Shown: positions 1 to 64,000 of the stretch, piece by piece
Position numbering within the stretch: the first letter of the stretch is position 1
Layout: each line of letters begins with the position of its first letter
Assembly (NCBI GenBank): GCA_000002445.1
Contig: CP000067.1
Coordinates: 1,312,001 to 1,376,000 of the forward strand
From: Trypanosoma brucei
Taxonomy: Eukaryota
Reading direction: 5' to 3'
Length of the DNA: 64,000 bases
The notes under the pieces: generated by a model
Database searches by the model: none
Seen by the model: only the letters and a program-made list of their open reading frames with translations
Told to the model about the DNA's origin: nothing
Made by a program: the position numbers and the translations under genes

Positions 1-578
1 CTTTTTCTTTCATTTCATGCGTTTGATATATAAAGGTATATGCATGTCGAGATACATACATATATAAATATATATATTTACCAAGATACACACAAGTGGT
101 TTTTAGATGGCCCCCCCTTTCCTTTCTCTCTTTTCCTTCATTTTTTTTCTTTCCAGAAACCAATTTTAAAGCATATAAAAGTATAGCGAACGAGAGCAGG
201 GAGGGTGCGATGAACCAGCAAACGAACAGCGAAAGAAAGAAACAAAAACAAAAAAAAAAAAGACGAGTTTCCATGTGACTGCGGCGGGATGGATAAAGGG
301 TCACAAAGAAGCAGGGAAAGGTAAGGCAACTTAGAGTTACGGACGAGGAATGATATGCGGGTGGCGTGTGGTGCACTACACATATCATTGGGAAGAATGA
401 ATAGAGGTGAGCTTAAACAATATAAATATGATTTGGCATGTATTTACGTGTCTTTACATTTCACGCGTCTCTGTTTCACCCTTTATTTATTTTCCCGCCA
501 GTGTCTCGGGGACGTATGCGATTTTGGTGGCAACACCGGTGCACAGGGGGGAAGGTTCGCATGCTTTATTCACAAAGT

Positions 579-670
579 GCACACACACACACATCCATAC
601 ACACACGCAAACACACACACACACAAGCGCACACGCATATATATACATATATATATATATATATGTATAT
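579..670. repeat. Compound microsatellite, (CA)n-rich then (TA)n.
   Basis: acacacacacacatccatacacacacgcaaacacacacacacacaagcgcacacgcatatatatacatatatatatatatatatgtatat. Confidence 0.9.
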
Positions 671-1453
671 TTTGGTGGATAAAACTTAATTATCATATTA
701 ACTATTCAAGCAACACAGGGAGGGTAGCAGCAACGGCAACAGACCAAACAAGAGTGAAAAAAGGAAAAAAAATGAGTAAAGTGGAAAATGAAATGAGATG
801 AAACGGATAAACAACATTTTTCCTTTTTTCTTCTTTCAGCGGTTTTTAGCGTGTGAGTTTGAAGAGACCTTTCTCACTACATACGCACACTCCTTTCCCC
901 TCCCCCGCTGCAACATAATGCCTAACACGAGCACGTATGGAACTGCCCAGTTAAAAGGACTCAAAACGTAAAAGAAAAAAAAAAGAGAGAAGGGGAGGGG
1001 GGAAAAACAGACGAAAATAGGAACAAAGACAGAAAAGAACGAGCAGCAATACAACAGTAACAAAAGGAAAACGTGTTTCATGCGCAAGAAAAAGGAAAAA
1101 TTGGAGGAAGAGAAGGAGGAGGAGGGGAAACGAGCGTGGAATTTTCTTCTCATTGCTTCCGCGCCTCCAATTGGTACAGCCGTACGGCACAACCCTTCCT
1201 TCCTTCTTTTCATTCTTTTTTTGGAGGAGGAAGAGGGGAGGGAACGCTCCGCGCGGCGCAAAAAAAAAAAAAGAAGAAAGAAATCCCCTTCTCTTGCTTA
1301 TTTGCAAACTCGACTTCAAACATAAACAAAAAACAAACAACCTTCCACAAAGACGCGCAGACACAAATCCGCCGATGCGCTCGCAGGAAGATGGATTCGC
1401 AAGCATACAAGTTTTTTTTTTTTAATTCCCACCCTTCTCTCCTTCCCCCCTCA

Positions 1454-2140
1454 TTACCGTGGAGAGAAAATGAGGGGTTCTTCTTCCCAGGTTTTTTCGA
1501 CGTACTTGATGCGACTATTTGCCGGGTTCAGCGAGTATTCGAACCCCATGCCGTACACTTCGTCTGCGTCATTCATTATATCCGCCTTTCGCTCCGCGTC
1601 CTCTTCTGATTGCATGATCCGTTCTATCAATTCTTCCACCAGAGCGCAGTGAGAATCAGTTGATGCTGGTTGTGACCGATTTAAGCGCTGCAGATGGTGG
1701 TGCAATCCCGTGAGAAGTTCTATAAAAGTGGGGCCGGCAGAGGCTTCTGGAACCTGTCTATTGGATCGAGAAGTCTCTGCTCCATTTGTGGTTGTGGTGC
1801 CTTGTCCCCCTGCTGTAGTGATGGAGTGAGATCTTCCACGTCTGGCACGCATTTCCCTATCCGCCAATACTTCCGTCACACCTACCGTGGAGGCCAGTGG
1901 AATGCCTTCAACCGCATGTTTGTTGGTTACCAGCACCTCAGTGGCTTGTCGTATTAAACGGTTTCGCAGGAGTTCACCCGAGAGGTTGTTGGCTGTTGAC
2001 CCTAAGCGCAAACGTTGCTGCTCCCGTGAAGCCCCAAGGCGCCATCTCGTTTTTGTTATGGTGTATATGATGACGACTACACCCAACCCAAGCATCAAAA
2101 GGACGACCAGGACGGCCTGCAGTGTTGGGGCATTACTCAT
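1454..2140 (-). CDS. Hypothetical single-pass membrane protein, paralog 1. ORF track gives 1454..2191; likely start is MSNAPTLQ at 2140.
   Basis: 245-aa ORF with N-terminal hydrophobic segment (LQAVLVVLLMLGLGVVVIIY). Shares the block ATEVLVTNKHAVEGIPLASTVGVTEVLADREMR with the ORF at 3303..4484. 'cat' at 2138-2140 gives M-S-N-A-P on the minus strand. Confidence 0.5.
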   Translation of the reverse strand: MSNAPTLQAVLVVLLMLGLGVVVIIYTITKTRWRLGASREQQRLRLGSTANNLSGELLRNRLIRQATEVLVTNKHAVEGIPLASTVGVTEVLADREMRARRGRSHSITTAGGQGTTTTNGAETSRSNRQVPEASAGPTFIELLTGLHHHLQRLNRSQPASTDSHCALVEELIERIMQSEEDAERKADIMNDADEVYGMGFEYSLNPANSRIKYVEKTWEEEPLIFSPR

Positions 2141-2294
2141 TTGCACGGCAGCCACACTACGGTATTTTTCTTTTCTTTTTTTTCCCCCCAACGAAACGAA
2201 GAACTGAATGACTTTGATTTCAACTGCCGCGCACCAAAAGGAAGGGGATGGGAGGGGTATTAACGAATCTCAAGATGCAAGCCTCTCCCGCGGG

Positions 2295-2558
2295 TACGGT
2301 GGGAGAGGGATAACTTCCGCCTGACGTTTGTAACACCCGCGACCAGAATGAGGAACTATTGGGTTGGTGCACGGGTTTTTGGGGCTTTGTGTATGTGTGT
2401 GTGTGTGTCGAGGGGGGGGGGTAGAGTGAAATGGAATGGAGGAAAAACGATAATAATAATAATAGTAATAATAATAATATAAGAGTGTAAATGGGGAGAA
2501 TGTGTACGGTATCAGGGGTAAAACATATTTGCATATGCATACATGCATGTGAAATATA
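2295..2558 (-). repeat. Duplicated 5'-flank segment, copy 1 of 2. On the minus strand it carries a poly-pyrimidine tract ((TTA)n, C-run, (CA)n).
   Basis: Near-identical to 4133..4406 (ggtgggagagggataacttccgcctgacg ... gcatatgcatacatgcatgtgaaata). Differences are limited to (ATA)n length. It lies upstream, in the minus-strand sense, of paralog 1. Confidence 0.7.
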
Positions 2559-3302
2559 AACAAATAGCTAAGGATGGAAATGTGATTGAATGAAATATAA
2601 CAGAGGGCTATCGAATCAGTACACTGTGATGGGGCGAGTAGGAAGTTTAAGGAGTTACACATTTGGTGTACAAACAAACGAAAGTAAGTGGGAAAAAGAA
2701 AGACAACATTAAAACAAAAAACAAAAGAAAGAGAGCACTAGCAACAAAACAATTAACGATCACACATAATAGATTCGGAACGGTTTGAGGTGCATAACTC
2801 TAAACGAGACTAAAAAGTAAGAAAAACGAATGCCAATAGAAAGAAAAACAACGAAAAATCAGCTAATGTGATTGAACATAAAACACACCCAGTGGACAAA
2901 GGAGCCACTCGGAACATGGACTCACCTCTGCAAGCAATGCAAATGACCACCAAATAATGATGGGTATCGGCAAGTGTTTCTTTTGGCAAGGGAAACAACA
3001 ACAATAATAATAAACAATAACAACGACTATCGAAAGCTATCATTAGGCGGCTTTCTTATTTATAAGTTCCCTACATTAAAAACTCAAGGAAGAGAGTAAG
3101 GAGGAAAATGGGGATGATGAAAGAAGAGTTGGATGTGGGAGAGGATGTCTTCTTTCCACACTCTTTTCCTCTCTCGATCATGTATTCAATCCCCATAACA
3201 TTCCATTTCACATCCTTTAGATTCACACTAAAACACATCTAACGAACATTTGCACACAGACAAGTACCAATGAAATGACACACCCACTCGCGAAACCCTT
3301 CC

Positions 3303-3998
3303 CTAATATGTGGTGGAGGGAACATCGCCCCTTTTACATAGATGATTAAAAGCATTTTCTGTACGTACGTTAGCAGGGTTGTGCGTATACTCTGATCCCT
3401 TTCCGTATACTTCTTCCACACTACTTTCCTCTGCCCTGTTGCGTTTCTTTTTCTTGTCTTCTAGCTTGGCAAACTCTTCTATCGTCAGTTCCGCTACCGA
3501 AAGCCCAGAATCACCGAAGGGTTCTGCTCCCCCCGCCCGCCGCTGCTGTTGACTTAAACTTTCGAGGAGCTCCACAACTGAAGGGCCGGGAAGCGCATCA
3601 GGCGTTGGGCCGTTTTCCCTCACTAACTCCGCCACACGAGATATCGTAGCGCGCCTCCCATCTGCCATCGTGATGAGGGGTGGCCTGCCTTGATAAGTAT
3701 TGCTACGCATTTCCCTATCCGCCAATACCTCCGTCACACCTACCATAGAAGCCAGTGGAATGCCTTCATGCACGTAATTGTTGGCCAATAATATTTCAAT
3801 GGCTTGACGTGTCAAACGGCTGCGCGCACGCTCCTGGCTGCTCTGCCCAGTTGCCTCCCGCCGACCCTGTCGATGCGCTCTCGCCAGCTGAGCTCGACGA
3901 CGGCGCTGTTTCACCATCATGTACTCAGTCATTACGACGGCAACGCACGCAAATAGAAAAGCAGCGAAAGCAAGGTTTATTGCTTGCGTAAGCTCCAT
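3303..3998 (-). CDS. Hypothetical single-pass membrane protein, paralog 2. ORF track gives 3303..4484; likely start is MELTQAINLAF at 3998.
   Basis: Shares the conserved block (ATEVLVTNKHAVEGIPLAS.VGVTEVLADREMR) and a TM helix with 1454..2140. The upstream portion of the ORF reads through the repeat and poly-Y flank (YYYYYY, THTHTHT translations). 'cat' at 3996-3998. Confidence 0.5.
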   Translation of the reverse strand: MELTQAINLAFAAFLFACVAVVMTEYMMVKQRRRRAQLARAHRQGRREATGQSSQERARSRLTRQAIEILLANNYVHEGIPLASMVGVTEVLADREMRSNTYQGRPPLITMADGRRATISRVAELVRENGPTPDALPGPSVVELLESLSQQQRRAGGAEPFGDSGLSVAELTIEEFAKLEDKKKKRNRAEESSVEEVYGKGSEYTHNPANVRTENAFNHLCKRGDVPSTTY

Positions 3999-4132
3999 CT
4001 TTTTACTATCTTCTTCCTCACCCTCCCTAATCTCCGAACCTTTCCGATGTCCTTCACTCCCTAAAACCCACAAAAATGTACTGCTCCCTACTTGTTGTGA
4101 GATTTCAATGTCGTGGTAACACTGCCGTTGGC

Positions 4133-4406
4133 TCGGTGGGAGAGGGATAACTTCCGCCTGACGTTTGTAACACCCGCGACCAGAATGAGGAACTATTGGG
4201 TTGGTGCACGGGTTTTTGGGGCTTTGTGTATGTGTGTGTGTGTGTCGAGGGGGGGGGGTAGAGTGAAATGGAATGGAGGAAAAACGATAATAATAATAAT
4301 AATAACAATAGTAATAATAATAGTAATATAAGAGTGTAAATGGGGAGAATGTGTACGGTATCAGGGGTAAAACATATTTGCATATGCATACATGCATGTG
4401 AAATAC
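4133..4406 (-). repeat. Duplicated 5'-flank segment, copy 2 of 2.
   Basis: Near-identical to 2295..2558. Lies immediately upstream (minus sense) of paralog 2. Confidence 0.7.
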
Positions 4407-4974
4407 ATGTTCCGATCTGTACTGCCTTGGGTTAATGAGGTAAAATAAACAACAATGAGCGCATGGTTGGTTGGTTAGTGCCACGTAGTCGTCGCATTCT
4501 GCAACAAAACAAGCGGCTACCTAAATATTATTCAGAAGCAATGCACACGGAGGCGACGAAGTAGATGTTCCTCCGCACCACAGTGCTGTGTGAAAAACGG
4601 GTGCCAGTGCTTCTAACCTCCTTGCGCTTTCTTTTGCTTCTCTAGAACCTTCTGTTTTATGTTTCACACCCCACTGTTTTACCGATCGCCAGGAATACCC
4701 GAACAAGCAAACAAGCACCGAAAACAAACAAAAGACCCCACCACGACGCGAGAAGTAAAGAAACCTTAATGCGATAACAACAACACCCATTTAAAAAATA
4801 ACTATAATATACCGACCCGACGAGGGTTGCCATATGCATACCCATATAGATGAAGGAATAAATACAAATATATAATTATATAATTATATTTATATTCATA
4901 TGACTAGGTGTATAAATAAAACAAACACATTCACACACTTATGTATGAGTGCACGGCACTCGTGTGCCTCCCAA

Positions 4975-5439
4975 TTACAGTGTCTTCTCCACCTCCCCTC
5001 CCTTGCTTTCACTAGCGGCAAGCGAAACTCCCGTGGTTCGGGGAATATATGCCGAATGCCCGTACACCACATCTGCGTGACTTGTTGCCTGTTCTAAAGG
5101 ATTGTTTGGTATTTCACTCCGAGGGGGTTCCTCCTGCTGCAGCTGAGCCGCTGTAGTCATCTCATGGTGACGCGCTATGGGAATACCTGGCAGAATTATT
5201 GCCTCCGGAGGCGGTGGGACCACAGTTGTTGGTTGGGCTACCGGAATATTAATGTAATTGCCTTCATTCCATGGAGGAGCGGGATGCAGCGGCTGATGCG
5301 GAGACAAGCCATCATTTCCTTCCTGCTGCTCCCCATCCTGTAAAAGCCGTCGTGGGCGAAACATCAATAAAACGCGTATGATGAGGAACAGAAAGACAAA
5401 TGTAAATACCAATAACAACGTGAAGTTCGTTTCCGACAT
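4975..5439 (-). CDS. Hypothetical small membrane protein. N-terminal TM helix, then a Pro-rich tail.
   Basis: 154-aa minus-strand ORF. The hydrophobic stretch LLLVFTFVFLFLIIRVLLMF is followed by a Pro/Gln-rich segment. Orientation matches the neighbouring genes. Confidence 0.3.
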   Translation of the reverse strand: MSETNFTLLLVFTFVFLFLIIRVLLMFRPRRLLQDGEQQEGNDGLSPHQPLHPAPPWNEGNYINIPVAQPTTVVPPPPEAIILPGIPIARHHEMTTAAQLQQEEPPRSEIPNNPLEQATSHADVVYGHSAYIPRTTGVSLAASESKGGEVEKTL

Positions 5440-7220
5440 TAGCGTTGGGATATGTGCGTGTCTGGAAGGTGAACCACTGGCGTGGGGAAAACGAAGTTAT
5501 AATAAACAATTAGTGGCGAGTCGCGACGATAATAAGGAACGCGTCTTTGTACCGAATTGAGCGTGGTGTGCGTAACTACAAATCCGCGCACCGCTACATA
5601 CAACTACCAAATGAAGACAAACGAAAAAGGAGGGTATAAAACCATAAAGGTGAAAGGGGCCCACGCATGACGGTCACGTATTTTAGACAACTTAATCTCT
5701 AGTAAATCTCTCGTGTGGAAGATGATCAAAAGGAAAAAAAAGTCACAAAGTTAAATTGTGAGAGTCCTGATGGCGTTGCTGAGAACGAGGCCTAAGTGAG
5801 GTTTGCTTTCCCTGCAACCTCAATCCCCCTTCCCTTGTTGCCTTCGCCATATCGCCCTTTTTCTTGGGGAGGGGAGGGGGGCGGAAGGTGCGTGCCCGCA
5901 GCAATTACACTTGAGATCCCTCTCACATCATCGCATGTACGTCACCTCTCTTTTGCCCCTTCAAGGCCACAATACAAGATCACTATTCAACGAATAAGCC
6001 CTCAAAATTAAAAAGGAAAGGGTACAAAAGCATCAAAAAACACAGGTATCGGGATGAATTAGGCAAGTACGTGTACCTCACCTTGTAACTTTTTTATCCT
6101 GCCAAATTTCTCCTCTCTTCGGCGTGGTTGTGGGATTCATTACCTGCAGCCGTGTGTTTTGAAGATATTATGTTTTATCCCCTTCCCTCCCCCACTTTAT
6201 AAAATTAAACGACTGAATCCTACGCAGCCATGGGGGCACTTCCTCATCGCCACACCTCCTTCTCCTCCTGGTACATCCCTTCTTGTTCATATGCAAACTC
6301 ATTTGTTTCTTTTTTAATTATAAATCGAAAAAGATGTCCAATGTCACAAGTTCACAGGGTAATTACCCAAGAGAAAGAAAAAGGGGGAGGGAAAGGGGGA
6401 ATATGTTGGGCGACCGGCACGAAAAAGAAAAAAAATGAAATAAGAAAATGCCAAAGTGAGGAAAAAATGACAACGAAGACAAACTAATCTCGCCTTCCGT
6501 CGTGCAACCCACACGTCCTCCTTTTTCCGAACGAAAAAAATAAAAAATTACAATTATCAGCTGTGCGGTTGCTCCGCAGACGGGGCAGTTGGTTGTTCGG
6601 AGTAACCTCCTAACTTAAAAGAAATAACCATAATAATAATAATTACACGAACCGCTTTGCGACAATAATGCCGTCTTCTGTTCACAACCCATCTCATTCT
6701 TTTTTAGTGATCAACTGAAAATACAATCAAACGCAGAAACCCGATAGCAATAATAATGCTGAAGTAAGATTAACAATTGAGTTTCAACTTAAAATAATAG
6801 TAACAGCACCGCATCCACAAATAACAAAAAAGGATCCAGGAACTTCCCAAGCTACAGTAAAACAAATGTTTAAAAAAACGTAAGCAAACAGAAGCACACA
6901 ATTGCACTTACCCGCTCAGAATCGAAACGACACAAGAAAAAGCAAATCAGGGAACCCTTCATTACGAAACATTTGAATATATAATTGGACCCTGCCATTC
7001 TTCAAAGAACAAAAGAATATATATATATATATCACACCACACTGACAAACCACAACAAATCAACTGACCGAGGCAACAAAATCTACAACAAAGGACAACA
7101 AAAAATGAAAATAAAGCGATGAATGGCAAGCAAAAAATAAAAATAAAATAAGAAGAACCAACGCGGCAATCTACAAAAAAAAAAAATGAAAAAGTACCGT
7201 TTGCCAAGCGTGGGGAATTA

Positions 7221-8699
7221 TTACCAGCCCACAGCCACTCCGTATATAGTGGCTCCAGTGCCAAATACAGACAAGGCAACACCAGCAAATAAAACTGCGT
7301 ATGTTGCAATGTAGTGTAGCCACCCAACGGTACTCAGGGACCAGTTACCACCATACATCATGAATAAGGAGGGAAGGATGAATCCAAGAAATCCACCACA
7401 CACAGAGCCAACGAAACCAAACACTGTATTAATGTTCGGAATAAATAGGCCACAAAGCAGCATAATTATGGAAATGGTTCCAATAATAGTGCAATGCTTA
7501 AAAAATGAAAGCTTCTCCGTATCCAAGCCGATAATGCCGCACAACCCATTTCGGCATGTCATTGCAAGAAGAGCGTAAGATGCGAATAGTTTTACGAGCA
7601 GGCCAACAAATCCCACCAAAATTGCCGGCTCCTTCACGGGGTCATACATCAATAACACGGAGCCTGCCACATCACGCCCAAAGTCAAGGTAACCGAAGAA
7701 TGCTGTCATGACACACAGGACAAGACATATACCCATGGCAATAGCAGAGTATGCAGTAAACCTGTGCGCACTGGGCTTTGCCATTCCGAAATATATTTCA
7801 AAAACAGAGATATGACACAAAAATGCAAACGTAAAGACACCTGGGCCTTCCACTGCCCGGTTGCTGGTGCCGAAGAGGTGAATGCCCTCATCACCTGGCG
7901 CTCCAGTAACATGTACGTTCTTAATGTTTTCCGGCAGCCCGTTCATACATGAATGCACCACAATAACTACCATAAGGTAAAATACGAAGAAAACAGAAAT
8001 CGTCGAGACATACCTCAAGGAATTCACCTCTCGTGGAATGGTGAGTGGTAGCATAAAACATAGCCACATGATGAAAGTCAGAAGGCGATTACCCCACTTC
8101 TCCTTAAGGAAGTTTGGCGCATCTGTACCCTTAAGTATTGTGCTAACAATATCGCCTGTCGCTATTATCTGCGCTACGGCTGCCCCAAATGCGTTAACCA
8201 CACGTAATACCCCCGTAAAGTACAAACAAGGCTGCCCAAGCAGCGCACGCGCCATACCCTCGTAGGATCTGAATCTATGCCGCTCCATTTGTGCACCAAG
8301 ACAATATAATGAGTATACGCATAGGAAATATATGATGATAGGGTACACAAATGTCATGACCAGTCCAGTGCTGTTGGCGGCCGCGGGCAACCCGAGGATA
8401 CCAGCTCCGATACATATGGAGGCAAGGCTGAAGGCGGTCGAAACTAGCCCGCCCGGAGGGATCATTGAAGTGAAACACTTCATGGATGACTGTTCCCCTT
8501 CTCCCTCATTAGCGGGAAGAGCATTCTTGCCCTTAAGCCCTTCATCTTCTCCACTTATCACTTCGCAGGAGCCGAAAGGAGATGTGACATCTGCCTTGTT
8601 TATCTGTTCCCTGTCTGTTGTGGGGACCACTGCGGACGCCATCCAACAACAATGATAACAGAGTGTTTGCCTTGCTTGCGCACTTACGTGCATACGCAA
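7221..8699 (-). CDS. Amino acid transporter, AAAP family, type A, copy 1. An alternative start, MASAVVPTT, sits at 8642.
   Basis: 492-aa ORF with about 11 hydrophobic helices. Carries the AAAP-type N-terminal motif PPGG.VSTAFSLASICIGAGILGLPAAANSTGLV. About 99% identical to 11210..12688. Confidence 0.85.
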   Translation of the reverse strand: MRMHVSAQARQTLCYHCCWMASAVVPTTDREQINKADVTSPFGSCEVISGEDEGLKGKNALPANEGEGEQSSMKCFTSMIPPGGLVSTAFSLASICIGAGILGLPAAANSTGLVMTFVYPIIIYFLCVYSLYCLGAQMERHRFRSYEGMARALLGQPCLYFTGVLRVVNAFGAAVAQIIATGDIVSTILKGTDAPNFLKEKWGNRLLTFIMWLCFMLPLTIPREVNSLRYVSTISVFFVFYLMVVIVVHSCMNGLPENIKNVHVTGAPGDEGIHLFGTSNRAVEGPGVFTFAFLCHISVFEIYFGMAKPSAHRFTAYSAIAMGICLVLCVMTAFFGYLDFGRDVAGSVLLMYDPVKEPAILVGFVGLLVKLFASYALLAMTCRNGLCGIIGLDTEKLSFFKHCTIIGTISIIMLLCGLFIPNINTVFGFVGSVCGGFLGFILPSLFMMYGGNWSLSTVGWLHYIATYAVLFAGVALSVFGTGATIYGVAVGW

Positions 8700-8735
8700 A
8701 AGAAAAAGGGAGCAAACAGCGTAATGGAGAGTAAT
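8690..8735 (-). promoter_or_regulatory. Putative poly-pyrimidine tract and AG trans-splice acceptor region upstream of type-A AAT genes. The same sequence recurs at about 12680 and 16670.
   Basis: The plus strand is purine-rich here (gcaaaagaaaaagggagcaaacagcg), so the minus strand is CT-rich. It sits immediately 5' of each A-type ORF and is conserved in all three units. Confidence 0.4.
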
Positions 8736-9320
8736 TGTTTAGGGGATGATCATCCATGCGGTTGTGAATAACCGAAGATGATGGATATGCAGTGGTTATA
8801 GTCAGTTCAGTGAGGCAAAAAAAAAAAGGCGTTGAAACCATCTTTTTACACGGTGAATATTGCCAAATGTACTCCTTATGTGTTAAGCTCGGAACACGTC
8901 TATGTGTAAATGTATATGGAAAAAACGAGGTGAAGGGGACATGTTTACTGATGTAGATACACAAACCTCACGAAACATAAGAGCTGCGCGAAGGGACGGA
9001 CGAACAAAATACGGTTACCGAAGCCGCCGCAGCGACAGCAGGGTACCTAAGATATTAAATCGGGATAATAAGTTATGATAAAAGCAATAACACATAAAGA
9101 ATACGTAAGCCGATACAAAGCAAATCGTTTCACAGTGAACAGGAGGGAATGGATTCGCTCACCCACTTCAGTTAAAACGCTACTCGCTCAGTAGTTGAGT
9201 AAACCAAATCAAAAAAGGAAGGACAAGGTAAACAAAACAGATATTTAACAGTGCCAACAACGTTGTCACGACCTTCTTTTTAAATCATTCACTCGGGCTG
9301 ACCCTTATCATCCCTTGCTT

Positions 9321-10709
9321 TTATATGTTAATAGCTCCCCAGATGGAAGCCCCCGTGCCAAACACAATTGCAATGACACCAGTGATGAGTACCGTATACG
9401 TCGCGATATAGTGAAAGGGCCCAACTTTCTGCCATGTAAATCCACCGGCATACAATAACAACAGAGCAGGGAAAATGAATCCAAGAAGTCCACCAGAGAT
9501 CGAACCAGCGAGGCCAAGTACTGTATTAATGTTTGGAATAAATAGGCCACAAAGCAGCATAATTACGGAAAGGGTTACGACAGCAACACAGTGCTTCCAG
9601 AACATCACCTTCTCCGCATCCCAACCAATAATGCTGTACAGCGCGTTACGGCATGCCATTCCGAGCAGCGCGTAAGATGCGAATAGTTTTACGAGCAGGC
9701 CGATGAATCCCACCATAATTGCCGGCTCCTTCACGGGGTCATACATCAATAACACGGAGCCTGTAACATCACGCCCAAAGTCAAGGTAACCGAAGAATGC
9801 TGTCAAAACGTACATGGTGAAGCAGACAGCCATTGCAATGGTGGATGCCATTACAAACTTACCCACCGACCTGTTTGTCATTCCTACATAGACCTCATAC
9901 GCCGTAATTTGTGAGACGTAGGCGAAAATGAACACCCCAAGTCCTTCGATGGCCTTGTTCCCACTGTTAAAAAGCACAATTGCAGCCACATCATTCCTGC
10001 CCACGCTGACGTTCTTGATGTTTTCCGGCAACCCGTTCATACATGAATGCACCACAATAACGATCACAAGGTAGACAATGAAGCTAACAGCAAAGGTCGA
10101 GACGTACCTCAAGGAATTCACCTCTCGTGGAATGGCGAGTGGTAGCATAAAACATAGCCACATGATGAAAGTCAGAAGGCGATTACCCCACTTCTCCTTA
10201 AGGAAGTCTGGCGCATCTGTACCCTTAAGTATTGCGCTGAGGATATCACCCACGGATATTATGTACGCCACACAACCGCTGAAGCCATGAAAGGCACGGG
10301 TTGCGGCCACAAGGTAGGATCCCTTGGCACCAAACAATACTTTTGCCACACCCTCAAAGTCGTGTGTTTTTGTTTTGTCTGCAGCGACACCGAGGGCATA
10401 TATGGAGAATATAGTCATAACAGTAATTATAATGAGGTATACAATAGCCATAACGAGTCCGCTACTGTTGGCAGCGGAGGGTAGACCGACGATACCAGCT
10501 CCAACGGTTGATGATGCGATGTTGAAAGCACTTGCGGCAATGCCTCCGGGTGGGATGGCGGTGGCCACAAATGTGCTCATCCGTGCAAGGAAGCCGGTTC
10601 CCTCCCGCTGCTCTTGTGACTTGGGGTCTACAGCCGCGTCGCAGCATCCGATTGGTTCGTTCCTGACTTCCATGGCGGTGGGAACCTCTCGGGAGCAGGA
10701 GTCAGTCAC
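9321..10709 (-). CDS. Amino acid transporter, AAAP family, type B, copy 1.
   Basis: 462-aa polytopic ORF. Paralogous to type A, with shared blocks (GTDAP.FLKEKWGNRLLTFIMWLCFMLPL.IPREVNSLRYVST, LLMYDPVKEPAI.VGF.GLLVKLFASYALL). Identical at the protein level to 13309..14697. Confidence 0.85.
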   Translation of the reverse strand: MTDSCSREVPTAMEVRNEPIGCCDAAVDPKSQEQREGTGFLARMSTFVATAIPPGGIAASAFNIASSTVGAGIVGLPSAANSSGLVMAIVYLIIITVMTIFSIYALGVAADKTKTHDFEGVAKVLFGAKGSYLVAATRAFHGFSGCVAYIISVGDILSAILKGTDAPDFLKEKWGNRLLTFIMWLCFMLPLAIPREVNSLRYVSTFAVSFIVYLVIVIVVHSCMNGLPENIKNVSVGRNDVAAIVLFNSGNKAIEGLGVFIFAYVSQITAYEVYVGMTNRSVGKFVMASTIAMAVCFTMYVLTAFFGYLDFGRDVTGSVLLMYDPVKEPAIMVGFIGLLVKLFASYALLGMACRNALYSIIGWDAEKVMFWKHCVAVVTLSVIMLLCGLFIPNINTVLGLAGSISGGLLGFIFPALLLLYAGGFTWQKVGPFHYIATYTVLITGVIAIVFGTGASIWGAINI

Positions 10710-10774
10710 AATCGAGTCTGCGCCTTCGTTGCTCGTATTCTCTTTGTACTGGTATACGTGTGTGTGTGTTTTGG

Positions 10775-10835
10775 TGTGCAGTCAAAAAAATGTAGAAGAG
10801 AGTATAGGAGAAGGGAAAAGCACATTTTGTGTTAT
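10775..10835 (-). promoter_or_regulatory. Putative poly-pyrimidine tract and splice-acceptor region upstream of type-B AAT genes. It recurs at about 14765 and 18650.
   Basis: The plus strand reads aaaaaaatgtagaagagagtataggagaagggaaaagc, giving a pyrimidine-rich minus strand. Conserved in all three units. Confidence 0.4.
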
Positions 10836-11209
10836 TTCCATATTGGTTCCGGAATGTGCATCGGCATGGGCATGGGAGCGACGTGCACAGAACGTTTAAC
10901 ACTAATCCAACAAGATTGAAAACACATGTTATACCGCCTCTCCCCCATTTTTACGGAAAAATATTTCGTCCATGTTATACGTAAGAATAATGTACCCGCT
11001 ACAGAAGGAATTGCTGCTGGTTAGCACCGTCCCTTCAAAGGGGAAATAGCTGCAGCGCCTTCCACGCTCAATTAAGCACATAACATATTTACCAGAGTTT
11101 TTAAGTTATTCCGTATATTATTTGCTTGTGAAGCGCTTTTTCTCTCTAAAGTTGTGGCTTGTTACAACATTTTGCTTCGGAAGTACCGTTTGCCAAGCGT
11201 GGGGCATTA

Positions 11210-12688
11210 TTACCAGCCCACAGCCACTCCGTATATAGTGGCTCCAGTGCCAAATACAGACAAGGCAACACCAGCAAATAAAACTGCGTATGTTGCAATG
11301 TAGTGTAGCCACCCAACGGTACTCAGGGACCAGTTACCACCATACATCATGAATAAGGAGGGAAGGATGAATGCAAGAAATCCACCACACACAGAGCCAA
11401 CGAAACCAAGTACTGTATTAATGTTCGGAATAAATAGGCCACAAAGCAGCATAATTATGGAAATGGTTCCAATAATAGTGCAATGCTTAAAAAATGAAAG
11501 CTTCTCCGTATCCAAGCCGATAATGCCGCACAACCCATTTCGGCATGTCATTGCAAGAAGAGCGTAAGATGCGAATAGTTTTACGAGCAGGCCAACAAAT
11601 CCCACCAAAATTGCCGGCTCCTTCACGGGGTCATACATCAATAACACGGAGCCTGCCACATCACGCCCAAAGTCAAGGTAACCGAAGAATGCTGTCATGA
11701 CACACAGGACAAGACATATACCCATGGCAATAGCAGAGTATGCAGTAAACCTGTGCGCACTGGGCTTTGCCATTCCGAAATATATTTCAAAAACAGAGAT
11801 ATGACACAAAAATGCAAACGTAAAGACACCTGGGCCTTCCACTGCCCGGTTGCTGGTGCCGAAGAGGTGAATGCCCTCATCACCTGGCGCTCCAGTAACA
11901 TGTACGTTCTTAATGTTTTCCGGCAGCCCGTTCATACATGAATGCACCACAATAACTACCATAAGGTAAAATACGAAGAAAACAGAAATCGTCGAGACAT
12001 ACCTCAAGGAATTCACCTCTCGTGGAATGGTGAGTGGTAGCATAAAACATAGCCACATGATGAAAGTCAGAAGGCGATTACCCCACTTCTCCTTAAGGAA
12101 GTTTGGCGCATCTGTACCCTTAAGTATTGTGCTAACAATATCGCCTGTCGCTATTATCTGCGCTACGGCTGCCCCAAATGCCTCAACAACACGTAATACC
12201 CCTATAAAGTACAAACAAGGCTGCCCAAGCAGCGCACGCGCCATACCCTCGTAGGATCTGAATCCATGCCGCTCCATTTGTGCACCAAGACAATATAATG
12301 AGTATACGCATAGGAAATATATGATGATAGGGTACACAAATGCCATGACCAGTCCAGTGCTGTTGGCGGCCGCGGGCAACCCGAGGATACCAGCTCCGAT
12401 ACATATGGAGGCAAGGCTGAAGGCGGTCGAAACTAGCCCGCCCGGAGGGATCATTGAAGTGAAACACTTCATGGATGACTGTTCCCCTTCTCCCTCATTA
12501 GCGGGAAGAGCATTCTTGCCCTTAAGCCCTTCATCATCTCCACTTATCACTTCGCAGGAGCCGAAAGGAGATGTGACATCTGCCTTGTTTATCTGTTCCC
12601 TGTCTGTTGTGGGGACCACTGCGGACGCCATCCAACAATAATGATAACAGAGTGTTTGCCTTGCTTGCGCACTTACGTGCATACGCAA
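11210..12688 (-). CDS. Amino acid transporter, AAAP family, type A, copy 2.
   Basis: 492 aa, with only a few substitutions relative to copy 1. Offset from copy 1 is 3989 bp. Confidence 0.85.
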   Translation of the reverse strand: MRMHVSAQARQTLCYHYCWMASAVVPTTDREQINKADVTSPFGSCEVISGDDEGLKGKNALPANEGEGEQSSMKCFTSMIPPGGLVSTAFSLASICIGAGILGLPAAANSTGLVMAFVYPIIIYFLCVYSLYCLGAQMERHGFRSYEGMARALLGQPCLYFIGVLRVVEAFGAAVAQIIATGDIVSTILKGTDAPNFLKEKWGNRLLTFIMWLCFMLPLTIPREVNSLRYVSTISVFFVFYLMVVIVVHSCMNGLPENIKNVHVTGAPGDEGIHLFGTSNRAVEGPGVFTFAFLCHISVFEIYFGMAKPSAHRFTAYSAIAMGICLVLCVMTAFFGYLDFGRDVAGSVLLMYDPVKEPAILVGFVGLLVKLFASYALLAMTCRNGLCGIIGLDTEKLSFFKHCTIIGTISIIMLLCGLFIPNINTVLGFVGSVCGGFLAFILPSLFMMYGGNWSLSTVGWLHYIATYAVLFAGVALSVFGTGATIYGVAVGW

Positions 12689-13308
12689 AAGAAAAAGGGA
12701 GCAAACAGCGTAATGGAGAGTAATTGTTTAGGGGATGATCATCCATGCGGTTGTGAATAACCGAAGATGATGGATATGCAGTGGTTATAGTCAGTTCAGT
12801 GAGGCAAAAAAAAAAGGCGTTGAAACCATCTTTTTACACGGTGAATATTGCCAAATGTACTCCTTATGTGTTAAGCTCGGAACACGTCTATGTGTAAATG
12901 TATATGGAAAAAACGAGGTGAAGGGGACATGTTTACTGATGTAGATACACAAACCTCACGAAACATAAGAGCTGCGCAAAGGGACGGACGAACAAAATAC
13001 GGTTACCGAAGCCGCCGCAGCGACAGCAGGGTACCTAAGATATTAAATCGGGATAATAAGTTATGATAAAAGCAATAACACATAAAGAATACGTAAGCCG
13101 ATACAAAGCAAATCGTTTCACAGTGAACAGGAGGGAATGGATTCGCTCACCCACTTCAGTTAAAACGCTACTCGCTCAGTAGTTGAGTAAACCAAATCAA
13201 AAAAGGAAGGACAAGGTAAACAAAACAGATATTTAACAGTGCCAACAACGTTGTCACGACCTTCTTTTTAAATCATTCACTCGGGCTGACCCTTATCATC
13301 CCTTGCTT

Positions 13309-14697
13309 TTATATGTTAATAGCTCCCCAGATGGAAGCCCCCGTGCCAAACACAATTGCAATGACACCAGTGATGAGTACCGTATACGTCGCGATATAGT
13401 GAAAGGGCCCAACTTTCTGCCATGTAAATCCACCGGCATACAATAACAACAGAGCAGGGAAAATGAATCCAAGAAGTCCACCAGAGATCGAACCAGCGAG
13501 GCCAAGTACTGTATTAATGTTTGGAATAAATAGGCCACAAAGCAGCATAATTACGGAAAGGGTTACGACAGCAACACAGTGCTTCCAGAACATCACCTTC
13601 TCCGCATCCCAACCAATAATGCTGTACAGCGCGTTACGGCATGCCATTCCGAGCAGCGCGTAAGATGCGAATAGTTTTACGAGCAGGCCGATGAATCCCA
13701 CCATAATTGCCGGCTCCTTCACGGGGTCATACATCAATAACACGGAGCCTGTAACATCACGCCCAAAGTCAAGGTAACCGAAGAATGCTGTCAAAACGTA
13801 CATGGTGAAGCAGACAGCCATTGCAATGGTGGATGCCATTACAAACTTACCCACCGACCTGTTTGTCATTCCTACATAGACCTCATACGCCGTAATTTGT
13901 GAGACGTAGGCGAAAATGAACACCCCAAGTCCTTCGATGGCCTTGTTCCCACTGTTAAAAAGCACAATTGCAGCCACATCATTCCTGCCCACGCTGACGT
14001 TCTTGATGTTTTCCGGCAACCCGTTCATACATGAATGCACCACAATAACGATCACAAGGTAGACAATGAAGCTAACAGCAAAGGTCGAGACGTACCTCAA
14101 GGAATTCACCTCTCGTGGAATGGCGAGTGGTAGCATAAAACATAGCCACATGATGAAAGTCAGAAGGCGATTACCCCACTTCTCCTTAAGGAAGTCTGGC
14201 GCATCTGTACCCTTAAGTATTGCGCTGAGGATATCACCCACGGATATTATGTACGCCACACAACCGCTGAAGCCATGAAAGGCACGGGTTGCGGCCACAA
14301 GGTAGGATCCCTTGGCACCAAACAATACTTTTGCCACACCCTCAAAGTCGTGTGTTTTTGTTTTGTCTGCAGCGACACCGAGGGCATATATGGAGAATAT
14401 AGTCATAACAGTAATTATAATGAGGTATACAATAGCCATAACGAGTCCGCTACTGTTGGCAGCGGAGGGTAGACCGACGATACCAGCTCCAACGGTTGAT
14501 GATGCGATGTTGAAAGCACTTGCGGCAATGCCTCCGGGTGGGATGGCGGTGGCCACAAATGTGCTCATCCGTGCAAGGAAGCCGGTTCCCTCCCGCTGCT
14601 CTTGTGACTTGGGGTCTACAGCCGCGTCGCAGCATCCGATTGGTTCGTTCCTGACTTCCATGGCGGTGGGAACCTCTCGGGAGCAGGAGTCAGTCAC
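13309..14697 (-). CDS. Amino acid transporter, AAAP family, type B, copy 2.
   Basis: 462 aa, identical translation to 9321..10709. Offset is 3988 bp. Confidence 0.85.
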   Translation of the reverse strand: MTDSCSREVPTAMEVRNEPIGCCDAAVDPKSQEQREGTGFLARMSTFVATAIPPGGIAASAFNIASSTVGAGIVGLPSAANSSGLVMAIVYLIIITVMTIFSIYALGVAADKTKTHDFEGVAKVLFGAKGSYLVAATRAFHGFSGCVAYIISVGDILSAILKGTDAPDFLKEKWGNRLLTFIMWLCFMLPLAIPREVNSLRYVSTFAVSFIVYLVIVIVVHSCMNGLPENIKNVSVGRNDVAAIVLFNSGNKAIEGLGVFIFAYVSQITAYEVYVGMTNRSVGKFVMASTIAMAVCFTMYVLTAFFGYLDFGRDVTGSVLLMYDPVKEPAIMVGFIGLLVKLFASYALLGMACRNALYSIIGWDAEKVMFWKHCVAVVTLSVIMLLCGLFIPNINTVLGLAGSISGGLLGFIFPALLLLYAGGFTWQKVGPFHYIATYTVLITGVIAIVFGTGASIWGAINI

Positions 14698-15197
14698 AAT
14701 CGAGTCTGCGCCTTCGTTGCTCGTATTCTCTTTGTACTGGTATACGTGTGTGTGTGTTTTGGTGTGCAGTCAAAAAAATGTAGAAGAGAGTATAGGAGAA
14801 GGGAAAAGCACATTTTGTGTTATTTCCATATTGGTTCCGGAATGTGCATCGGCATGGGCATGGGAGCGACGTGCACAGAACGTTTAACACTAATCCAACA
14901 AGATTGAAAACACATGTTATACCGCCTCTCCCCCATTTTTACGGAAAAATATTTCGTCCATGTTATACGTAAGAATAATGTACCCGCTACAGAAGGAATT
15001 GCTGCTGGTTAGCACCGTCCCTTCAAAGGGGGAATTATTACCGTATAATTCACGTTCGAGGAAGGAAATAACATATTTACCAGAGTTTTTAAGTTATTCC
15101 GTATATTATTTGCTTGTGAAGCGCTTTTTTACTCTAAAGTTGTGGCTTGTTACAACATTTTGCTTCGGAAGTACCGTTTGCCAAGCGTGGGGCATTA

Positions 15198-16676
15198 TTA
15201 CCAACCCACAGCCACTCCGTATATAGTGGCTCCAGTGCCAAATACAGACAAGGCAACACCAGCAAATAAAACTGCGTATGTTGCAATGTAGTGTAGCCAC
15301 CCAACGGTACTCAGGGACCAGTTACCACCATACATCATGAATAAGGAGGGAAGGATGAATCCAAGAAATCCACCACACACAGAGCCAACGAAACCAAACA
15401 CTGTATTAATGTTCGGAATAAATAGGCCACAAAGCAGCATAATTACGGAAAGGATTCCAATAATAGTGCAATGCTTAAAAAATGAAAGCTTCTCCGCATC
15501 CCACTCAACGATGCCGCACAACCCATTTCGGCAGGACATTGCAAGAAGAGCGTAAGATGCGAATAGTTTCGTAAGGACGCCAACAAATCCCACCAAAATT
15601 GCCGGCTCCTTCACGGGGTCATACATCAATAACACGGAGCCCGTAACTTTCCCCCCAAAGTCAAGGTAACCGAAGAATGCTGTCATGACACACAGGACAA
15701 GACATATACCCATGGCAATAGCAGAGTATGCAGTAAACCTGTGCGCACTTGGCTTTGCCATTCCGAAATATATTTCGAAGGCGTAACATTGACAAACAAA
15801 TGCAAACGTAAAGACACCTGGGCCTTCCACTGCCCGGTTGCTAGTGCCGAAGAGGTGAATGCCCTCATCACCTGGCGCTCCAGTAACATGTACGTTCTTA
15901 ATGTTTTCCGGCAGCCCGTTCATACATGAATGCACCACAATAACGCCCATAAGGTAAAATATAAAGACAACAGCAAAGGTCGAGACATACCTCAAGGAAT
16001 TCACCTCTCGTGGAATGGTGAGTGGTAGCATAAAACATAGCCACATGATGAAAGTCAGAAGGCGATTACCCCACTTCTCCTTAAGGAAGTTTGGCGCATC
16101 TGTACCCTTAAGTATTGTGCTAACAATATCGCCAACGGAGATTATGTACGCCACACAGGCCCCAAATGCGTTAACCACACGTAATACTCCAGTGAGGTGC
16201 GCACCGTAGGGCCCAAGCAGCGCACGCGCCATACCCTCGTAGGATCTGAATCCATGCCGCTCCATTTGTGCACCAAGACAATATAATGAGTATACGCATA
16301 GGAAATATATGATGATAGGGTACACAAATGTCATGACCAGTCCAGTGCTGTTGGCGGCCGCGGGCAACCCGAGGATACCAGCTCCGATACATATGGAGGC
16401 AAGGCTGAAGGCGGTCGAAACTAGCCCGCCCGGAGGGATCATTGAAGTGAAACACTTCATGGATGACTGTTCCCCTTCTCCCTCATTAGCGGGAAGAGCA
16501 TTCTTGCCCTTAAGCCCTTCATCTTCTCCACCTATCACTTCGCAGGAGCCGAAAGGAGATGTGACATCTGCCTTGTTTATCTGTTCCCTGTCTGTTGTGG
16601 GGACCACTGCGGACGCCATCCAACAACAATGATAACAGAGTGTTTGCCTTGCTTGCGCACTTACGTGCATACGCAA
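15198..16676 (-). CDS. Amino acid transporter, AAAP family, type A, copy 3. A mosaic of A-type and B-type sequence blocks.
   Basis: 492 aa with A-type N- and C-termini. Internal patches match type B, not type A: GACVAYIISVGDI, VSTFAVVFIFYLMG, FGGKVTGS, VEWDAEKLSFF. Confidence 0.8.
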   Translation of the reverse strand: MRMHVSAQARQTLCYHCCWMASAVVPTTDREQINKADVTSPFGSCEVIGGEDEGLKGKNALPANEGEGEQSSMKCFTSMIPPGGLVSTAFSLASICIGAGILGLPAAANSTGLVMTFVYPIIIYFLCVYSLYCLGAQMERHGFRSYEGMARALLGPYGAHLTGVLRVVNAFGACVAYIISVGDIVSTILKGTDAPNFLKEKWGNRLLTFIMWLCFMLPLTIPREVNSLRYVSTFAVVFIFYLMGVIVVHSCMNGLPENIKNVHVTGAPGDEGIHLFGTSNRAVEGPGVFTFAFVCQCYAFEIYFGMAKPSAHRFTAYSAIAMGICLVLCVMTAFFGYLDFGGKVTGSVLLMYDPVKEPAILVGFVGVLTKLFASYALLAMSCRNGLCGIVEWDAEKLSFFKHCTIIGILSVIMLLCGLFIPNINTVFGFVGSVCGGFLGFILPSLFMMYGGNWSLSTVGWLHYIATYAVLFAGVALSVFGTGATIYGVAVGW

Positions 16677-17190
16677 AAGAAAAAGGGAGCAAACAGCGTA
16701 ATGGAGAGTAATTGTTTAGGGGATGATCATCCATGCGGTTGTGAATAACCGAAGATGATGGATATGCAGTGGTGACAGAAAATGAAGAGAAGGCGGGCGG
16801 ACATCCTTCTTAGGTGGTAGGATTGTCTGACTGCTGAATTACGCTAGGATTGTTGCGCACGTTGTGAAGAACACAACAACTGTACTTTATTGTTAATAGG
16901 AAAATTTAATGCTGCCATCTTAGGATAAATACAACACGAACAGCATCTAGTAATGTGCTGGTGGGGCGATAACATCACCGTTAGTGGATGAAGGAGTGGT
17001 TTCTTCTACGTGCTTATATAAAATAGGAAAACCATTACACAAAATTAAATAAGAAGTTTACGATTAGAACACACCCATATTATCCACCTACATCAATAAT
17101 TGACGACGCAGGAAATCCCAACAAACAGGACCGTGAAAGAGTCAATGACAACTAAAGGACATCTGTGACTAAGGCATTTTTAATCAATTG

Positions 17191-18582
17191 TCAATTTCCC
17201 ACCACTACGCCATGTATAGTGGCCCCCGTGCCAAACACAATGGCCAGCACACCACTAAGCAACAACGTATACGTCGCGATATAGTGAAAGGGCCCAACTT
17301 TCTGCCATGTAAATCCACCGGCATACAATAACAACAGAGCAGGGAAAATGAATCCAAGAAGTCCACCAGAGATCGAACCAGCGAGGCCAAGTACTGTATT
17401 AATGTTTGGAATAAATAGGCCACAAAGCAGCATAATTACGGAAAGGGTTACGACAGCAACACAGTGCTTCCAGAAGATCACCTTCTCCGCATCCCAACCA
17501 ATAATGCTGTACAGCGCGTTACGGCATGCCATTCCGAGCAGCGCGTAAGATGCGAATAGTTTTACGAGCAGGCCGATGAATCCCACCATAATTGCCGGCT
17601 CCTTCACGGGGTCATACATCAATAACACGGAGCCTGTAACATCACGCCCAAAGTCAAGGTAACCGAAGAATGCAGTCATGGCATACAGCACGGAGCACGT
17701 TGCCATCGCGATGCTCGTGGCGACGATAAACTTGCGTACAGACCTGTCTTCCATGTCCATGTAAACCTCATACGCCGTAATTTGTGAGACGTAGGCGAAA
17801 ATGAACACCCCAAGTCCTTCGATGGCCTTGTTCCCACTGTTAAAAAGCACAATTGCAGCCACATCATTCCTGCCCACGCTGACGTTCTTGATGTTTTCCG
17901 GCAACCCGTTCATACATGAATGCACCACAATAACGATCACAAGGTAGACAATGAAGCTAACAGCAAAGGTCGAGACGTACCTCAAGGAATTCACCTCTCG
18001 TGGAATGGCGAGTGGTAGCATAAAACATAGCCACATGATGAAAGTCAGAAGGCGATTACCCCACTTCTCCTTAAGGAAGTCTGGCGCATCTGTACCCTTA
18101 AGTATTGCGCTGAGGATATCACCCACGGATATTATGTACGCCACACAGGCGCTGAAGCCATGAAAGGCACGGGTTGCGGCCACAAGGTAGGATCCCTTGG
18201 CACCAAACAATACTTTTGCCACACCCTCAAAGTCGTGTGTTTTTGTTTTGTCTGCAGCGACACCGAGGGCATATATGGAGAATATAGTCATAACAGTAAT
18301 TATAATGAGGTATACAATAGCCATAACGAGTCCGCTACTGTTGGCAGCGGAGGGTAGACCGACGATACCAGCTCCAACGGTTGATGATGCGATGTTGAAA
18401 GCACTTGCGGCAATGCCTCCGGGTGGGATGGCGGTGGCCACAAATGTGCTCATCCGTGCAAGGAAGCCGGTTCCCTCCCGCTGCTCTTGTGACTTGGGGT
18501 CTACAGCCGCGTCGCAGCATCCGATTGGTTCGTTCCTGACTTCCATGGCGGTGGGAACCTCTCGGGAGCAGGAGTCAGTCAC
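17191..18582 (-). CDS. Amino acid transporter, AAAP family, type B, copy 3. Distal copy, divergent in its 3' third.
   Basis: 463 aa. The N-terminal two thirds are identical to the other B copies. The C-terminal segment (YMDMEDRSVRKFIVATSIAMATCSVLYAM ... TLLLSGVLAIVFGTGATIHGVVVGN) is divergent. Confidence 0.8.
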   Translation of the reverse strand: MTDSCSREVPTAMEVRNEPIGCCDAAVDPKSQEQREGTGFLARMSTFVATAIPPGGIAASAFNIASSTVGAGIVGLPSAANSSGLVMAIVYLIIITVMTIFSIYALGVAADKTKTHDFEGVAKVLFGAKGSYLVAATRAFHGFSACVAYIISVGDILSAILKGTDAPDFLKEKWGNRLLTFIMWLCFMLPLAIPREVNSLRYVSTFAVSFIVYLVIVIVVHSCMNGLPENIKNVSVGRNDVAAIVLFNSGNKAIEGLGVFIFAYVSQITAYEVYMDMEDRSVRKFIVATSIAMATCSVLYAMTAFFGYLDFGRDVTGSVLLMYDPVKEPAIMVGFIGLLVKLFASYALLGMACRNALYSIIGWDAEKVIFWKHCVAVVTLSVIMLLCGLFIPNINTVLGLAGSISGGLLGFIFPALLLLYAGGFTWQKVGPFHYIATYTLLLSGVLAIVFGTGATIHGVVVGN

Positions 18583-18978
18583 AATCGAGTCTGCGCCTTC
18601 GTTGCTCGTATTCTCTTTGTACTGGTATACGTGTGTGTGTGTTTTGGTGTGCAGTCAAAAAAATGTAGAAGAGAGTATAGGAGAAGGGAAAAGCACATTT
18701 TGTGTTATTTCCATATAGTACCCCTTTTCTCTTCGCCAAAAACATTTTGCATTATCAATGTTTATATGCTATATGTTTTATTATTATTTTGTTTTATTTT
18801 TTGGTAAAGCCATTTTGCTGGTGTTTTCCATAATTTTTTAGACGGAATTTACTCTCAGTTCAGCGAACTTCCCTTCATATATTTCTTTTCGCACTATGAG
18901 GACACATATTTTGGTTTTCATGGTTTGCGTTGCTTCAATGCGCTGATAGAGTGTTAAAGAGGCTTGACAGTCGTGGAA

Positions 18979-19002
18979 GTGTGTGTGTGTGTGTGTGTGT
19001 GT
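18979..19002. repeat. (GT)12 microsatellite.
   Basis: gtgtgtgtgtgtgtgtgtgtgtgt. Confidence 0.9.
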
Positions 19003-20659
19003 ATTCTTCTGTTGTCAATGCTGTTCCACCCTTTGTATGGTGGTGGACTTCTCGTTGCATCGCTGTTGGTACTAATTTTGCATCTCCCTTTTCATATATA
19101 TATATATATATTTCCTTTTCACTACGGCATTTAACTGGGGAACACTCCGTTAGAACCAGGGAGAAGTGAAACAACCCATAACTTTGAGGAAGAGAAGAGA
19201 AGAGGGGAGAGGAGGGAAACTTATAAACCAGAGTGATTAAGCGAATTGTTTTCGTAATTTTGCCAATCCATCAGCAGTGTGAGAGGAAGAAATTGTATCC
19301 TTTCGCACAACATACAATCTTCGTAGCACAAAGGGAAGACAGAGGACCATATAATAAAGCGTACGAAATGTTAATATCTCCTGCCGCTGTTGGAAACGGC
19401 TATGTATATATATATATATAATTTATATTTTTTACTGTTTCTTTGTGTGCGATCTTCTTCATAAATAAATAGACACTTTTATCACTCGTTCGTTCAACTA
19501 CGTATCGGGGATCCGGTTAAGTAATGGTGAAAAGCAACTCTTTTACACCTTAGATAAAACGCTACCACAAAACATGAAATGAAAGAAAACAAGACGGAAC
19601 GGACCGAACGAAGTCTCTCACTCGTTTTTTTTCCATTCATTCTGCCACAGCAAGTAATAACAAGTAAGGAGACATAAAACAATTAATACGGGGGGGGGTG
19701 GATATAAGTGTAAAAAAAAAAAAAGAATATGTGTATGTAACGCGTGCGAGAACCGTCCACAGCATAAATACATCACCGCTGCGACGTAAACGGGAGGGGA
19801 AACAAGATGGACACACACACACACACATACACAAACGAAAAGAGAAAAAGGGATACAGTTAAACGATATCGAGCCACTTCCTCTTTCACATTTATTCTTC
19901 CACAGCCCCATTCACTTTCACTCAGCCAGTTACTGATTTCACTGATGCTTTTCAGGTTGTTAAAAAGCAGCCGGGGTAACAAAAACATAAAACAAGGAAC
20001 AGATGGAATCAGAGGCCGATAGTGACGAGCGCACAGATGTCACCGATGTAAACAAAAATACAAGAGAAAAAAGAATGAAAACAACAAAAACCAAACGAAA
20101 CAAGGACCAAACGGACGGATATACTCCTTGAGACACCGATAAATGCGTGGGTGTTGATTGTGGGTGAGGTAAGATCGTACGATGAAATTGACGTAACAGT
20201 AATAATAATAATAATAATATCGACCGCTTTCAAACAGACGTAACAACAATAGTAATGCGACGAGAAAGGGAAGTAGTTATGACGATACACATATGTGCGG
20301 TGGTGGGAAATATAGAGGCGGCAGTGGGGAACTGGCGAAAAAACTTCGTCATATTGCTTGTGTTTGCCCCAACTTCTGTCACTTTCGCGCAACTAACGAC
20401 TAAAAGAAGTCACATGCCCACCTCATTCCTCTCTTTAGTCAGTCCCCTGTCGCCTCATTTTCCCTTCCTCCCTTTTCTTCGTTTTTCTTTTTTTTTTTTT
20501 AAAAAGTTTCCTCCGTTTAGGATCCTTAATAACATTTTGCTAGATCTTCGAGATGCCTAGTGTGCAGCCACCTTCAACCCTCAACCCCTCTAGAATGTCC
20601 TCTGTTCTTCCTTTTTTTCTTAAAAAAAAAACGAGCACCAGGCGCTGTTGCGATTATAT

Positions 20660-23242
20660 CTAGGGCAACTGTTGCTGCTCTCGGTTCTGCATTTCATTCA
20701 CGACCACTTGTTGTTGTGAGCCCTCCATTTCTTCTTCTACGTCGAGTGCTTGTCCCTCCGCTCGTCGTTGCTGTCGGCGCCGCAACCAGTCATGAATAAC
20801 TGTTGACAACGACGTCCCGAATGTGGCATAGCCGAGGAACAACACTGCGCCGGTACAGGGCGACGCCTCCCACGACCACACGATGCTGCTCGTGCGGTAG
20901 ATGAACAGCTTCACCAAAAAACCAAGTGCTAACGCTTGCAACACCCCACCCACGAAGATCAACACTATTATGCACGTGTTCCTTCGGGTCCAAAACGGGG
21001 GAAGAGTTTGGAAGGCCATCAAATAAGCCAGCGTCTCTGGATCCGTGTGAAAATTGGCATACACTGCAGAAAACGCAAATGCCGCCAGCATTGTCAACAT
21101 AAATTGCAGGAATACGGTGAGGATAACTCCATCGAACTCAAACATTGTACCATAGGAAACGGCATGCCACGGCGCGCGGCAGGTCATCTCACCAAACGTT
21201 ACGCGCTGACCCGCGGTAACAGCTACAAAGGCGAATACGCTGCTGAGTACCAGCAGAAGACCGGAGCCGACTCCTTTTAAATTCTTCACTACTAGAGCGC
21301 GGCGGCTTATGGGGACGCGAAAGGGCTTTTTGCATATTTCACAGCGGTCTACGTTGCGGATGTTGCGTTTGGTGCTTTCGATGCGCCACTTGTCAAGGCA
21401 AGAGGCATGAATCCACCGAACAGAGCCTATACACTCACACGCAGATATTACTGGCTCCTCGGATTCGTCGTCGCGGCAAATGCGGCAGATGCGCTCCCCT
21501 TCATCCTCCTCATCCCCAACCACTTTCGTCTGCTCGCTACAACTCACTGCGGGTACTGAAGGTGCGGCATTCCTCTGCTCAACCTCAGTTTCTGAATAAA
21601 TGCTATAGTTGTTGTTGTTACTGCAATTACTACCATTGTTCACTGCATTTCGTGATAGAGAGGCGGCGGCGGCTGTGGAGCCTGCATATTCGTCTCTCGC
21701 ATCACCAAACGGCTTGGGCGCCTTCTTCGGACTCGCTATGAGCGGTCGCTTTAAATTACTGCGCGTGTTGTCTTCGTTGTCGTCTAGATCCATGTCAACC
21801 ATGTCCTCCAATATGACGACATCATCCGCTCGTAGTCCCCCCTTCGGTGCATGTGGTGGTATAAATTCCATCCGAACGGCTGTTGTCCCACTCGAGGCCT
21901 CCCTAAACTCTTGCTCGCTGGGATTTCCACGCCCTCCTTCCTCTTCCAGTGGACTTCGACTCCCGAGGTGTTGTGACTGAGGGTACAAATTTGTGTCAAC
22001 ATCACCGTTATTACCATCGTTCATGTCCATACCCGTCGGTGTGAAGGTTGTTTGCTCCATGATGCGCCGATGTTGCTCTTCAAGCTGGCGCTGACGCTGT
22101 TCCTCCTGACGTCGTGCGCGTGTTCCCTGCACTAACTGGTAGAGATATGCGAAGAAGCGTACCAGTGTATTCCGTAATGCCACTGCCGGATAAACCAACC
22201 ACAATACCACATCAATATCCGCAAGGTAATCCTTCAACACATGCGCGTACATAAATGTGATTGGTGCTGTGATTAACAGAATGAAAAGCGGAACACCCAG
22301 GGCGAAGACGTTTTGCATGAGGCGTTCCTTCTCCTTAGGGGTTTGTGTGATATACACCTTCACCTGGCAATCTTTGCCCGCGCGGTAATAACTTCCACTC
22401 ACCCCCAGTTGGGCGTTGAGCAAGACCACGTACGGTTGGGGTTCTGGTTCCGGTTCCACCCGCAGCATAACCATTGGTAGTAACTCACAGAAATTACTGG
22501 TGTCGAGCATCGTGACGATAGCATTCCAGAAAGCCTTCCACCCCCCCTTTTGTTCATGCTCTTCTTCTGTACCGCTTCCATCCCCTGGGTTGCCACCGCC
22601 GTTTCCCTCCTTTCCATTGGTTGCAGCGTGCGCCACGCGCTCGGTGAGTGCCGTCAAGTTCACATCTTTCTTAGCACGTATCTCCACACTAACGAAGTAG
22701 CCTATACAATTGTCTGAAGGAATGTTGGCGTCGTAACGGTGACTCAGCAACTGCGTCACAACTTTGACCTCAGACCGCGTACTGCTCTCGAATTCCAGAT
22801 AGCTCATAGTGTTGGGAGACACATGAACCACATACCCGCCCTGTGGCTGGGACGACCCGTTCATACTCATTTGGCTTCTCACTTCATTGCCTTGAAAGTT
22901 TCCTCTGCCTTCGTTGTTCGTTTTCGCAACGTCTGAAACGGAAGCTGTCTTCACCGTGAGGAGGTCAAGGATCGGGCGGTAATTCCCCGCCTTCTCGTGG
23001 CTGGTTCCGGTTTCACCGGTACCGCCACCTCCTTCATTACGAGCCGCTGCCTTGTGTGTGCTGACGGCGAGAGGTGTCACGTGTGATAACACACCAAAGA
23101 GCCGCTTCCACCCCTTCGGCTTCTGAAACTTCCCTTTTACCGTGTGCTGGTGTTTTCGTTCCTGACCTCCGGCATTGGATAAAAGGGAGACGATTAGAAC
23201 GGAGCATATGCCGAGTAAACACATGGAGCGGTTCGGAATCAT
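20660..23242 (-). CDS. RING-CH (C4HC3, MARCH-like) zinc-finger polytopic membrane protein, putative E3 ligase. ORF track gives 20660..23290; likely start is MIPNRSMCLLG at 23242.
   Basis: Motif CRICRDDESEEPVISACECIGSVRWIHASCLDKW ... CEICKKPF (C-x2-C ... C-x-C ... H-x2-C ... C-x2-C), followed by several hydrophobic helices. N-terminal signal-like segment LLGICSVLIVSLLSNAG. Confidence 0.7.
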   Translation of the reverse strand: MIPNRSMCLLGICSVLIVSLLSNAGGQERKHQHTVKGKFQKPKGWKRLFGVLSHVTPLAVSTHKAAARNEGGGGTGETGTSHEKAGNYRPILDLLTVKTASVSDVAKTNNEGRGNFQGNEVRSQMSMNGSSQPQGGYVVHVSPNTMSYLEFESSTRSEVKVVTQLLSHRYDANIPSDNCIGYFVSVEIRAKKDVNLTALTERVAHAATNGKEGNGGGNPGDGSGTEEEHEQKGGWKAFWNAIVTMLDTSNFCELLPMVMLRVEPEPEPQPYVVLLNAQLGVSGSYYRAGKDCQVKVYITQTPKEKERLMQNVFALGVPLFILLITAPITFMYAHVLKDYLADIDVVLWLVYPAVALRNTLVRFFAYLYQLVQGTRARRQEEQRQRQLEEQHRRIMEQTTFTPTGMDMNDGNNGDVDTNLYPQSQHLGSRSPLEEEGGRGNPSEQEFREASSGTTAVRMEFIPPHAPKGGLRADDVVILEDMVDMDLDDNEDNTRSNLKRPLIASPKKAPKPFGDARDEYAGSTAAAASLSRNAVNNGSNCSNNNNYSIYSETEVEQRNAAPSVPAVSCSEQTKVVGDEEDEGERICRICRDDESEEPVISACECIGSVRWIHASCLDKWRIESTKRNIRNVDRCEICKKPFRVPISRRALVVKNLKGVGSGLLLVLSSVFAFVAVTAGQRVTFGEMTCRAPWHAVSYGTMFEFDGVILTVFLQFMLTMLAAFAFSAVYANFHTDPETLAYLMAFQTLPPFWTRRNTCIIVLIFVGGVLQALALGFLVKLFIYRTSSIVWSWEASPCTGAVLFLGYATFGTSLSTVIHDWLRRRQQRRAEGQALDVEEEMEGSQQQVVVNEMQNREQQQLP

Positions 23243-23367
23243 CTTTTTTTTCCTTTTTGATGTAACCTCCAACACTTTACGTGTCCTCAATATTGAAAAC
23301 AGTAATAGTAGTTGAACACGTCCTATGACACGCTCTTTTCACCAGTCTTTTTTCACGTTCTCTGTTT

Positions 23368-23398
23368 GTATATATATATATATATATATATGTATATA
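23368..23398. repeat. (TA)n microsatellite.
   Basis: tatatatatatatatatatatatgtatata. Confidence 0.9.
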
Positions 23399-25638
23399 CT
23401 TAAGTGTGTATATATATCTATCGTTTTCTGTGTCCTTATTTGTCACCAATTGGGGATGTTTCCTTAGTTTTGCGGGCACTTACCACTAAAGGTAAAATAC
23501 TGCCTAAAAAACAAAACAAAGACGTGTGAGCGTTGATAGTAATAATAACAATAGCTTTTATTAAAATTGTCTTACCCTCCCTATTCCTTTACGATCGCTG
23601 TGTGGTGTACTTGACTGTTACTACTTCCGGTTGGGAGGTGCAAAGGTACTTCAGTCACCTTTTGTTTTAATTCCAATCAGGTTTTCCTGTCCCTTCGGCC
23701 TCACTTATATGAGGAGTAGCGTTAGTGTTGTTATTCTCTTTTTTTCTCCCCTCCACCGAAATACTATTTCCCGCGATAAAAGGTCGTATGAAGAAAATGG
23801 AAGGAGCAAATTAGTAATTCTTGTCTACGCGCAAGAACATGTCGGGACATACAAAGACGCGCGCCCCCACGTAATGAGAAGCACAAAGACATGAACCAGA
23901 TGTAACAACTTGGGAAACCACATAAGAGAATCTGATGTACTCCATGTGCACACACAAAAGCATGTATACGTAAACAAACAAACAAACAAACAAAATATAC
24001 GTGTTTGTGCCTGAGGAAACGAACGTATAGATAAACAGAATCGTAAGTTGATCATGCTGAAACACACAGCTAGACTTGCTTCATTCACCGATAGGGTATT
24101 ACGTGGGGTATGGTTTGAAAAATTGCTTTCGTCCGTGCAAACGCAATCCACAAACTTGTGCAGCTTCAGATCGTTGCGGTTCAGTAGAAGTCTCATCGCG
24201 TAACGCACCTCGGCGTTGACCGATGGACACCCTGAAAGTTGTGTGAAGGAGTTACGGTTCACGTTGATGCCTCTCCACAAAAGGACCTAAATACCCACCA
24301 CCCCTTACTTTGTATTTTCGCAATTAGTTATAATAAGCACATGACATTAAATAAAACAAGAGTCCGTTCTGCAGGTTGGGGTGGTAATATACGAGCCAAA
24401 TGCCATCAAGTTCAACATCTGCAGCGCCGCATGAACACACTCCTCGCACACTGCTACACTGTTACATTTCGGCGTATATCCTCAATCGTGAATTTCTCAG
24501 TAGCTGCAGGGGCAGCGGTGGGGTCTTGGCGATTGTTTACACACACACACACACACAACTCATTTGCAAGCATTTGAAGCGCTTTCTGTACTTCGCTATC
24601 ATTCATTTATGAAAGGCGCCCCCAGCAACACTAAAAGTGGCCATTACCGTGTCCGTGCAGTTTCGGCATCAACAATAAGAAAAGGGAGTCGACACCGAAC
24701 AATTATTAGTTCAAAACTCAGTGACATCTTTATTTATATGCATCGGTATGGTTATTACCTCCCCCCACCTCTCAGCCACTTTCGCTCCAAACGTTGGACT
24801 CGGGAACTGGCGCACTTCGAATATTGACTCATTTGTTGCTGTGGTCCGCTTTCCACCTTTCCCATTCTCTTCCTTAGTCTCGCACTTCGAGAACTAATAC
24901 GAATCAGGAAAATGTCGCGAGTGGATAGATGTATTGCAGGTATAAACATGTAGTGTTATTCAAGAGGCGAGGCGGTAGCACTGAAACAATGTAGTAAAAT
25001 TTTAAGAAAATTAGGATCTGATGTTCGAGCCCCCACAGGTGTCATTTAGTAAGATTAAGTAATGTGACCAGTTAAATTGGTCCCTTATGCAAATGATGAA
25101 GGTTGCGACTAGGAGAGCGCGTGCAACCCCTCTCAAGCATGTGAGTTACTCCCCCAAGGACCCACGAAAGGAAAAAAAACAAGTTAACTCGGCCGCATGT
25201 CTCCCGTTTCGTTCGATGCTACGTGTGACAACAGAGTAAGAAGACGGCCAAAGCCCAGGAAAGCATCCCACTAAGAAATAGAAGAAAAAGAACCTTATAG
25301 CAGTAGACAGCGTACGAAGTCGGTGCTGTGAAGCGTTAATACTCGAACATGTTTGCGTTAGGAGACTAGAGGAGAGGAATGATAAAGAAAGAATAGTATA
25401 AACTCGGGGTGTCTGTAGAACACCATGAACATAAAAGATTTCTCCACGAAAAAATATACTCGCAGACCGTTGAAAACCCCACTCCTTAAGCTTACTGGCC
25501 CCTTGTAATCCCAAGAATGAGGAAAGACGTGGCTCAGGGACGACTGATAAACGATGATCCTGGAGAGGGTTATTTGGGTAAGGGCGGGTTCTTCACTTGC
25601 TTTCCACATCGGACAAGAAGTTACAGCACGGCACCGCA

Positions 25639-27294
25639 CTAACGAAAGACAAACTTGTCAGGTCTTCCCCTGATCCAACAGTACACCGGGTAGACGAGCA
25701 CCATGAGCATACAGGCACCCATTACGCCCACCATGGCCCAAAATTGTGTGGTGGAATCACCTGCTCGCCATGGGACGTGAAATTCAAGTGCCCATTGGGA
25801 AGCTACAATGGTTGGTGGAATAGATATCAAAGCGACGTAACCCAATGTGACGTTTAAAGTATCCGACTTGTTGCTGTTGCAGTTGTTCGTGGCGGATGCT
25901 CCTGACGAATAGATGATGATGGAGTTGGTGAGAACCCTGCGGGCATTGTCCAACTTGAAGAGTGTGGGTAAGATGTGGCGAGCGATGTCCACGTAACTAC
26001 TGGCATACCGCACTACTGTATCGAGTTTAGATGTCGTGCTTGTGTTCATGAATGACAAAAGCACGCGCACAGTGGGCCGGTTTAGAAGCTCCAGAACGGT
26101 TACTTTGCTCATCAGAATCCGGCGGTGTACTGAAAGATTCCGACGCAGAAGCTGAACGCGCCGCAATACGTCCGCCTGGTCCGACGGCCGCTGACGCACA
26201 AGTGGCAACATCGATTCAATCTCGTCCACCTCGTTATTAACAACCGTTATATCGGGAAGGAACGCCATGTACAGTTCGTCCAGCATGGTTAACGCAAACA
26301 AAGATGTGGAGAGCAAATTTTGCGGTTTAATGTCTTCACCACCGCTGGCATCCTGCAGGCGGCGAATAAGGCGATGCGAAATATACTCCCATCCCTCTAT
26401 TGCAGGTTGCGGCCTCCATGTAACAACTCCATTACGGAAACACAATGCCTGCACGGATGTTAGTGCACCTGATTCACATGCGTCAAACAGGTTTGCTCGC
26501 AAATTTCTGGGTTGTTGTTGTTGATGTTTGCCAGGTCCTTCCACCTTCCCACCGATTTCTCCATTTCCCGCTGAGCGCAAGCAACACGGCATTGCACTCT
26601 GGGCCTGTAGAACAGTGATGCGGAGTTGTACATACTGCTCCTCCACAAACGCCCGCAGGCAATCCAGCTCAGTTGCATTGTCATAATAACTGTCAGCATC
26701 CTCCTGCGCTAACTCATTGGTTGCTCCATCAACGCCATTGCTCGGCGGGCAATCACCTGAATCATTTCTAATAGAGGCGGCAGCCAAAGCTCGCCACCTC
26801 CACTCTGTGTAGGGATTCACATTAACGAATTCGAAGAGAGCACTTAAGTCCTCCGGTTGCGGCACACCACTGGTGTCTATCCAAAAGAACGCGAGTGGCG
26901 GGTCAGATACCGCCGCTTCGTGTAGCAATCCGGTTAACGAGCCCATCCCCGTCAAATCCCTCCGCTCATAGATAATTCCGTCTGTGGATTGGGTTATCAG
27001 ATGAAATCGCGGTGGCATCACCCCTGTGCAGCGTGGATGTGACGGCTCCCCAACACCGCCGGTGCATGTACATGATCCTTGTGGTACATTGCAAAGGCTG
27101 TCATCCTCCGATATGTAGAGTTTGTACGTGCCTTGCTTCAACTGATTGATACCTTCGCTGTGTCCAAACGTTGTTCCACGATCGCCCAGCTCCACATCGC
27201 CCTCACACAGTTGGTGGCCCATATGGGTTCCAACTCTCCAGTACCTGCGCACTTGCAACTTTGAGTATGATGTGTGTAATCTTCTGCTATACAT
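25639..27294 (-). CDS. Hypothetical protein with CorA/MIT-like C-terminal architecture (long helices plus two C-terminal TM helices) but no GMN motif. ORF track gives 25639..27396.
   Basis: C-terminus reads LGYVALISIPPTIVASQWALEFHVPWRAG..FWAMVGVMGACMLMVLVYPVYCWIRGRPDKF, i.e. two helices, a short loop and a basic tail. The upstream stretch translated from the (GA)n tract, SLSLSL, is probably UTR, so the start is placed at MYSRR (27294). Confidence 0.45.
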   Translation of the reverse strand: MYSRRLHTSYSKLQVRRYWRVGTHMGHQLCEGDVELGDRGTTFGHSEGINQLKQGTYKLYISEDDSLCNVPQGSCTCTGGVGEPSHPRCTGVMPPRFHLITQSTDGIIYERRDLTGMGSLTGLLHEAAVSDPPLAFFWIDTSGVPQPEDLSALFEFVNVNPYTEWRWRALAAASIRNDSGDCPPSNGVDGATNELAQEDADSYYDNATELDCLRAFVEEQYVQLRITVLQAQSAMPCCLRSAGNGEIGGKVEGPGKHQQQQPRNLRANLFDACESGALTSVQALCFRNGVVTWRPQPAIEGWEYISHRLIRRLQDASGGEDIKPQNLLSTSLFALTMLDELYMAFLPDITVVNNEVDEIESMLPLVRQRPSDQADVLRRVQLLRRNLSVHRRILMSKVTVLELLNRPTVRVLLSFMNTSTTSKLDTVVRYASSYVDIARHILPTLFKLDNARRVLTNSIIIYSSGASATNNCNSNKSDTLNVTLGYVALISIPPTIVASQWALEFHVPWRAGDSTTQFWAMVGVMGACMLMVLVYPVYCWIRGRPDKFVFR

Positions 27295-29283
27295 GCATAA
27301 AAAGGGCAATGATAGAGAGAGAGAGAGGTGATCTCCCCCACAGTTTGGTTTGGTGGAGGAAAAACAATAGCATCGTTGCAAGCACACGCAACACACTAAG
27401 ACAACATCTGTCGACGGCGGGGGAGCAATGAAGTATGAGGCAATGGTGAGAAAAGAGGTTAGAGGAAAATGTTCCCAACCTCATATTGGTTGCGGCCGCG
27501 GAGGTTGCCAAAACATAATTACGAAACAAAAAGGGATTAATAACAAAAATAATAAAAAGCGAAGGAAACAGGTACAGCGTATCATAATAACAATAACAAT
27601 AATAATAATAGGGAAAACCGGTTAAGGGTACAAGGAGAAACTCCGTCAAGGCGGAGAAGGGGCAAACAGAAAGACAAAGAGAGAAGATATGGTGATAAAC
27701 AAAAAGAACAGCGAAAAGAATTATGAAATTACGAATGCGAGCCGTCATGTATGAAAGGGATGCTGCGGCAAATACAGATTGGGCAGAATGGAGAATGATA
27801 GAGTGCGTAATCGCACACCCTTTTCTTTTCCGCTCAATCCCTCTCCCTCTCTCTCTTCCCCCCACCTTTACGTTATGTCCGTCTTACTTTTATTCCACCC
27901 CTCGTGTCTCGCACGAGAGTTTTTTTTAAAAAAAAAAATCAGGGTCACACAGTGCACGCCCATCTACACGGTATCGATCCACAACTGATAGATACAATCG
28001 TAATATCAACTGTAATGGTGGTACCCGCACACATATTTTAAGGGTGAAGTTGATCATTTCCTCTATTTACGACTGATTAACCACATACTTGTTTACTCAT
28101 TTCTGTATATGGGAATAATGCCCCCCCCCCTCCAATGCAAGCAGCTGTTGCTTCTATTTTCTTTTTTTTTTCGGTACAGTGAAGAAGCAAAAAAATGAAC
28201 TGTAGTAATAATTTTATTCTTATTAAAGCAACGGCAACAAAACCAACGGTGTCGTTCAGGTTTGTGTGCATCGTAGCAAACCACTGATAGCACATTTATT
28301 TCGTTTTTTTTCTTTAGTTCGTGCACGTGACTCCTACTGTCTCATTTCGTTTTTTCTCATTTCTCACAATTTCCTTTCTTTTCCCCCCTTAAAAACAATA
28401 CAACGTAATTTTCTCGTGTAAAAATCCAGTACAGAACATCAAGTCGTAGTGGTCTGTCACAAACTCGATTTACACAGAAACCCAGAGGTTAGCCTGGCTT
28501 GAAGTGGACGGGAGGGGAAAGAAATATATATATATATATATATATATACGAAATACAAAATTAAATGCATACGGATATTTTTTAATATTTAGGTATTTCA
28601 ATATATTTATTTTTAATCAGGGAGAAAGGGAGTTTGCGCACATATATATATATACATATATATATTACTTATAGGTGCATTAGCAAAACTAAGCAAGAAG
28701 GAAAAGGAAAAAAATAATAACAGAAACAAGTGTTTTCACGGAACAGCGAACCGTAAAAAAGATCTCTTCGAAAACAATGGCAATAACGATATTAACGAAA
28801 CCGCGGGTCTGGCGGAGGCGTACTCAACTTTTCAGTTCCTTCCGCCATTTCTTTTTTTTTTTACTTCTAACTTTCTGGATTGTATCTCTACGCATAAAGT
28901 TTCGCAGCATTTACAAACCCACCGAAAGACCTCTCTTGCATATAATTATAGGTAACGGCATCACGTCACTGATAAAACGTAACCAAGCCACAAATCAAAA
29001 CAAAACACAGAAGGCGGGAAACAAACACAACAAATACAAAACAGTAAAATAAGAATAGCAGTGGTGGTGACAATAACGGTGAGATAAGCGGAGAAATGGT
29101 AAGCGCCAATAAAAGATTACAGACAGAAAAAAAAAAGGACTCTTCAAGTAACCGAGTATCCCAACGTGTGCGGACTCCTCTTTCCCCTTCTGGTTCTTTG
29201 ATGATGTGAAGGACCTTTTTTTTTCTCCCCTTCCTTTACACCATCCAATGCACAAAAAGTAATAATAATAATTATTATTATTT

Positions 29284-30792
29284 TTATACCCCGTAGCAGA
29301 AACCGCGGACGGGAGACAATCGAGTCGACAGCTTTCCGCTTGCACGCGTTTCACCCCTCCCGGTTATTTCATCCGATAAAACGGGAGGCCGGACTTTATC
29401 CGGTTTCGCCTGAATGGGCGCCTTCGGGTCCGTCAAGTAACTCTCCATGTAGCAGTACTCCCGTGGCATTGGATGGTCAGATATTGCATTATCATACCTT
29501 TCATCAACTTGTGGGTCTTCTTGCTTGTATAAAAGGTGTTGAAAGTTTTGTCCACCGAGTAGTGAGTTCCTCGACTCCGCTAAAAATGGAGAAACGCTCA
29601 TTTTGCAGCCTTCGTTATCATCCCTCCAATTTGCGTTCGTGTGAGGAGGAGCAGAGGGCGAGGTCGGCTCAATGTGAAGACAAACACCGCGGAATGTGCT
29701 GGAGTTGCTCCGCCACATTCCGGATGGCGCAAAGTTATAATCAGTGTTGCAAAAGTGAGTGTGCCCGGATTCCCCCGCAACCACATTTCTATACTGCGAA
29801 ATGGTAGCTGTTGACGCTGTCGTCCAACCCCCTGTGGAGCTGGTGTTTACGGACGTCCGGTTGGATTGTGACATATCACTGTTGCAACGCCTCTCGAGAG
29901 ATGCGGCAGCTCTATCAACACTACCGCATGTTGCTGGTGTGTAGATGCCGCTGTTGTCTAGGTCGATGGCGTAGAGATTCAATGCTCCAGTTGAGTTGAA
30001 TTCATTACTCAAATAATGCACACCCTCATTTCTCGGTGAACACCCACTGGTGGTTTGTATGCCGCGAGTCTCAAGTTGTCGGCTCTCGCCACCGTTTACC
30101 GTTTGCTGGGTTTCTACATAACTTCCACCACCACTTTCCCCAAGTATGTAATAATCTGCAGTGCTTTTGTCGCCGTTGGAGGAGTTGTCAAGGCACTGCA
30201 CCTGTTGCTGACCGGAGCGCAAGTTGCGTGCGCCTTGAGAGTGTGAAGCTACGGCACCGAGGGAACGGACGTTAAAAGCCGAGGACATGGTGAACAACCC
30301 GGTCTTGGCCTCCTCCGAGAAGTACTTCACGTAGTCGACATCATCAACTAACTGGCACTGCTTGGGCATTACGGGGCTCTCTCTGCCTTCAGGATTTAAA
30401 CCAGGGAGTCGGCGGGGTTCGCGTGCGCCGTAGCGGTTGCGGGCAACTTGTTGCTGGTGTCTCGGCTGCTCGGCGCGAAGCAATTCCTGCTGCTGTAGCT
30501 GCCCTTCATACAGCCTCTGCTGCAAAAGTGCTTTTTGCCAGCCTGCGTTGGGGTGCCAAACTGCAGTTGTTGGTTGCATGGTTGCATAGGTGGCTACATG
30601 TCGGGCTGGGTAGCCGTGCTCAGTTGGATTAACGCTTTGAAAGCCCCGTGTGATGACCCCCTGAGGTTCCTCACTGTCACTACTTTCACTACTCAAATCG
30701 GGTGAATCATACATGGGGACACCTTCGAGAACAAAATCACAACCCCGACGCGCCCGCCACTGGCCTCGCTGTCTTTGGGTGACTTGCGCCAT
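29284..30792 (-). CDS. Hypothetical Ser/Thr/Gln-rich, predicted disordered protein. ORF track gives 29284..30870; likely start is MAQVTQRQ at 30792.
   Basis: Long minus-strand ORF with no recognisable domain and low-complexity composition. Confidence 0.45.
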   Translation of the reverse strand: MAQVTQRQRGQWRARRGCDFVLEGVPMYDSPDLSSESSDSEEPQGVITRGFQSVNPTEHGYPARHVATYATMQPTTAVWHPNAGWQKALLQQRLYEGQLQQQELLRAEQPRHQQQVARNRYGAREPRRLPGLNPEGRESPVMPKQCQLVDDVDYVKYFSEEAKTGLFTMSSAFNVRSLGAVASHSQGARNLRSGQQQVQCLDNSSNGDKSTADYYILGESGGGSYVETQQTVNGGESRQLETRGIQTTSGCSPRNEGVHYLSNEFNSTGALNLYAIDLDNSGIYTPATCGSVDRAAASLERRCNSDMSQSNRTSVNTSSTGGWTTASTATISQYRNVVAGESGHTHFCNTDYNFAPSGMWRSNSSTFRGVCLHIEPTSPSAPPHTNANWRDDNEGCKMSVSPFLAESRNSLLGGQNFQHLLYKQEDPQVDERYDNAISDHPMPREYCYMESYLTDPKAPIQAKPDKVRPPVLSDEITGRGETRASGKLSTRLSPVRGFCYGV

Positions 30793-32110
30793 CTCCTCCT
30801 TCTTCCTTTTTGTGAGCTTTTCACCGACTCCAGACGCTCTTGTTGCTGGTGCGTAAGCGGTGGTGTGCAATTTTACCGTTCGTGTATAATGAAAAAAAGC
30901 GGTACCGGAAAGACGACAGCCAACAGACTACGCTGTAAAGAGGGAAAAAAAGAACTAGTGGGGAGGGACAGGAAAAGTGGATGTGCATGTAAAATTTGAG
31001 TTGCCACTCGAGCACATTGCTGAACTGCTTGGATGGGGAAAGAGAGAGGGAGTTAAAATATACCATTGTGGAAGTGACGCAGATTAAGTAAAACAAATGA
31101 GCCTTATGCTCTTACACCTTCTCTGCGCTACACAGGGTCACGAATCGACCGGCCCGCCGGTTTGTAGTTTAGCGGGTCGATTGCAATTCGTGGGATCCGG
31201 CACAGTCCATCGACTTCTCATAGATTCGCACTCATCAGAATGGATCCCAACCAAGTAGCTACGACAACTTTAGTGCACGAGCCGAGTTCTCAAGACTGTT
31301 AGAACTCCTGCCCGCAGCTCATTTCGGCTTCAAGCCATTTGACACTACATCTGAAAGCAAAAGAAAAAATGTAAGTGCAAAGTACGTCGCATATCCGTCA
31401 TCGTTTTCATTATTCCGCTGTTGCTGCTGCCAGGGGGGGGGGAGAGGAGGGCTCTTAACCCCAGAAACCCCAATGAGACACCTAAAAGTTTATGCTCATT
31501 TCATCGAACACAATTGTAACCGTTGCTCATTACACTCAATGCGTTGCCGAGCCGCACTGAATATCTCTGCCCGCTCAATGATACACGATTTCCCTTCTAG
31601 TGACTCTTCCGTTACTATTTGATGGCACTCAGATCTGCGTGTAAATGATCAAAAGAGTAGAGAAGTGAGTTAAGAAGTAACAGGAGTTAACGATGTGAAA
31701 CTGCAAGAAGGACCAACGTGCACAAAAATACATGAGCGCGTGTGTGTACCGCAACCACGTGTGCGTTAAAAAAGCTATATTTGTTTGAACGACCATGGAA
31801 CCTCTCCTCCTTCGACGATCCTTGTGTGCGGACGAGAAAATGCAGCATCACAACTCATATCCGGTTGGATTAAATCTTCCCCATTAAGGCACGACTCACC
31901 ACCCTGCCTGGGTACTCCGCCCCGCTTCAACACCTCTTCGTTCTCTTTGTTAACGCTTGCTTTTGTTAGCACGAACGTACTTGTGCTTACAGCTCAGCCT
32001 TAGGTGAAATATGTATATTTATATATGTATCTTTATTGTTAATGTTACTGACCAAAGAAGGGTTCGTGCCATTTTCTCACCACAAAAGTGCCTGCAGTCG
32101 GGCTGTTGCT

Positions 32111-33313
32111 TCACTTCCTTACTGCCTTACCCTTTAAACGTGCCGTGAAAGCTTCAAGACTCTTCTGCACTTCCGGGTTCATCATAAGCTCCACGAAGAA
32201 CTGCGTGTCATATTCTCTATCTTCCTCGGAGCCAATGAACTGCAAGAACTCACGGCGGAGCATATCGCGCGACATCCAGCGCGACTGCTGCGGAACTGAC
32301 AGGAAGCGCTCAACCTCCTTCACGGCTGCCTCGCGCAACTGGTGTTCCCCATCCACAACCAGATCAACCAAACCCATTCGAAGCGCCTCGTCAGCGGTGG
32401 GCGTTTCACCAAGTTGAAGCATCCTCTCAGCACGCCGCGAACCGAGAACGTACGCATAGGCGGGAATAACCCAGGGTGGTGTGGTGATGCCAAGTTTCGT
32501 CTCGTTGAGACCAATGCGGTACGGGCGGTCGGGTTTGTCAGCTGGGTGCCGGACCATCACGCGGGAATCACAACCGAGAGCGAGCACGCAGCCACCAGCC
32601 GGAGAATTGCCGCTAATCGCCCCGATGATTGGTTTCGGGAAGCTGTTGAGGATGAGCCACGTCTCCTGAAAGCTCTTCCAAAAGCGCCGGAGGCGCTCGG
32701 GTTCCGGGTTGTGCATTTCACTCATGTCCAGACCTGCCGAAAAAACAGTGGGTATCGAGGATGTCAAAATGATCGCCTTGCAGCTTTCGTCACTACCAAG
32801 CCACAACATCCAACTGTTGAATTCTTCAAAGAGCTCTAGACTGAGTGAGTTCACGGGTGCACGACTAAGTGCCACTGTTGTGATGCCCCGGTCACTCGTG
32901 TCTAACCGCAATAACCTTGGAGGCTCCGATGGCTTTCGTGGAGGTTCGAAGTCATCTTCTGCTTCTGCGCCGACTGCCGATGAGTGCATTTGCGGTTGCT
33001 GCTGCTGCTGCATGTGCTGTTGCTGGTGGAACTGCTGTTGCTGCATGTGTTGCTGTTGCTGGTGGAATTCCTGCTGCTGCATGTGTTGCTGTTGGTAGAA
33101 TTGCTGCTGCTGCGGTGACATCTGGTGCTGGGTAGGAGCTGCCCCCCTCAGTGGTGGGGCGCGAAAGTTTGGAGGGACGTTACCTGGTGGTCCATGGAAC
33201 GTTGTTTGCAAACGGGAGGCTACAGCCGCTGCCGGAACGACACCAGAAGTTCCAATGTTGACAATCAGGACGGACGAAGATCTATTAAGGGATGACAGGA
33301 CGTTGCGACGCAT
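32111..33313 (-). CDS. Enoyl-CoA hydratase/isomerase (crotonase-fold) family protein, mitochondrial-type presequence, N-terminal His/Gln-rich insert. ORF track gives 32111..33592.
   Basis: C-terminal domain matches crotonase-family hallmarks (FSAGLDMSEM..., AISGNSPAGGCVLALGCD, ETKLGI). MRRNVLSSLNRSSSVL at 33313 looks like a presequence. The upstream ORF extension translates the poly-Y tract. Confidence 0.75.
   Translation of the reverse strand: MRRNVLSSLNRSSSVLIVNIGTSGVVPAAAVASRLQTTFHGPPGNVPPNFRAPPLRGAAPTQHQMSPQQQQFYQQQHMQQQEFHQQQQHMQQQQFHQQQHMQQQQQPQMHSSAVGAEAEDDFEPPRKPSEPPRLLRLDTSDRGITTVALSRAPVNSLSLELFEEFNSWMLWLGSDESCKAIILTSSIPTVFSAGLDMSEMHNPEPERLRRFWKSFQETWLILNSFPKPIIGAISGNSPAGGCVLALGCDSRVMVRHPADKPDRPYRIGLNETKLGITTPPWVIPAYAYVLGSRRAERMLQLGETPTADEALRMGLVDLVVDGEHQLREAAVKEVERFLSVPQQSRWMSRDMLRREFLQFIGSEEDREYDTQFFVELMMNPEVQKSLEAFTARLKGKAVRK
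32990..33120 (-). repeat. Imperfect tandem repeat with about 30-nt period inside the enoyl-CoA hydratase CDS. It encodes Q/H-rich repeats.
   Basis: The plus strand repeats ctgctgttgctggtggaa.ctgctgctgcatgtg about 4 times. On the minus strand this translates to (QQQHMQQQQF/EFHQQ)n. Confidence 0.75.
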
Positions 33314-33384
33314 AACTACTTGATCACTGCTTGTTTTTTTTCCCCTCTTCAACTTTATTTTTGTGCTTAGTGTGAGTATGGGTC

Positions 33385-33480
33385 TTGTGCCTCTGGTGCT
33401 CCCTGCGTGTGGTGAATAAACACACAAACAAACACGAAACAGAAATAGAAACAGAGAAGAAGGCAGGAAAAAGTCCAAGA
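33385..33480 (-). promoter_or_regulatory. Putative poly-pyrimidine tract for trans-splicing of the enoyl-CoA hydratase mRNA.
   Basis: The plus strand reads aaacacgaaacagaaatagaaacagagaagaaggcaggaaaaag, which is purine-rich, so the minus strand is CT-rich. It lies 70-170 nt 5' of the proposed ATG. Confidence 0.4.
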
Positions 33481-35199
33481 AAGGTTGGGTGGGAAGTGAA
33501 GCAGTAGGTGACTGTGCGCCCATCCATTCCAAGCTTCCGCCTTTCTCCCCTTTTTCGGTTGAGTAATGTGAGGAAGTGTTTGGGAATCCCACTCACCCAA
33601 CGGGGGTTAACCGAGACACAAAGAAGCGGGTGAAAACCGTGTCTCTTTGTTGCCTCACCCGCGGTACAAGCGGTGGGACGTTGTGAGAAAAACATCACGT
33701 GCGTGCCATCACGGTGTACCATCTGCAGATGTAGGCTGTCGTAGATTATATCGGTAGTTTCATCAGCTCTAGGGCAATATTTGCACAACTCAGAGTTGTC
33801 CTCTCTTTTCTCAACAGTATGAATAACACAGCACTAGGCCCTCTTTAATCTCTTTGTCAATGTTCTCTCCAACACATGCGTCCGCCCCCTACAGACGGTA
33901 AGTTCGGCAACCACCACTGAATCTCTCAGTGCGTTGGTGGTCTCCTGGAGGGTGCTGACTGTAAACTCGTTGTTCCTTTTCATCGCATCAACAACATTGT
34001 TGCCATTGAAATCGTTGTTGTTGGAGGGGTGGGGGCACCGGTTGCCACCACACAAAAGTGGTATCTTATCCCCAAGGCGCGATATACAAGAATCGAAATA
34101 GAATAGATGATTGTGTTGGAATTTGTTGAAACTCCATTGCTTGCATACAAGAGCAAGGCTTTGCTGCCGTTGGTAAAATCCTCCCCTCCATGCCAGCGCG
34201 GCTGGTGAAACGCATGCCGGATATTAGACGAGCAGACAACAGTGGCGCCCCTACTTGTGGCTCACTTACTTAACCATTGGTTTGAATTTTCTTGAATGCG
34301 GTAGATGAAGCGGGAAAAGCACGTGTGTGTGTCAGGGGGGGGGTAAGAAGACATGTTTCCAAAACTGAGCCGGTGACGGTTTTCTTCCTGGAAATTGTGC
34401 AGGGCAACATCCAACCACGGATGCAATATAACATAGAGGGGGTAACAACTCACGGCAGATTCCTCGGAATTTCCATGGAGGGGGTCATAAGGACTGTTAA
34501 CACAAATTTAATTACTTTTCAGCAAAGAAGGGCAGTCACGAGATTGGTTTAAAAGGCCACTAAACTTAATAAAAAGAATACTTGAAGAAAAAACAAATGT
34601 TGAGAATGTACTCATCTTGGGCTGTGCTGTTCTAAACCCAGAAAAGGGACCGATTCCCGCCCTACGCGACCAAAAAACTAAAGTAAAGACGTCAACGACA
34701 CAGTCAGAAAGAGTGTTTGCATGGTAAAAACTAAAATATTGGCAGTGCCAACGACCCACCGACACTTGGGGCTAAAGGAAGCCACCGGCAAATTAGCGGA
34801 GATGAGGACTTCCAACCATTAAAAAAAGGGGGAAAAAAGACAAGCGTAAACTAATGTTAGGCAAAATTACGACCCCAAATAGAAAGGACAATGATAAGGC
34901 AAGTCTCGCCATTGCGTAGCATTGCGCTACGCACACAATGTACCTCGCTGGAGGTATGAGAACAAAGAGTGAACAAATAATGAACCCACAACAAGGGCAC
35001 CCTCCCCCTTCTTTGCTCCAACTGCGGAGTCAAAAGGATACAATGCTCTGTGATTTTCATATATCGCATCCCCACGGGGCAACAGCATATGCACAAAACC
35101 GTCGTTACAGAGAAGGGGGAAATCGACTTTGGACGAACAGGAGAGACTCTCCTCCCGTTATTCCATTCCTAGGCTTCCCTCAACCCCTGCCAACTGGGG

Positions 35200-35976
35200 T
35201 CACCTAAAAGAACTAAACGGTTCAGCAAAGACTTCACCTGCCATATTCTGAGTCTTCGTGGTTGATGTCGGTGTGCGAGCGCAACAGATGCTTCCCAGTG
35301 ATTCGCTAGCTCTACGGTTTAATTTGCTGCTTTCCCGTGTGCAGCGCACTGAGGCGTCCGGTTCCTTATCAATAGTAATGTATTGTGCCGAACCGTAGAG
35401 AGCCGAAGACGGTTGGCTAACGTACAGCTCAAACACGCGATCAGTTGACAAGTCGCGAATCCTTTTGGGGTAACCCAGTTGGCATTTGCCGCAGTCATGG
35501 GCACCCAACACGGCACTCTCCTTCGCGCACTCGCGAGTTGCGAGGCATCCGTCGTTGATGGCAATATCTAACGTAGAACAGTTGGAGCTACTACGGCACA
35601 GTTCCTTACAGTCTTCGCACAGGGAAGGCACCGGAGTGAGTGGAATGTCCAGGGCGCTAAGCAACTGCCTGTTTTCATCCCCTATCAGAACCGCTCCGTT
35701 CACTCCTCCCCCAAGCGCCCGAAGTCGCCTCGTCTCACACAACACAGCGGGTGGCGGCAGCGCGTCAGGGGGCCTATGCCCGTTTGTAAAAAGCCTTAAT
35801 ACAATGTGGTTGTTACGAATAAGGCATACGAAGATGATAAAAACGATGCAAGTTAGGATAACTACAAAAAGAATGAACAACAACATGGCCACACCCACTC
35901 TCTCCATCGACACGTACTTCGGGGCGTTGGGATTGTGCGACGCAACGTGGTTCAAACTCCTTGATGAAGAATCCAT
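35200..35976 (-). CDS. Hypothetical Cys-rich type-II/single-pass membrane protein.
   Basis: 258 aa. N-terminal hydrophobic anchor AMLLFILFVVILTCIVFIIFVCLI, followed by a domain with numerous Cys (CEDCKELC, CGKCQLGY). Confidence 0.5.
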   Translation of the reverse strand: MDSSSRSLNHVASHNPNAPKYVSMERVGVAMLLFILFVVILTCIVFIIFVCLIRNNHIVLRLFTNGHRPPDALPPPAVLCETRRLRALGGGVNGAVLIGDENRQLLSALDIPLTPVPSLCEDCKELCRSSSNCSTLDIAINDGCLATRECAKESAVLGAHDCGKCQLGYPKRIRDLSTDRVFELYVSQPSSALYGSAQYITIDKEPDASVRCTRESSKLNRRASESLGSICCARTPTSTTKTQNMAGEVFAEPFSSFR

Positions 35977-36449
35977 GGGTGAAGTTCCTTTGTGCCTATG
36001 TGCGTGTAAATGGACAAGGGGGGAAATACCATGTTCAAAGAGGGTAGAAACAGAGGTTCAAAAACTCTTTTGCCCCGTTGAGCAAGTTGGGAACCATCGA
36101 AGATATTCCATTACCGACGCGCCACCAGCACACAAAAGTTTAGACGTGGCCAAAGGACTGCCAACTCAGTTGTAGTGATGTCCATTAAAGGTGGAGGCAA
36201 GACGCGTCATTATTCTTCAACCTCATGAGACAATCTGTGGGTAGACCACATGACCAGACTCATGCAAAAAGTCACAAATCAGTAGCGGAGAATGACGAAA
36301 AATTTAGCGAACAAGTTGGTGGCTCTGCCGTGCAGGTGCATGAGGCTCTCCGCCGCCCTACTTTCTCATCGGCTTCCACCACGTCAGTTACCTCCTACAC
36401 GCACGTGAGCAGATACGTTCGCCCATCCGCTTATCACATTGTGCTACAA

Positions 36450-39400
36450 TTATAGACTACCGAGAATATGACCAAAGTATGCGTTGTTTCCATGTTCCTC
36501 TCTAAAGTATTCACACAGTTGTGGGCGGACGCGGAGTGCTTCGATGAGGACCTGATCTGGCAGGTTTACGAGGAAGCTGCTGCACTCACGGTAGTGCATC
36601 TCTGCGAAGAGGAGGACACCGCGCCACAGCTGAACATCCTTTTCCCATGTTCCGTCCTTCGCTAGTGGAAGCAAGACCTCCTGATGGACAAATCGAACGA
36701 GGTCCACGGCCGCGCGTGGTGGGTGGAGACCGCAGGCGAAAATCAGTGTTGCCATCAACTGTGAGGGAACTTTTGTAGCTCCAGTGTTCTTCATTAACTG
36801 TCGCACTGCCCCTTTGATTTCTGCTGGTCCGTAGAGGTATTCGGTCGTGCTCTCGTCGAAGGTCCGCCGCAGTTTTAGCAGCACACAAATCACCTCTTTC
36901 GTTGTGAGGGCACTGAGGGGAAGATTCTCAGCGATGAGCGAGGTTTCGCCTTCCGCTGTCCTTGCTTTTGCGTTGTTACCAACCACACTGCCATCAGGAG
37001 ACTGGGGGCCGGAGGAACTGAGAATGCCACGTGTTTCTGCATGAGTCCTCATTGGTGTCTCCACAACAGTTGAGTGGGGAGAGGATTGATGAGCTTTGCT
37101 TTGATATGCATCCCCATCGCGTACTCCACGTGTAGCGTGATGCAAATAAACAAGAAGATCCACACGCGAAACCCCGCGTGGGGAGCCGTCACTAAACTGC
37201 ACTGGTGAGCGGACAAGGACTTCTTGTGCAACATCGCGAATGAGCCGAGACATTTCCTCCTCGCTCATGCGCATCGACTCTGGTGCCGTGTCATTGTCCA
37301 TTGTTTCCTCGGCCCGTTGCTGGAGCTGTTGTTCCACAAAGTGCAGAAACGAACGGAGGTAAGTCCTCTTAAGCTCCTCCATCGGAATGAGACTCATAAA
37401 AGGGGCAATGAACCGCACGTCGTGAAGGGACGCAGGCGATTCCTGCACGTTTACCACGTCAGCGGGCTCGCCGTTGCTCGCGAGAGCACTGTGATATACG
37501 AAAGGTATTTCGCTATTTTCATACATCACACGTGCGTGGCCGAGCAGAGCTGCGGCTATTCCCTCCAGATCCGCTGCTGATACCTCACCACCTTTCCCCA
37601 TCGACCGTAGCTCAGCACTAACCGCCCACAATATCCTCTGAACAAGCATCGTGGCACTGTTGCTGTACCGACGGAGATACGGCATCACATTCGACATGAA
37701 GGAGAGGGCGTCCGTTTGAAAGAGCCGCTGACACATGCGGCGCACGTCTACATGATCAGCAAGCAATTGGACCATGGCGGTGTTTTGCCGTTCGACGCAC
37801 TCTTTAAACACGTCAAGAAGTGCTGGAATGAGCTCGCGCGGTTGCCGGGCACACAACATAAGGAATGGCCCAAGATGGCGGTCCAGTGCTTCGGTCAGCT
37901 TCTGTAACTCCTTCGCTCGAGTTTCCGCCGCATCACCTCCCGTCATGGTCGTTTCTCCTTCTTCCTGTTTCGCCACAGCACTCCCTGAAGACGTAACTGC
38001 TGTTGGGAGCCTAGTGACTGGTATGGCGGCTATTTGCCGCTTGGCGTGCCGCACAAGAAGGGTCTCCACATTATCGTCAATCACGCGCCGGCCGTCCAGC
38101 CCGGCGGATGAGGCCAGTAGAGCACCTAATTGTTTCACTGCGAGGCGACGTGGATACTCACTCCTCGATGTAGTCATGTAGAGAAGGCTGTTTAGGGCGT
38201 AGCGTCGACAAACTGCGCGGCGCGCGGCGACACTTTTTAGAAGCCACATTCCCAGCAGGCAACGTGCCTTTTCCGGCGAAAGACAATAGTGTTTGTGCAA
38301 ATAGTGCCAAACATAGCGAGTAATGCGAGGGCACTGCAACAGCAAGTCGAGAAGCAACACTGGCATCTCGCCTTCCGTCAGCACCTCCATCATGCGGCAG
38401 AGAAAGTGGCTATACACACAAGGGTTTTGTATAGAGTCCTCACGGAAGAAGCGCGAAGGACCATCCGTTGCCGACTGTGCCTCTTCACTACCACTTACGC
38501 CCTCACGGTGGAAAGAGTCGAGATCGTTTCCGCCAAACGAGCTACCATCGTCACGTGGCCGCTTGCGGTCAGTTAGCGAACTTTGCATATCCGGTGCCTG
38601 CAGCCAGTCAACTGGGTTTTCCGTATCAATAGTGAGAACTGCACGTGACTGTAGCTGCACCTCACCCCCCATGTTAGCAAAGGCAGAAGAGGGGGAAACC
38701 GCAAACATCAGCGCCTTGCCGTCATGTTCATGCACCGGTGCCTGTGCTGAGTATAGCATGAAGAGTACCTGAAGGGCTAGCTGGTACGCCGATGTAAGTG
38801 GTGGAACCTTCGCTACTGGGCTCCCTCCTCTCGTCTTTTGAAAACTACTCGCCGCAGCCAGTTCTTTTTTCAAGCGGGCGCAGACGGCATCTAGCGCAGA
38901 ATCCATCATCGACGAGGGCATCTGAGCGATTGTACGGGCAATGAGTGCTTGGGCCTCTCGCACACGACCCTCTTGCGCATCCACCAACAGATCGTATGCG
39001 TCAAGTAACGAGAAAAGAGCGGCGCGCTGCATTGTGGCAAGACCGGACTCATTGCTGAGCAATTGTGCACCAGCTGCGTACATTGCCGTGCTTTCCTTCA
39101 AGTGCTCCAACAACCTGCCGACGGGAATATTTTCCACACCCTGCTGTTCAATACGACGAAGTCGCTGTAGTTCTGCCCTTTGTGCTCGTCGTACTGCTTC
39201 ATACTGTTGCTGTTGAAGTCCCTGCATGTGCAGCAACTGAATTCCCTGCTCATTAATAATGTCAAGGCGTGAGATACTCAAGAACACCATCTCTACGAGA
39301 GCGTTCGCCGGGAGGGGCCCGACAGTACTCTTAAGGAGCGTCTCCCGTGGCCCTCCATCGGCACCATCTTCCATAAGCGTTGGGTCATCAAAGTCAGCCG

Positions 39401-40787
39401 CTGCGCCTTCATTAACTACTGCATCACTGCTGGGCGCAGGTAATATCTGCTCACACTCACGCAGCCTCGAGGTTGCTGACGAGGACGGTGCCTCTTCCCA
39501 TTTAGCAGCACAAATGCGGTTATCGCCGCTAACGTCAGTTGCATTATTACAACCATTCTCAGCACCGACTCCGTCTTGTTGCAAATTCGTAAGTTTGAGT
39601 GGGTCGTCAACATCCAATTGCCCACCAAAGACACCAATGGCCGCTGTCACCGCACTTTCAATCGAGGGGAACACAGGCAGTTGCCGGTGGACCACTGAAA
39701 GCAGCCGGCGAATAGCGCGCTGAGGTCCAGCAGCGCGAAGCACATCAAACGCTGCCGCCGGTTTTTCCTGTGATTCGGTTCCTGTGGACTCTACAGATTT
39801 TTGTTGTTGGAGCACTAAATATTGCTGTACGGCCGTCAGCAAGCGGTTCGCTGCGAAACGCCCAACGACAACAATCGAGTCATCAGTTCCGCGTCCAGCA
39901 CAATGCCACAGTAGCTCCTCTACTACACGAAAAGTGCTTACCAGCACTAGTGGCGAAACGGCCGTGCCATGTGCACCATTTGGTTGCGGTGTAACCAACA
40001 ACCTTCCCTTGCCACTGCTGCTATTGGTCACATGAGGACGGAGGGCGTCCACTGCAGTGGAAAGGGGCAAAAACAACCCTTCAACGACCTGGCGCGCCGC
40101 CTGCAGGGCAGCTTCATTGCCTGTTCCGCCTTTCTGCATTTCCTTAACCGCTGCTAATGTCGCGTCCTCACTATTGGATACTTCCAGAAGCGAGAGAAGC
40201 AAGACACGCAGACAATCTATCACCTTCAGCTGCATGGCGGTGTCGTGGCGTTGATGTTGTTTACTTACGAATTCGGAAGCGTTAGAAGGACCAACGAGCC
40301 GCTTCGCCATAACGAGCCGGAGGGACTGCAATTCCCCACGTAGCGATGTGATGGATGAGCAATCTTCGGTCTCATTACTGCTTGGCGACAGAGCTGATTT
40401 AAAAGCCACTGCAGCCGTCTGCCGGAAGAGAGCTGTCACGGCTTCTGTCAGAAGCGAAAACAACTGAACGTCACCTACCGTTGATATCTCGTTAAAAAAG
40501 AGCGCAAGAAGAATATAATCATCCACCGCAAGTTGGCAATTACTGCCCCCAATGTTTGATGCTGTGGCACATAGAATACTCCCGATAGCTTTCATCAGAG
40601 AGCACTGCAGCACCACCTGTGAGCTATCGGCTGCGCTGTACGTGTCGACTAATGTTGTGATGGTTTCTCTTAGTGCTTCACCATCAGCAACGCCCTTGGC
40701 TGCGTCTTCAGCCAGCTGTTGGACGGGACCGAAGTCTACTGCGGCTACCGTTACGGCCTGCCTTGCCGCTTCGATGAAGGCTTCCAT
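36450..40787 (-). CDS. Large (1445 aa) conserved hypothetical protein. Leu/Ala-rich, probably alpha-helical (HEAT/ARM-like) repeats.
   Basis: Uninterrupted 4.3-kb ORF on the gene strand. I could not recognise a catalytic motif by eye. Confidence 0.6.
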   Translation of the reverse strand: MEAFIEAARQAVTVAAVDFGPVQQLAEDAAKGVADGEALRETITTLVDTYSAADSSQVVLQCSLMKAIGSILCATASNIGGSNCQLAVDDYILLALFFNEISTVGDVQLFSLLTEAVTALFRQTAAVAFKSALSPSSNETEDCSSITSLRGELQSLRLVMAKRLVGPSNASEFVSKQHQRHDTAMQLKVIDCLRVLLLSLLEVSNSEDATLAAVKEMQKGGTGNEAALQAARQVVEGLFLPLSTAVDALRPHVTNSSSGKGRLLVTPQPNGAHGTAVSPLVLVSTFRVVEELLWHCAGRGTDDSIVVVGRFAANRLLTAVQQYLVLQQQKSVESTGTESQEKPAAAFDVLRAAGPQRAIRRLLSVVHRQLPVFPSIESAVTAAIGVFGGQLDVDDPLKLTNLQQDGVGAENGCNNATDVSGDNRICAAKWEEAPSSSATSRLRECEQILPAPSSDAVVNEGAAADFDDPTLMEDGADGGPRETLLKSTVGPLPANALVEMVFLSISRLDIINEQGIQLLHMQGLQQQQYEAVRRAQRAELQRLRRIEQQGVENIPVGRLLEHLKESTAMYAAGAQLLSNESGLATMQRAALFSLLDAYDLLVDAQEGRVREAQALIARTIAQMPSSMMDSALDAVCARLKKELAAASSFQKTRGGSPVAKVPPLTSAYQLALQVLFMLYSAQAPVHEHDGKALMFAVSPSSAFANMGGEVQLQSRAVLTIDTENPVDWLQAPDMQSSLTDRKRPRDDGSSFGGNDLDSFHREGVSGSEEAQSATDGPSRFFREDSIQNPCVYSHFLCRMMEVLTEGEMPVLLLDLLLQCPRITRYVWHYLHKHYCLSPEKARCLLGMWLLKSVAARRAVCRRYALNSLLYMTTSRSEYPRRLAVKQLGALLASSAGLDGRRVIDDNVETLLVRHAKRQIAAIPVTRLPTAVTSSGSAVAKQEEGETTMTGGDAAETRAKELQKLTEALDRHLGPFLMLCARQPRELIPALLDVFKECVERQNTAMVQLLADHVDVRRMCQRLFQTDALSFMSNVMPYLRRYSNSATMLVQRILWAVSAELRSMGKGGEVSAADLEGIAAALLGHARVMYENSEIPFVYHSALASNGEPADVVNVQESPASLHDVRFIAPFMSLIPMEELKRTYLRSFLHFVEQQLQQRAEETMDNDTAPESMRMSEEEMSRLIRDVAQEVLVRSPVQFSDGSPRGVSRVDLLVYLHHATRGVRDGDAYQSKAHQSSPHSTVVETPMRTHAETRGILSSSGPQSPDGSVVGNNAKARTAEGETSLIAENLPLSALTTKEVICVLLKLRRTFDESTTEYLYGPAEIKGAVRQLMKNTGATKVPSQLMATLIFACGLHPPRAAVDLVRFVHQEVLLPLAKDGTWEKDVQLWRGVLLFAEMHYRECSSFLVNLPDQVLIEALRVRPQLCEYFREEHGNNAYFGHILGSL

Positions 40788-42153
40788 GAAGTAAATCCCA
40801 ACCCCAAACTTTCGTTTACTTCCCGAGAATATCTTTTTGTATTCTTTTTCCCAGCCAGTGGTGAGAACTTATGTAAGTGAGCTACAAATGTTGCAGAGCT
40901 GTCTTATGAAACTGTGCCCCCAACTCTTCTCTCGCCCTTAAGGGGGAAACCTATTTCTTGCTCTTCTTCGTTAATGTTACGCTTTTTTTTTTTGTGATCG
41001 TGCCGAATGCGAAGTCGGCAAACAAATAATACGATTACGGTCCGCATCAGTAGAGACACACAAGAAAAGGAGAAAGACATGAAATAGGAAGAGCATACGA
41101 AGAGACTAAAAACAGTTGAAATAGGAGGTATACACATGCACATATAAACATATATATATATATATATATAGGTGTGTTACGCGCACAGCAGTACCGCTTT
41201 ACGATGCGTATCTAACTTCCACTGTTTCAGGTTCTCTGAGAGGCATCCATTTCATTTCTTTTTCTGTGTGCGTGTATCTGACGTGTGTACTGAAAGGAGA
41301 AGGTTGCAATCCTCTTCTTTTACTTTTTGTCTGTCCCTCTTTACTACTTCATTTACTCAAACCGAATAGTCACATAATGGAAGGATGTCATCATTCCACT
41401 CCACTCCACTCCACTTCGTTCCATTCCGTTTATTCCTCTTCTTTCGTATGCACAAAGTTTCCACGAACGGCTGGAAAGAGACAAAAAAAAGATTGGATAA
41501 TGAAAACGTGGGACATATTCATACAAATCAGAAACCAGAAACATAGAGAAAAATAACGTAACAAACACGGCAACTGCAAGAAATGAACAACCAAAAGAAA
41601 ACAAATGAGGAACTGTATCAGAAAGCGAAAAAAAAAAGAAAAGAAAAAATAACAAAACAGAAGAGATGAGTTACCGTATAGTTGCTGTATGAAATGACAA
41701 AGTAATTCATTATTCCTCTCTTTAGCTTCTTATTGTTTCCCATACAAAACGAAACGAAAAAAAAAGTATAAACATGTGACCTCCCCCGAGGGCGGTCGAT
41801 GCGGGAGAGGCGCAAATTCCTGCTCGTTTATCCTGTTCATCCTTTTCTTTCATCCCTTTTTTGTATCTGTTTTATGTTTCACTCATATTTCTATGTGTTT
41901 GCGTATAAATGAATAAATGAGTCTTTGTGTTGGCTTCCACTCATTCATTCATAAAATTGTTTTATTTCCTCTTCCTCCCTCAATGTCACAGGGACTGACA
42001 GGGTGATGCGTCATTTTTTTTTTGTTTTTTTTGTTTTTAGCATCACTCCACCCAATGTTTCCCGTCTCTCTTGGACAAAACTCAGTTTTTCCTCCTTTTT
42101 TCCTTTCAAATAGCCACAAGCCCCCCAAAATTGTTATATTTTATATGACTTGT

Positions 42154-42171
42154 AAATAAATAAATAAATAA

Positions 42172-42204
<33 letters not shown>
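42154..42204. repeat. (AAAT)6 followed by (TA)14 microsatellite.
   Basis: aaataaataaataaataaataaatatatatatatatatatatatatatata. Confidence 0.9.
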
Positions 42205-42206
<2 letters not shown>

Positions 42207-44185
42207 AAGTTTTCACAATTTGATTTTTTTTTCATTTATTTATTCGTTTATTTATTATTATTAGTATTTTTTTAGGGGGTGGATGGGGAGCCGCCGTCAA
42301 GTGGCAAAAACCATATGCGGCTAAACAAAGTATACCCCCCCTTTCTTTTAAAAACAACAACAAAAAAAAAATGTGCGCATTCAAAAGAAAAAGAAACCAA
42401 TACGGGAGATAAAAGGCAGTGAACCTAATAAAACAGAAGAGAAAGGGGAGGGGAAAAAATTGGAAAAAATAAAACAACAAAACGAAGTTCAAAAGAGAAA
42501 AAAGAAAATAACCGACAACACGAAAAAATATGGAGGAGGCGTCAAGTTCAGTGCCGGTTAGCGTATATTTGAGAAAAATAAGAAGAAAGCAGCGGTAAAC
42601 ATTAAGAAGGAGATGTACCGTACACGTAATTGAGAACAAAAACCTTTCCTTCCCTTGTTCATGAAAATATAAATAATGATAATGACGATATAATTATAAT
42701 ATAAATGTAAATATTTGTCATTTTTTTTTCATGTTTCATTTGTTAAGTTTTTCTTCACTCATTCACTCAGGAATGTCAAGCAATCGAATCAAAAACGATA
42801 TCATAACCATAACCATAACCATAAACAAACAAACAAAAAGAAAAAAAAACGGAAGCGATAGAAATAAAAGAGGGAAAAGAAAAGAATTATGAATGAAAAA
42901 GTAATGTCTCACGACAGGCACCGCGTCACGCATCGAAAGACACGGACGGGAAAACAATCAAAATCAAAAATAGAGAGCAAGAGGAACACACAAAATAAAA
43001 CAAGGAAAAAAGTATGCGTGTTAAGGCGTTTAAGTGCTGGGCAAAGTTGAATCAAATTGGTGACTGGTGACACCGGCATTTATAATAAACAAAAATAAAA
43101 ATAAAATAAAAAATGCACGCAAACACATGGAAAGCATAAAAGTGAGTTTATGCGCTGCGAAGTGAGGGATTGAACAAGACCGGCATATACACACACGTGC
43201 ACACAAAGCCGTACAAATATGAAACATATAAGTATATATATATGCTTTATTTATACAAATTGACTTGCGTGAATCATATGAATCTCTCTTATTTTTACAA
43301 AGTTTTGTGTTTGATTTGTTTATTTTTCTGCTTTATTTTTTCTATCTTGATGAGAGAACAGCCGATATCTTCCCCCGTCTCCTCCTTCCTCTTTTAGTTT
43401 CTTCTTTTGTCTTTTTTTTTTTGTTTTAAATTATCTTTTCTATAGTTCATCCGAATAGTCGCAAATCATATTGGAAGGGAACCATAAATTGAATCAGGTA
43501 AACGTAGAAACAACAACAATAAAAAAAAAAAAGAACAACAAAAAGAGGCAACAACATGAAACAAAGCAAAACCAAAGAAAAAAGCAGATAATAACAATAA
43601 CAATTAAAATAATGATAATAACAAATGAAGGTGAGGGAATTTAAGAAGAAGTACACGTGAAATGTATACGTGTGCGACACCAACAGGCCAAAAATCAGTT
43701 GTTGTTGTTGTTGTTGCTTTTGACATACGAACGAAAATAAATAAAAGAAATGGAAGGCGCTTCCCCGAATGTTTTCCCTCTTTGTTTTTTTTCCTTTCTT
43801 TTATATTTGGGGATGTACCGCCATGCCACAACGAAACGAACGTGAAATACAGCACGAGCTAAAGCACACAATCAAACCAAAGGAAAATCGTTTAGGGAAG
43901 CAAAACAAAACAAAAAAAAAAGAAACTCGTTTTGGGCCATACGTTGGGAAGCGTTTGAACACAGTGCTGAGATAAACCACTGAGGGTCCACTCTTTCAAA
44001 TACAAAAGTACATATATATGTATGTATATGTCCATATGTATGTTGTTTGCTTGTGTGCGGTCTTGCATGTGTTTATGTTGTTATTTCCCCATCTTTAGAT
44101 ATGCTTTTTTTTTTTTCTCTCTTCCTTTTTTTTTTCGTTTTTAATTGTTAACACAGCTCCTGTTTATTCAAGCACTTGGAAACTG

Positions 44186-46195
44186 CTAGCATAGCGCAAC
44201 GTGGCGCAGCACAAATCCTGGTGAAACCCTCACAGGGATATTCTCTGGTGGGTAATTGAACTGACGTTGCGCCACATCAAACCACCGCTCACACATTTTC
44301 ATCCAACCACTGATATCATACGGAGTGCATGGTAGCCCTTGTCGGTTATCACGAACATATTCCCCTTCCACTTTGTAATGGTGTTGCTGTTGTTGGTAAT
44401 GGTACTGTTGTTGCTGGCGTTGCTGCTGCTGCTGCTGTTGTTGTTGTTGTTTTCTTCGCCTTCGTGACTCTTCCTGCTCCCGCATTTCAGGTAACGGTGT
44501 GCGTGGAGGAGGCGGAAGGCGGTGGGTGATATTCCATTTGCTTGCGTAGTGATACCACAGAGCCGCTCGCCGGCCACAACATGAGGAGCAGTAAGGTGAT
44601 AGTTGCGATAATGAATACAATGATGATGTTGTGGTGCCCGCGGCATCATATGAAGGAGGAAAGGGTAGCCCCCGTGGTGGCGACGGTGGAGGAAAGAAGT
44701 CCGCGTGGAAGTATAATAAATCACTGAGGTATTCACTGTACGCTTTGGTCTGCTGCTGTTGTTGTTTCTGACCGTCACTACCTCTCGCAGTTGGCTGCTG
44801 GGCATGTTTGATTTGAATAAATGGCGAGTTTTGTTCATTGCCCCACGACTTGCCGGTCCAGACAGATATACACGTGTTGTTGGTCGCGCCTGTGGCGTTA
44901 GAAAAATGAGCCATTTTAAGGCTGGAGGTGTTGCCCACGGAACTGTAACAATATGGTGGTGGGGAAACTGGTGAAGACATGGGATTCCCCTTCAAGGTAA
45001 GCTCCTGATGGTTTCGGTCAAAGCCCCCCTGTTGCTGTTTCTGCACTGGTTGTCTTGAAGGGAGTCGTGGTTGTCCTTCCATGATATAATTCGCCAACGA
45101 CAAGGTGCCGAGGGGTAAACCTGCGGCCGCGATGATACTCGCGGCTGCAGCTTCGAAACCGATTGTTGATGATGCTGAAGAGGTAGCCATGGCCGTGGCA
45201 GCTGTCTGCCTGACAGGAGGTAGGGCCTTTCCGGCGTTGGTACCACTGCCGTGGCTGACAGCATTGATGTTGTAAACGTTGCTTATGTGGGCATTGCCGT
45301 CGTTACTGTTAGCATTTTTGTACCTCATGCGGCTTGCCGTGTAGACTGTGGCTCCAGTAGGCGCCTGTGGGTTCACGGCGCCGCTCACACCCGTGAAAGA
45401 CTGCGTCCACTCCCCGTTTGGAACCGTTATTGTTGGCGTTGTTGCAGGGGCCTTCCTCTTGTCACCTCTTTCCACATCGGCATCACCACTAGTCATTGGA
45501 ATCCTGCCGTAGGCGCTGTGCGTGCTGTAGACGTGGCTATATTGACTGTTGTTCCTGTTGTAGTTGTGACTGTAGTCAACATTTTCACCGCTGAAGCCGC
45601 AGCTATTGTTACCTTTGCAGTTGTATCGGCAGTAGTAATCTAGCCAATTATCTTCCTTGTTCTCAGCGTCTTTCTCCTCAGGACTGTTGTTTTTGTGACC
45701 ACCACCACCACCACCACAACCAATGACACTGTCACCGATAACAACATCATTCCCGGCAATGCCACCAACGGCATTCTCGTCCTCGTCCTCATCGTCTTCC
45801 ATGAAGAGTGGGATATTCACCGCTTGATGATTATGTTTGGCGATACCCGCGCCTCCCACTAGCTGTTGGAGTGGGACTGTGTAGTTTATGGTAGGGCGGC
45901 TGTGCTTTTCGCGGACGTGTACGTTCAACACGCTGCTGGTTGCACTCAATTCGTCTTCACCGCTCGGCCACCATCTTCCAGGCTCTTCATCGTTACCGTT
46001 ATTATTGTTATTATTATGATTGCCGTAACTGTCGTTGGTATTACTTCCGGCACCATGACTTTTGCGGTGGGGGTTGCTAAAGTGGCTCTTGTCCTCGTGG
46101 ACGTCATAAACACTCCAACGCGCAAAGTACGGCGGGCTTCCCGGGCCTCCATCTTGTCCCTCCGAAGGTTGGCGGGTGAAACCACGGGACTTCAT
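44186..46195 (-). CDS. Hypothetical Q/N/S-rich low-complexity protein.
   Basis: 669-aa ORF with poly-Q (QQQQQQQQQRQQQQ, encoded by (CTG/TTG)n on the plus strand at about 44400-44460), poly-N and poly-G runs. The C-terminal ~60 aa are non-repetitive. Confidence 0.5.
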   Translation of the reverse strand: MKSRGFTRQPSEGQDGGPGSPPYFARWSVYDVHEDKSHFSNPHRKSHGAGSNTNDSYGNHNNNNNNGNDEEPGRWWPSGEDELSATSSVLNVHVREKHSRPTINYTVPLQQLVGGAGIAKHNHQAVNIPLFMEDDEDEDENAVGGIAGNDVVIGDSVIGCGGGGGGHKNNSPEEKDAENKEDNWLDYYCRYNCKGNNSCGFSGENVDYSHNYNRNNSQYSHVYSTHSAYGRIPMTSGDADVERGDKRKAPATTPTITVPNGEWTQSFTGVSGAVNPQAPTGATVYTASRMRYKNANSNDGNAHISNVYNINAVSHGSGTNAGKALPPVRQTAATAMATSSASSTIGFEAAAASIIAAAGLPLGTLSLANYIMEGQPRLPSRQPVQKQQQGGFDRNHQELTLKGNPMSSPVSPPPYCYSSVGNTSSLKMAHFSNATGATNNTCISVWTGKSWGNEQNSPFIQIKHAQQPTARGSDGQKQQQQQTKAYSEYLSDLLYFHADFFPPPSPPRGLPFPPSYDAAGTTTSSLYSLSQLSPYCSSCCGRRAALWYHYASKWNITHRLPPPPRTPLPEMREQEESRRRRKQQQQQQQQQQRQQQQYHYQQQQHHYKVEGEYVRDNRQGLPCTPYDISGWMKMCERWFDVAQRQFNYPPENIPVRVSPGFVLRHVALC

Positions 46196-46625
46196 TTATT
46201 CCCCCTTTCCTCCTTGTCTTTTGCACTTCCTTATAAATATTTAAGTATTTCGATAATGCGTTTCCCTTTGCCAGGCTTTCGGTTGTCAACTTTCGATGCA
46301 ATACAGGTGAAAGAAAAAAAACAAACAAAGAAGAACCATGAGTCGCGGCGAAACGACACTAGATGCTTAACATCAGAGACATTCATCGTTTCACCCATTC
46401 CATCCTCTTACAACCGTTCTTGTAATAACTAACCAACCTATTTCCGATCTTACAAATTACTCGCTTCAGGTGCTTTTATTCCTCCCTCCCCCCCCACCAG
46501 TATCCCTCTTACGTTTGCTCGGGGGAGAATCTCTGCATGTTTCCCCAACGAGAGGTACGAACCTCGGTCCCCACTTGCAGAAGGAAACCCTCAGCTTCAC
46601 CCATCATCGACCCGTCACCAAAAAG

Positions 46626-48338
46626 CTACAGCCGCAACACATCCATCGTCGTCACACGACCCCTGCAGTTTGCACTACAGATGTAGTGGAGCATCAAATC
46701 TGAGCTTTTGCCACTCGCACTGATACTGTTATTACTGCTGATGCCTCCTTTATCCACATTCCAAGCGATAGCGACACCCGCCGCATCCAATGAAAAGAGG
46801 GTTCGGCCAGCACAATGCAGTGCTTTCACACGCGTTGAATGCTTTGTGGGGTGACGTCCCGAGTGCTGTGACGCATCAGAACCAGCGGCAAAGCTGCCAG
46901 TCGTATCCCCGCTGCTGTTGTTAGTACCGCAAACTCCAACGTTACCGCCCTCACTACCATGGGGAATACGCCGTTCCACGATCCCCGGAACGCAAGCCCC
47001 CTGCCATGGCCCACAGCAGCATCGTATGTTTCCCGACTCATCACCAATCATTATGGTTTGTTCGTCCATGAAACAGAAGGTGTGCATTTCATTGTGCGGC
47101 TGCAGCGGAGAAGGAGCCCGGTATTGCGCCACAGCCCGCATCGTGGCCGTCTCATAAACAAGTAGAGCGTGACTGGACAGAACGGCGAAGTAAGAACCTA
47201 CTGGGGAGAAGTGGACCTCACGTGGCTCGTCGTGCCGCTCCCACTTCGCCAGCTTCACCGGCCTCCCGGGCTCATCGCTGTCGCTTGTTGTTTGTGCAGC
47301 AGCCGGAGACGCGACATTATCCCTTCCACCGTTGTCTTTGTTGGCTCTGTATCGACTTATTGCTGTTGCTAGTGATGTACTGTAGCGCCATTTGCTTAGT
47401 AACCGACCCCTCAACAAGTCTACAACTACAATATGGTGGTCTTCTGCCGAGCATGTAATGGCCAGCGCCGCACCGGAACCGCCGTCATTATTGCTTCCCG
47501 GATGTAGGGCAATGCTAGAGATGCATTTCTCATGTAATGGAATAGCCGAGTTGATGGACCAATCACGTGTGCGGTATGTTATAAGCTGCCCGTCGGTACA
47601 ACCACACAACATCAGCTGTGAGTTACTCGTTATCTTCATACAACGTACTTCACTGGGTGGTGAGACGTGACCCAAATCGGTAAGTCTGAGAGCAAGAGGC
47701 TCAGCGCTGCTGCCGCTATTTGTTTCTGCGGAAGGACCAGCAAAAGCCAGGGTTTCTTCCATTTCCCCACCGTTCCCACATGGTTCACCACCTTTCTTCA
47801 GCCTTTTCGCTTGCCGTTTTTGCTTCTTTTTCAAGAGCTTCAGTTGCTTTTGAACGCTGTGACTTTTATTGGTGAATAAAAATACCCGCTCATCCGTGCC
47901 CGCCGAAGCCATATACTTCGCCCCGCCCCCAGCTGTGACAGCGTTGATGCATCCGACATGGTGCTTGATGGAAAAAAGCAGGCCGAAGCGGCGACGCCGG
48001 TAGAGCAACCCCGCCATGACGGAGTGATATGTTCCAATGACCAGCAGGGCGCTGCGACACTCTTCAGTAGGGACTTTCGCCTGCACTTGATCCAACACCG
48101 GACTCTTCACTTGCTGCGCTGCCGCTGGTGATGATGATGCAATCGGTAAATTTCGCTTTTCCTCTTTTTGCCGCCGCCGTTGCTGAAGTTGGTCCTCATT
48201 CCCTTCACCTGCATTATCCGTCTTTTTCTTCGGTTTCAGTTTCTTTTGTTTGAGTGCTACCGCTGGTGAAGAGGCCGCTGCTTCACCAGCATGCCGGGGG
48301 CGCTTTTGACCGTTCCGCTTCTCACTGCCGCTTTGCAT
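46626..48338 (-). CDS. WD40-repeat-like protein with Lys-rich basic segments (possibly nucleolar). ORF track gives 46626..48503; likely start is MQSGSEKRNG at 48338.
   Basis: WD-like signatures (ASAGTDERVFLF, LCGCTDGQLITY, IALHPGS) and KK/KR-rich linkers. Confidence 0.5.
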   Translation of the reverse strand: MQSGSEKRNGQKRPRHAGEAAASSPAVALKQKKLKPKKKTDNAGEGNEDQLQQRRRQKEEKRNLPIASSSPAAAQQVKSPVLDQVQAKVPTEECRSALLVIGTYHSVMAGLLYRRRRFGLLFSIKHHVGCINAVTAGGGAKYMASAGTDERVFLFTNKSHSVQKQLKLLKKKQKRQAKRLKKGGEPCGNGGEMEETLAFAGPSAETNSGSSAEPLALRLTDLGHVSPPSEVRCMKITSNSQLMLCGCTDGQLITYRTRDWSINSAIPLHEKCISSIALHPGSNNDGGSGAALAITCSAEDHHIVVVDLLRGRLLSKWRYSTSLATAISRYRANKDNGGRDNVASPAAAQTTSDSDEPGRPVKLAKWERHDEPREVHFSPVGSYFAVLSSHALLVYETATMRAVAQYRAPSPLQPHNEMHTFCFMDEQTIMIGDESGNIRCCCGPWQGACVPGIVERRIPHGSEGGNVGVCGTNNSSGDTTGSFAAGSDASQHSGRHPTKHSTRVKALHCAGRTLFSLDAAGVAIAWNVDKGGISSNNSISASGKSSDLMLHYICSANCRGRVTTMDVLRL

Positions 48339-49465
48339 GATTCGAACGAGGTCCACCCTTCCTTGCTCGCTATAGATGCCTATATGACCGTTTAAATAGA
48401 GGTCAGTAATTGCAGAGGAAGTTGATGACAAAAAAATAAATAAATAGAGATTTGTATATTTCCCATCAGCACTACGACAGTGAGTGACAACTAAAATACC
48501 CATTTGTTATAAATGATTGTTTGTGCAGAGCAATCGCGTACTGAGTTGCCCCTTATTGACCTCTTGTAACGTTTTTTTTTCCTTCTTTCATTTCGACAAA
48601 CGGTGCCGTAACGACACATTTTGTGCTCGCATTCCTTCTTCATATCATACCTCTTGCGTTAATCCATGAAGAAAATTGAGGGGGCCCAACGGAGCAAAAA
48701 ACAAAAACAAAAACAAAAACAAGAAGGGAATGAGGAATCGAGCAACTGCAGTTGTTGAAATAGTAGTTGAGAGGGAATGGGTACAGGTATAATGTCGGTG
48801 GAGGTAATAAATACGTCATTATCCCCTTGGGGTTCCTTCTTCGTTCGCCCTATCCACACTTTCTTCATATCTTTCCTACATTTTTTCCCGTTGAACAGTC
48901 AGCACAAAACAGACATCATTTGCTATCAATCCATATACAGTGTAGCCCCACAAAGTGAGGGATTTAGTGGCGAAGAGAGCGTTTTCACGTCTGCTTACAA
49001 ACGGTTTTGTTTGAAAGTGTGGGTACTTTTTTTTCCCTCTCCTTCATTGGGAGAGAAAAAGTGATGTTTTATTAGTGTAGATAAAAGCAATTTAACAACG
49101 GAATGTCAAGCAGGTGAGCAGAAAAAAAAAAAATCAAACCTTCCACCTTCAGCTCTGTGAGCCGGCTCAAAGAAGAGAGGTATGCACAGAAAAAGAAAAA
49201 AAGAATAAATAGTAGACTACTTGAAGGAGCAATCTTCGCTTCATACCAGCCACATTTTATTTCCCTCATACTGTGTCGTTATTAAATGTGTTAATGCCGA
49301 ACGACGCTTATGTACAAAAATAGAAACGGTCCCCGAAAAAGAACTTATAACGGATGATGGCTAAAGTAGAAATAAAATGAGTAAAATGATAACATGCTAA
49401 AACAAGCACATTTTTTTTTCACTTTACTGGTTCAACATTTGAACGTCGCATAATTATGAAGTGAT

Positions 49466-50869
49466 TTAAACTGTTCCACAAGTTGAGTGACATAGACCTG
49501 CCCCATTTTCCACCGTGTCCACCTGAATGGTCGTATGGGTGATGCCAAATCTCTTGCAAACCTCCTGTGCCTTCTGAAGGGCTGCATCCTTATCATCCGC
49601 CTCAAGATGAACCGACAGCGCTGCGTAGTCGGAGGCAATCGACCACACGTGAAGGTCGTGTACGCCTTCAACACCTTTAATACTGCGCAGGGCACTCAAC
49701 AACTCGGAGTAGTTAATACCCGGAGGGGTACTCTCCATGAGAATTCCCAGAAGGTCCCGCAGCAACGGTCGCGTCATGTTGAGCGTAATGACGGCAAACA
49801 GTAGCGAGCACAGCGGGTCTGCAAGGTTGTAAATGGAGTAGCGATATGATGGAACACCGTACGAATAACGGTTTGCGACATAAATGAAGATTCCAGCGAG
49901 GATGACGCCGAGAGACTGGACACAATCACCCAACGCATGAAGCAGAGCAGCGTGAACGGCGAACCCTCTGCCACTGTGACTGTGACTGTGATCATGACCT
50001 TCACCTTCACTTCCGCTGTGCCCGTATCCATGTCCATGGTCGTGACTGTGATTGTGCTCAGTATTCTCCTCGCATAGTGAATCCTCTTCTTCCCCGTTAC
50101 CGCTATGGCTATGATGGTGTGATCCACCAAAATGACTGTGGCCGTGCGAACCACCGAAGTACAAAATAGCGGTGCATACAATGTTTACCACCATCCCTAG
50201 TACACCCACCACAACCATGATGGGTGAGTCGATACTTGTACACATTTCCATATGCGTCGCCTCTGTCAGTGCTCCATCCTTGTCGACCGTAGGGTGCTGT
50301 GAAATATTACCGAAGCCGTAATAGCTGGTGCTATTATTTCGCTTGTACTGTTGAGCAGTGGTAGCAAGCATCGCATGGATACGGCTACACTTCAGTACAG
50401 TCCACGACCGGTCCAACCCCTCCATGACAATCCAGACGACAAGGGCCCAAATGGAGAAGACCGACACAAGCGTTCCGATGACTTCCGCACGATGCCAACC
50501 ATAATTGTACTTCCCGCAGGAAGAGCGTGAGGCGGTACAGAGGCTCACAACACTCATCGCATAGGCGCCCACGTCAATGAGGAGGTGCGAAGCATCGGTG
50601 AGAAGTGCGAGGGAATGCGCGAGGACACCAAAAACAAACTCCACAGACATGAAAACAAAACAAAATAGGAGAGCGCTCAAAAGCACTTTCGACTCGCGGC
50701 GCCGCCGCATCTCCGTTGGTTCCACATGAGCTTGTCTTCCACCACCCGACTTGCTCATCAGGGAATGCGGCGTTGAAGTTGTTACTTCTACAGCCGTTGC
50801 ACTGTAACCTGTAGCCCGCCCGGCCCTAACGGGAAGGAGTTGATGTTGCTCACGGGGTTTCTCCACCAT
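49466..50869 (-). CDS. Cation diffusion facilitator (CDF/ZnT-like) metal transporter with a His-rich cytosolic loop.
   Basis: Six hydrophobic helices. Loop reads HSHFGGSHHHSHSG...HNHSHDHGHGYGHSGSEGEGHDHSHSHS. CDF signature HALGD in TM5 (HAALLHALGDCVQSLGV). Confidence 0.8.
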   Translation of the reverse strand: MVEKPREQHQLLPVRAGRATGYSATAVEVTTSTPHSLMSKSGGGRQAHVEPTEMRRRRESKVLLSALLFCFVFMSVEFVFGVLAHSLALLTDASHLLIDVGAYAMSVVSLCTASRSSCGKYNYGWHRAEVIGTLVSVFSIWALVVWIVMEGLDRSWTVLKCSRIHAMLATTAQQYKRNNSTSYYGFGNISQHPTVDKDGALTEATHMEMCTSIDSPIMVVVGVLGMVVNIVCTAILYFGGSHGHSHFGGSHHHSHSGNGEEEDSLCEENTEHNHSHDHGHGYGHSGSEGEGHDHSHSHSGRGFAVHAALLHALGDCVQSLGVILAGIFIYVANRYSYGVPSYRYSIYNLADPLCSLLFAVITLNMTRPLLRDLLGILMESTPPGINYSELLSALRSIKGVEGVHDLHVWSIASDYAALSVHLEADDKDAALQKAQEVCKRFGITHTTIQVDTVENGAGLCHSTCGTV

Positions 50870-52480
50870 GTTTTTACTTTTATTCTTATGGGGGTTATTA
50901 AGTTACTTTTCTGAGTGCCGTATTTCCAATACGCACGGCGATGAGAGCCAAAATTTCTTTTCTCAGCGTCTGTGGTTTCGTTTGATTTGAGGTGGCGCTT
51001 ACCCTCCTTTGTCCTTTCCTCTCTCTGATGTTTAGGTATCAAGTGAAAAAAAAATTATAGTGCCAGCCACACGTTCACGGCTGAAGATACGGCTCGGCCT
51101 TCTTTACCCTCGGCGGAGAAATAATGAATATTAGCAACCGCAGAAAAAGAAAAAAAACAATAAGAGGAGGGGAAGTGAAGAAGGAAAATGGGAGAGTTAA
51201 GCAGACTACCAAGTAAATGATGTGTGTATATATGTGTGAAGCAATTGAATAAAATGAAACTTAATACACGCATGCAGACAAAGAAAAAGTGCATGTGTTA
51301 ACTTCGGTACTGGAATTACGCTATTATGTCCCTCATTGGAACCACCAGGGCTATTTTGGCGGGTTGTCCTCACGACGACGCGAGCTCCGCGTCCATGCTA
51401 TGAGTATATTCTTATTTTTTTTTTTCAAGTGATCCAAAGAAATAAAAAAAGAAACCTAATCATGCGGGGAGAGTATCCGTATTCGCGACGGCGGCCTCTC
51501 GACTGCCTCTCACACTTCCTCTACCTGCCCGAGGAGGTACGGAAACCCAACAAGTACATAAAAAATATGGGTAGTGGAAGCTGTTGAGATGAGAAGGTTG
51601 CGCAAAAAAAAAAAAAACAACACACATACAAACAATACCAACACGCCCACACGAGGAAAGAAAAGAAAATGACTGGAAGAGAAATAATCAAAACCAAGCA
51701 GCGATAAAGAGAAAGGAAACGGGCACAAACGAGCTGATGTCCCACTGCGGGAAAGTACTGTTACTAACACCAACTCCCAACTGCCTCGCATCTTTTCGTT
51801 ATCCTTTTGTTTTCCTTTTTTCTCCATATCTTCCTTTTTTTTTCTCCATGAAGGCGGTAAAAAGCATCACACTTCAAATCACGCTCAAGCAAAGCACCCC
51901 TTCCCTATAATTAATTAACACTGAACGGCTACTGAGTCCAAACAGATACAGAAGCATTAGTCGGTACCGTTAACAACACGCGGGGCATATCCACGCGCGT
52001 TAACTAGGAGTAACGATAGCAGCAGTTGCCAAACTATCTCTCTAAGTTGTGGCAAAGGTGCTGACACACAAAAGTCTCCAATGTCGATAATGATGGAAAA
52101 TGACATAACAACTAACGGGAGAAACGATGATAAGAACACTGCCGCGGTGAAGACAGCGTTCACAACGGTAATGCACAGGGTGCAACTAACGCCACGGAAG
52201 CATAACGTACAAGGGAACAAAGCGAAAAAGCTTCTCCCACCCCTCTTTCTTAAAACGCTTTGCCCTGAATTATCGTGCCATCTGTAAGGGATGCACTATG
52301 ATGCGAGCAGCGTTTGCAGCAGCAACAACGGCACCACCTTTGGTATTTGTAACAATACCAATGACGACGTTGGTTGCAACCGCAGTCCGGACAGCTGTAG
52401 AAGCAACACTCATTTCTCCCGTCTTCCCCTTTAGCTTGTGAATACCAAGTGTATCCACCCACTTCCACACCCCCTTTCAT

Positions 52481-53509
52481 TCAGTAAGTGACACGGGACA
52501 GCTGCAGGGCGTGCTCAAACTTTTCCTCTTCTGTCATCTCAGATATCGGTTTAGGAGGTGGAATGAAATCCTGTCGGAGTTGGGCCCGCAGGTACGCATA
52601 AACATTTAACTCCTTTGCTTCATCACTAGACTCCGGTACCACACCTGTCAGCGGCTTCAGATCCAAACCCTCGCAAATTTCGTTGCATTTGTGATTGACC
52701 ACAAACTTCGTAATGCCCTCCACGCCCATGTTTCCCAGCCCGAGGCCCCGACCGTCCTCCGTGTGAATTTGCGGGTCTGTCAACAAGTCATTGACGCCCT
52801 GCAGATCGCACAAAAGCATCGAGCCCACACTATCTACGAGAGTGAAATGAGAGAAAGCTTCAGCCACGTGCAACATATGCTGACGCTTCCGTTTCTGGGA
52901 GTCCGTTTTGCAGTGCTTATCATCCTCATAGACGTCACCGTAGTTGCTGTTATACTTTGTGAAGTGTCCCCCAAGTTTGGGTTCCATCACGAAAAGAACA
53001 TCTCCTGTGTCGACTGTACGGTGGGAGAAGAACCCATCCTTCAGCCGGCGGTACTCGCGGGGGATGATATTACGACTAATACGCAACACCTGACACTGTA
53101 AGAATGATATGCGCGGTTTGTTAGGTCCATGGAAGGGAGCCTTGTTGAAGTTGCTCGCAAATTCTTCGCAGAGACACTGCGCTTCCCCTTCGCAGAAATA
53201 ATCCTCTTCCTTCACGTCACTCACAACCTTAAGGAACAACTTGGCGATGCAGCGCGTGCGGCTGCCGTCATCTTCGATCTCCTCAACCTCATAACAGACC
53301 CGCATGCCACCCTTAGCAAAGGGTTTGAGTGGTTTGATGATTTGAACGTTGGTGTCCGACACAACCCATTCCTTCCTCCGAAAGCTGTAAATATATTTCG
53401 TGGCGCTACAAATGCAACTCGCGCCTGTGGGCTTTGGAGTCGAATCTCCTCCTGCTGACTGCATTAGCTTAACCAAAATGCGAACTGCCAAACGTATAGA
53501 TAAATACAC
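52481..53509 (-). CDS. Alpha-kinase family protein (atypical protein kinase). An alternative start, MQSAGGDS, sits at 53464.
   Basis: Alpha-kinase hallmarks: FAKGGMRVCY, FVMEPKLGGHFTKYNSNYG, LCDLQGVNDLLTDPQIHT, GLGNMGVEGITKFVVNHKCNEICEGL. Confidence 0.75.
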   Translation of the reverse strand: MYLSIRLAVRILVKLMQSAGGDSTPKPTGASCICSATKYIYSFRRKEWVVSDTNVQIIKPLKPFAKGGMRVCYEVEEIEDDGSRTRCIAKLFLKVVSDVKEEDYFCEGEAQCLCEEFASNFNKAPFHGPNKPRISFLQCQVLRISRNIIPREYRRLKDGFFSHRTVDTGDVLFVMEPKLGGHFTKYNSNYGDVYEDDKHCKTDSQKRKRQHMLHVAEAFSHFTLVDSVGSMLLCDLQGVNDLLTDPQIHTEDGRGLGLGNMGVEGITKFVVNHKCNEICEGLDLKPLTGVVPESSDEAKELNVYAYLRAQLRQDFIPPPKPISEMTEEEKFEHALQLSRVTY

Positions 53510-53978
53510 GTGTAGTTGTACGAGTGATGCTCAGAGAAACAGTGCACTCCTGCAATATAAGAACGAGGGAAGAGCGTATATGTATGCCTATAGATAGTTT
53601 TCCTCCTGTACAGTGTGATCCTACGTGGGATGCCTTTTGGTCGGGCGCTGCACAGCGCTATAAGGATTCCAGTGGAGCTCCGACAGCGAGCGGGACGGCA
53701 GCGGCAGCGCGGTAGGCAATAATTAAAATTAAAAAGTGAGAAAGGGGAAGGGGAGACATGCAGCGATGGGGATGAGTAGCGTTACAAGTATCGAACAATG
53801 ACAGCCGAGCAACTGACAACATTTGTACAACACAAAAAAAAAATGAGAAAAAGGCAGGATCAATTATTATTTGCCGTACGTCTTTGTGTTCTCCGCATCA
53901 CCTTCACGTGCGCACGTGTGTGCGTTTGTGTGTGTATGCACGACGGAAGAAGTCAACCGAAATAGATATTCGTCGATA

Positions 53979-54497
53979 TCACCGCATTTCATTCGTTGTT
54001 TCACTCGGCATCTGCAGCGTAATCCCATCAAGTTCTTTGCTGAGCTTTACCTGGCACGCGAGCCGCGACGTCGGAGTCACCTGCGGCGCGAGGTCCAACA
54101 TGTCCATTTCATCCTCCGATGCCGCTGTCAGTTTCCCAAAGTCCTCTTCGCGAAGGATGACGTGACAAGTGCTACAGGCGCATGTCCCGTCGCAGGCGGC
54201 TTCAATGTCCACCCGAGCAACGTCACGAAGCGCCTCCATCAATGTTAAACCACTTGGGGCAGAGAATGTAATCTTTTCCCCCTCAGCGGTTGTCACATTG
54301 ACGCGGATTGCTCCTGGAGTTGAGGACCCATCGTTGCCACTGTTGCTGCTATCGTTATTTTGATTATTACCACCGCCTCCACTGTGACAAAAGCGGCCCA
54401 TAAAGGTTGTAAGTAACCCCTGACGCTGAAGGAAGCCCCGACCACATGATGTTCCTAAAGTGCCGAAAGTTGCGGAAAGCATACCCTTATGTAGCAC
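53979..54497 (-). CDS. Adrenodoxin-type [2Fe-2S] ferredoxin, mitochondrial precursor.
   Basis: The four ligand Cys sit in an adrenodoxin-type arrangement (ACDGTCACSTCHV ... LACQV). The N-terminal extension fits a presequence. Confidence 0.8.
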   Translation of the reverse strand: MLHKGMLSATFGTLGTSCGRGFLQRQGLLTTFMGRFCHSGGGGNNQNNDSSNSGNDGSSTPGAIRVNVTTAEGEKITFSAPSGLTLMEALRDVARVDIEAACDGTCACSTCHVILREEDFGKLTAASEDEMDMLDLAPQVTPTSRLACQVKLSKELDGITLQMPSETTNEMR

Positions 54498-55304
54498 TGT
54501 GGTGGGTCACAGCGCAGTTGTGTACAAACTGCATTGGTGTTAATTGTCGCAAAAGAACGAGATTAAAGTTTTAAAAAGAGAAACGCAAGACAAAAAAAAA
54601 AAAGAGGTGAACGCACAGCAAAATTACACTGACAAAGCCATGTAACCACAAAATGCAGTTGGAGGCTTCCGCAGTTGCAGGGTCACGAATATCGTGGAGA
54701 AGACGTTCTCGCAAACGAATGCATTTGAAATTCTCTACAAATGCGCCCCATTAATCCCCTCATGTCCCTTCACGAGCCTAAACATCCTCTGTGGACCAAT
54801 CTCCACCCGTTTCACCACCCCAAACGTAATATAATGCTAAAATTCCTTTACTTGAAAATAACAACAACCAGAAAATAAATACCCCCCGTCGTATGCGGTG
54901 CATCAATATGTAGAACAGACTTCCACACGTCGAATTGACGCCCCTCTCACCTTGCAACCGCGGCGGGGTGAGTCAGGCATCTCCTCCATTCTTAAACAAA
55001 AAGAAAAAAAATAACAATCGAACGAACAAAACAACACCTAACAAACTTTTTCCAATCGCTTGCCGAGTATCAAACCACAATTGTGGCAAGGGGTTGCTCA
55101 CTCCTACGCACGGATCTTAAAGTGACAGTCGCATATATTTCCCTACCCTTTTCCTTCAATTCCGATAGTTAAAGTAAATAAGCGAATAAGTGGACAAGAA
55201 CCCAGTCACAACCAGTGAGAACTGCATTGCTCCCTCTTGCTTTGATTTGATTCCTCCCATAGCATCACATCCTCTCCCCCATTTTTTTAAAAGTCCCGTT
55301 GACG

Positions 55305-55520
55305 TTACACCAACGTTGGCCACAGCTTTGGGTCAACGCACACATCGACGCAATGAACTATATCAAAGTATTGGTGGTAGCAGTGGGGCTCCTTTTCTGA
55401 AGGGATATCCTTGATGCGCTCGAGGCAGGCATTGTAGGCGAGCACTTTATGTTGGCAGTTGTTCGCCAGGCAGTCCTTTTCAAGATCAAGTTTAATGTCG
55501 CGTGGTTCCTCGTCGGCCAT
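55305..55520 (-). CDS. Small twin-Cx9C (CHCH-domain) protein, likely mitochondrial intermembrane space (COX6B/QCR-hinge-like). ORF track gives 55305..55664.
   Basis: MADEEPRDIKLDLEKDC..CQHKVLAYNAC...CYHQYFDIVHC gives two C-x9-C pairs after an acidic N-terminus. 'cat' at 55518-55520. The upstream portion of the ORF is His/Lys-rich UTR translation. Confidence 0.55.
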   Translation of the reverse strand: MADEEPRDIKLDLEKDCLANNCQHKVLAYNACLERIKDIPSEKEPHCYHQYFDIVHCVDVCVDPKLWPTLV

Positions 55521-55937
55521 AAAAGACTTCTTTTTTTTTTTTGCACTGTGTTTCGTATGTTTATGGGTGTGACTGCTTGGCTTTGCTTCGGGGGGTGTAG
55601 GGAAAGTAGCGAGGTGGGTAAAGGCAAACAGTAGGTATAAGAGTAGCACTGTGGTGAGAAACAATAGAAGAAGAAGAGGGACGGGAGCAAAATGTCCCTC
55701 TACAACTGCATCTCTGCATTGGAGAACCTTTTTTTAGTTGCAACATCACCAAAGTAAAAAGGTGGAAACGGTATGGGGAGCGTCATGCAGTGCAAAATCG
55801 CAACGCTGGAAGAAATTCCTCGAATACATAACTTCAACACACAACATCTAACGAAATGGGAGTTATTCTATAATATACCATATTGGTGATGTCGACAAGA
55901 GGTAGAACAAAGCAAACGACAACTCCGGTTCCAACCA

Positions 55938-58517
55938 TTACATGATGCAGCACGGTCCTGAGTATTTTTCTCTAGCAGCCTCATGCTTTTCTTCCTCCAC
56001 AGCCCTCGCATGGTCTCGCCTTTTCTTCTTTGCTGCTGCAATGGTTCGCTCACTCTCCTCGAGCAGCTTTCCAATCGGAGCACGAGATATGCGCAGCCGC
56101 ACTAACCCATCACTAAGTGGTCCACCGCTTAACTGAAACCACCGGTCCTGCGCCGGGGTGGCGGACATAAGACTCGCCGGCTGCGTTGCATTTGGCACGA
56201 ACAGATCAGGTTGCGGGTTCTGTGACCACAACTCGTTAATATCCATAAGGTCAATGTCCACGTAGCCGAAGGCGGCGCGCTCGTATATAACCACACGGAT
56301 ACGATCAAATTCCCGTACGAAGAGTAACGCGGCCGTGGCTGGGTTGCTTTCGTCCCACTGCATGTTCTGCCTGTGCATTAAGTATGGTGTGCGGAAGGTT
56401 GGTTGGTCGTATACGGTTAGTGAGCGCTTCTCCGTAAAGGGTGTCTTTTCGCATACCCACACCTCACCGTGGCACTTGAATACGTGTGGCAGCTCCGGTT
56501 GCAGATGCCGCACCTCAAGAAACTGCACCCTCACGGCGTGGTAGGAAAGCACTCCACTGGAAGCTCGTACCTGATCCCACATAGAAGTCTGTGTGTTTAG
56601 CTGCGGTTGGAAGGTTTGCAGTCGTAGTGGGTTATTAATATTCTGATCCGCACTACTTCGAGTTGCTAAATTGCTGCTAGGCTTGTTCCGACAGTACTTT
56701 GCTATGCAGCGCATATACGGCATCATTTCCACAAACCCTTTTGCATTGCTGATGGGAACGTACTCGTGAATGGGGAGATACTGAAACACGGAAACAACAG
56801 TATCGCTTTCTGGAAGCGGATCAGCACCCGCTGCATTCCCGTCCTCCTCTTCCGTTGCTACTTGAGCGTCGGAGTCACGTGGAGATCCGCTCGAATTTCG
56901 CCGTTCCACTTCCCCCAACTCCCCTTCAGGCTTCTGAGCACAAGCCTCCGGGTAGAGTTCCCTAAGCGGAGCTTCTGCAGTTTTGACCATCATGCCGAGC
57001 ACCAGCGCACGCACGGGAAACATCTTACCGTCGGCTCCCTTGTAGGTGTGTAAGAGGCGTGAGGACAACTCACTAACCTTTGGAAGGTTGTCCGCTGACT
57101 TGGAGCCTTGCAGCTGCGCTTCCTTCAACCTTTTTCTTTCCTCATCTGCCCGCTTTATTTCCTCATGAACATTCCAGCGGTCTACTTCAATGGCGTTCGG
57201 CCATGCTGCCGTGCGATTCTGCAGCCGCATGTAGAACTTAGGCACATCCATAATGCTCCTTGTGCTACGGCCGCCCTCTACGTAACACACACCGAATATA
57301 ATTGTGTGCACCTCCAACGGGAGGCGGTACGTGACTAGGTCAATAAATTCTTCATCGCCCACGGCACTATATCCATTAATCGCATCCCCCGAATGACGTG
57401 CGGTGTGTGGGAATCTCGATTGTAGCTTAACCGGTTTTGGGTTAATGTGGTCTACGTAATTATTCTTTTCGTCTAAAAACACCATGAAGGAATCTAAATC
57501 GTGATCACCACCCCAACCAACCCCGAACCGCACATCCGAGAGCGGCTGCCGCGACGCCCCGTATGAATCCTTTGATAATGAGTAGTCTGGAAGTTGCCAG
57601 ACCGCATTAGTGCGGGAGTTCACCTCCACTCCAAGGACGTCCATCATGGTGGGTAGCGTGTCTACAAAAGTGTAACCAAACGTCCGGATGTTCAGCTCTC
57701 GCAAGTCCCATAACTGACGAGAACCCCCGTCCATTGTTATTGTTCCATTGGCACTTCCAGGTGCTGTGCTACCGCTGAGCCTCGTAGGAACGCGGCAGAG
57801 CATGCACGCCAAGTTTGCCGTGCCATTTCCAGTGGCGTGCTTCAGATCAATTGTCCCCACCTGCTCATTTGTCATTTCATTCACCACAACAAGCTTGACA
57901 GTGGGTAGTACAGAAAAGTCAGCTCCGGTGTAGCTGGTCACAACGAGAAATATGACCGCCGCCTCGGACGGTATCTTGTGCATCACGAACGTTACAGACT
58001 CGTCGCACATCTCGCGAGAATTTTCGCTACGAAACGCTCGTCCATCTTCATCAAATATGTGACCTCCGCCACGCTTGTCATTCAGCACCTCCTCAACCAT
58101 CTCTAGCTCCGATTCGTTGTAGATGCGGGAGAAAATAGATTCAATGACTCCAAACCGCTTCAGCTCGTCGTCTCTTCCGCCCCGCATTTGGAGAGCACGG
58201 CGGCGAGCAGCGAGTGCAAGTCCTGGTAGACGGTTCTCTTCTTCGCCTCCAATACGACTGTCGCCACTGATAAACATATAAGGCAGTTGCTGCGGGTCAA
58301 CGAGGAAGCCGCAGTCTCGTAGCGCCTCCTCATCGGTGCCGACTGGAAAAGGATGATTGAAGAAGACCACATCAAGCAGGACTCCCTCACTGCTAAAAGC
58401 TACAGCACTCAGATCAAGGTCCACGGGGTCCGCGCCGACGAAATCCCAGTGGAGACCAACGGAGACGGCGATATTTCCAGGAATGCGAAATAACTTTTGC
58501 CGCAACTGGGCTGACAT
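55938..58517 (-). CDS. Protein with two TerD-like (tellurium-resistance-type) domains and a C-terminal CaaX motif (CCIM).
   Basis: Domain 1: GLHWDFVGADPVDLDLSAVAFS...VVFFNH...ISGDSRIGGEEE. Domain 2: GVGWGGDHDLDSFMVFLDE...ARHSGDAINGYSAVGDEEFIDL. Both match the TerD consensus GxGWD..DxDLDAS.F......FFNN......HSGDN.TG.GDDE.I.IDL. The ORF ends ...KYSGPCCIM. Confidence 0.65.
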   Translation of the reverse strand: MSAQLRQKLFRIPGNIAVSVGLHWDFVGADPVDLDLSAVAFSSEGVLLDVVFFNHPFPVGTDEEALRDCGFLVDPQQLPYMFISGDSRIGGEEENRLPGLALAARRRALQMRGGRDDELKRFGVIESIFSRIYNESELEMVEEVLNDKRGGGHIFDEDGRAFRSENSREMCDESVTFVMHKIPSEAAVIFLVVTSYTGADFSVLPTVKLVVVNEMTNEQVGTIDLKHATGNGTANLACMLCRVPTRLSGSTAPGSANGTITMDGGSRQLWDLRELNIRTFGYTFVDTLPTMMDVLGVEVNSRTNAVWQLPDYSLSKDSYGASRQPLSDVRFGVGWGGDHDLDSFMVFLDEKNNYVDHINPKPVKLQSRFPHTARHSGDAINGYSAVGDEEFIDLVTYRLPLEVHTIIFGVCYVEGGRSTRSIMDVPKFYMRLQNRTAAWPNAIEVDRWNVHEEIKRADEERKRLKEAQLQGSKSADNLPKVSELSSRLLHTYKGADGKMFPVRALVLGMMVKTAEAPLRELYPEACAQKPEGELGEVERRNSSGSPRDSDAQVATEEEDGNAAGADPLPESDTVVSVFQYLPIHEYVPISNAKGFVEMMPYMRCIAKYCRNKPSSNLATRSSADQNINNPLRLQTFQPQLNTQTSMWDQVRASSGVLSYHAVRVQFLEVRHLQPELPHVFKCHGEVWVCEKTPFTEKRSLTVYDQPTFRTPYLMHRQNMQWDESNPATAALLFVREFDRIRVVIYERAAFGYVDIDLMDINELWSQNPQPDLFVPNATQPASLMSATPAQDRWFQLSGGPLSDGLVRLRISRAPIGKLLEESERTIAAAKKKRRDHARAVEEEKHEAAREKYSGPCCIM

Positions 58518-58943
58518 CTTCTCCTCTCCTTCCGGCTTGCACTATATAAGGTAGTAAATTCTCTATATATATACGACCGACTGCACCTGTAAGCGTGTAT
58601 TTGTTTTGCAGCTTCTACTTATCACTTCGCCTCCTGTCTTACCTGCACCAAGCACACACTGCGTAAGTACAAGGCGGGGACTATGTAGGAATATATAAAC
58701 CACTGCCACCTCTTCCTATACGAACGGATGTTGTGTGCGCGTGCGAAGGCGCTGCCCTTTACTAACCTTTTTCCTTCTTCCTGGTATATGATTCTTCACC
58801 TAGAGTTTTCTCCCTCCAGCTGCCACTGACGGCAGAGGTGTTTCCTAACAGATGCAAAAGTACTAAATATAAGCAAGGCAAAAGAATCACAGTGGTGGCG
58901 AGAGAAGTGGACGTGGTTAGCAGGTACGACACCCAATAGGCAA

Positions 58944-58967
58944 ATATATATATATATATATATATAT
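58944..58967. repeat. (AT)n microsatellite.
   Basis: atatatatatatatatatatatat. Confidence 0.9.
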
Positions 58968-60028
58968 GGGTATGCAGCGGGGACTGCTTTGATAGCTCGA
59001 AGTGCCGGTAAGTATGAATCAGACAAGTGAAAACAGGAAAGCAAGAAAGGATTCGGTTTATGAAAAGCATGTAAAAATAAAATAAAAGAACAAAAATACC
59101 CCAAAGCATGTCAAACAAAGAAAAAGGTAACATTTGTATGCGATTGTGGGAAAAATGAAGAAATCCCACAGCAGAACCTCCTCTTGCTTCCTAACTCCCC
59201 TTCTTTCCTTCCTCCATCCACTTCGCTCACTTTCCTTCTACGGTTCAATCTTGACATCCGTTGCTATCATAAATCCTTCCTCCTCACCATTGCCACTCTT
59301 CCACTCCTCTTGTATCTTCTTTTCCCTTACAGTAGTCCTGCCGGTGGAGACAGTGAGGTAAATGTCTCCATGCATGAAAGCCATCCGGTTTTCATTTCCC
59401 CATTCCCTGCAGCCCACAAACTCAAGCGTTGTCATTTTTAGGTGCAGGGCCGCTTGCCACCAGACCCCGGGTAGAAAAAAACAACAACAAAGAACCAGAC
59501 GGTATATGGAGGGACAACGGAACCGAGAGAAGGACCACAGCAGCAGCAGTAGGCAAAACTGCGCATTCCCTCCATCCTTTGATAAATCAAAGTCCAGGGA
59601 GGTTGTCGCGCCTCTGAATTGCATGACCCACTTGGCGCTTTGGAAACCCATTGGACTGCCCCTTCCTTCTTTTTTTTTTTTTAGAATTCTTCGTCACCCT
59701 TCTCCTCAAATGCGCTTCCTGTACTTCTCTCCCTTCTACATACCACGTCCTTATGAGCACACCTCTTTTCCCTCCTTTCGGAAACCCTGGTAGCTTTTTT
59801 CCCTCCCTGTGGAAATTCTCTTTCCCCATTTGATACCTTTCATTCCCCCTTTCTCTGTTTTACTGAAGTCTTATGGGTTTAAATGTCACAAGGCAATATA
59901 TCAAGCAACCACACAAAACACGGAGAGACATCGCCCTTCACAAACTCCTCTGAACAAGCCGTGACCACATAAACGGTTGAAAGAACTATACTTTCACTTA
60001 CATGTTAATGAAGGACGTGTGTTGAGCT

Positions 60029-61216
60029 CTACAAGTCTGACTTATCCTCCTTCTTCTTTTTGTCCTCTTCCCCGTCGGTTTCCTTCTTGTCTTCCTCCTT
60101 TTCGTCTTGTTCTTCCTTCTTCTCGAAGGCTGCGAGGGCATCCTCTTCTGCTTTCTTCATGCCATCATAAGTGCTCTTCACAATGTCCAGCACCTCCTTC
60201 ACATCATCGCCGATGATAATGTCCTTGAAGATACTGCCGGATTCCACTTGCCACACGTCAATGCCAACATGTGTGAGAGGCTCAGGAATTTTGTAAAGTT
60301 CCTCATCATTCTTATACGCTGGATTGGGGATCCTGCGTGGCGCCCATGGACCCTTGTAAGCCGGGTTCGGGATCTTACGGGGTGCCCACGGGCCCTTCGA
60401 CTTTGGGTTTGATATCATAGGGGCCTCCCATGCACCGTCCTCAGCATCGTTCCAGTCTTCTGGTTTCTTCGCCTCGGGGTCGACAATTTTTTCCGGTTCG
60501 CTGTCCCAGTCCTCCGGCTTTTTGTCTTCTGGGTCGTCGATGGTTGGCACGTCCACCCAGTCGGCGGGTTTCTTGTCTTCGGGGTCATCAATTTCTTTTT
60601 CGGGGAGGAAATCCCAATCAGCCTCCAGGGTTCCCTTTTCTTTCGAAACGCCGTCAAGGAAGAACTCGTACGAATTACTGGGGGTGATGTGCAGCGTGTA
60701 GACATGGGTTAGTCTGTCATCAGGGTAGCTTGGGCGCTTCTTCCACTCTCTGTTTGCGCCGTTGTAGCTGATGATGATGTGAATCTTCTTGTCGTATCCG
60801 CAGCGGTCAGGTCCGAACATGAGCCAATACTTCGTTTCCCCCTTGAGCTCAGCTGGATCCATCTGTGGAAGGAGCTTAATGTACCCGCCGCCGCACCGGA
60901 GGTCCTGCTCATGTTTCACAGAGAAAGAAACAACGAAGTCTTTCTTCTCGTTTGTGATGGGAGTGGGGAGTGGTGTGGAGAGAGCATAGAAGCGAGCATC
61001 TTCCGTAAGTCGAAGGCCCTTGCTCTTCTCCGCATCCGCGTAGAACTTGCCGGCAGACAGCTCCACTTTGCCGTAATCACTGCGTGCCTTTGAGGCTGTC
61101 CAGTGGTCAATGCTGCTGAACTTCTCATGGAAATGGATGGCGCCGTGAACAGTTGCCACCGTTGCAAGAGCCACGAAGACACAGGCGACCGCTACTGGGC
61201 GCATGCACATTAGCAT
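60029..61216 (-). CDS. CRT: Calreticulin.
   Basis: Signal peptide, then the calreticulin N-domain (KFYADAEKSKGL, CGGGYIKLL, YWLMFGPDRCG). P-domain repeats (IDDPEDKKPEDWD; KPEDW; GPWAPRKIPNPAYKG x2). Acidic K/E/D tail. Confidence 0.9.
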   Translation of the reverse strand: MLMCMRPVAVACVFVALATVATVHGAIHFHEKFSSIDHWTASKARSDYGKVELSAGKFYADAEKSKGLRLTEDARFYALSTPLPTPITNEKKDFVVSFSVKHEQDLRCGGGYIKLLPQMDPAELKGETKYWLMFGPDRCGYDKKIHIIISYNGANREWKKRPSYPDDRLTHVYTLHITPSNSYEFFLDGVSKEKGTLEADWDFLPEKEIDDPEDKKPADWVDVPTIDDPEDKKPEDWDSEPEKIVDPEAKKPEDWNDAEDGAWEAPMISNPKSKGPWAPRKIPNPAYKGPWAPRRIPNPAYKNDEELYKIPEPLTHVGIDVWQVESGSIFKDIIIGDDVKEVLDIVKSTYDGMKKAEEDALAAFEKKEEQDEKEEDKKETDGEEDKKKKEDKSDL

Positions 61217-61828
61217 TATTATCAGATGCCTTTGTTTTGACTTATATTGAATTTATTCAAGTCTTATATTAAAATCTTTTTTAAATCGCTGGTTACTCCT
61301 TGAAATGTTTTGCGTCAAAAAGAGTCTTATTTTAGATAAAATATGGTGAGAAATAGTGATATTTGCTGCGCATGCCCTTACAACGTCGACGATTAGTCAT
61401 CTGAAGTGACTGCATCCATGTTGAACACAGTAAAGAAGAGATTGTTGACACGAATGGCAGAATGACCGTATCGACATGTGCCCTCCTTCTCCACATCCAA
61501 AACGGCTAAACTTTAGGTTGTGCAGGGAAACTGCCATTCTCTTTCACCGTTTTTATTTTTTGAGTTCCACCCTTGCCCGCCCCATTGGGTGTATAGCTCT
61601 CAACAAGCAAACATACACAACATCTCGAAAGCTTCCCGACCACAAATAATCCTCTCCTTTCCTCTGTAGGGTCTCCAAGAAAACGCTGATATCCTCTGCA
61701 CCTTCGTTCCCACCTTTTCTGCTTCCACTCAACTGCACGCTGGCACTTAGCAGTTTAGCGCTGCTTACAGAATACACACCAAACAGGTTGACAAGGTTTG
61801 ACCTTCCCACCTCACTAATTTCCTTTCG

Positions 61829-64000
61829 TTACTGTTCTTCCTCTTCCTCGTCCCCAAACTCTGCGGCTGTCGGCGGTGCCACCTGCTGGGGTGTCTTTGC
61901 AGTGGGCATATAATTCGTGGAGAGGTCATCTTCCTCATCCTGTTCCCTTCCCCCGCCAGCCTCCCGCCACATGACATTTGAGTCACTACGATGTGTGGAT
62001 GGCTCATCACCTCGTATAGCGTAACCCGCGTGGGTGGGTGAGAGTGTCGGAACGTAGAGAGCTGACTGGGACCGCGAGTCCTCGCTGTGCGACCGGCCGA
62101 CTTCTGTGCTGGCGTATACCTGCGACGGTGGGGCAGCACTGGACATGGCATGGGGCGTGTACGGTACTGAAACACTACCGATACCTTGCATGGTCATAGA
62201 GTTGTCGGTTCTTGGTAGTGAAGCTTGCATGGAAGTTGGCGCCACGCTGTGTTGCAGGTGGTAAGAAGAGGCTTCACTGTATTCGGAATAACTGTGTGCC
62301 ACTGACGACATCCGCGTTGAAACTGGGTTGAACGCGCTGGCGGAAGACATAACGCTGTACATTTGTGAGGCGCTTGCTTCCCGCCCTCCGTATTCCAAAG
62401 CGGGGGATGTAGAATAAGCTTGACTCCTGTGCACTGCGCTCGCTTCGAGCCGACCGCCGTGGTACGTCGTCGAAGGGTTGTATGGGGCCGAGGCCGTTAC
62501 TGGTGCGGAGGAGGACCCCCCACCGAAACCCTGGCGGAGAAACAGACTGGCATTGTTTACAAACGGTGTTGCATCATGATCTCTTGGTCGGTACGCAATG
62601 GAGGATTGGATATTTTGCTGCAGCGTGGACCCGAGACTGTGATACACATTTACATCCTTTCCGGGTGCAACCGCTTCTGCCTGCGGTACAGCCTGCTGCA
62701 GCGCTGCCATGTTGAGAACAAGATCGAAAAGCCCCGTACCAACGCGCGCTTGGTTACCGAGCACAAGATTTGCTGATACCCCACGCACGGGATCGCACTC
62801 GCCAAAAGATGCAGCCGCCATAAGCACCTTAACAGTTTCTTCAAATGAACAGCGCATCAACGGACCCGACGTATCGGAGCGGTTGATTCCTGAGCGAGAA
62901 ACAGCCATCAGGTACCCATGCTGACATATCGTATCCACCAGTATAGTATAGTGGCGGTAGTTAATATTGAGACCATAGGCCAGGTAAGCCTCACGAAGTT
63001 CCGTCAACATCTTTGATCTCGCCGCCTCAATACCAAGAAGACTACATACCTCAGGCACTTTGTTGCTACTCGTTTTCACCGCATTAATAATGTTCTTACC
63101 ATCCTCACCTACGACACCAATAAAAGCACGTCGCAATGCCGTGCCGTCCGTGTCTATTGCCCATATTTTGTTGCCACTCATTTTCCCCGTTGCCTGATCT
63201 ACAGTGAATTCGGTGGTGTCCTTCAGCAGCGCCCGACGCACACCGGGAATACCACGCAAGTGAACCCGCGCAAGAAGGGCTGGGATTTCACGCTTAAGCT
63301 TTGGGATCGAGTCAGCTCCTTCGTTATATCTGGACCGCATTCTTATGGTCCGCTGGCGCACATTGTTAGCCATTCCCGTTTCAATTATGTAGCTTTCATC
63401 CACTCGCAGGATAGCTTGCTTCACATCCTTCATATCGAGGGCCTTGTCGGTGACCATATCCACGTCGAGCTCCAACCTCACCACCCATGGCGAACCTGCT
63501 ACTACCTCCTGTATTCTTAGCTCTGCATCGCTTTCATCCATAACATTCCACTCTAGTTCTAGGATGTCACGATCAGCCTCCACAACGGTGTGACGTGGGT
63601 CAGGGTCGTAGATGAACTGTATGCGCCTTGTGATACTCTCCAGCGTGCAGTATTCAATGAGATGCTGGGCCTTTTGCGCATTTCGCTTTTCATCATATGG
63701 TGGAAACAGAGACACTGTCATGCTCGCGTGCTTTTGGTTTCGTGAGACGTTTAGAAGCTCCAGTAAACGTGGCACACCGAGGGTAACGTTCTTTGAGGAA
63801 ATTCCCGCATTGTGGAACGTGTTAAGTGTCATTTGTGTGGCAGGTTCACCACACGACTGCGCAGCGATTGCCCCAATGTTCTCACCCGGTGTGGTGAGTG
63901 ACTGGTGGTACTTGGTTCTAATTTCCTTGAGAAGATACTCAAAAGCCCTATCGTTAAGTTTATATTCCTTCAGCACCCTTTTTGACGCAAGTAGCTGCCT
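61829..64000 (-). CDS. RPB1: RNA polymerase II largest subunit (RPB1), C-terminal part including the non-canonical CTD. Partial: the N-terminal portion lies beyond the window end.
   Basis: Conserved RPB1 regions (GENIGAIAAQSCGEPATQMTLNTFH, cleft/jaw segments), then a Ser/Tyr-rich tail with no YSPTSPS heptads and an acidic end (EEEEEQ). The reading frame stays open through 64000. The ORF-track 'M' at 63976 is a GTG. Confidence 0.9.
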   Translation of the reverse strand, partial: RQLLASKRVLKEYKLNDRAFEYLLKEIRTKYHQSLTTPGENIGAIAAQSCGEPATQMTLNTFHNAGISSKNVTLGVPRLLELLNVSRNQKHASMTVSLFPPYDEKRNAQKAQHLIEYCTLESITRRIQFIYDPDPRHTVVEADRDILELEWNVMDESDAELRIQEVVAGSPWVVRLELDVDMVTDKALDMKDVKQAILRVDESYIIETGMANNVRQRTIRMRSRYNEGADSIPKLKREIPALLARVHLRGIPGVRRALLKDTTEFTVDQATGKMSGNKIWAIDTDGTALRRAFIGVVGEDGKNIINAVKTSSNKVPEVCSLLGIEAARSKMLTELREAYLAYGLNINYRHYTILVDTICQHGYLMAVSRSGINRSDTSGPLMRCSFEETVKVLMAAASFGECDPVRGVSANLVLGNQARVGTGLFDLVLNMAALQQAVPQAEAVAPGKDVNVYHSLGSTLQQNIQSSIAYRPRDHDATPFVNNASLFLRQGFGGGSSSAPVTASAPYNPSTTYHGGRLEASAVHRSQAYSTSPALEYGGREASASQMYSVMSSASAFNPVSTRMSSVAHSYSEYSEASSYHLQHSVAPTSMQASLPRTDNSMTMQGIGSVSVPYTPHAMSSAAPPSQVYASTEVGRSHSEDSRSQSALYVPTLSPTHAGYAIRGDEPSTHRSDSNVMWREAGGGREQDEEDDLSTNYMPTAKTPQQVAPPTAAEFGDEEEEEQ

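What the first reader, a model, noticed from the sequence alone, without database searches (positions are those of the whole stretch)
7195..18720. Triplicated 3.99-kb unit carrying alternating paralogous amino-acid transporter genes
Six AAAP-family transporter ORFs alternate as A-B-A-B-A-B with an almost exact 3988-3989 bp period, and the intergenic sequence is repeated too. An array this homogeneous is prone to unequal crossover and copy-number variation. Short-read assemblies tend to collapse such arrays, so the true copy number here may differ. Trypanosome transporter arrays of this kind matter for nutrient uptake and for uptake of amino-acid-like drugs.
Basis: partly seen in the sequence, partly recalled or inferred. 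Interest (0 to 1): 0.5.

Follow-up and report, generated by a model that had tools for sequence, protein, structure and literature searches.

The report
Known trypanosome amino-acid transporter gene array
This is the already published and annotated AAT4 array of six alternating amino-acid transporter genes on chromosome 4 of Trypanosoma brucei TREU927, so it is real but ordinary; the only additions here are a corrected repeat anatomy and a difference in copy number between genome assemblies.

Summary
The six ORFs are real. They lie on the minus strand and belong to the AAAP family (Pfam Aa_trans E 1e-46 to 1e-50; AlphaFold model matches AUX1/LAX3/SLC38A9).

All six are residue-for-residue identical to T. 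b. brucei TREU927 proteins AAZ11072-AAZ11077 (Tb927.4.4820-4870). This is the "AAT4Tb" locus. Jackson (2007, PMC1810246) already described it as a tandem array of six copies of two alternating sequence types with gene conversion.

The repeat is not three equal units.
- Units 1 and 2 (7192-11180 and 11181-15168) differ at 34 substitutions and 1 indel, and share a 2,053-bp identical stretch.
- Unit 3 is older. A3 and B3 carry clustered divergent "islands".
- 417 nt of the B3-A3 spacer are unrelated to the other spacers, and the B2-to-B3 period is 3,885 bp.

The T. b. gambiense DAL972 and T. b. equiperdum assemblies hold only two units between the same flanks. TREU927's third unit fits one unequal crossover in the last ~280 bp of the A homology. 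This could be real copy-number variation or assembly collapse; I could not tell which.

Substrate specificity is unknown in the literature. Verdict: already known, low interest.

The parts
7221..8642 (-). A1 = Tb927.4.4820 (AATP10). A-type AAAP transporter, downstream ('dn') type. 473-aa model from MASAV; the 490-aa model starts at 8693.
   Evidence: ORF. Pfam Aa_trans E 1.7e-48. Exact match to AAZ11072.1. AATP10 = Tb927.4.4820 according to PMC7294092.
9321..10673 (-). B1 = Tb927.4.4830. B-type AAAP transporter, 450 aa.
   Evidence: Exact match to AAZ11073.1/AAZ11075.1. 100% nt identity to B2.
11210..12631 (-). A2 = Tb927.4.4840 (AATP7). A-type, dn-like. 12 nt differences from A1.
   Evidence: Exact match to AAZ11074.1. 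Differences listed.
13309..14661 (-). B2 = Tb927.4.4850. B-type, identical to B1.
15198..16619 (-). A3 = Tb927.4.4860 (AATP8). A-type, upstream ('up') type. 94-95% nt identity to A1/A2, with 68 of the 75 differences from A1 falling in 74 codons.
   Evidence: Exact match to AAZ11076.1 (473 aa) and to clone CAC86549.1 (490 aa). Islands. 99.3-99.4% identical to the first A copy of DAL972 and T. equiperdum.
17191..18546 (-). B3 = Tb927.4.4870. B-type, up type, 451 aa. Divergent islands at CDS nt 783-873 and 1282-1350, the latter covering the C-terminus.
   Evidence: Exact match to AAZ11077.1. Site table. 98.8-99.2% identical to the first B copy of DAL972 and T. equiperdum.
7192..11180 (-). Repeat unit 1 (A1 + spacer + B1 + spacer), 3,989 bp.
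   Evidence: Differs from unit 2 at 34 substitutions and 1 indel. Perfect stretch at 8991-11043.
11181..15168 (-). Repeat unit 2, 3,988 bp.
15169..18716 (-). Unit 3. Older, diverged and incomplete. It ends 170 nt upstream of the B3 ATG.
   Evidence: Collinear with the first unit of DAL972 and T. equiperdum.
16774..17190 (-). Unique part of the B3-A3 spacer, presumed to be the 3'UTR of B3. Unrelated to the B1-A1 and B2-A2 spacers.
   Evidence: About 45-57% identity in the forced alignment. Only the A-proximal 103 nt are shared.
11044..11079 (-). 36-bp same-length replacement patch (18 of 36 positions) in the A2-B1 spacer. The matching A3-B2 spacer carries the state seen in DAL972 and T. equiperdum.
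   Evidence: No donor found.
20660..23290 (-). Upstream flank gene in the direction of transcription. RING-variant domain protein. Conserved flank in other assemblies.
   Evidence: Pfam RINGv. The same neighbour is present in L001 and L002.
4975..5439 (-). Downstream flank ORF of 154 aa. Conserved flank in other assemblies.
   Evidence: A 154-aa gene follows the last A copy in L001, L002 and L003.

Best explanation
The region is the AAT4 locus of Trypanosoma brucei brucei TREU927 chromosome 4 (Tb927.4.4820-4870). It consists of six genes for AAAP-family (LeuT-fold, 11-helix) amino-acid permeases of two paralogous types. In the direction of transcription (minus strand) the order is B3-A3-B2-A2-B1-A1, all inside one long same-strand gene cluster.

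Shown:
- The identity of the locus, the family and the fold.
- The older state is a two-unit array (B_up-A_up-B_dn-A_dn), whose units differ in spacer sequence and in short divergent islands. This two-unit layout is what DAL972 and T. b. equiperdum show.

Inferred:
- TREU927 gained a third unit by one unequal crossover between A_up and A_dn. The crossover lay between A CDS nt ~1226 and 29 nt past the stop codon. This explains why A2 is dn-type in its coding islands but carries the A_up-type 3' flank, and why B1 and B2 are identical.
- The copies are kept similar by gene conversion. Strain-specific SNPs are shared by both B copies within one genome, and two A/B blocks have nearly identical synonymous sites.
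- Short islands with old divergence persist (dS 0.755, against 0.014 in the rest of the gene). They lie in TM3, TM5, TM6b, TM7, TM8, TM9 and TM11.
- Functionally, each gene yields its own mRNA by trans-splicing and polyadenylation. Copy number sets dosage, and the distinct 3' flanks of B3 and A1 allow copy-specific post-transcriptional control.
- The proteins import amino acids. The substrate is unknown.
For: Identity:
- All six proteins are exact matches to AAZ11072-77 on the 1,590,432-bp TREU927 contig.
- Gene ids are cross-checked by PMC7294092 and PMC2771046.
[quoted passage not shown] I see that patch in A3.

Family:
- Pfam Aa_trans matches the full model length.
- The profile hits PAT1/SLC36A1 at E 8e-19 and SLC38A9 at E 2e-9.
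- The AF2 model has pLDDT 82.8 and pTM 0.82. It matches LAX3/AUX1/SLC38A9 with TM-scores of 0.72-0.82.

Two-unit ancestor and extra unit:
-.
- The A3-B2 spacer is identical to the DAL972 spacer in the 36-bp patch, while the A2-B1 spacer is derived.
- Homology between the A1 3' flank and the A2/A3 3' flanks ends 29 nt after the stop codon.

Conversion:
- 4-fold sites are identical at 29/31 and 22/27 in the two A/B blocks, against about one third elsewhere.
- Strain-specific sites are shared by both B copies of one genome.
- The upstream ATG is ACG in all three TREU927 B copies.

Islands.

Polycistronic context: almost every ORF of 200 aa or more is on the minus strand. For trans-splicing and post-transcriptional control, see the abstract of PMC6597758.
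Against: - Copy number in the two comparison assemblies may be under-called. DAL972 is a reference-guided whole-genome shotgun assembly (my own knowledge). The T. equiperdum IVM-t1 genome was built from only 7,508 PacBio reads plus MiSeq reads (PMC6395869), and I infer but did not verify that GCA_003543875.1 is that genome.
- Divergence between units 1 and 2 is very uneven: 0 differences in 2,053 bp next to 12 in the 1.47-kb A gene. A single clean duplication event is therefore too simple.
- No donor was found for the islands or for the 36-bp spacer patch.
- No transport, expression or splice-site data were generated here.
Confidence: 0.9

Rival explanations
1. All T. brucei strains have three or more units. 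The two-unit state in DAL972 and T. b. equiperdum is assembly collapse of the two near-identical units, so there is no real copy-number variation.
For: - Units 1 and 2 share a 2,053-bp perfect stretch and are about 99.1% identical overall. Such units are easily merged in shotgun or low-coverage assemblies.
- The T. equiperdum IVM-t1 genome used only 7,508 PacBio reads.
- The T. equiperdum downstream A copy is an up/dn mosaic, and its middle B copy has a 1-bp gap. Both could be consensus or polishing artefacts.
Against: - Two independent assemblies of different subspecies give the same clean two-unit layout, with no N gaps.
- The derived 36-bp patch of the TREU927-only junction spacer is absent from both.
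Confidence: 0.3
2. The third unit in TREU927 is an assembly artefact. A1 and A2 would be the two alleles of one gene in this diploid parasite, wrongly laid in tandem.
For: - A1 and A2 differ by only 12 nt, which is allele-like.
- B1/B2 and their surroundings are identical.
- The other assemblies show two units.
Against: - The A2-B1 junction spacer carries a unique 36-bp patch that the A3-B2 spacer lacks. The junction is therefore a distinct sequence, not a copy-paste of reads.
- Jackson 2007 notes that five separately named clones (AATP3, 7-10) all derive from this array. That equals the five distinct sequences present here: A1, A2, A3, B1=B2 and B3.
- The reference was built from BAC clones, each a single haplotype (my own knowledge).
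Confidence: 0.08
3. The differences between upstream and downstream copies arose by point mutation under positive selection, as Emes and Yang 2008 inferred from codon site models. They would not be old relics or imported conversion tracts.
For: - PMC2386149 reports sites with dN/dS > 1 in both AAT4 clades.
- The islands fall in helices that line the substrate path in LeuT-fold carriers, namely TM3, TM6 and TM8.
Against: - Synonymous divergence inside the A islands is 0.755, against 0.014 outside. Island dN (0.304) is below island dS. Selection on new point mutations would not raise dS fifty-fold in 74 codons.
- A comparable multi-nucleotide patch occurs in non-coding spacer.
- From general knowledge, recombination inflates false positives in site-model tests.
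Confidence: 0.15

Closest known systems
AAT4Tb locus, Tb927.4.4820-4870 (Jackson 2007, BMC Evol Biol 7:26, PMC1810246; gene names AATP3, 7-10)
   Same: It is this locus. The proteins are exact matches. It has six copies of two alternating types and a conversion patch at nt 511-536 of the second copy in transcription order.
   Different: Nothing categorical. Details added here:
- The third unit has an unrelated B3-A3 spacer.
- A two-unit layout in DAL972 and T. equiperdum.
- Long A/B blocks with identical synonymous sites.
- Shared strain-specific SNPs. Jackson could not test concerted evolution for AAT4.
AAT7 locus on T. brucei chromosome 8 (Tb927.8.7600-7700), including the AAT7-B proline/alanine transporters (PMC8094907)
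   Same: It is the paralogous two-type tandem array on the duplicated chromosome block. B is about 72% nt identical to the 467-aa AAT7 genes, and A is about 68% identical to the 546-aa gene. It groups phylogenetically with AAT4.
   Different: - Different chromosome, and 11 copies in TREU927.
- The types are not strictly alternating in the DAL972 stretch I fetched: four 466/467-aa genes followed by one 546-aa gene.
- Substrates are known for AAT7-B but not for AAT4.
Solved AAAP/LeuT-fold carriers: AUX1/LAX3 (9h61, 9lva), SLC38A9 (6c08, 7kgv), PAT1/SLC36A1 (9v3t)
   Same: Same fold and family. Foldseek TM-scores are 0.72-0.82 and the profile E-value is 8e-19 to PAT1. The model has 11 helices with broken TM1 and TM6.
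   Different: Only 15-18% sequence identity. The substrates and coupling ion of the trypanosome proteins are unknown.

Membership tests
AAAP family (Pfam PF01490 Aa_trans; TC 2.A.18) | Full-length match to the family profile above the curated cut-off | tested here: met
   Four copies scanned (A1, B1, A3, B3): 158-173 bits against a cut-off of 25.6, covering profile positions 4-409 of 410. A2 and B2 were not scanned, but are 98% and 100% identical to A1 and B1.
AAAP family (Pfam PF01490 Aa_trans; TC 2.A.18) | LeuT fold with 11 transmembrane helices and unwound TM1 and TM6 | tested here: met
   The AF2 model (pLDDT 82.8) has helices 66-77/80-92 and 261-274/277-286 broken, for 11 TM helices in total. 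Best structural matches are LAX3, AUX1 and SLC38A9.
AAAP family (Pfam PF01490 Aa_trans; TC 2.A.18) | Hydrophilic cytosolic N-terminal domain | tested here: inconclusive
   Residues 7-49 have pLDDT below 50 and are non-helical. Published phosphosites T20, S21, S25 and S30 fit the 473-aa A model. Topology was not tested.
AAAP family (Pfam PF01490 Aa_trans; TC 2.A.18) | Amino-acid transport activity | not testable with these tools
   The literature states 'unknown specificities and localization' for AAT4.
T. brucei AAT4 locus (Jackson 2007) | Genomic position: chromosome 4, genes Tb927.4.4820-4870 | tested here: met
   Exact protein matches to six consecutive TREU927 accessions on the 1,590,432-bp contig. 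Gene ids tie to names.
T. brucei AAT4 locus (Jackson 2007) | Six tandem copies of two sequence types that alternate | tested here: met
T. brucei AAT4 locus (Jackson 2007) | Partial conversion of copy 4.2 by the other type at nt 511-536 | tested here: met
   At nt 513-536, A3 carries the B-type bases at 11 of the 12 variable sites while A1/A2 differ. This fits if the copies are numbered in the direction of transcription.
Homogeneous head-to-tail tandem array with one constant unit | Constant period and all spacers homologous across all units | tested here: not met
   The B2->B3 period is 3,885 bp, not 3,988. 417 nt of the B3-A3 spacer are unrelated to the other spacers.

The most novel reading that the evidence does not exclude
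The array may encode four functionally distinct permeases (A_up, A_dn, B_up, B_dn). Their differences would be held by selection in short islands within helices that line the substrate path (TM3, TM6b, TM8), while gene conversion erases all other divergence. The third unit would be a genuine TREU927-lineage copy-number gain made by a single unequal crossover in the last ~280 bp of the A homology. If so, the published positive-selection signal at this locus would be mainly a recombination or relic signal, and swapping islands should switch substrate specificity.
Probability: 0.3. Interest if true: 0.3.

Novelty: already known. Interest (0 to 1): 0.12.

Why it matters
It matters little as a discovery. 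The locus has been annotated in the reference genome and described in print since 2007.

The residual value is practical.
- AAT4 is one of the T. brucei transporter loci that still has no assigned substrate.
- The near-identity of units 1 and 2 means RNA-seq, proteomics and RNAi cannot separate Tb927.4.4830 from 4850, and can barely separate 4820 from 4840.
- The unit count differs between reference assemblies, so dosage comparisons across strains need long reads.
- The island-in-a-homogenised-background pattern gives a short list of residues to swap in TM3, TM6b, TM7 and TM8 if someone sets out to find what distinguishes the copies.

Tried and rejected
- Tandem Repeats Finder found nothing, because the unit exceeds its 500-bp period limit. 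The direct-repeat finder and my own alignments were used instead.
- Exact-protein look-ups of the TREU927 copies (B2, A2) and of the chromosome 8 paralogue P0002 returned 'not on record'. TREU927 DNA outside the window could therefore not be fetched, and DAL972 loci were used as stand-ins.
- I looked in the DAL972 AAT7 array for donors of the A3/B3 islands. Identity was only 65-76% with no high-identity patches, so ectopic conversion from AAT7 is not supported. AAT2 and AAT10 were not sampled.
- The donor search for the 36-bp spacer patch found none in the window or the fetched loci. It also does not look like an inversion of the ancestral patch (checked by eye only).
- A single-sequence search against PDB sequences found nothing. 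The profile search did find matches.
- tRNA and Rfam scans of the window were empty.
- The plus-strand ORFs inside the B genes (10324-10899, 14312-14887, 18197-18718) were rejected as genes. They are antisense to a strongly supported CDS and are repeated only because the DNA is repeated.
- The bacterial promoter/terminator scan was not run, because it is irrelevant to a trypanosome.


Full report
**Observation.**
Between 7221 and 18582 there are six long ORFs, all on the minus strand. They alternate between a 490/473-aa type (A1 7221-8693, A2 11210-12682, A3 15198-16670) and a 450/451-aa type (B1 9321-10673, B2 13309-14661, B3 17191-18546). Direct-repeat analysis and a three-way alignment put the ends of the repeated block at 7192 and 18716.

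The similarity is far beyond chance. Units 1 and 2 differ at 34 substitutions and one indel in 3,989 bp, and contain a 2,053-bp perfect stretch at 8991-11043.

Two details of the finding do not hold.
- The 3,989/3,988-bp period applies to A1->A2->A3 and to B1->B2, but B2->B3 is 3,885 bp.
- Of the five spacers, the one between B3 and A3 shares only its A-proximal 103 nt with the others. Its remaining 417 nt (16774-17190) are unrelated.

A3 and B3 are also only 94-95% identical to their sister copies. The array is therefore two near-identical units plus an older, diverged and incomplete one.

**What it is.**
The four copies scanned (A1, B1, A3, B3) match Pfam Aa_trans over the whole model, at 158-173 bits against a cut-off of 25.6. 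A2 and B2 are 98% and 100% identical to A1 and B1. A 45-sequence profile hits the solved carriers PAT1/SLC36A1 (E 8e-19) and SLC38A9 (E 2e-9).

An AlphaFold model of A1 (pLDDT 82.8, pTM 0.82) has 11 transmembrane helices with broken TM1 and TM6 and a disordered N-terminus. Its best structural matches are LAX3, AUX1 and SLC38A9, with TM-scores up to 0.72-0.82.

An exact-sequence look-up shows that all the proteins are identical to six consecutive T. b. brucei TREU927 entries, AAZ11072-AAZ11077, on the 1,590,432-bp chromosome 4 contig. A3 also equals the independently deposited clone CAC86549.1 (AATP8). Papers tie these names to Tb927.4.4820 (AATP10), Tb927.4.4830 and Tb927.4.4860 (amino acid transporter 8).

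**Already published.**
Jackson (2007, PMC1810246) lists AAT4 = Tb927.4.4820, n = 6. [quoted passage not shown] It also states that AATP3 and AATP7-10 all derive from this array, and reports a 25-bp conversion patch at nt 511-536 of AAT4.2.

I see that patch. At nt 513-536, A3 carries the B-type bases at 11 of the 12 variable sites, while A1 and A2 differ. Emes and Yang (2008, PMC2386149) reported positive selection in both clades of this locus.

The finding is therefore a correct re-discovery.

**Surroundings.**
Every ORF of 200 aa or more in the window lies on the minus strand, apart from one antisense overlap. This is as expected for a trypanosome polycistronic unit, in which mRNAs are cut out by trans-splicing and polyadenylation and control is post-transcriptional (abstract of PMC6597758).

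In the direction of transcription the array is preceded by a RING-variant protein gene (20660-23290) and followed by a 154-aa ORF (4975-5439). Further upstream lie calreticulin and the C-terminal part of RPB1.

**Comparison with other assemblies.**
T. b. gambiense DAL972 (FN554967.1, locus L001) and T. b. equiperdum (CM010675.1, L002/L003) have the same flanks. They carry only B-A-B-A, with no N gaps.

Orthology follows position.
- A3 is 99.3-99.4% identical to the first A copy of both assemblies.
- A1 and A2 are 98.2-98.8% identical to the second A copy of DAL972.
- B3 and B1 behave in the same way.

The two-unit array, with its two different spacers and its islands, therefore predates the split of these subspecies. 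For scale, flank divergence between TREU927 and DAL972 is 1.2-1.6%.

**Origin of the third unit (inference).**
- A2 has dn-type coding islands but an up-type 3' flank.
- The homology between the A1 3' flank and the A2/A3 3' flanks stops 29 nt after the stop codon.
- No up/dn island lies after CDS nt 1225; only scattered single-site differences follow.

One unequal crossover between A_up and A_dn inside the last ~280 bp of shared sequence gives exactly the observed B3-A3-B2-A2-B1-A1 order and the 3,988-bp unit.

I cannot decide whether the two-unit state elsewhere is real or a collapse. The T. equiperdum IVM-t1 genome used only 7,508 PacBio reads (PMC6395869), and I did not verify that GCA_003543875.1 is that assembly.

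**How the copies evolve.**
A and B are 66% nt and 59% aa identical overall. In codons 181-260 and 321-380 their four-fold degenerate sites are identical at 29/31 and 22/27, against about one third elsewhere. This points to conversion between the two types rather than protein constraint.

Between upstream and downstream copies of the same type the pattern is reversed. For A1 versus A3, 68 of the 75 differences fall in 74 codons. Island dS is 0.755, against 0.014 in the rest of the gene. These islands are conserved across the three subspecies.

Between the islands, strain-specific variants are shared by both B copies of one genome: B nt 291, 366, 675, 1005-1009 and 1213. In addition, the upstream ATG used in the DAL972 gene models (the codon is also ATG in T. 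equiperdum) is ACG in all three TREU927 B copies. This is concerted evolution, which Jackson could not test for this locus.

The high island dS argues that the published dN/dS signal reflects old or imported sequence rather than recent adaptive point mutation. A similar 36-bp multi-nucleotide replacement sits in non-coding spacer at 11044-11079.

On the model, the A islands fall in TM3, TM5, TM6b, TM7, TM8 and TM9. The B islands fall in TM6b-TM7 and TM11. From general knowledge of LeuT-fold carriers, TM3, TM6 and TM8 help form the substrate site. Functional divergence between copies is therefore plausible but untested.

**Function.**
No substrate is assigned.
- A 2026 overview of characterised T. 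brucei AATs lists AAT6, AAT10.1, AAT2.4, AAT5, AAT16, AAT7-B and AAT10.2, but not AAT4 (PMC13524880).
- A 2020 preprint calls the AAT4 members transporters 'with unknown specificities and localization'.
- Phosphosites T20, S21, S25 and S30 reported for Tb927.4.4820/4840/4860 fit the 473-aa MASAV start and not the 490-aa one.
- A polypyrimidine tract lies 5-19 nt upstream of the 490-aa ATG, which points the same way.
- Tb927.4.4860 mRNA was about 2.3-fold higher in bloodstream forms than in procyclic forms (PMC2771046).

**Verdict.**
The region is real and was correctly interpreted in outline, but it is already known. The corrected anatomy, the two-versus-three unit difference, the crossover reconstruction and the island/homogenisation pattern are incremental additions. 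Interest is low.

Noticed in passing
window 10734-10736, 14722-14724, 18607-18609 (minus strand): The upstream in-frame ATG that gives DAL972 its 471/472-aa B gene models (MSNEGADSIV...) is ACG in all three TREU927 B copies. The codon is also ATG in T. equiperdum, whose annotated B model is 451 aa. The TREU927 models start 21 codons later (450/451 aa). The same strain-specific change in every copy is a sign of concerted evolution.
   Followed up: partly
window 8698-8712, 12687-12701, 16675-16689 (minus strand): A polypyrimidine tract (CTCCCTTTTTCTTTT) lies 5-19 nt upstream of the 490-aa ATG of each A gene. Together with the published phosphosite numbering, this favours the 473-aa MASAV start. 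GenBank models for A1 and A2 use 490 aa, while A3 uses 473 aa.
   Followed up: partly
window 11044-11079: A 36-bp stretch of the A2-B1 spacer differs at 18 positions from the otherwise identical A3-B2 spacer, with no length change. The A3-B2 version matches DAL972 and T. equiperdum. No donor sequence was found.
   Followed up: partly
L002 13349-15867 and 15867-17339 (T. b. equiperdum CM010675.1): The middle B copy is unannotated and has a 1-bp gap relative to B1. The downstream A copy is a mosaic: up-type up to about nt 709 and dn-type from about nt 725. This is either real conversion or an artefact of a low-coverage hybrid assembly.
   Followed up: partly
window 40788-44185: A 3.4-kb gene-free, AT-rich stretch (GC about 0.33) with many homopolymer and short AT/ATAT runs, between the 1445-aa ORF and the 669-aa ORF. 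It is probably a long untranslated or intergenic region.
   Followed up: no
window 60029-61216 and 61829-63976: A calreticulin gene and the C-terminal part of an RNA polymerase II largest-subunit (RPB1) gene lie at the window end. Other ORFs with Pfam hits:
- CorA-like, 25639-27396
- enoyl-CoA hydratase, 32111-33592
- cation efflux, 49466-50869
- alpha-kinase, 52481-53509
- TerD-domain, 55938-58517
   Followed up: no
window 10324-10899, 14312-14887, 18197-18718 (plus strand): Three ORFs of 173-191 aa lie antisense inside the B genes. They recur only because the DNA is repeated, and are very likely not genes.
   Followed up: no
L004 4940-16435 (DAL972 chromosome 8, FN554971.1): The paralogous AAT7 stretch shows four 466/467-aa genes followed by one 546-aa gene, next to a receptor-type adenylate cyclase. 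The types are not strictly alternating there.
   Followed up: no

What the first reader, a model, noticed from the sequence alone, without database searches (positions are those of the whole stretch)
15198..16676. Third type-A transporter copy is an A/B mosaic, suggesting gene conversion between paralogs
Copies 1 and 2 of type A are nearly identical. Copy 3 keeps A-type ends but carries internal patches that match type B exactly or nearly:
- ...GACVAYIISVGDI... where A has GAAVAQIIATGDI and B has SGCVAYIISVGDI
- VSTFAVVFIFYLMG where A has VSTISVFFVFYLMV and B has VSTFAVSFIVYLVI
- FGGKVTGS where A has FGRDVAGS and B has FGRDVTGS
- VEWDAEKLSFF where A has IGLDTEKLSFF and B has IGWDAEKVMFW
This patchwork is what segmental gene conversion between adjacent paralogs would produce. 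If so, it creates a chimeric transporter that may have altered substrate specificity.
Basis: seen in the sequence. Interest (0 to 1): 0.6.

Follow-up and report, generated by a model that had tools for sequence, protein, structure and literature searches.

The report
Known patchwork amino-acid transporter gene array
The third copy is a real, already named trypanosome amino-acid transporter gene (AATP8), and its "B-like" patches are mostly old family-conserved residues that copies 1 and 2 have lost, in a gene array whose gene conversion was published in 2007.

Summary
The window is Trypanosoma brucei brucei TREU927 chromosome 4. The six genes are the published AAT4Tb array (Tb927.4.4820-4870), with A1=AATP10, A2=AAT7 and A3=AATP8.

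**Observation:** confirmed. A3 differs from A1=A2 at 73 nt (34 aa), packed into about 8 short islands.

**Interpretation:** only partly supported.
- Of the 73 sites, 34 match local B. At 27 sites A1/A2 match B and A3 does not.
- Within the islands, A3 is as far from B (73/210 mismatches) as from A1 (70/210).
- Only CDS 511-530 and about 10 nt at 693-702 are B-identical at nucleotide level. The first is the 25-bp conversion (511-536) that Jackson reported in 2007.
- At 23 of 34 differing residues A3 carries the family consensus, against 9 for A1.
- All A copies share long B-identical tracts.

**Other strains:** AAT8-type sits at the same array position, behind its own spacer, in T. b. gambiense and T. 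equiperdum. It also equals an independent clone, so it is not an assembly artefact.

**Best model:** two old A-B units, partly homogenised by repeated conversion, leaving divergent islands.

**Verdict:** already known, low interest.

The parts
15198..16676 (-). A3 = AATP8 / 'amino acid transporter 8' (XP_844635.1; Tb927.4.4860 by tag order). The mechanical ORF starts at a TTG. The real ATG options are 16670 (490 aa, MHVS...) or 16619 (473 aa, MASAVV...).
   Evidence: Pfam Aa_trans E=1e-50. AlphaFold pLDDT 89, LeuT fold.
16188..16210 (-). Island 1 (CDS 461-483, aa 137-142, start of TM3): PYGAHL in A3 vs QPCLYF in A1/A2. Not B-like (B has AKGSYL). A3 is closer to the chr8 and T. congolense A-type genes (PWSAYL / PRAAYA).
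16134..16160 (-). Island 2 (CDS 511-537, aa 155-162, middle of TM3): GACVAYIISVG in A3 vs GAAVAQIIATG in A1/A2. CDS 511-530 is a 20-nt run identical to B3. This is the one convincing B-identical tract private to A3, and it corresponds to Jackson's 25-bp event at 511-536.
   Evidence: PMC1810246 Table 3.
15945..15978 (-). Island 3 (CDS 693-726, TM5): the first about 10 nt (ACC TTT GCT GTT) are B-identical and extend the shared A=B tract. The rest (VFIFYLMG) is neither A1-like nor B-like. The LMG motif matches the T. congolense A-type gene.
15777..15797 (-). Island 4 (CDS 874-894, aa 275-280, TM6 break): VCQCYA in A3 vs LCHISV in A1/A2. There are 11/21 mismatches to B, so it is not B-derived. 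Q277 is the family consensus (16/18 relatives).
15642..15653 (-). Island 5 (CDS 1018-1029, end of TM7): GGG AAA GTT ACG in A3. Here A1/A2 and the AAT10-type genes of other strains equal or nearly equal B (CGT GAT GTT ACA), and A3 resembles the A-type outgroups.
15570..15578 (-). Island 6a (CDS 1093-1101, TM8, next to the near-invariant K351): GTC CTT ACG in A3. A1/A2 are identical to B here (CTG CTC GTA).
15497..15536 (-). Island 6b (CDS 1135-1174, end of TM8 and following loop): S..IVEWDA in A3 vs T..IIGLDT in A1/A2. W373 and A375 are family-conserved, E372 is unique to A3, and the flanks are not B-like.
15446..15454 (-). Island 6c (CDS 1217-1225, TM9): ILSV in A3 vs TISI in A1/A2. It lies at the 5' edge of a shared A=B tract.
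15988..16117 (-). Largest A=B conversion tract (CDS 554-683). It is 97-98% identical to B in all three A copies and in T. b. gambiense, but only about 70% identical to the chr8 paralogues.
15550..15685 (-). Second large A=B tract (CDS 986-1121), shared by all A copies and interrupted in A3 only by islands 5 and 6a.
16677..16773 (-). 97 nt upstream of the A ORF that are 100% identical between the alpha (A3) and beta (A1/A2) units. This marks a sharp 5' boundary of A-to-A homogenisation.
16774..17190 (-). Alpha-unit-specific B3-to-A3 spacer. It cannot be aligned with the B1-to-A1 and B2-to-A2 spacers, but is 98-99% conserved upstream of the AAT8-type gene in T. b. gambiense and T. equiperdum.
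17191..18582 (-). B3 (XP_844636.1), first gene of the array in the direction of transcription. It is itself patchy relative to B1=B2.
7221..15197 (-). Two near-identical beta units of about 3,989 bp: A1 = AATP10 / Tb927.4.4820 (7221-8699), B1 (9321-10709), A2 = AAT7 (11210-12688) and B2 (13309-14697).

Best explanation
The six genes are the known dimorphic AAT4Tb array of T. brucei chromosome 4. They encode AAAP-family, LeuT-fold amino-acid transporters.

**Array structure.** The array consists of two old kinds of A-B unit.
- The alpha unit (B3-A3) has its own B 3' end and spacer and carries the AATP8-type A gene.
- The beta unit (B-A10 type) has recently been duplicated in TREU927, giving B2-A2 and B1-A1.

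**How the mosaic arose.**
- Repeated non-reciprocal exchange between A genes has homogenised them to 100% identity over most of the CDS and 97 nt upstream.
- Exchange between A and B genes has created B-identical tracts common to all A copies.
- What remains different between A3 and A1/A2 is about 8 short islands that escaped homogenisation.

**What the islands contain.**
- In most islands A3 keeps the ancestral or family-consensus state and the AAT10/AAT7 type carries derived states.
- Each subtype also has its own private B-identical micro-tracts: 511-530 and 693-702 in A3, 1018-1029 and 1093-1101 in A1/A2, and 1258-1277 in A2 alone.

So A3 is not an A copy that was recently riddled with B patches. 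It is the less-derived of two long-standing A subtypes in an array where every copy is a mosaic.

**Shown:** identities, tract coordinates, polarity counts, conservation across subspecies, and a natural AAT8xAAT10 recombinant.

**Inferred:** the order and direction of events, and that the islands persist because of sequence-divergence barriers and/or selection on substrate-pocket helices.
For: - **Identity of the locus.** Exact protein matches to XP_844631-844636 and CAC86549. The array is described in PMC1810246.
- **Two unit types.** U1 and U2 are near-identical. U3 has an unalignable B-to-A spacer and a different B 3' end, with a sharp return to 100% identity 97 nt before the A ORF.
- **Both spacers are old.** Each is 98-99% conserved at the corresponding array position in T. 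b. gambiense and T. equiperdum.
- **Equal divergence of both genes.** B3 vs B1 (dS 0.097, dN 0.038) matches A3 vs A1 (dS 0.092, dN 0.041). This points to a property of the unit, not of A3 alone.
- **Shared A=B tracts.** All A copies have them: 97-98% identical to B, about 70% to the chr8 paralogues.
- **Islands are not B-derived overall.** A3-B3 has 73/210 mismatches and A3-A1 has 70/210. A1 is farther than A3 from every outgroup (99 vs 83 to the chr8 A gene, 107 vs 94 to the T. congolense A gene).
- **Polarity.** Nucleotides favour A3 over A1 by 34:19 (chr8 A) and 27:16 (T. congolense A). Amino acids favour A3 by 23:9.
- **Reciprocal private B-like tracts.** Both directions are significant in the 3SEQ-like test.
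- **Ongoing A-to-A exchange.** The second A gene of T. equiperdum is AAT8-type up to CDS ~709 and AAT10-type from ~725.
- **No donor found.** No other family protein carries either subtype's unique island peptides. No 14-mer donor exists in the chr8 array, the T. congolense array or the rest of the window.
Against: - Islands as short as 9-12 nt with 50-65% divergence, sitting inside tracts otherwise identical among all six genes (1018-1029, 1093-1101), are awkward as passive remnants. They need discontinuous conversion tracts or selection.
- Synonymous sites against the outgroups are saturated (pS ~0.8), so nucleotide polarity is noisy. The relative-rate excess is modest: 34 vs 19 gives chi-square ~4.2 (my arithmetic from the counts).
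- The 3SEQ-like test also gives low p-values for impossible donors such as T. congolense genes. It measures clustering rather than proving a donor.
- Only part of the T. brucei genome could be searched at nucleotide level. A donor in another AAT locus is excluded only at peptide level.
- The T. equiperdum recombinant could be an assembly chimera.
Confidence: 0.6

Rival explanations
1. A3 began as an A1/A2-like copy and acquired several internal patches by segmental gene conversion from the adjacent B genes, creating a new A/B chimera.
For: - A 20-nt run identical to B3 at CDS 511-530, with 11 of 12 informative sites.
- This tract was published as GENECONV/SISCAN-significant (PMC1810246).
- Y158 (TAC) and F215/A216 are B-type rather than A-type-outgroup states.
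- A-to-B conversion clearly operates in this array.
Against: - Only 34 of 73 differing sites match B, and at 27 sites A1/A2 are the B-like copies.
- Within the islands, A3-B3 mismatch (73/210) equals A3-A1 mismatch (70/210).
- Islands 1, 4, 5, 6a and most of 6b are not B-like at nucleotide level.
- A distant chr8 paralogue matches A3 as often as the adjacent B does.
- A3 holds the family consensus at 23 of 34 positions.
- The AAT8 type is old and positionally conserved, with its own spacer.
Confidence: 0.12
2. Unsampled-donor model. A3's (or A1/A2's) islands were copied in by short-tract ectopic conversion from another AAT locus or a divergent allele that was not available here at nucleotide level.
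For: - Very dense micro-islands (6 differences in 9 nt, 7 in 12 nt) inside otherwise identical sequence look templated.
- T. brucei has about 47 AAT genes (PMC13524880).
Against: - No family protein recovered (154 sequences, including the T. brucei paralogues) carries the island peptides. Best matches were 5/7 to 7/10 residues.
- No 14-mer match in the chr8 array, the T. congolense array or the rest of the window.
- Jackson 2007 found no ectopic conversion between AAT loci.
Confidence: 0.1
3. Selection-driven neofunctionalisation. The AAT10/AAT7 type underwent adaptive replacement of conserved pocket residues, and selection actively prevents homogenisation of these islands with AAT8.
For: - A1/A2 replace residues that are near-universal in relatives: C155A, S161A, V162T, Q277H, T326A, W373L and L390I.
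- Islands lie in the middle of TM3, at the TM6 break and in TM8 next to the near-invariant K351.
- Both haplotypes persist across subspecies.
- Jackson 2007 reported an elevated rate in one clade of three copies of this array.
Against: - dN/dS between A3 and A1 is 0.45, not above 1.
- T. equiperdum tolerates a hybrid gene.
- At the level of islands (3-4 of 8 in pocket helices) the enrichment is not significant.
- No functional data exist for AAT4 members.
Confidence: 0.15
4. Assembly or sequencing chimera of A and B reads.
For: Tandem near-identical repeats are prone to mis-assembly.
Against: - The A3 protein is identical to the independently cloned AATP8 (CAC86549.1).
- The same haplotype occurs at the same position in two other assemblies.
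Confidence: 0.01

Closest known systems
AAT4Tb tandem array of T. brucei (Jackson 2007, BMC Evol Biol 7:26; AATP3, 7-10 of Hasne 2002)
   Same: This is the same locus. It has six copies of two alternating sequence types on chromosome 4 (Tb927.4.4820-4870). A 25-bp conversion between the types at alignment positions 511-536 was reported as significant by GENECONV and SISCAN. That matches my A3 tract at 511-530 / 513-536.
   Different: - The paper reports only that one event, with recipient 'AAT4.2' and donors 4.1, 4.3 or 4.5. I infer that AAT4.2 is A3, because B1 = B2 exactly and only A3 has such a private tract. The paper's numbering is not spelled out in the text I read.
- It does not describe the other islands, the polarity (AAT8 ancestral-like, AAT10/7 derived), the tracts shared by all A copies, or the reciprocal B-like tracts in A1/A2.
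- It could not test concerted evolution for this array.
AAT7Tb array on chromosome 8 (Tb927.8.7600-7700; AATP1, the proline/alanine transporters AAT7-B)
   Same: It is the paralogous dimorphic array produced by the chr4/chr8 block duplication. It also has A-type (546 aa) and B-type (466-467 aa) genes and its own A=B identical tracts, for example CDS 1033-1106. Several conversion events are published for it.
   Different: - About 70% nucleotide identity to the chr4 genes, with synonymous sites saturated.
- The A-type genes sit only at the downstream end of the array.
- Substrates are known for some B-type members, but for none of the AAT4 members (PMC13524880).
Concerted evolution with partial gene conversion in trypanosome tandem arrays (Jackson 2007, BMC Evol Biol 7:54)
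   Same: Tandem duplicates are transcribed polycistronically. Paralogues within the genome are homogenised, and sequence variation persists as discrete types within an array.
   Different: Nothing essential. This array is listed there as 'amino acid transporter 10' with Ks 0.58 and Ka 0.21, in line with my A-vs-B pS of 0.57.
AAAP / LeuT-fold transporters with solved structures (LAX3, AUX1, SLC38A9)
   Same: Same fold. Foldseek TM-scores are 0.72-0.81 to LAX3 (9h61), 0.70-0.79 to AUX1 and 0.61-0.73 to SLC38A9. The model has 11 TM helices with broken TM1 and TM6.
   Different: Only 15-18% sequence identity, and phmmer finds no PDB hit. The substrate and coupling ion of AAT4 proteins are unknown.

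Membership tests
AAAP (amino acid/auxin permease, Pfam Aa_trans PF01490) | Significant match to the PF01490 profile over the whole membrane domain | tested here: met
   A3 scores E=1.1e-50 over residues 84-485 against profile positions 4-409 of 410. B3 scores E=2.7e-48.
AAAP (amino acid/auxin permease, Pfam Aa_trans PF01490) | LeuT fold with 11 TM helices, broken TM1 and TM6, and a cytosolic N-terminal tail | tested here: met
   The AlphaFold model has pLDDT 89 and pTM 0.86, with helix breaks at 78-79 and 275-276 and a disordered N-tail at 1-33. The best PDB matches are LAX3, AUX1 and SLC38A9.
AAAP (amino acid/auxin permease, Pfam Aa_trans PF01490) | Amino-acid transport activity | not testable with these tools
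   No functional data for AAT4 members were found. They are referred to as non-characterised (PMC13524880).
AAT4Tb array (Tb927.4.4820-4870) | Exact identity of the gene products to the annotated TREU927 chromosome 4 proteins | tested here: met
   A1=XP_844631, A2=XP_844633, A3=XP_844635 and CAC86549, B1=B2=XP_844632/4, B3=XP_844636. Tb927.4.4820 = AATP10.
   Met for CDS 511-530 (20 nt; 11 of 12 informative sites; p<2e-4) and for about 10 nt at 693-702 only.
   Only 34 of 73 sites match B, while at 27 sites A1/A2 match B and A3 does not. Island mismatch A3-B3 is 73/210 against A3-A1 70/210.
   A3 holds the family consensus at 23 of 34 positions and the A-type outgroup state at 19 against 8. 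Nucleotide counts favour A3 by 34:19 and 27:16. The exceptions that favour conversion are Y158, F215, A216 and V275.
Concerted evolution of a tandem array | Paralogues in one array are more similar to each other than to their counterparts in the duplicated locus, with sharp identity boundaries | tested here: met
   A=B tracts are 97-98% identical on chr4 but about 70% to the chr8 counterparts. The A3/A1 identity boundary lies exactly 97 nt upstream of the ORF.
Concerted evolution of a tandem array | Evidence of exchange still occurring among strains | tested here: inconclusive
   The second A gene of T. equiperdum is an AAT8/AAT10 hybrid with a breakpoint at CDS 710-724. A single assembly cannot exclude mis-assembly.

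The most novel reading that the evidence does not exclude
The islands are not neutral leftovers. They are specificity determinants held apart by selection inside an otherwise homogenising array.

- The T. brucei-specific AAT10/AAT7 subtype has replaced a near-universal TM3 motif (GACVAY/FIISVGD to GAAVAQIIATGD).
- It has also replaced the Gln at the TM6 break (Q277H) and other conserved residues (T326A, W373L, L390I).
- AATP8 keeps the ancestral pocket.

On this reading the array encodes two A-type transporters with different substrates. That would make it a natural island-swap experiment for mapping substrate selectivity in trypanosome AAAP transporters.
Probability: 0.3. Interest if true: 0.4.

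Novelty: already known. Interest (0 to 1): 0.15.

Why it matters
It matters little as a discovery. The array, its two alternating sequence types and an inter-type gene conversion at this very position were published in 2007, and AATP8 has been a named gene since 2002.

The useful outcome is a correction of direction. The "odd" third copy is the conservative one, and the two near-identical copies (AATP10/AAT7) carry the unusual substitutions at otherwise conserved transporter positions.

If those islands control substrate choice, AAT8, AAT10 and the natural T. equiperdum hybrid would be convenient material for mapping selectivity. These T. brucei-specific transporters belong to a clade whose characterised members already span ornithine, proline/alanine and branched-chain amino acids, and they are relevant to parasite nutrition and drug uptake.

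Tried and rejected
- **Look-ups that failed.** Exact-protein look-up of TREU927 genes (A3, P0002, P0132) returned nothing, because the TREU927 assembly is not in that index. I used the T. b. gambiense, T. equiperdum and T. congolense loci instead.
- **Sequence search of the PDB.** phmmer with A3 gave no hit. A fold search was needed.
- **Tandem Repeats Finder.** It found nothing, because the 3,989-bp period exceeds its limit.
- **Literature search.** A search that included the bare term 'AAT4' returned mostly irrelevant papers.
- **Donor search.** No T. brucei or other family protein carries the unique island peptides of either subtype. No 14-mer from any island occurs in the chr8 array, the T. 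congolense array or the rest of the window.
- **Assembly chimera.** Considered and rejected, because of the independent clone and two other assemblies.
- **Positive selection.** Gene-wide dN/dS is 0.45, so there is no simple signal.
- **Compensated indel in island 1.** I considered whether A1's island 1 (QPCLYF) is a compensated indel version of the ancestral PW/YxAYL. An in-frame codon insertion plus deletion lowers the mismatch to the chr8 gene, but I checked this by eye only and do not rely on it.
- **First 3SEQ-like script.** It timed out and was rerun in vectorised form.
Full report
**What the region is.** The window carries six ORFs on the minus strand that alternate between two types. 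Type A is at 7221-8699, 11210-12688 and 15198-16676. Type B is at 9321-10709, 13309-14697 and 17191-18582. All six are Aa_trans (PF01490) transporters.

Exact-sequence look-ups identify the source as Trypanosoma brucei brucei TREU927 chromosome 4:
- A1 = XP_844631.1 'amino acid transporter 10'
- A2 = XP_844633.1 'amino acid transporter 7'
- A3 = XP_844635.1 'amino acid transporter 8', and identical to the independently deposited AATP8 clone CAC86549.1
- B1 = B2 = XP_844632/844634
- B3 = XP_844636

Published papers give Tb927.4.4820 = AATP10 and Tb927.4.4830 = the next transporter. They also group Tb927.4.4820/4840/4860 as sharing N-terminal phosphosites T20/S21/S25/S30. These fit the A-type N-terminus counted from MASAVV. 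[quoted passage not shown] Transcription runs from high to low window coordinates, so the order is B3, A3, B2, A2, B1, A1.

**Checking the observation.**
- A1 and A2 differ at 12 nt. A3 differs from A1 at 75 nt and from A2 at 84 nt. B1 = B2, and B3 differs from them at 68 nt.
- The 73 sites where A3 differs from A1=A2 fall in about 8 islands: CDS 461-483, 513-537, 693-726, 874-894, 1018-1029, 1093-1101, 1135-1174 and 1217-1225, plus three singletons.
- The clustering is far beyond chance (p<5e-5).

**Is adjacent B the donor?** Mostly not.
- Of the 73 sites, 34 match B. At 27 sites A1/A2 match B and A3 does not, and 12 match neither.
- Over the 210 nt of islands, A3 is as far from B3 (73 mismatches) as from A1 (70).
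- The A-type paralogue on chromosome 8 cannot plausibly be the recent donor, because it shares no 14-mer with any island. It still matches A3 at 34 of the 73 sites, the same number as adjacent B. T. congolense B-type genes match at 38.
- Codon by codon, the islands sort as follows:
  - Only CDS 511-530 (GCC TGT GTG GCG TAC ATA AT) is a run of identity with B3.
  - About 10 nt at 693-702 extend the shared A=B tract.
  - Island 1 (PYGAHL), island 4 (VCQCYA), and the unique GGG AAA, GTC CTT ACG and GAG codons are not B-like.
A1/A2 (and AAT10-type genes elsewhere) carry B's CGT GAT, while A3's GGG AAA resembles the chr8 (GGAVTGS) and T. congolense (GSKVTGS) A-type genes.
- A 3SEQ-like permutation test gives a maximum rise of 11 at 513-536 for A3 as 'child' of A1 x B3. 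It gives a rise of 7 at 1018-1101 for A1 as 'child' of A3 x B3, both at p<2e-4.
- The same test gives low p-values with T. congolense genes as 'parent'. It therefore reflects clustering. Local B3 nevertheless gives by far the highest rise at 513-536, so that tract is best explained by exchange with B.
- That tract is the event Jackson reported (25 bp, 511-536, GENECONV 6e-6, SISCAN 6e-5).
- I infer that his 'AAT4.2' is A3, the second gene in transcription order, because B1 = B2 exactly and only A3 has such a private tract.

**Polarity.**
- At the 34 amino-acid differences, A3 carries the residue most common among 18 relatives outside the array at 23 positions and A1 at 9. Against the six A-type outgroups alone the counts are 19 and 8.
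- A1/A2 have replaced residues that are near-universal in the family: C155 (16/18), S161 (17/18), V162 (15/18), Q277 (16/18), T326 (16/18), W373 (11/18) and L390 (17/18).
- A1 is farther than A3 from every outgroup in the islands.
- The exceptions where A3 has B-type rather than A-type-outgroup states are Y158, F215, A216 and V275. These lie in or next to the two B-identical tracts.

**The array as a whole.**
- All three A copies, not just A3, contain tracts 97-98% identical to B: CDS 554-683, 727-756, 986-1121 and 1226-1256. The same tracts are only about 70% identical to the chr8 paralogues. So A-to-B conversion within this array is pervasive and shared.
- A2 has its own private B-identical 20-nt tract at 1258-1277.
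- Aligning the three repeat units shows that U1 and U2 are near-identical. U3 has a different B 3' end and an unalignable B-to-A spacer (514 vs 621 nt), with identity resuming abruptly 97 nt upstream of the A ORF.
- Both spacer types are 98-99% conserved in T. b. gambiense DAL972 and T. equiperdum at the corresponding positions. The gene behind the alpha spacer is AAT8-type in all three, with 9-10 nt differences from A3.
- B3 vs B1 shows the same divergence as A3 vs A1 (dS about 0.09-0.10, dN about 0.04).
- Hence there are two old units, alpha (B3-A3) and beta, and beta is duplicated in TREU927. The high identity of the A genes results from A-to-A homogenisation, and the islands are what is left.
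- Exchange appears to continue. The second A gene of T. equiperdum is AAT8-type through CDS ~709 and AAT10-type from ~725.
- No donor for either subtype's unique islands exists among 154 family proteins.

**Structure and possible function.**
- An AlphaFold model of A3 (pLDDT 89, pTM 0.86) has the 11-helix LeuT/AAAP architecture with broken TM1 and TM6. It matches LAX3, AUX1 and SLC38A9.
- The islands map as follows:
  - start of TM3 (137-142)
  - middle of TM3 (155-162)
  - TM5 (215-225)
  - the TM6 break (275-280)
  - end of TM7 (323-326)
  - TM8 next to the near-invariant K351 (348-350)
  - the loop after TM8 (371-375)
  - TM9 (389-392)
- In LeuT-fold carriers TM1, 3, 6 and 8 form the substrate site (established knowledge). 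A difference in specificity between AAT8 and AAT10/7 is therefore plausible.
- It remains unproven. dN/dS is 0.45, enrichment is not significant at island level, and AAT4 members are functionally uncharacterised.

**Verdict.** The feature is an ordinary, documented case of concerted evolution with partial gene conversion in a trypanosome tandem array. Novelty: already known. Interest: low (0.15).

Noticed in passing
window 17191-18582 (B3) and 16774-17260: B3 is itself a patchwork relative to B1=B2.
- A dense island at about 17662-17762 reads YMDMEDRSVRKFIVATSIAMATCSVLYAM in B3 and YVGMTNRSVGKFVMASTIAMAVCFTMYVL in B1/B2.
- B3 also has a different C-terminus (…GATIHGVVVGN vs …GASIWGAINI) and a different 3' spacer.
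- The B3 states resemble the family consensus. The B1/B2 'GGA ATG' matches the A-type genes.
   Followed up: partly
window 11394-11413 (A2 CDS 1258-1277): A2 alone has a 20-nt tract identical to B. The two changes at CDS 1272 and 1273 both go to the B state (NTVLGF vs NTVFGF). This looks like a micro-conversion that occurred after the U1/U2 duplication.
   Followed up: partly
L002 10001-11473 (T. equiperdum) and L002 ~7862-9375: The second A gene of T. equiperdum is a clean hybrid. It is AAT8-type up to CDS ~709 and AAT10-type from ~725. The B gene between the two A genes is split across reading frames, which could be a pseudogene or a long-read indel error.
   Followed up: partly
window 16532 (A3 CDS 139): TREU927 A3 has Gly instead of Ser at residue 30 of the 473-aa protein. 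S30 is a reported phosphosite of the AAT4 A-type N-terminal tail (PMC13524880, Table 1). The AAT8 genes of T. b. gambiense and T. equiperdum differ from A3 at this nucleotide, as A1 and A2 (which carry Ser) do.
   Followed up: partly
L001 (T. b. gambiense chr4) vs window 7221-19185: The T. b. gambiense assembly has two A-B units (B, AAT8, B, AAT10) where TREU927 has three. This is either a real copy-number difference or a collapse of the near-identical beta units in assembly.
   Followed up: no
window 16188-16210 (island 1): A1/A2's QPCLYF may derive from the ancestral P-W/Y-x-A-Y-L by an in-frame codon insertion (CAG) plus a codon deletion, rather than by many substitutions. A shifted alignment to the chr8 gene roughly halves the mismatches. 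This was checked by eye only.
   Followed up: no
window 20660-23290, 25639-27396, 42001-44000: The neighbouring minus-strand genes encode a RING-variant domain protein and a CorA-like Mg2+ transporter. These are syntenic with T. b. gambiense and T. equiperdum. There is a marked GC dip (0.33) at 42-44 kb.
   Followed up: no
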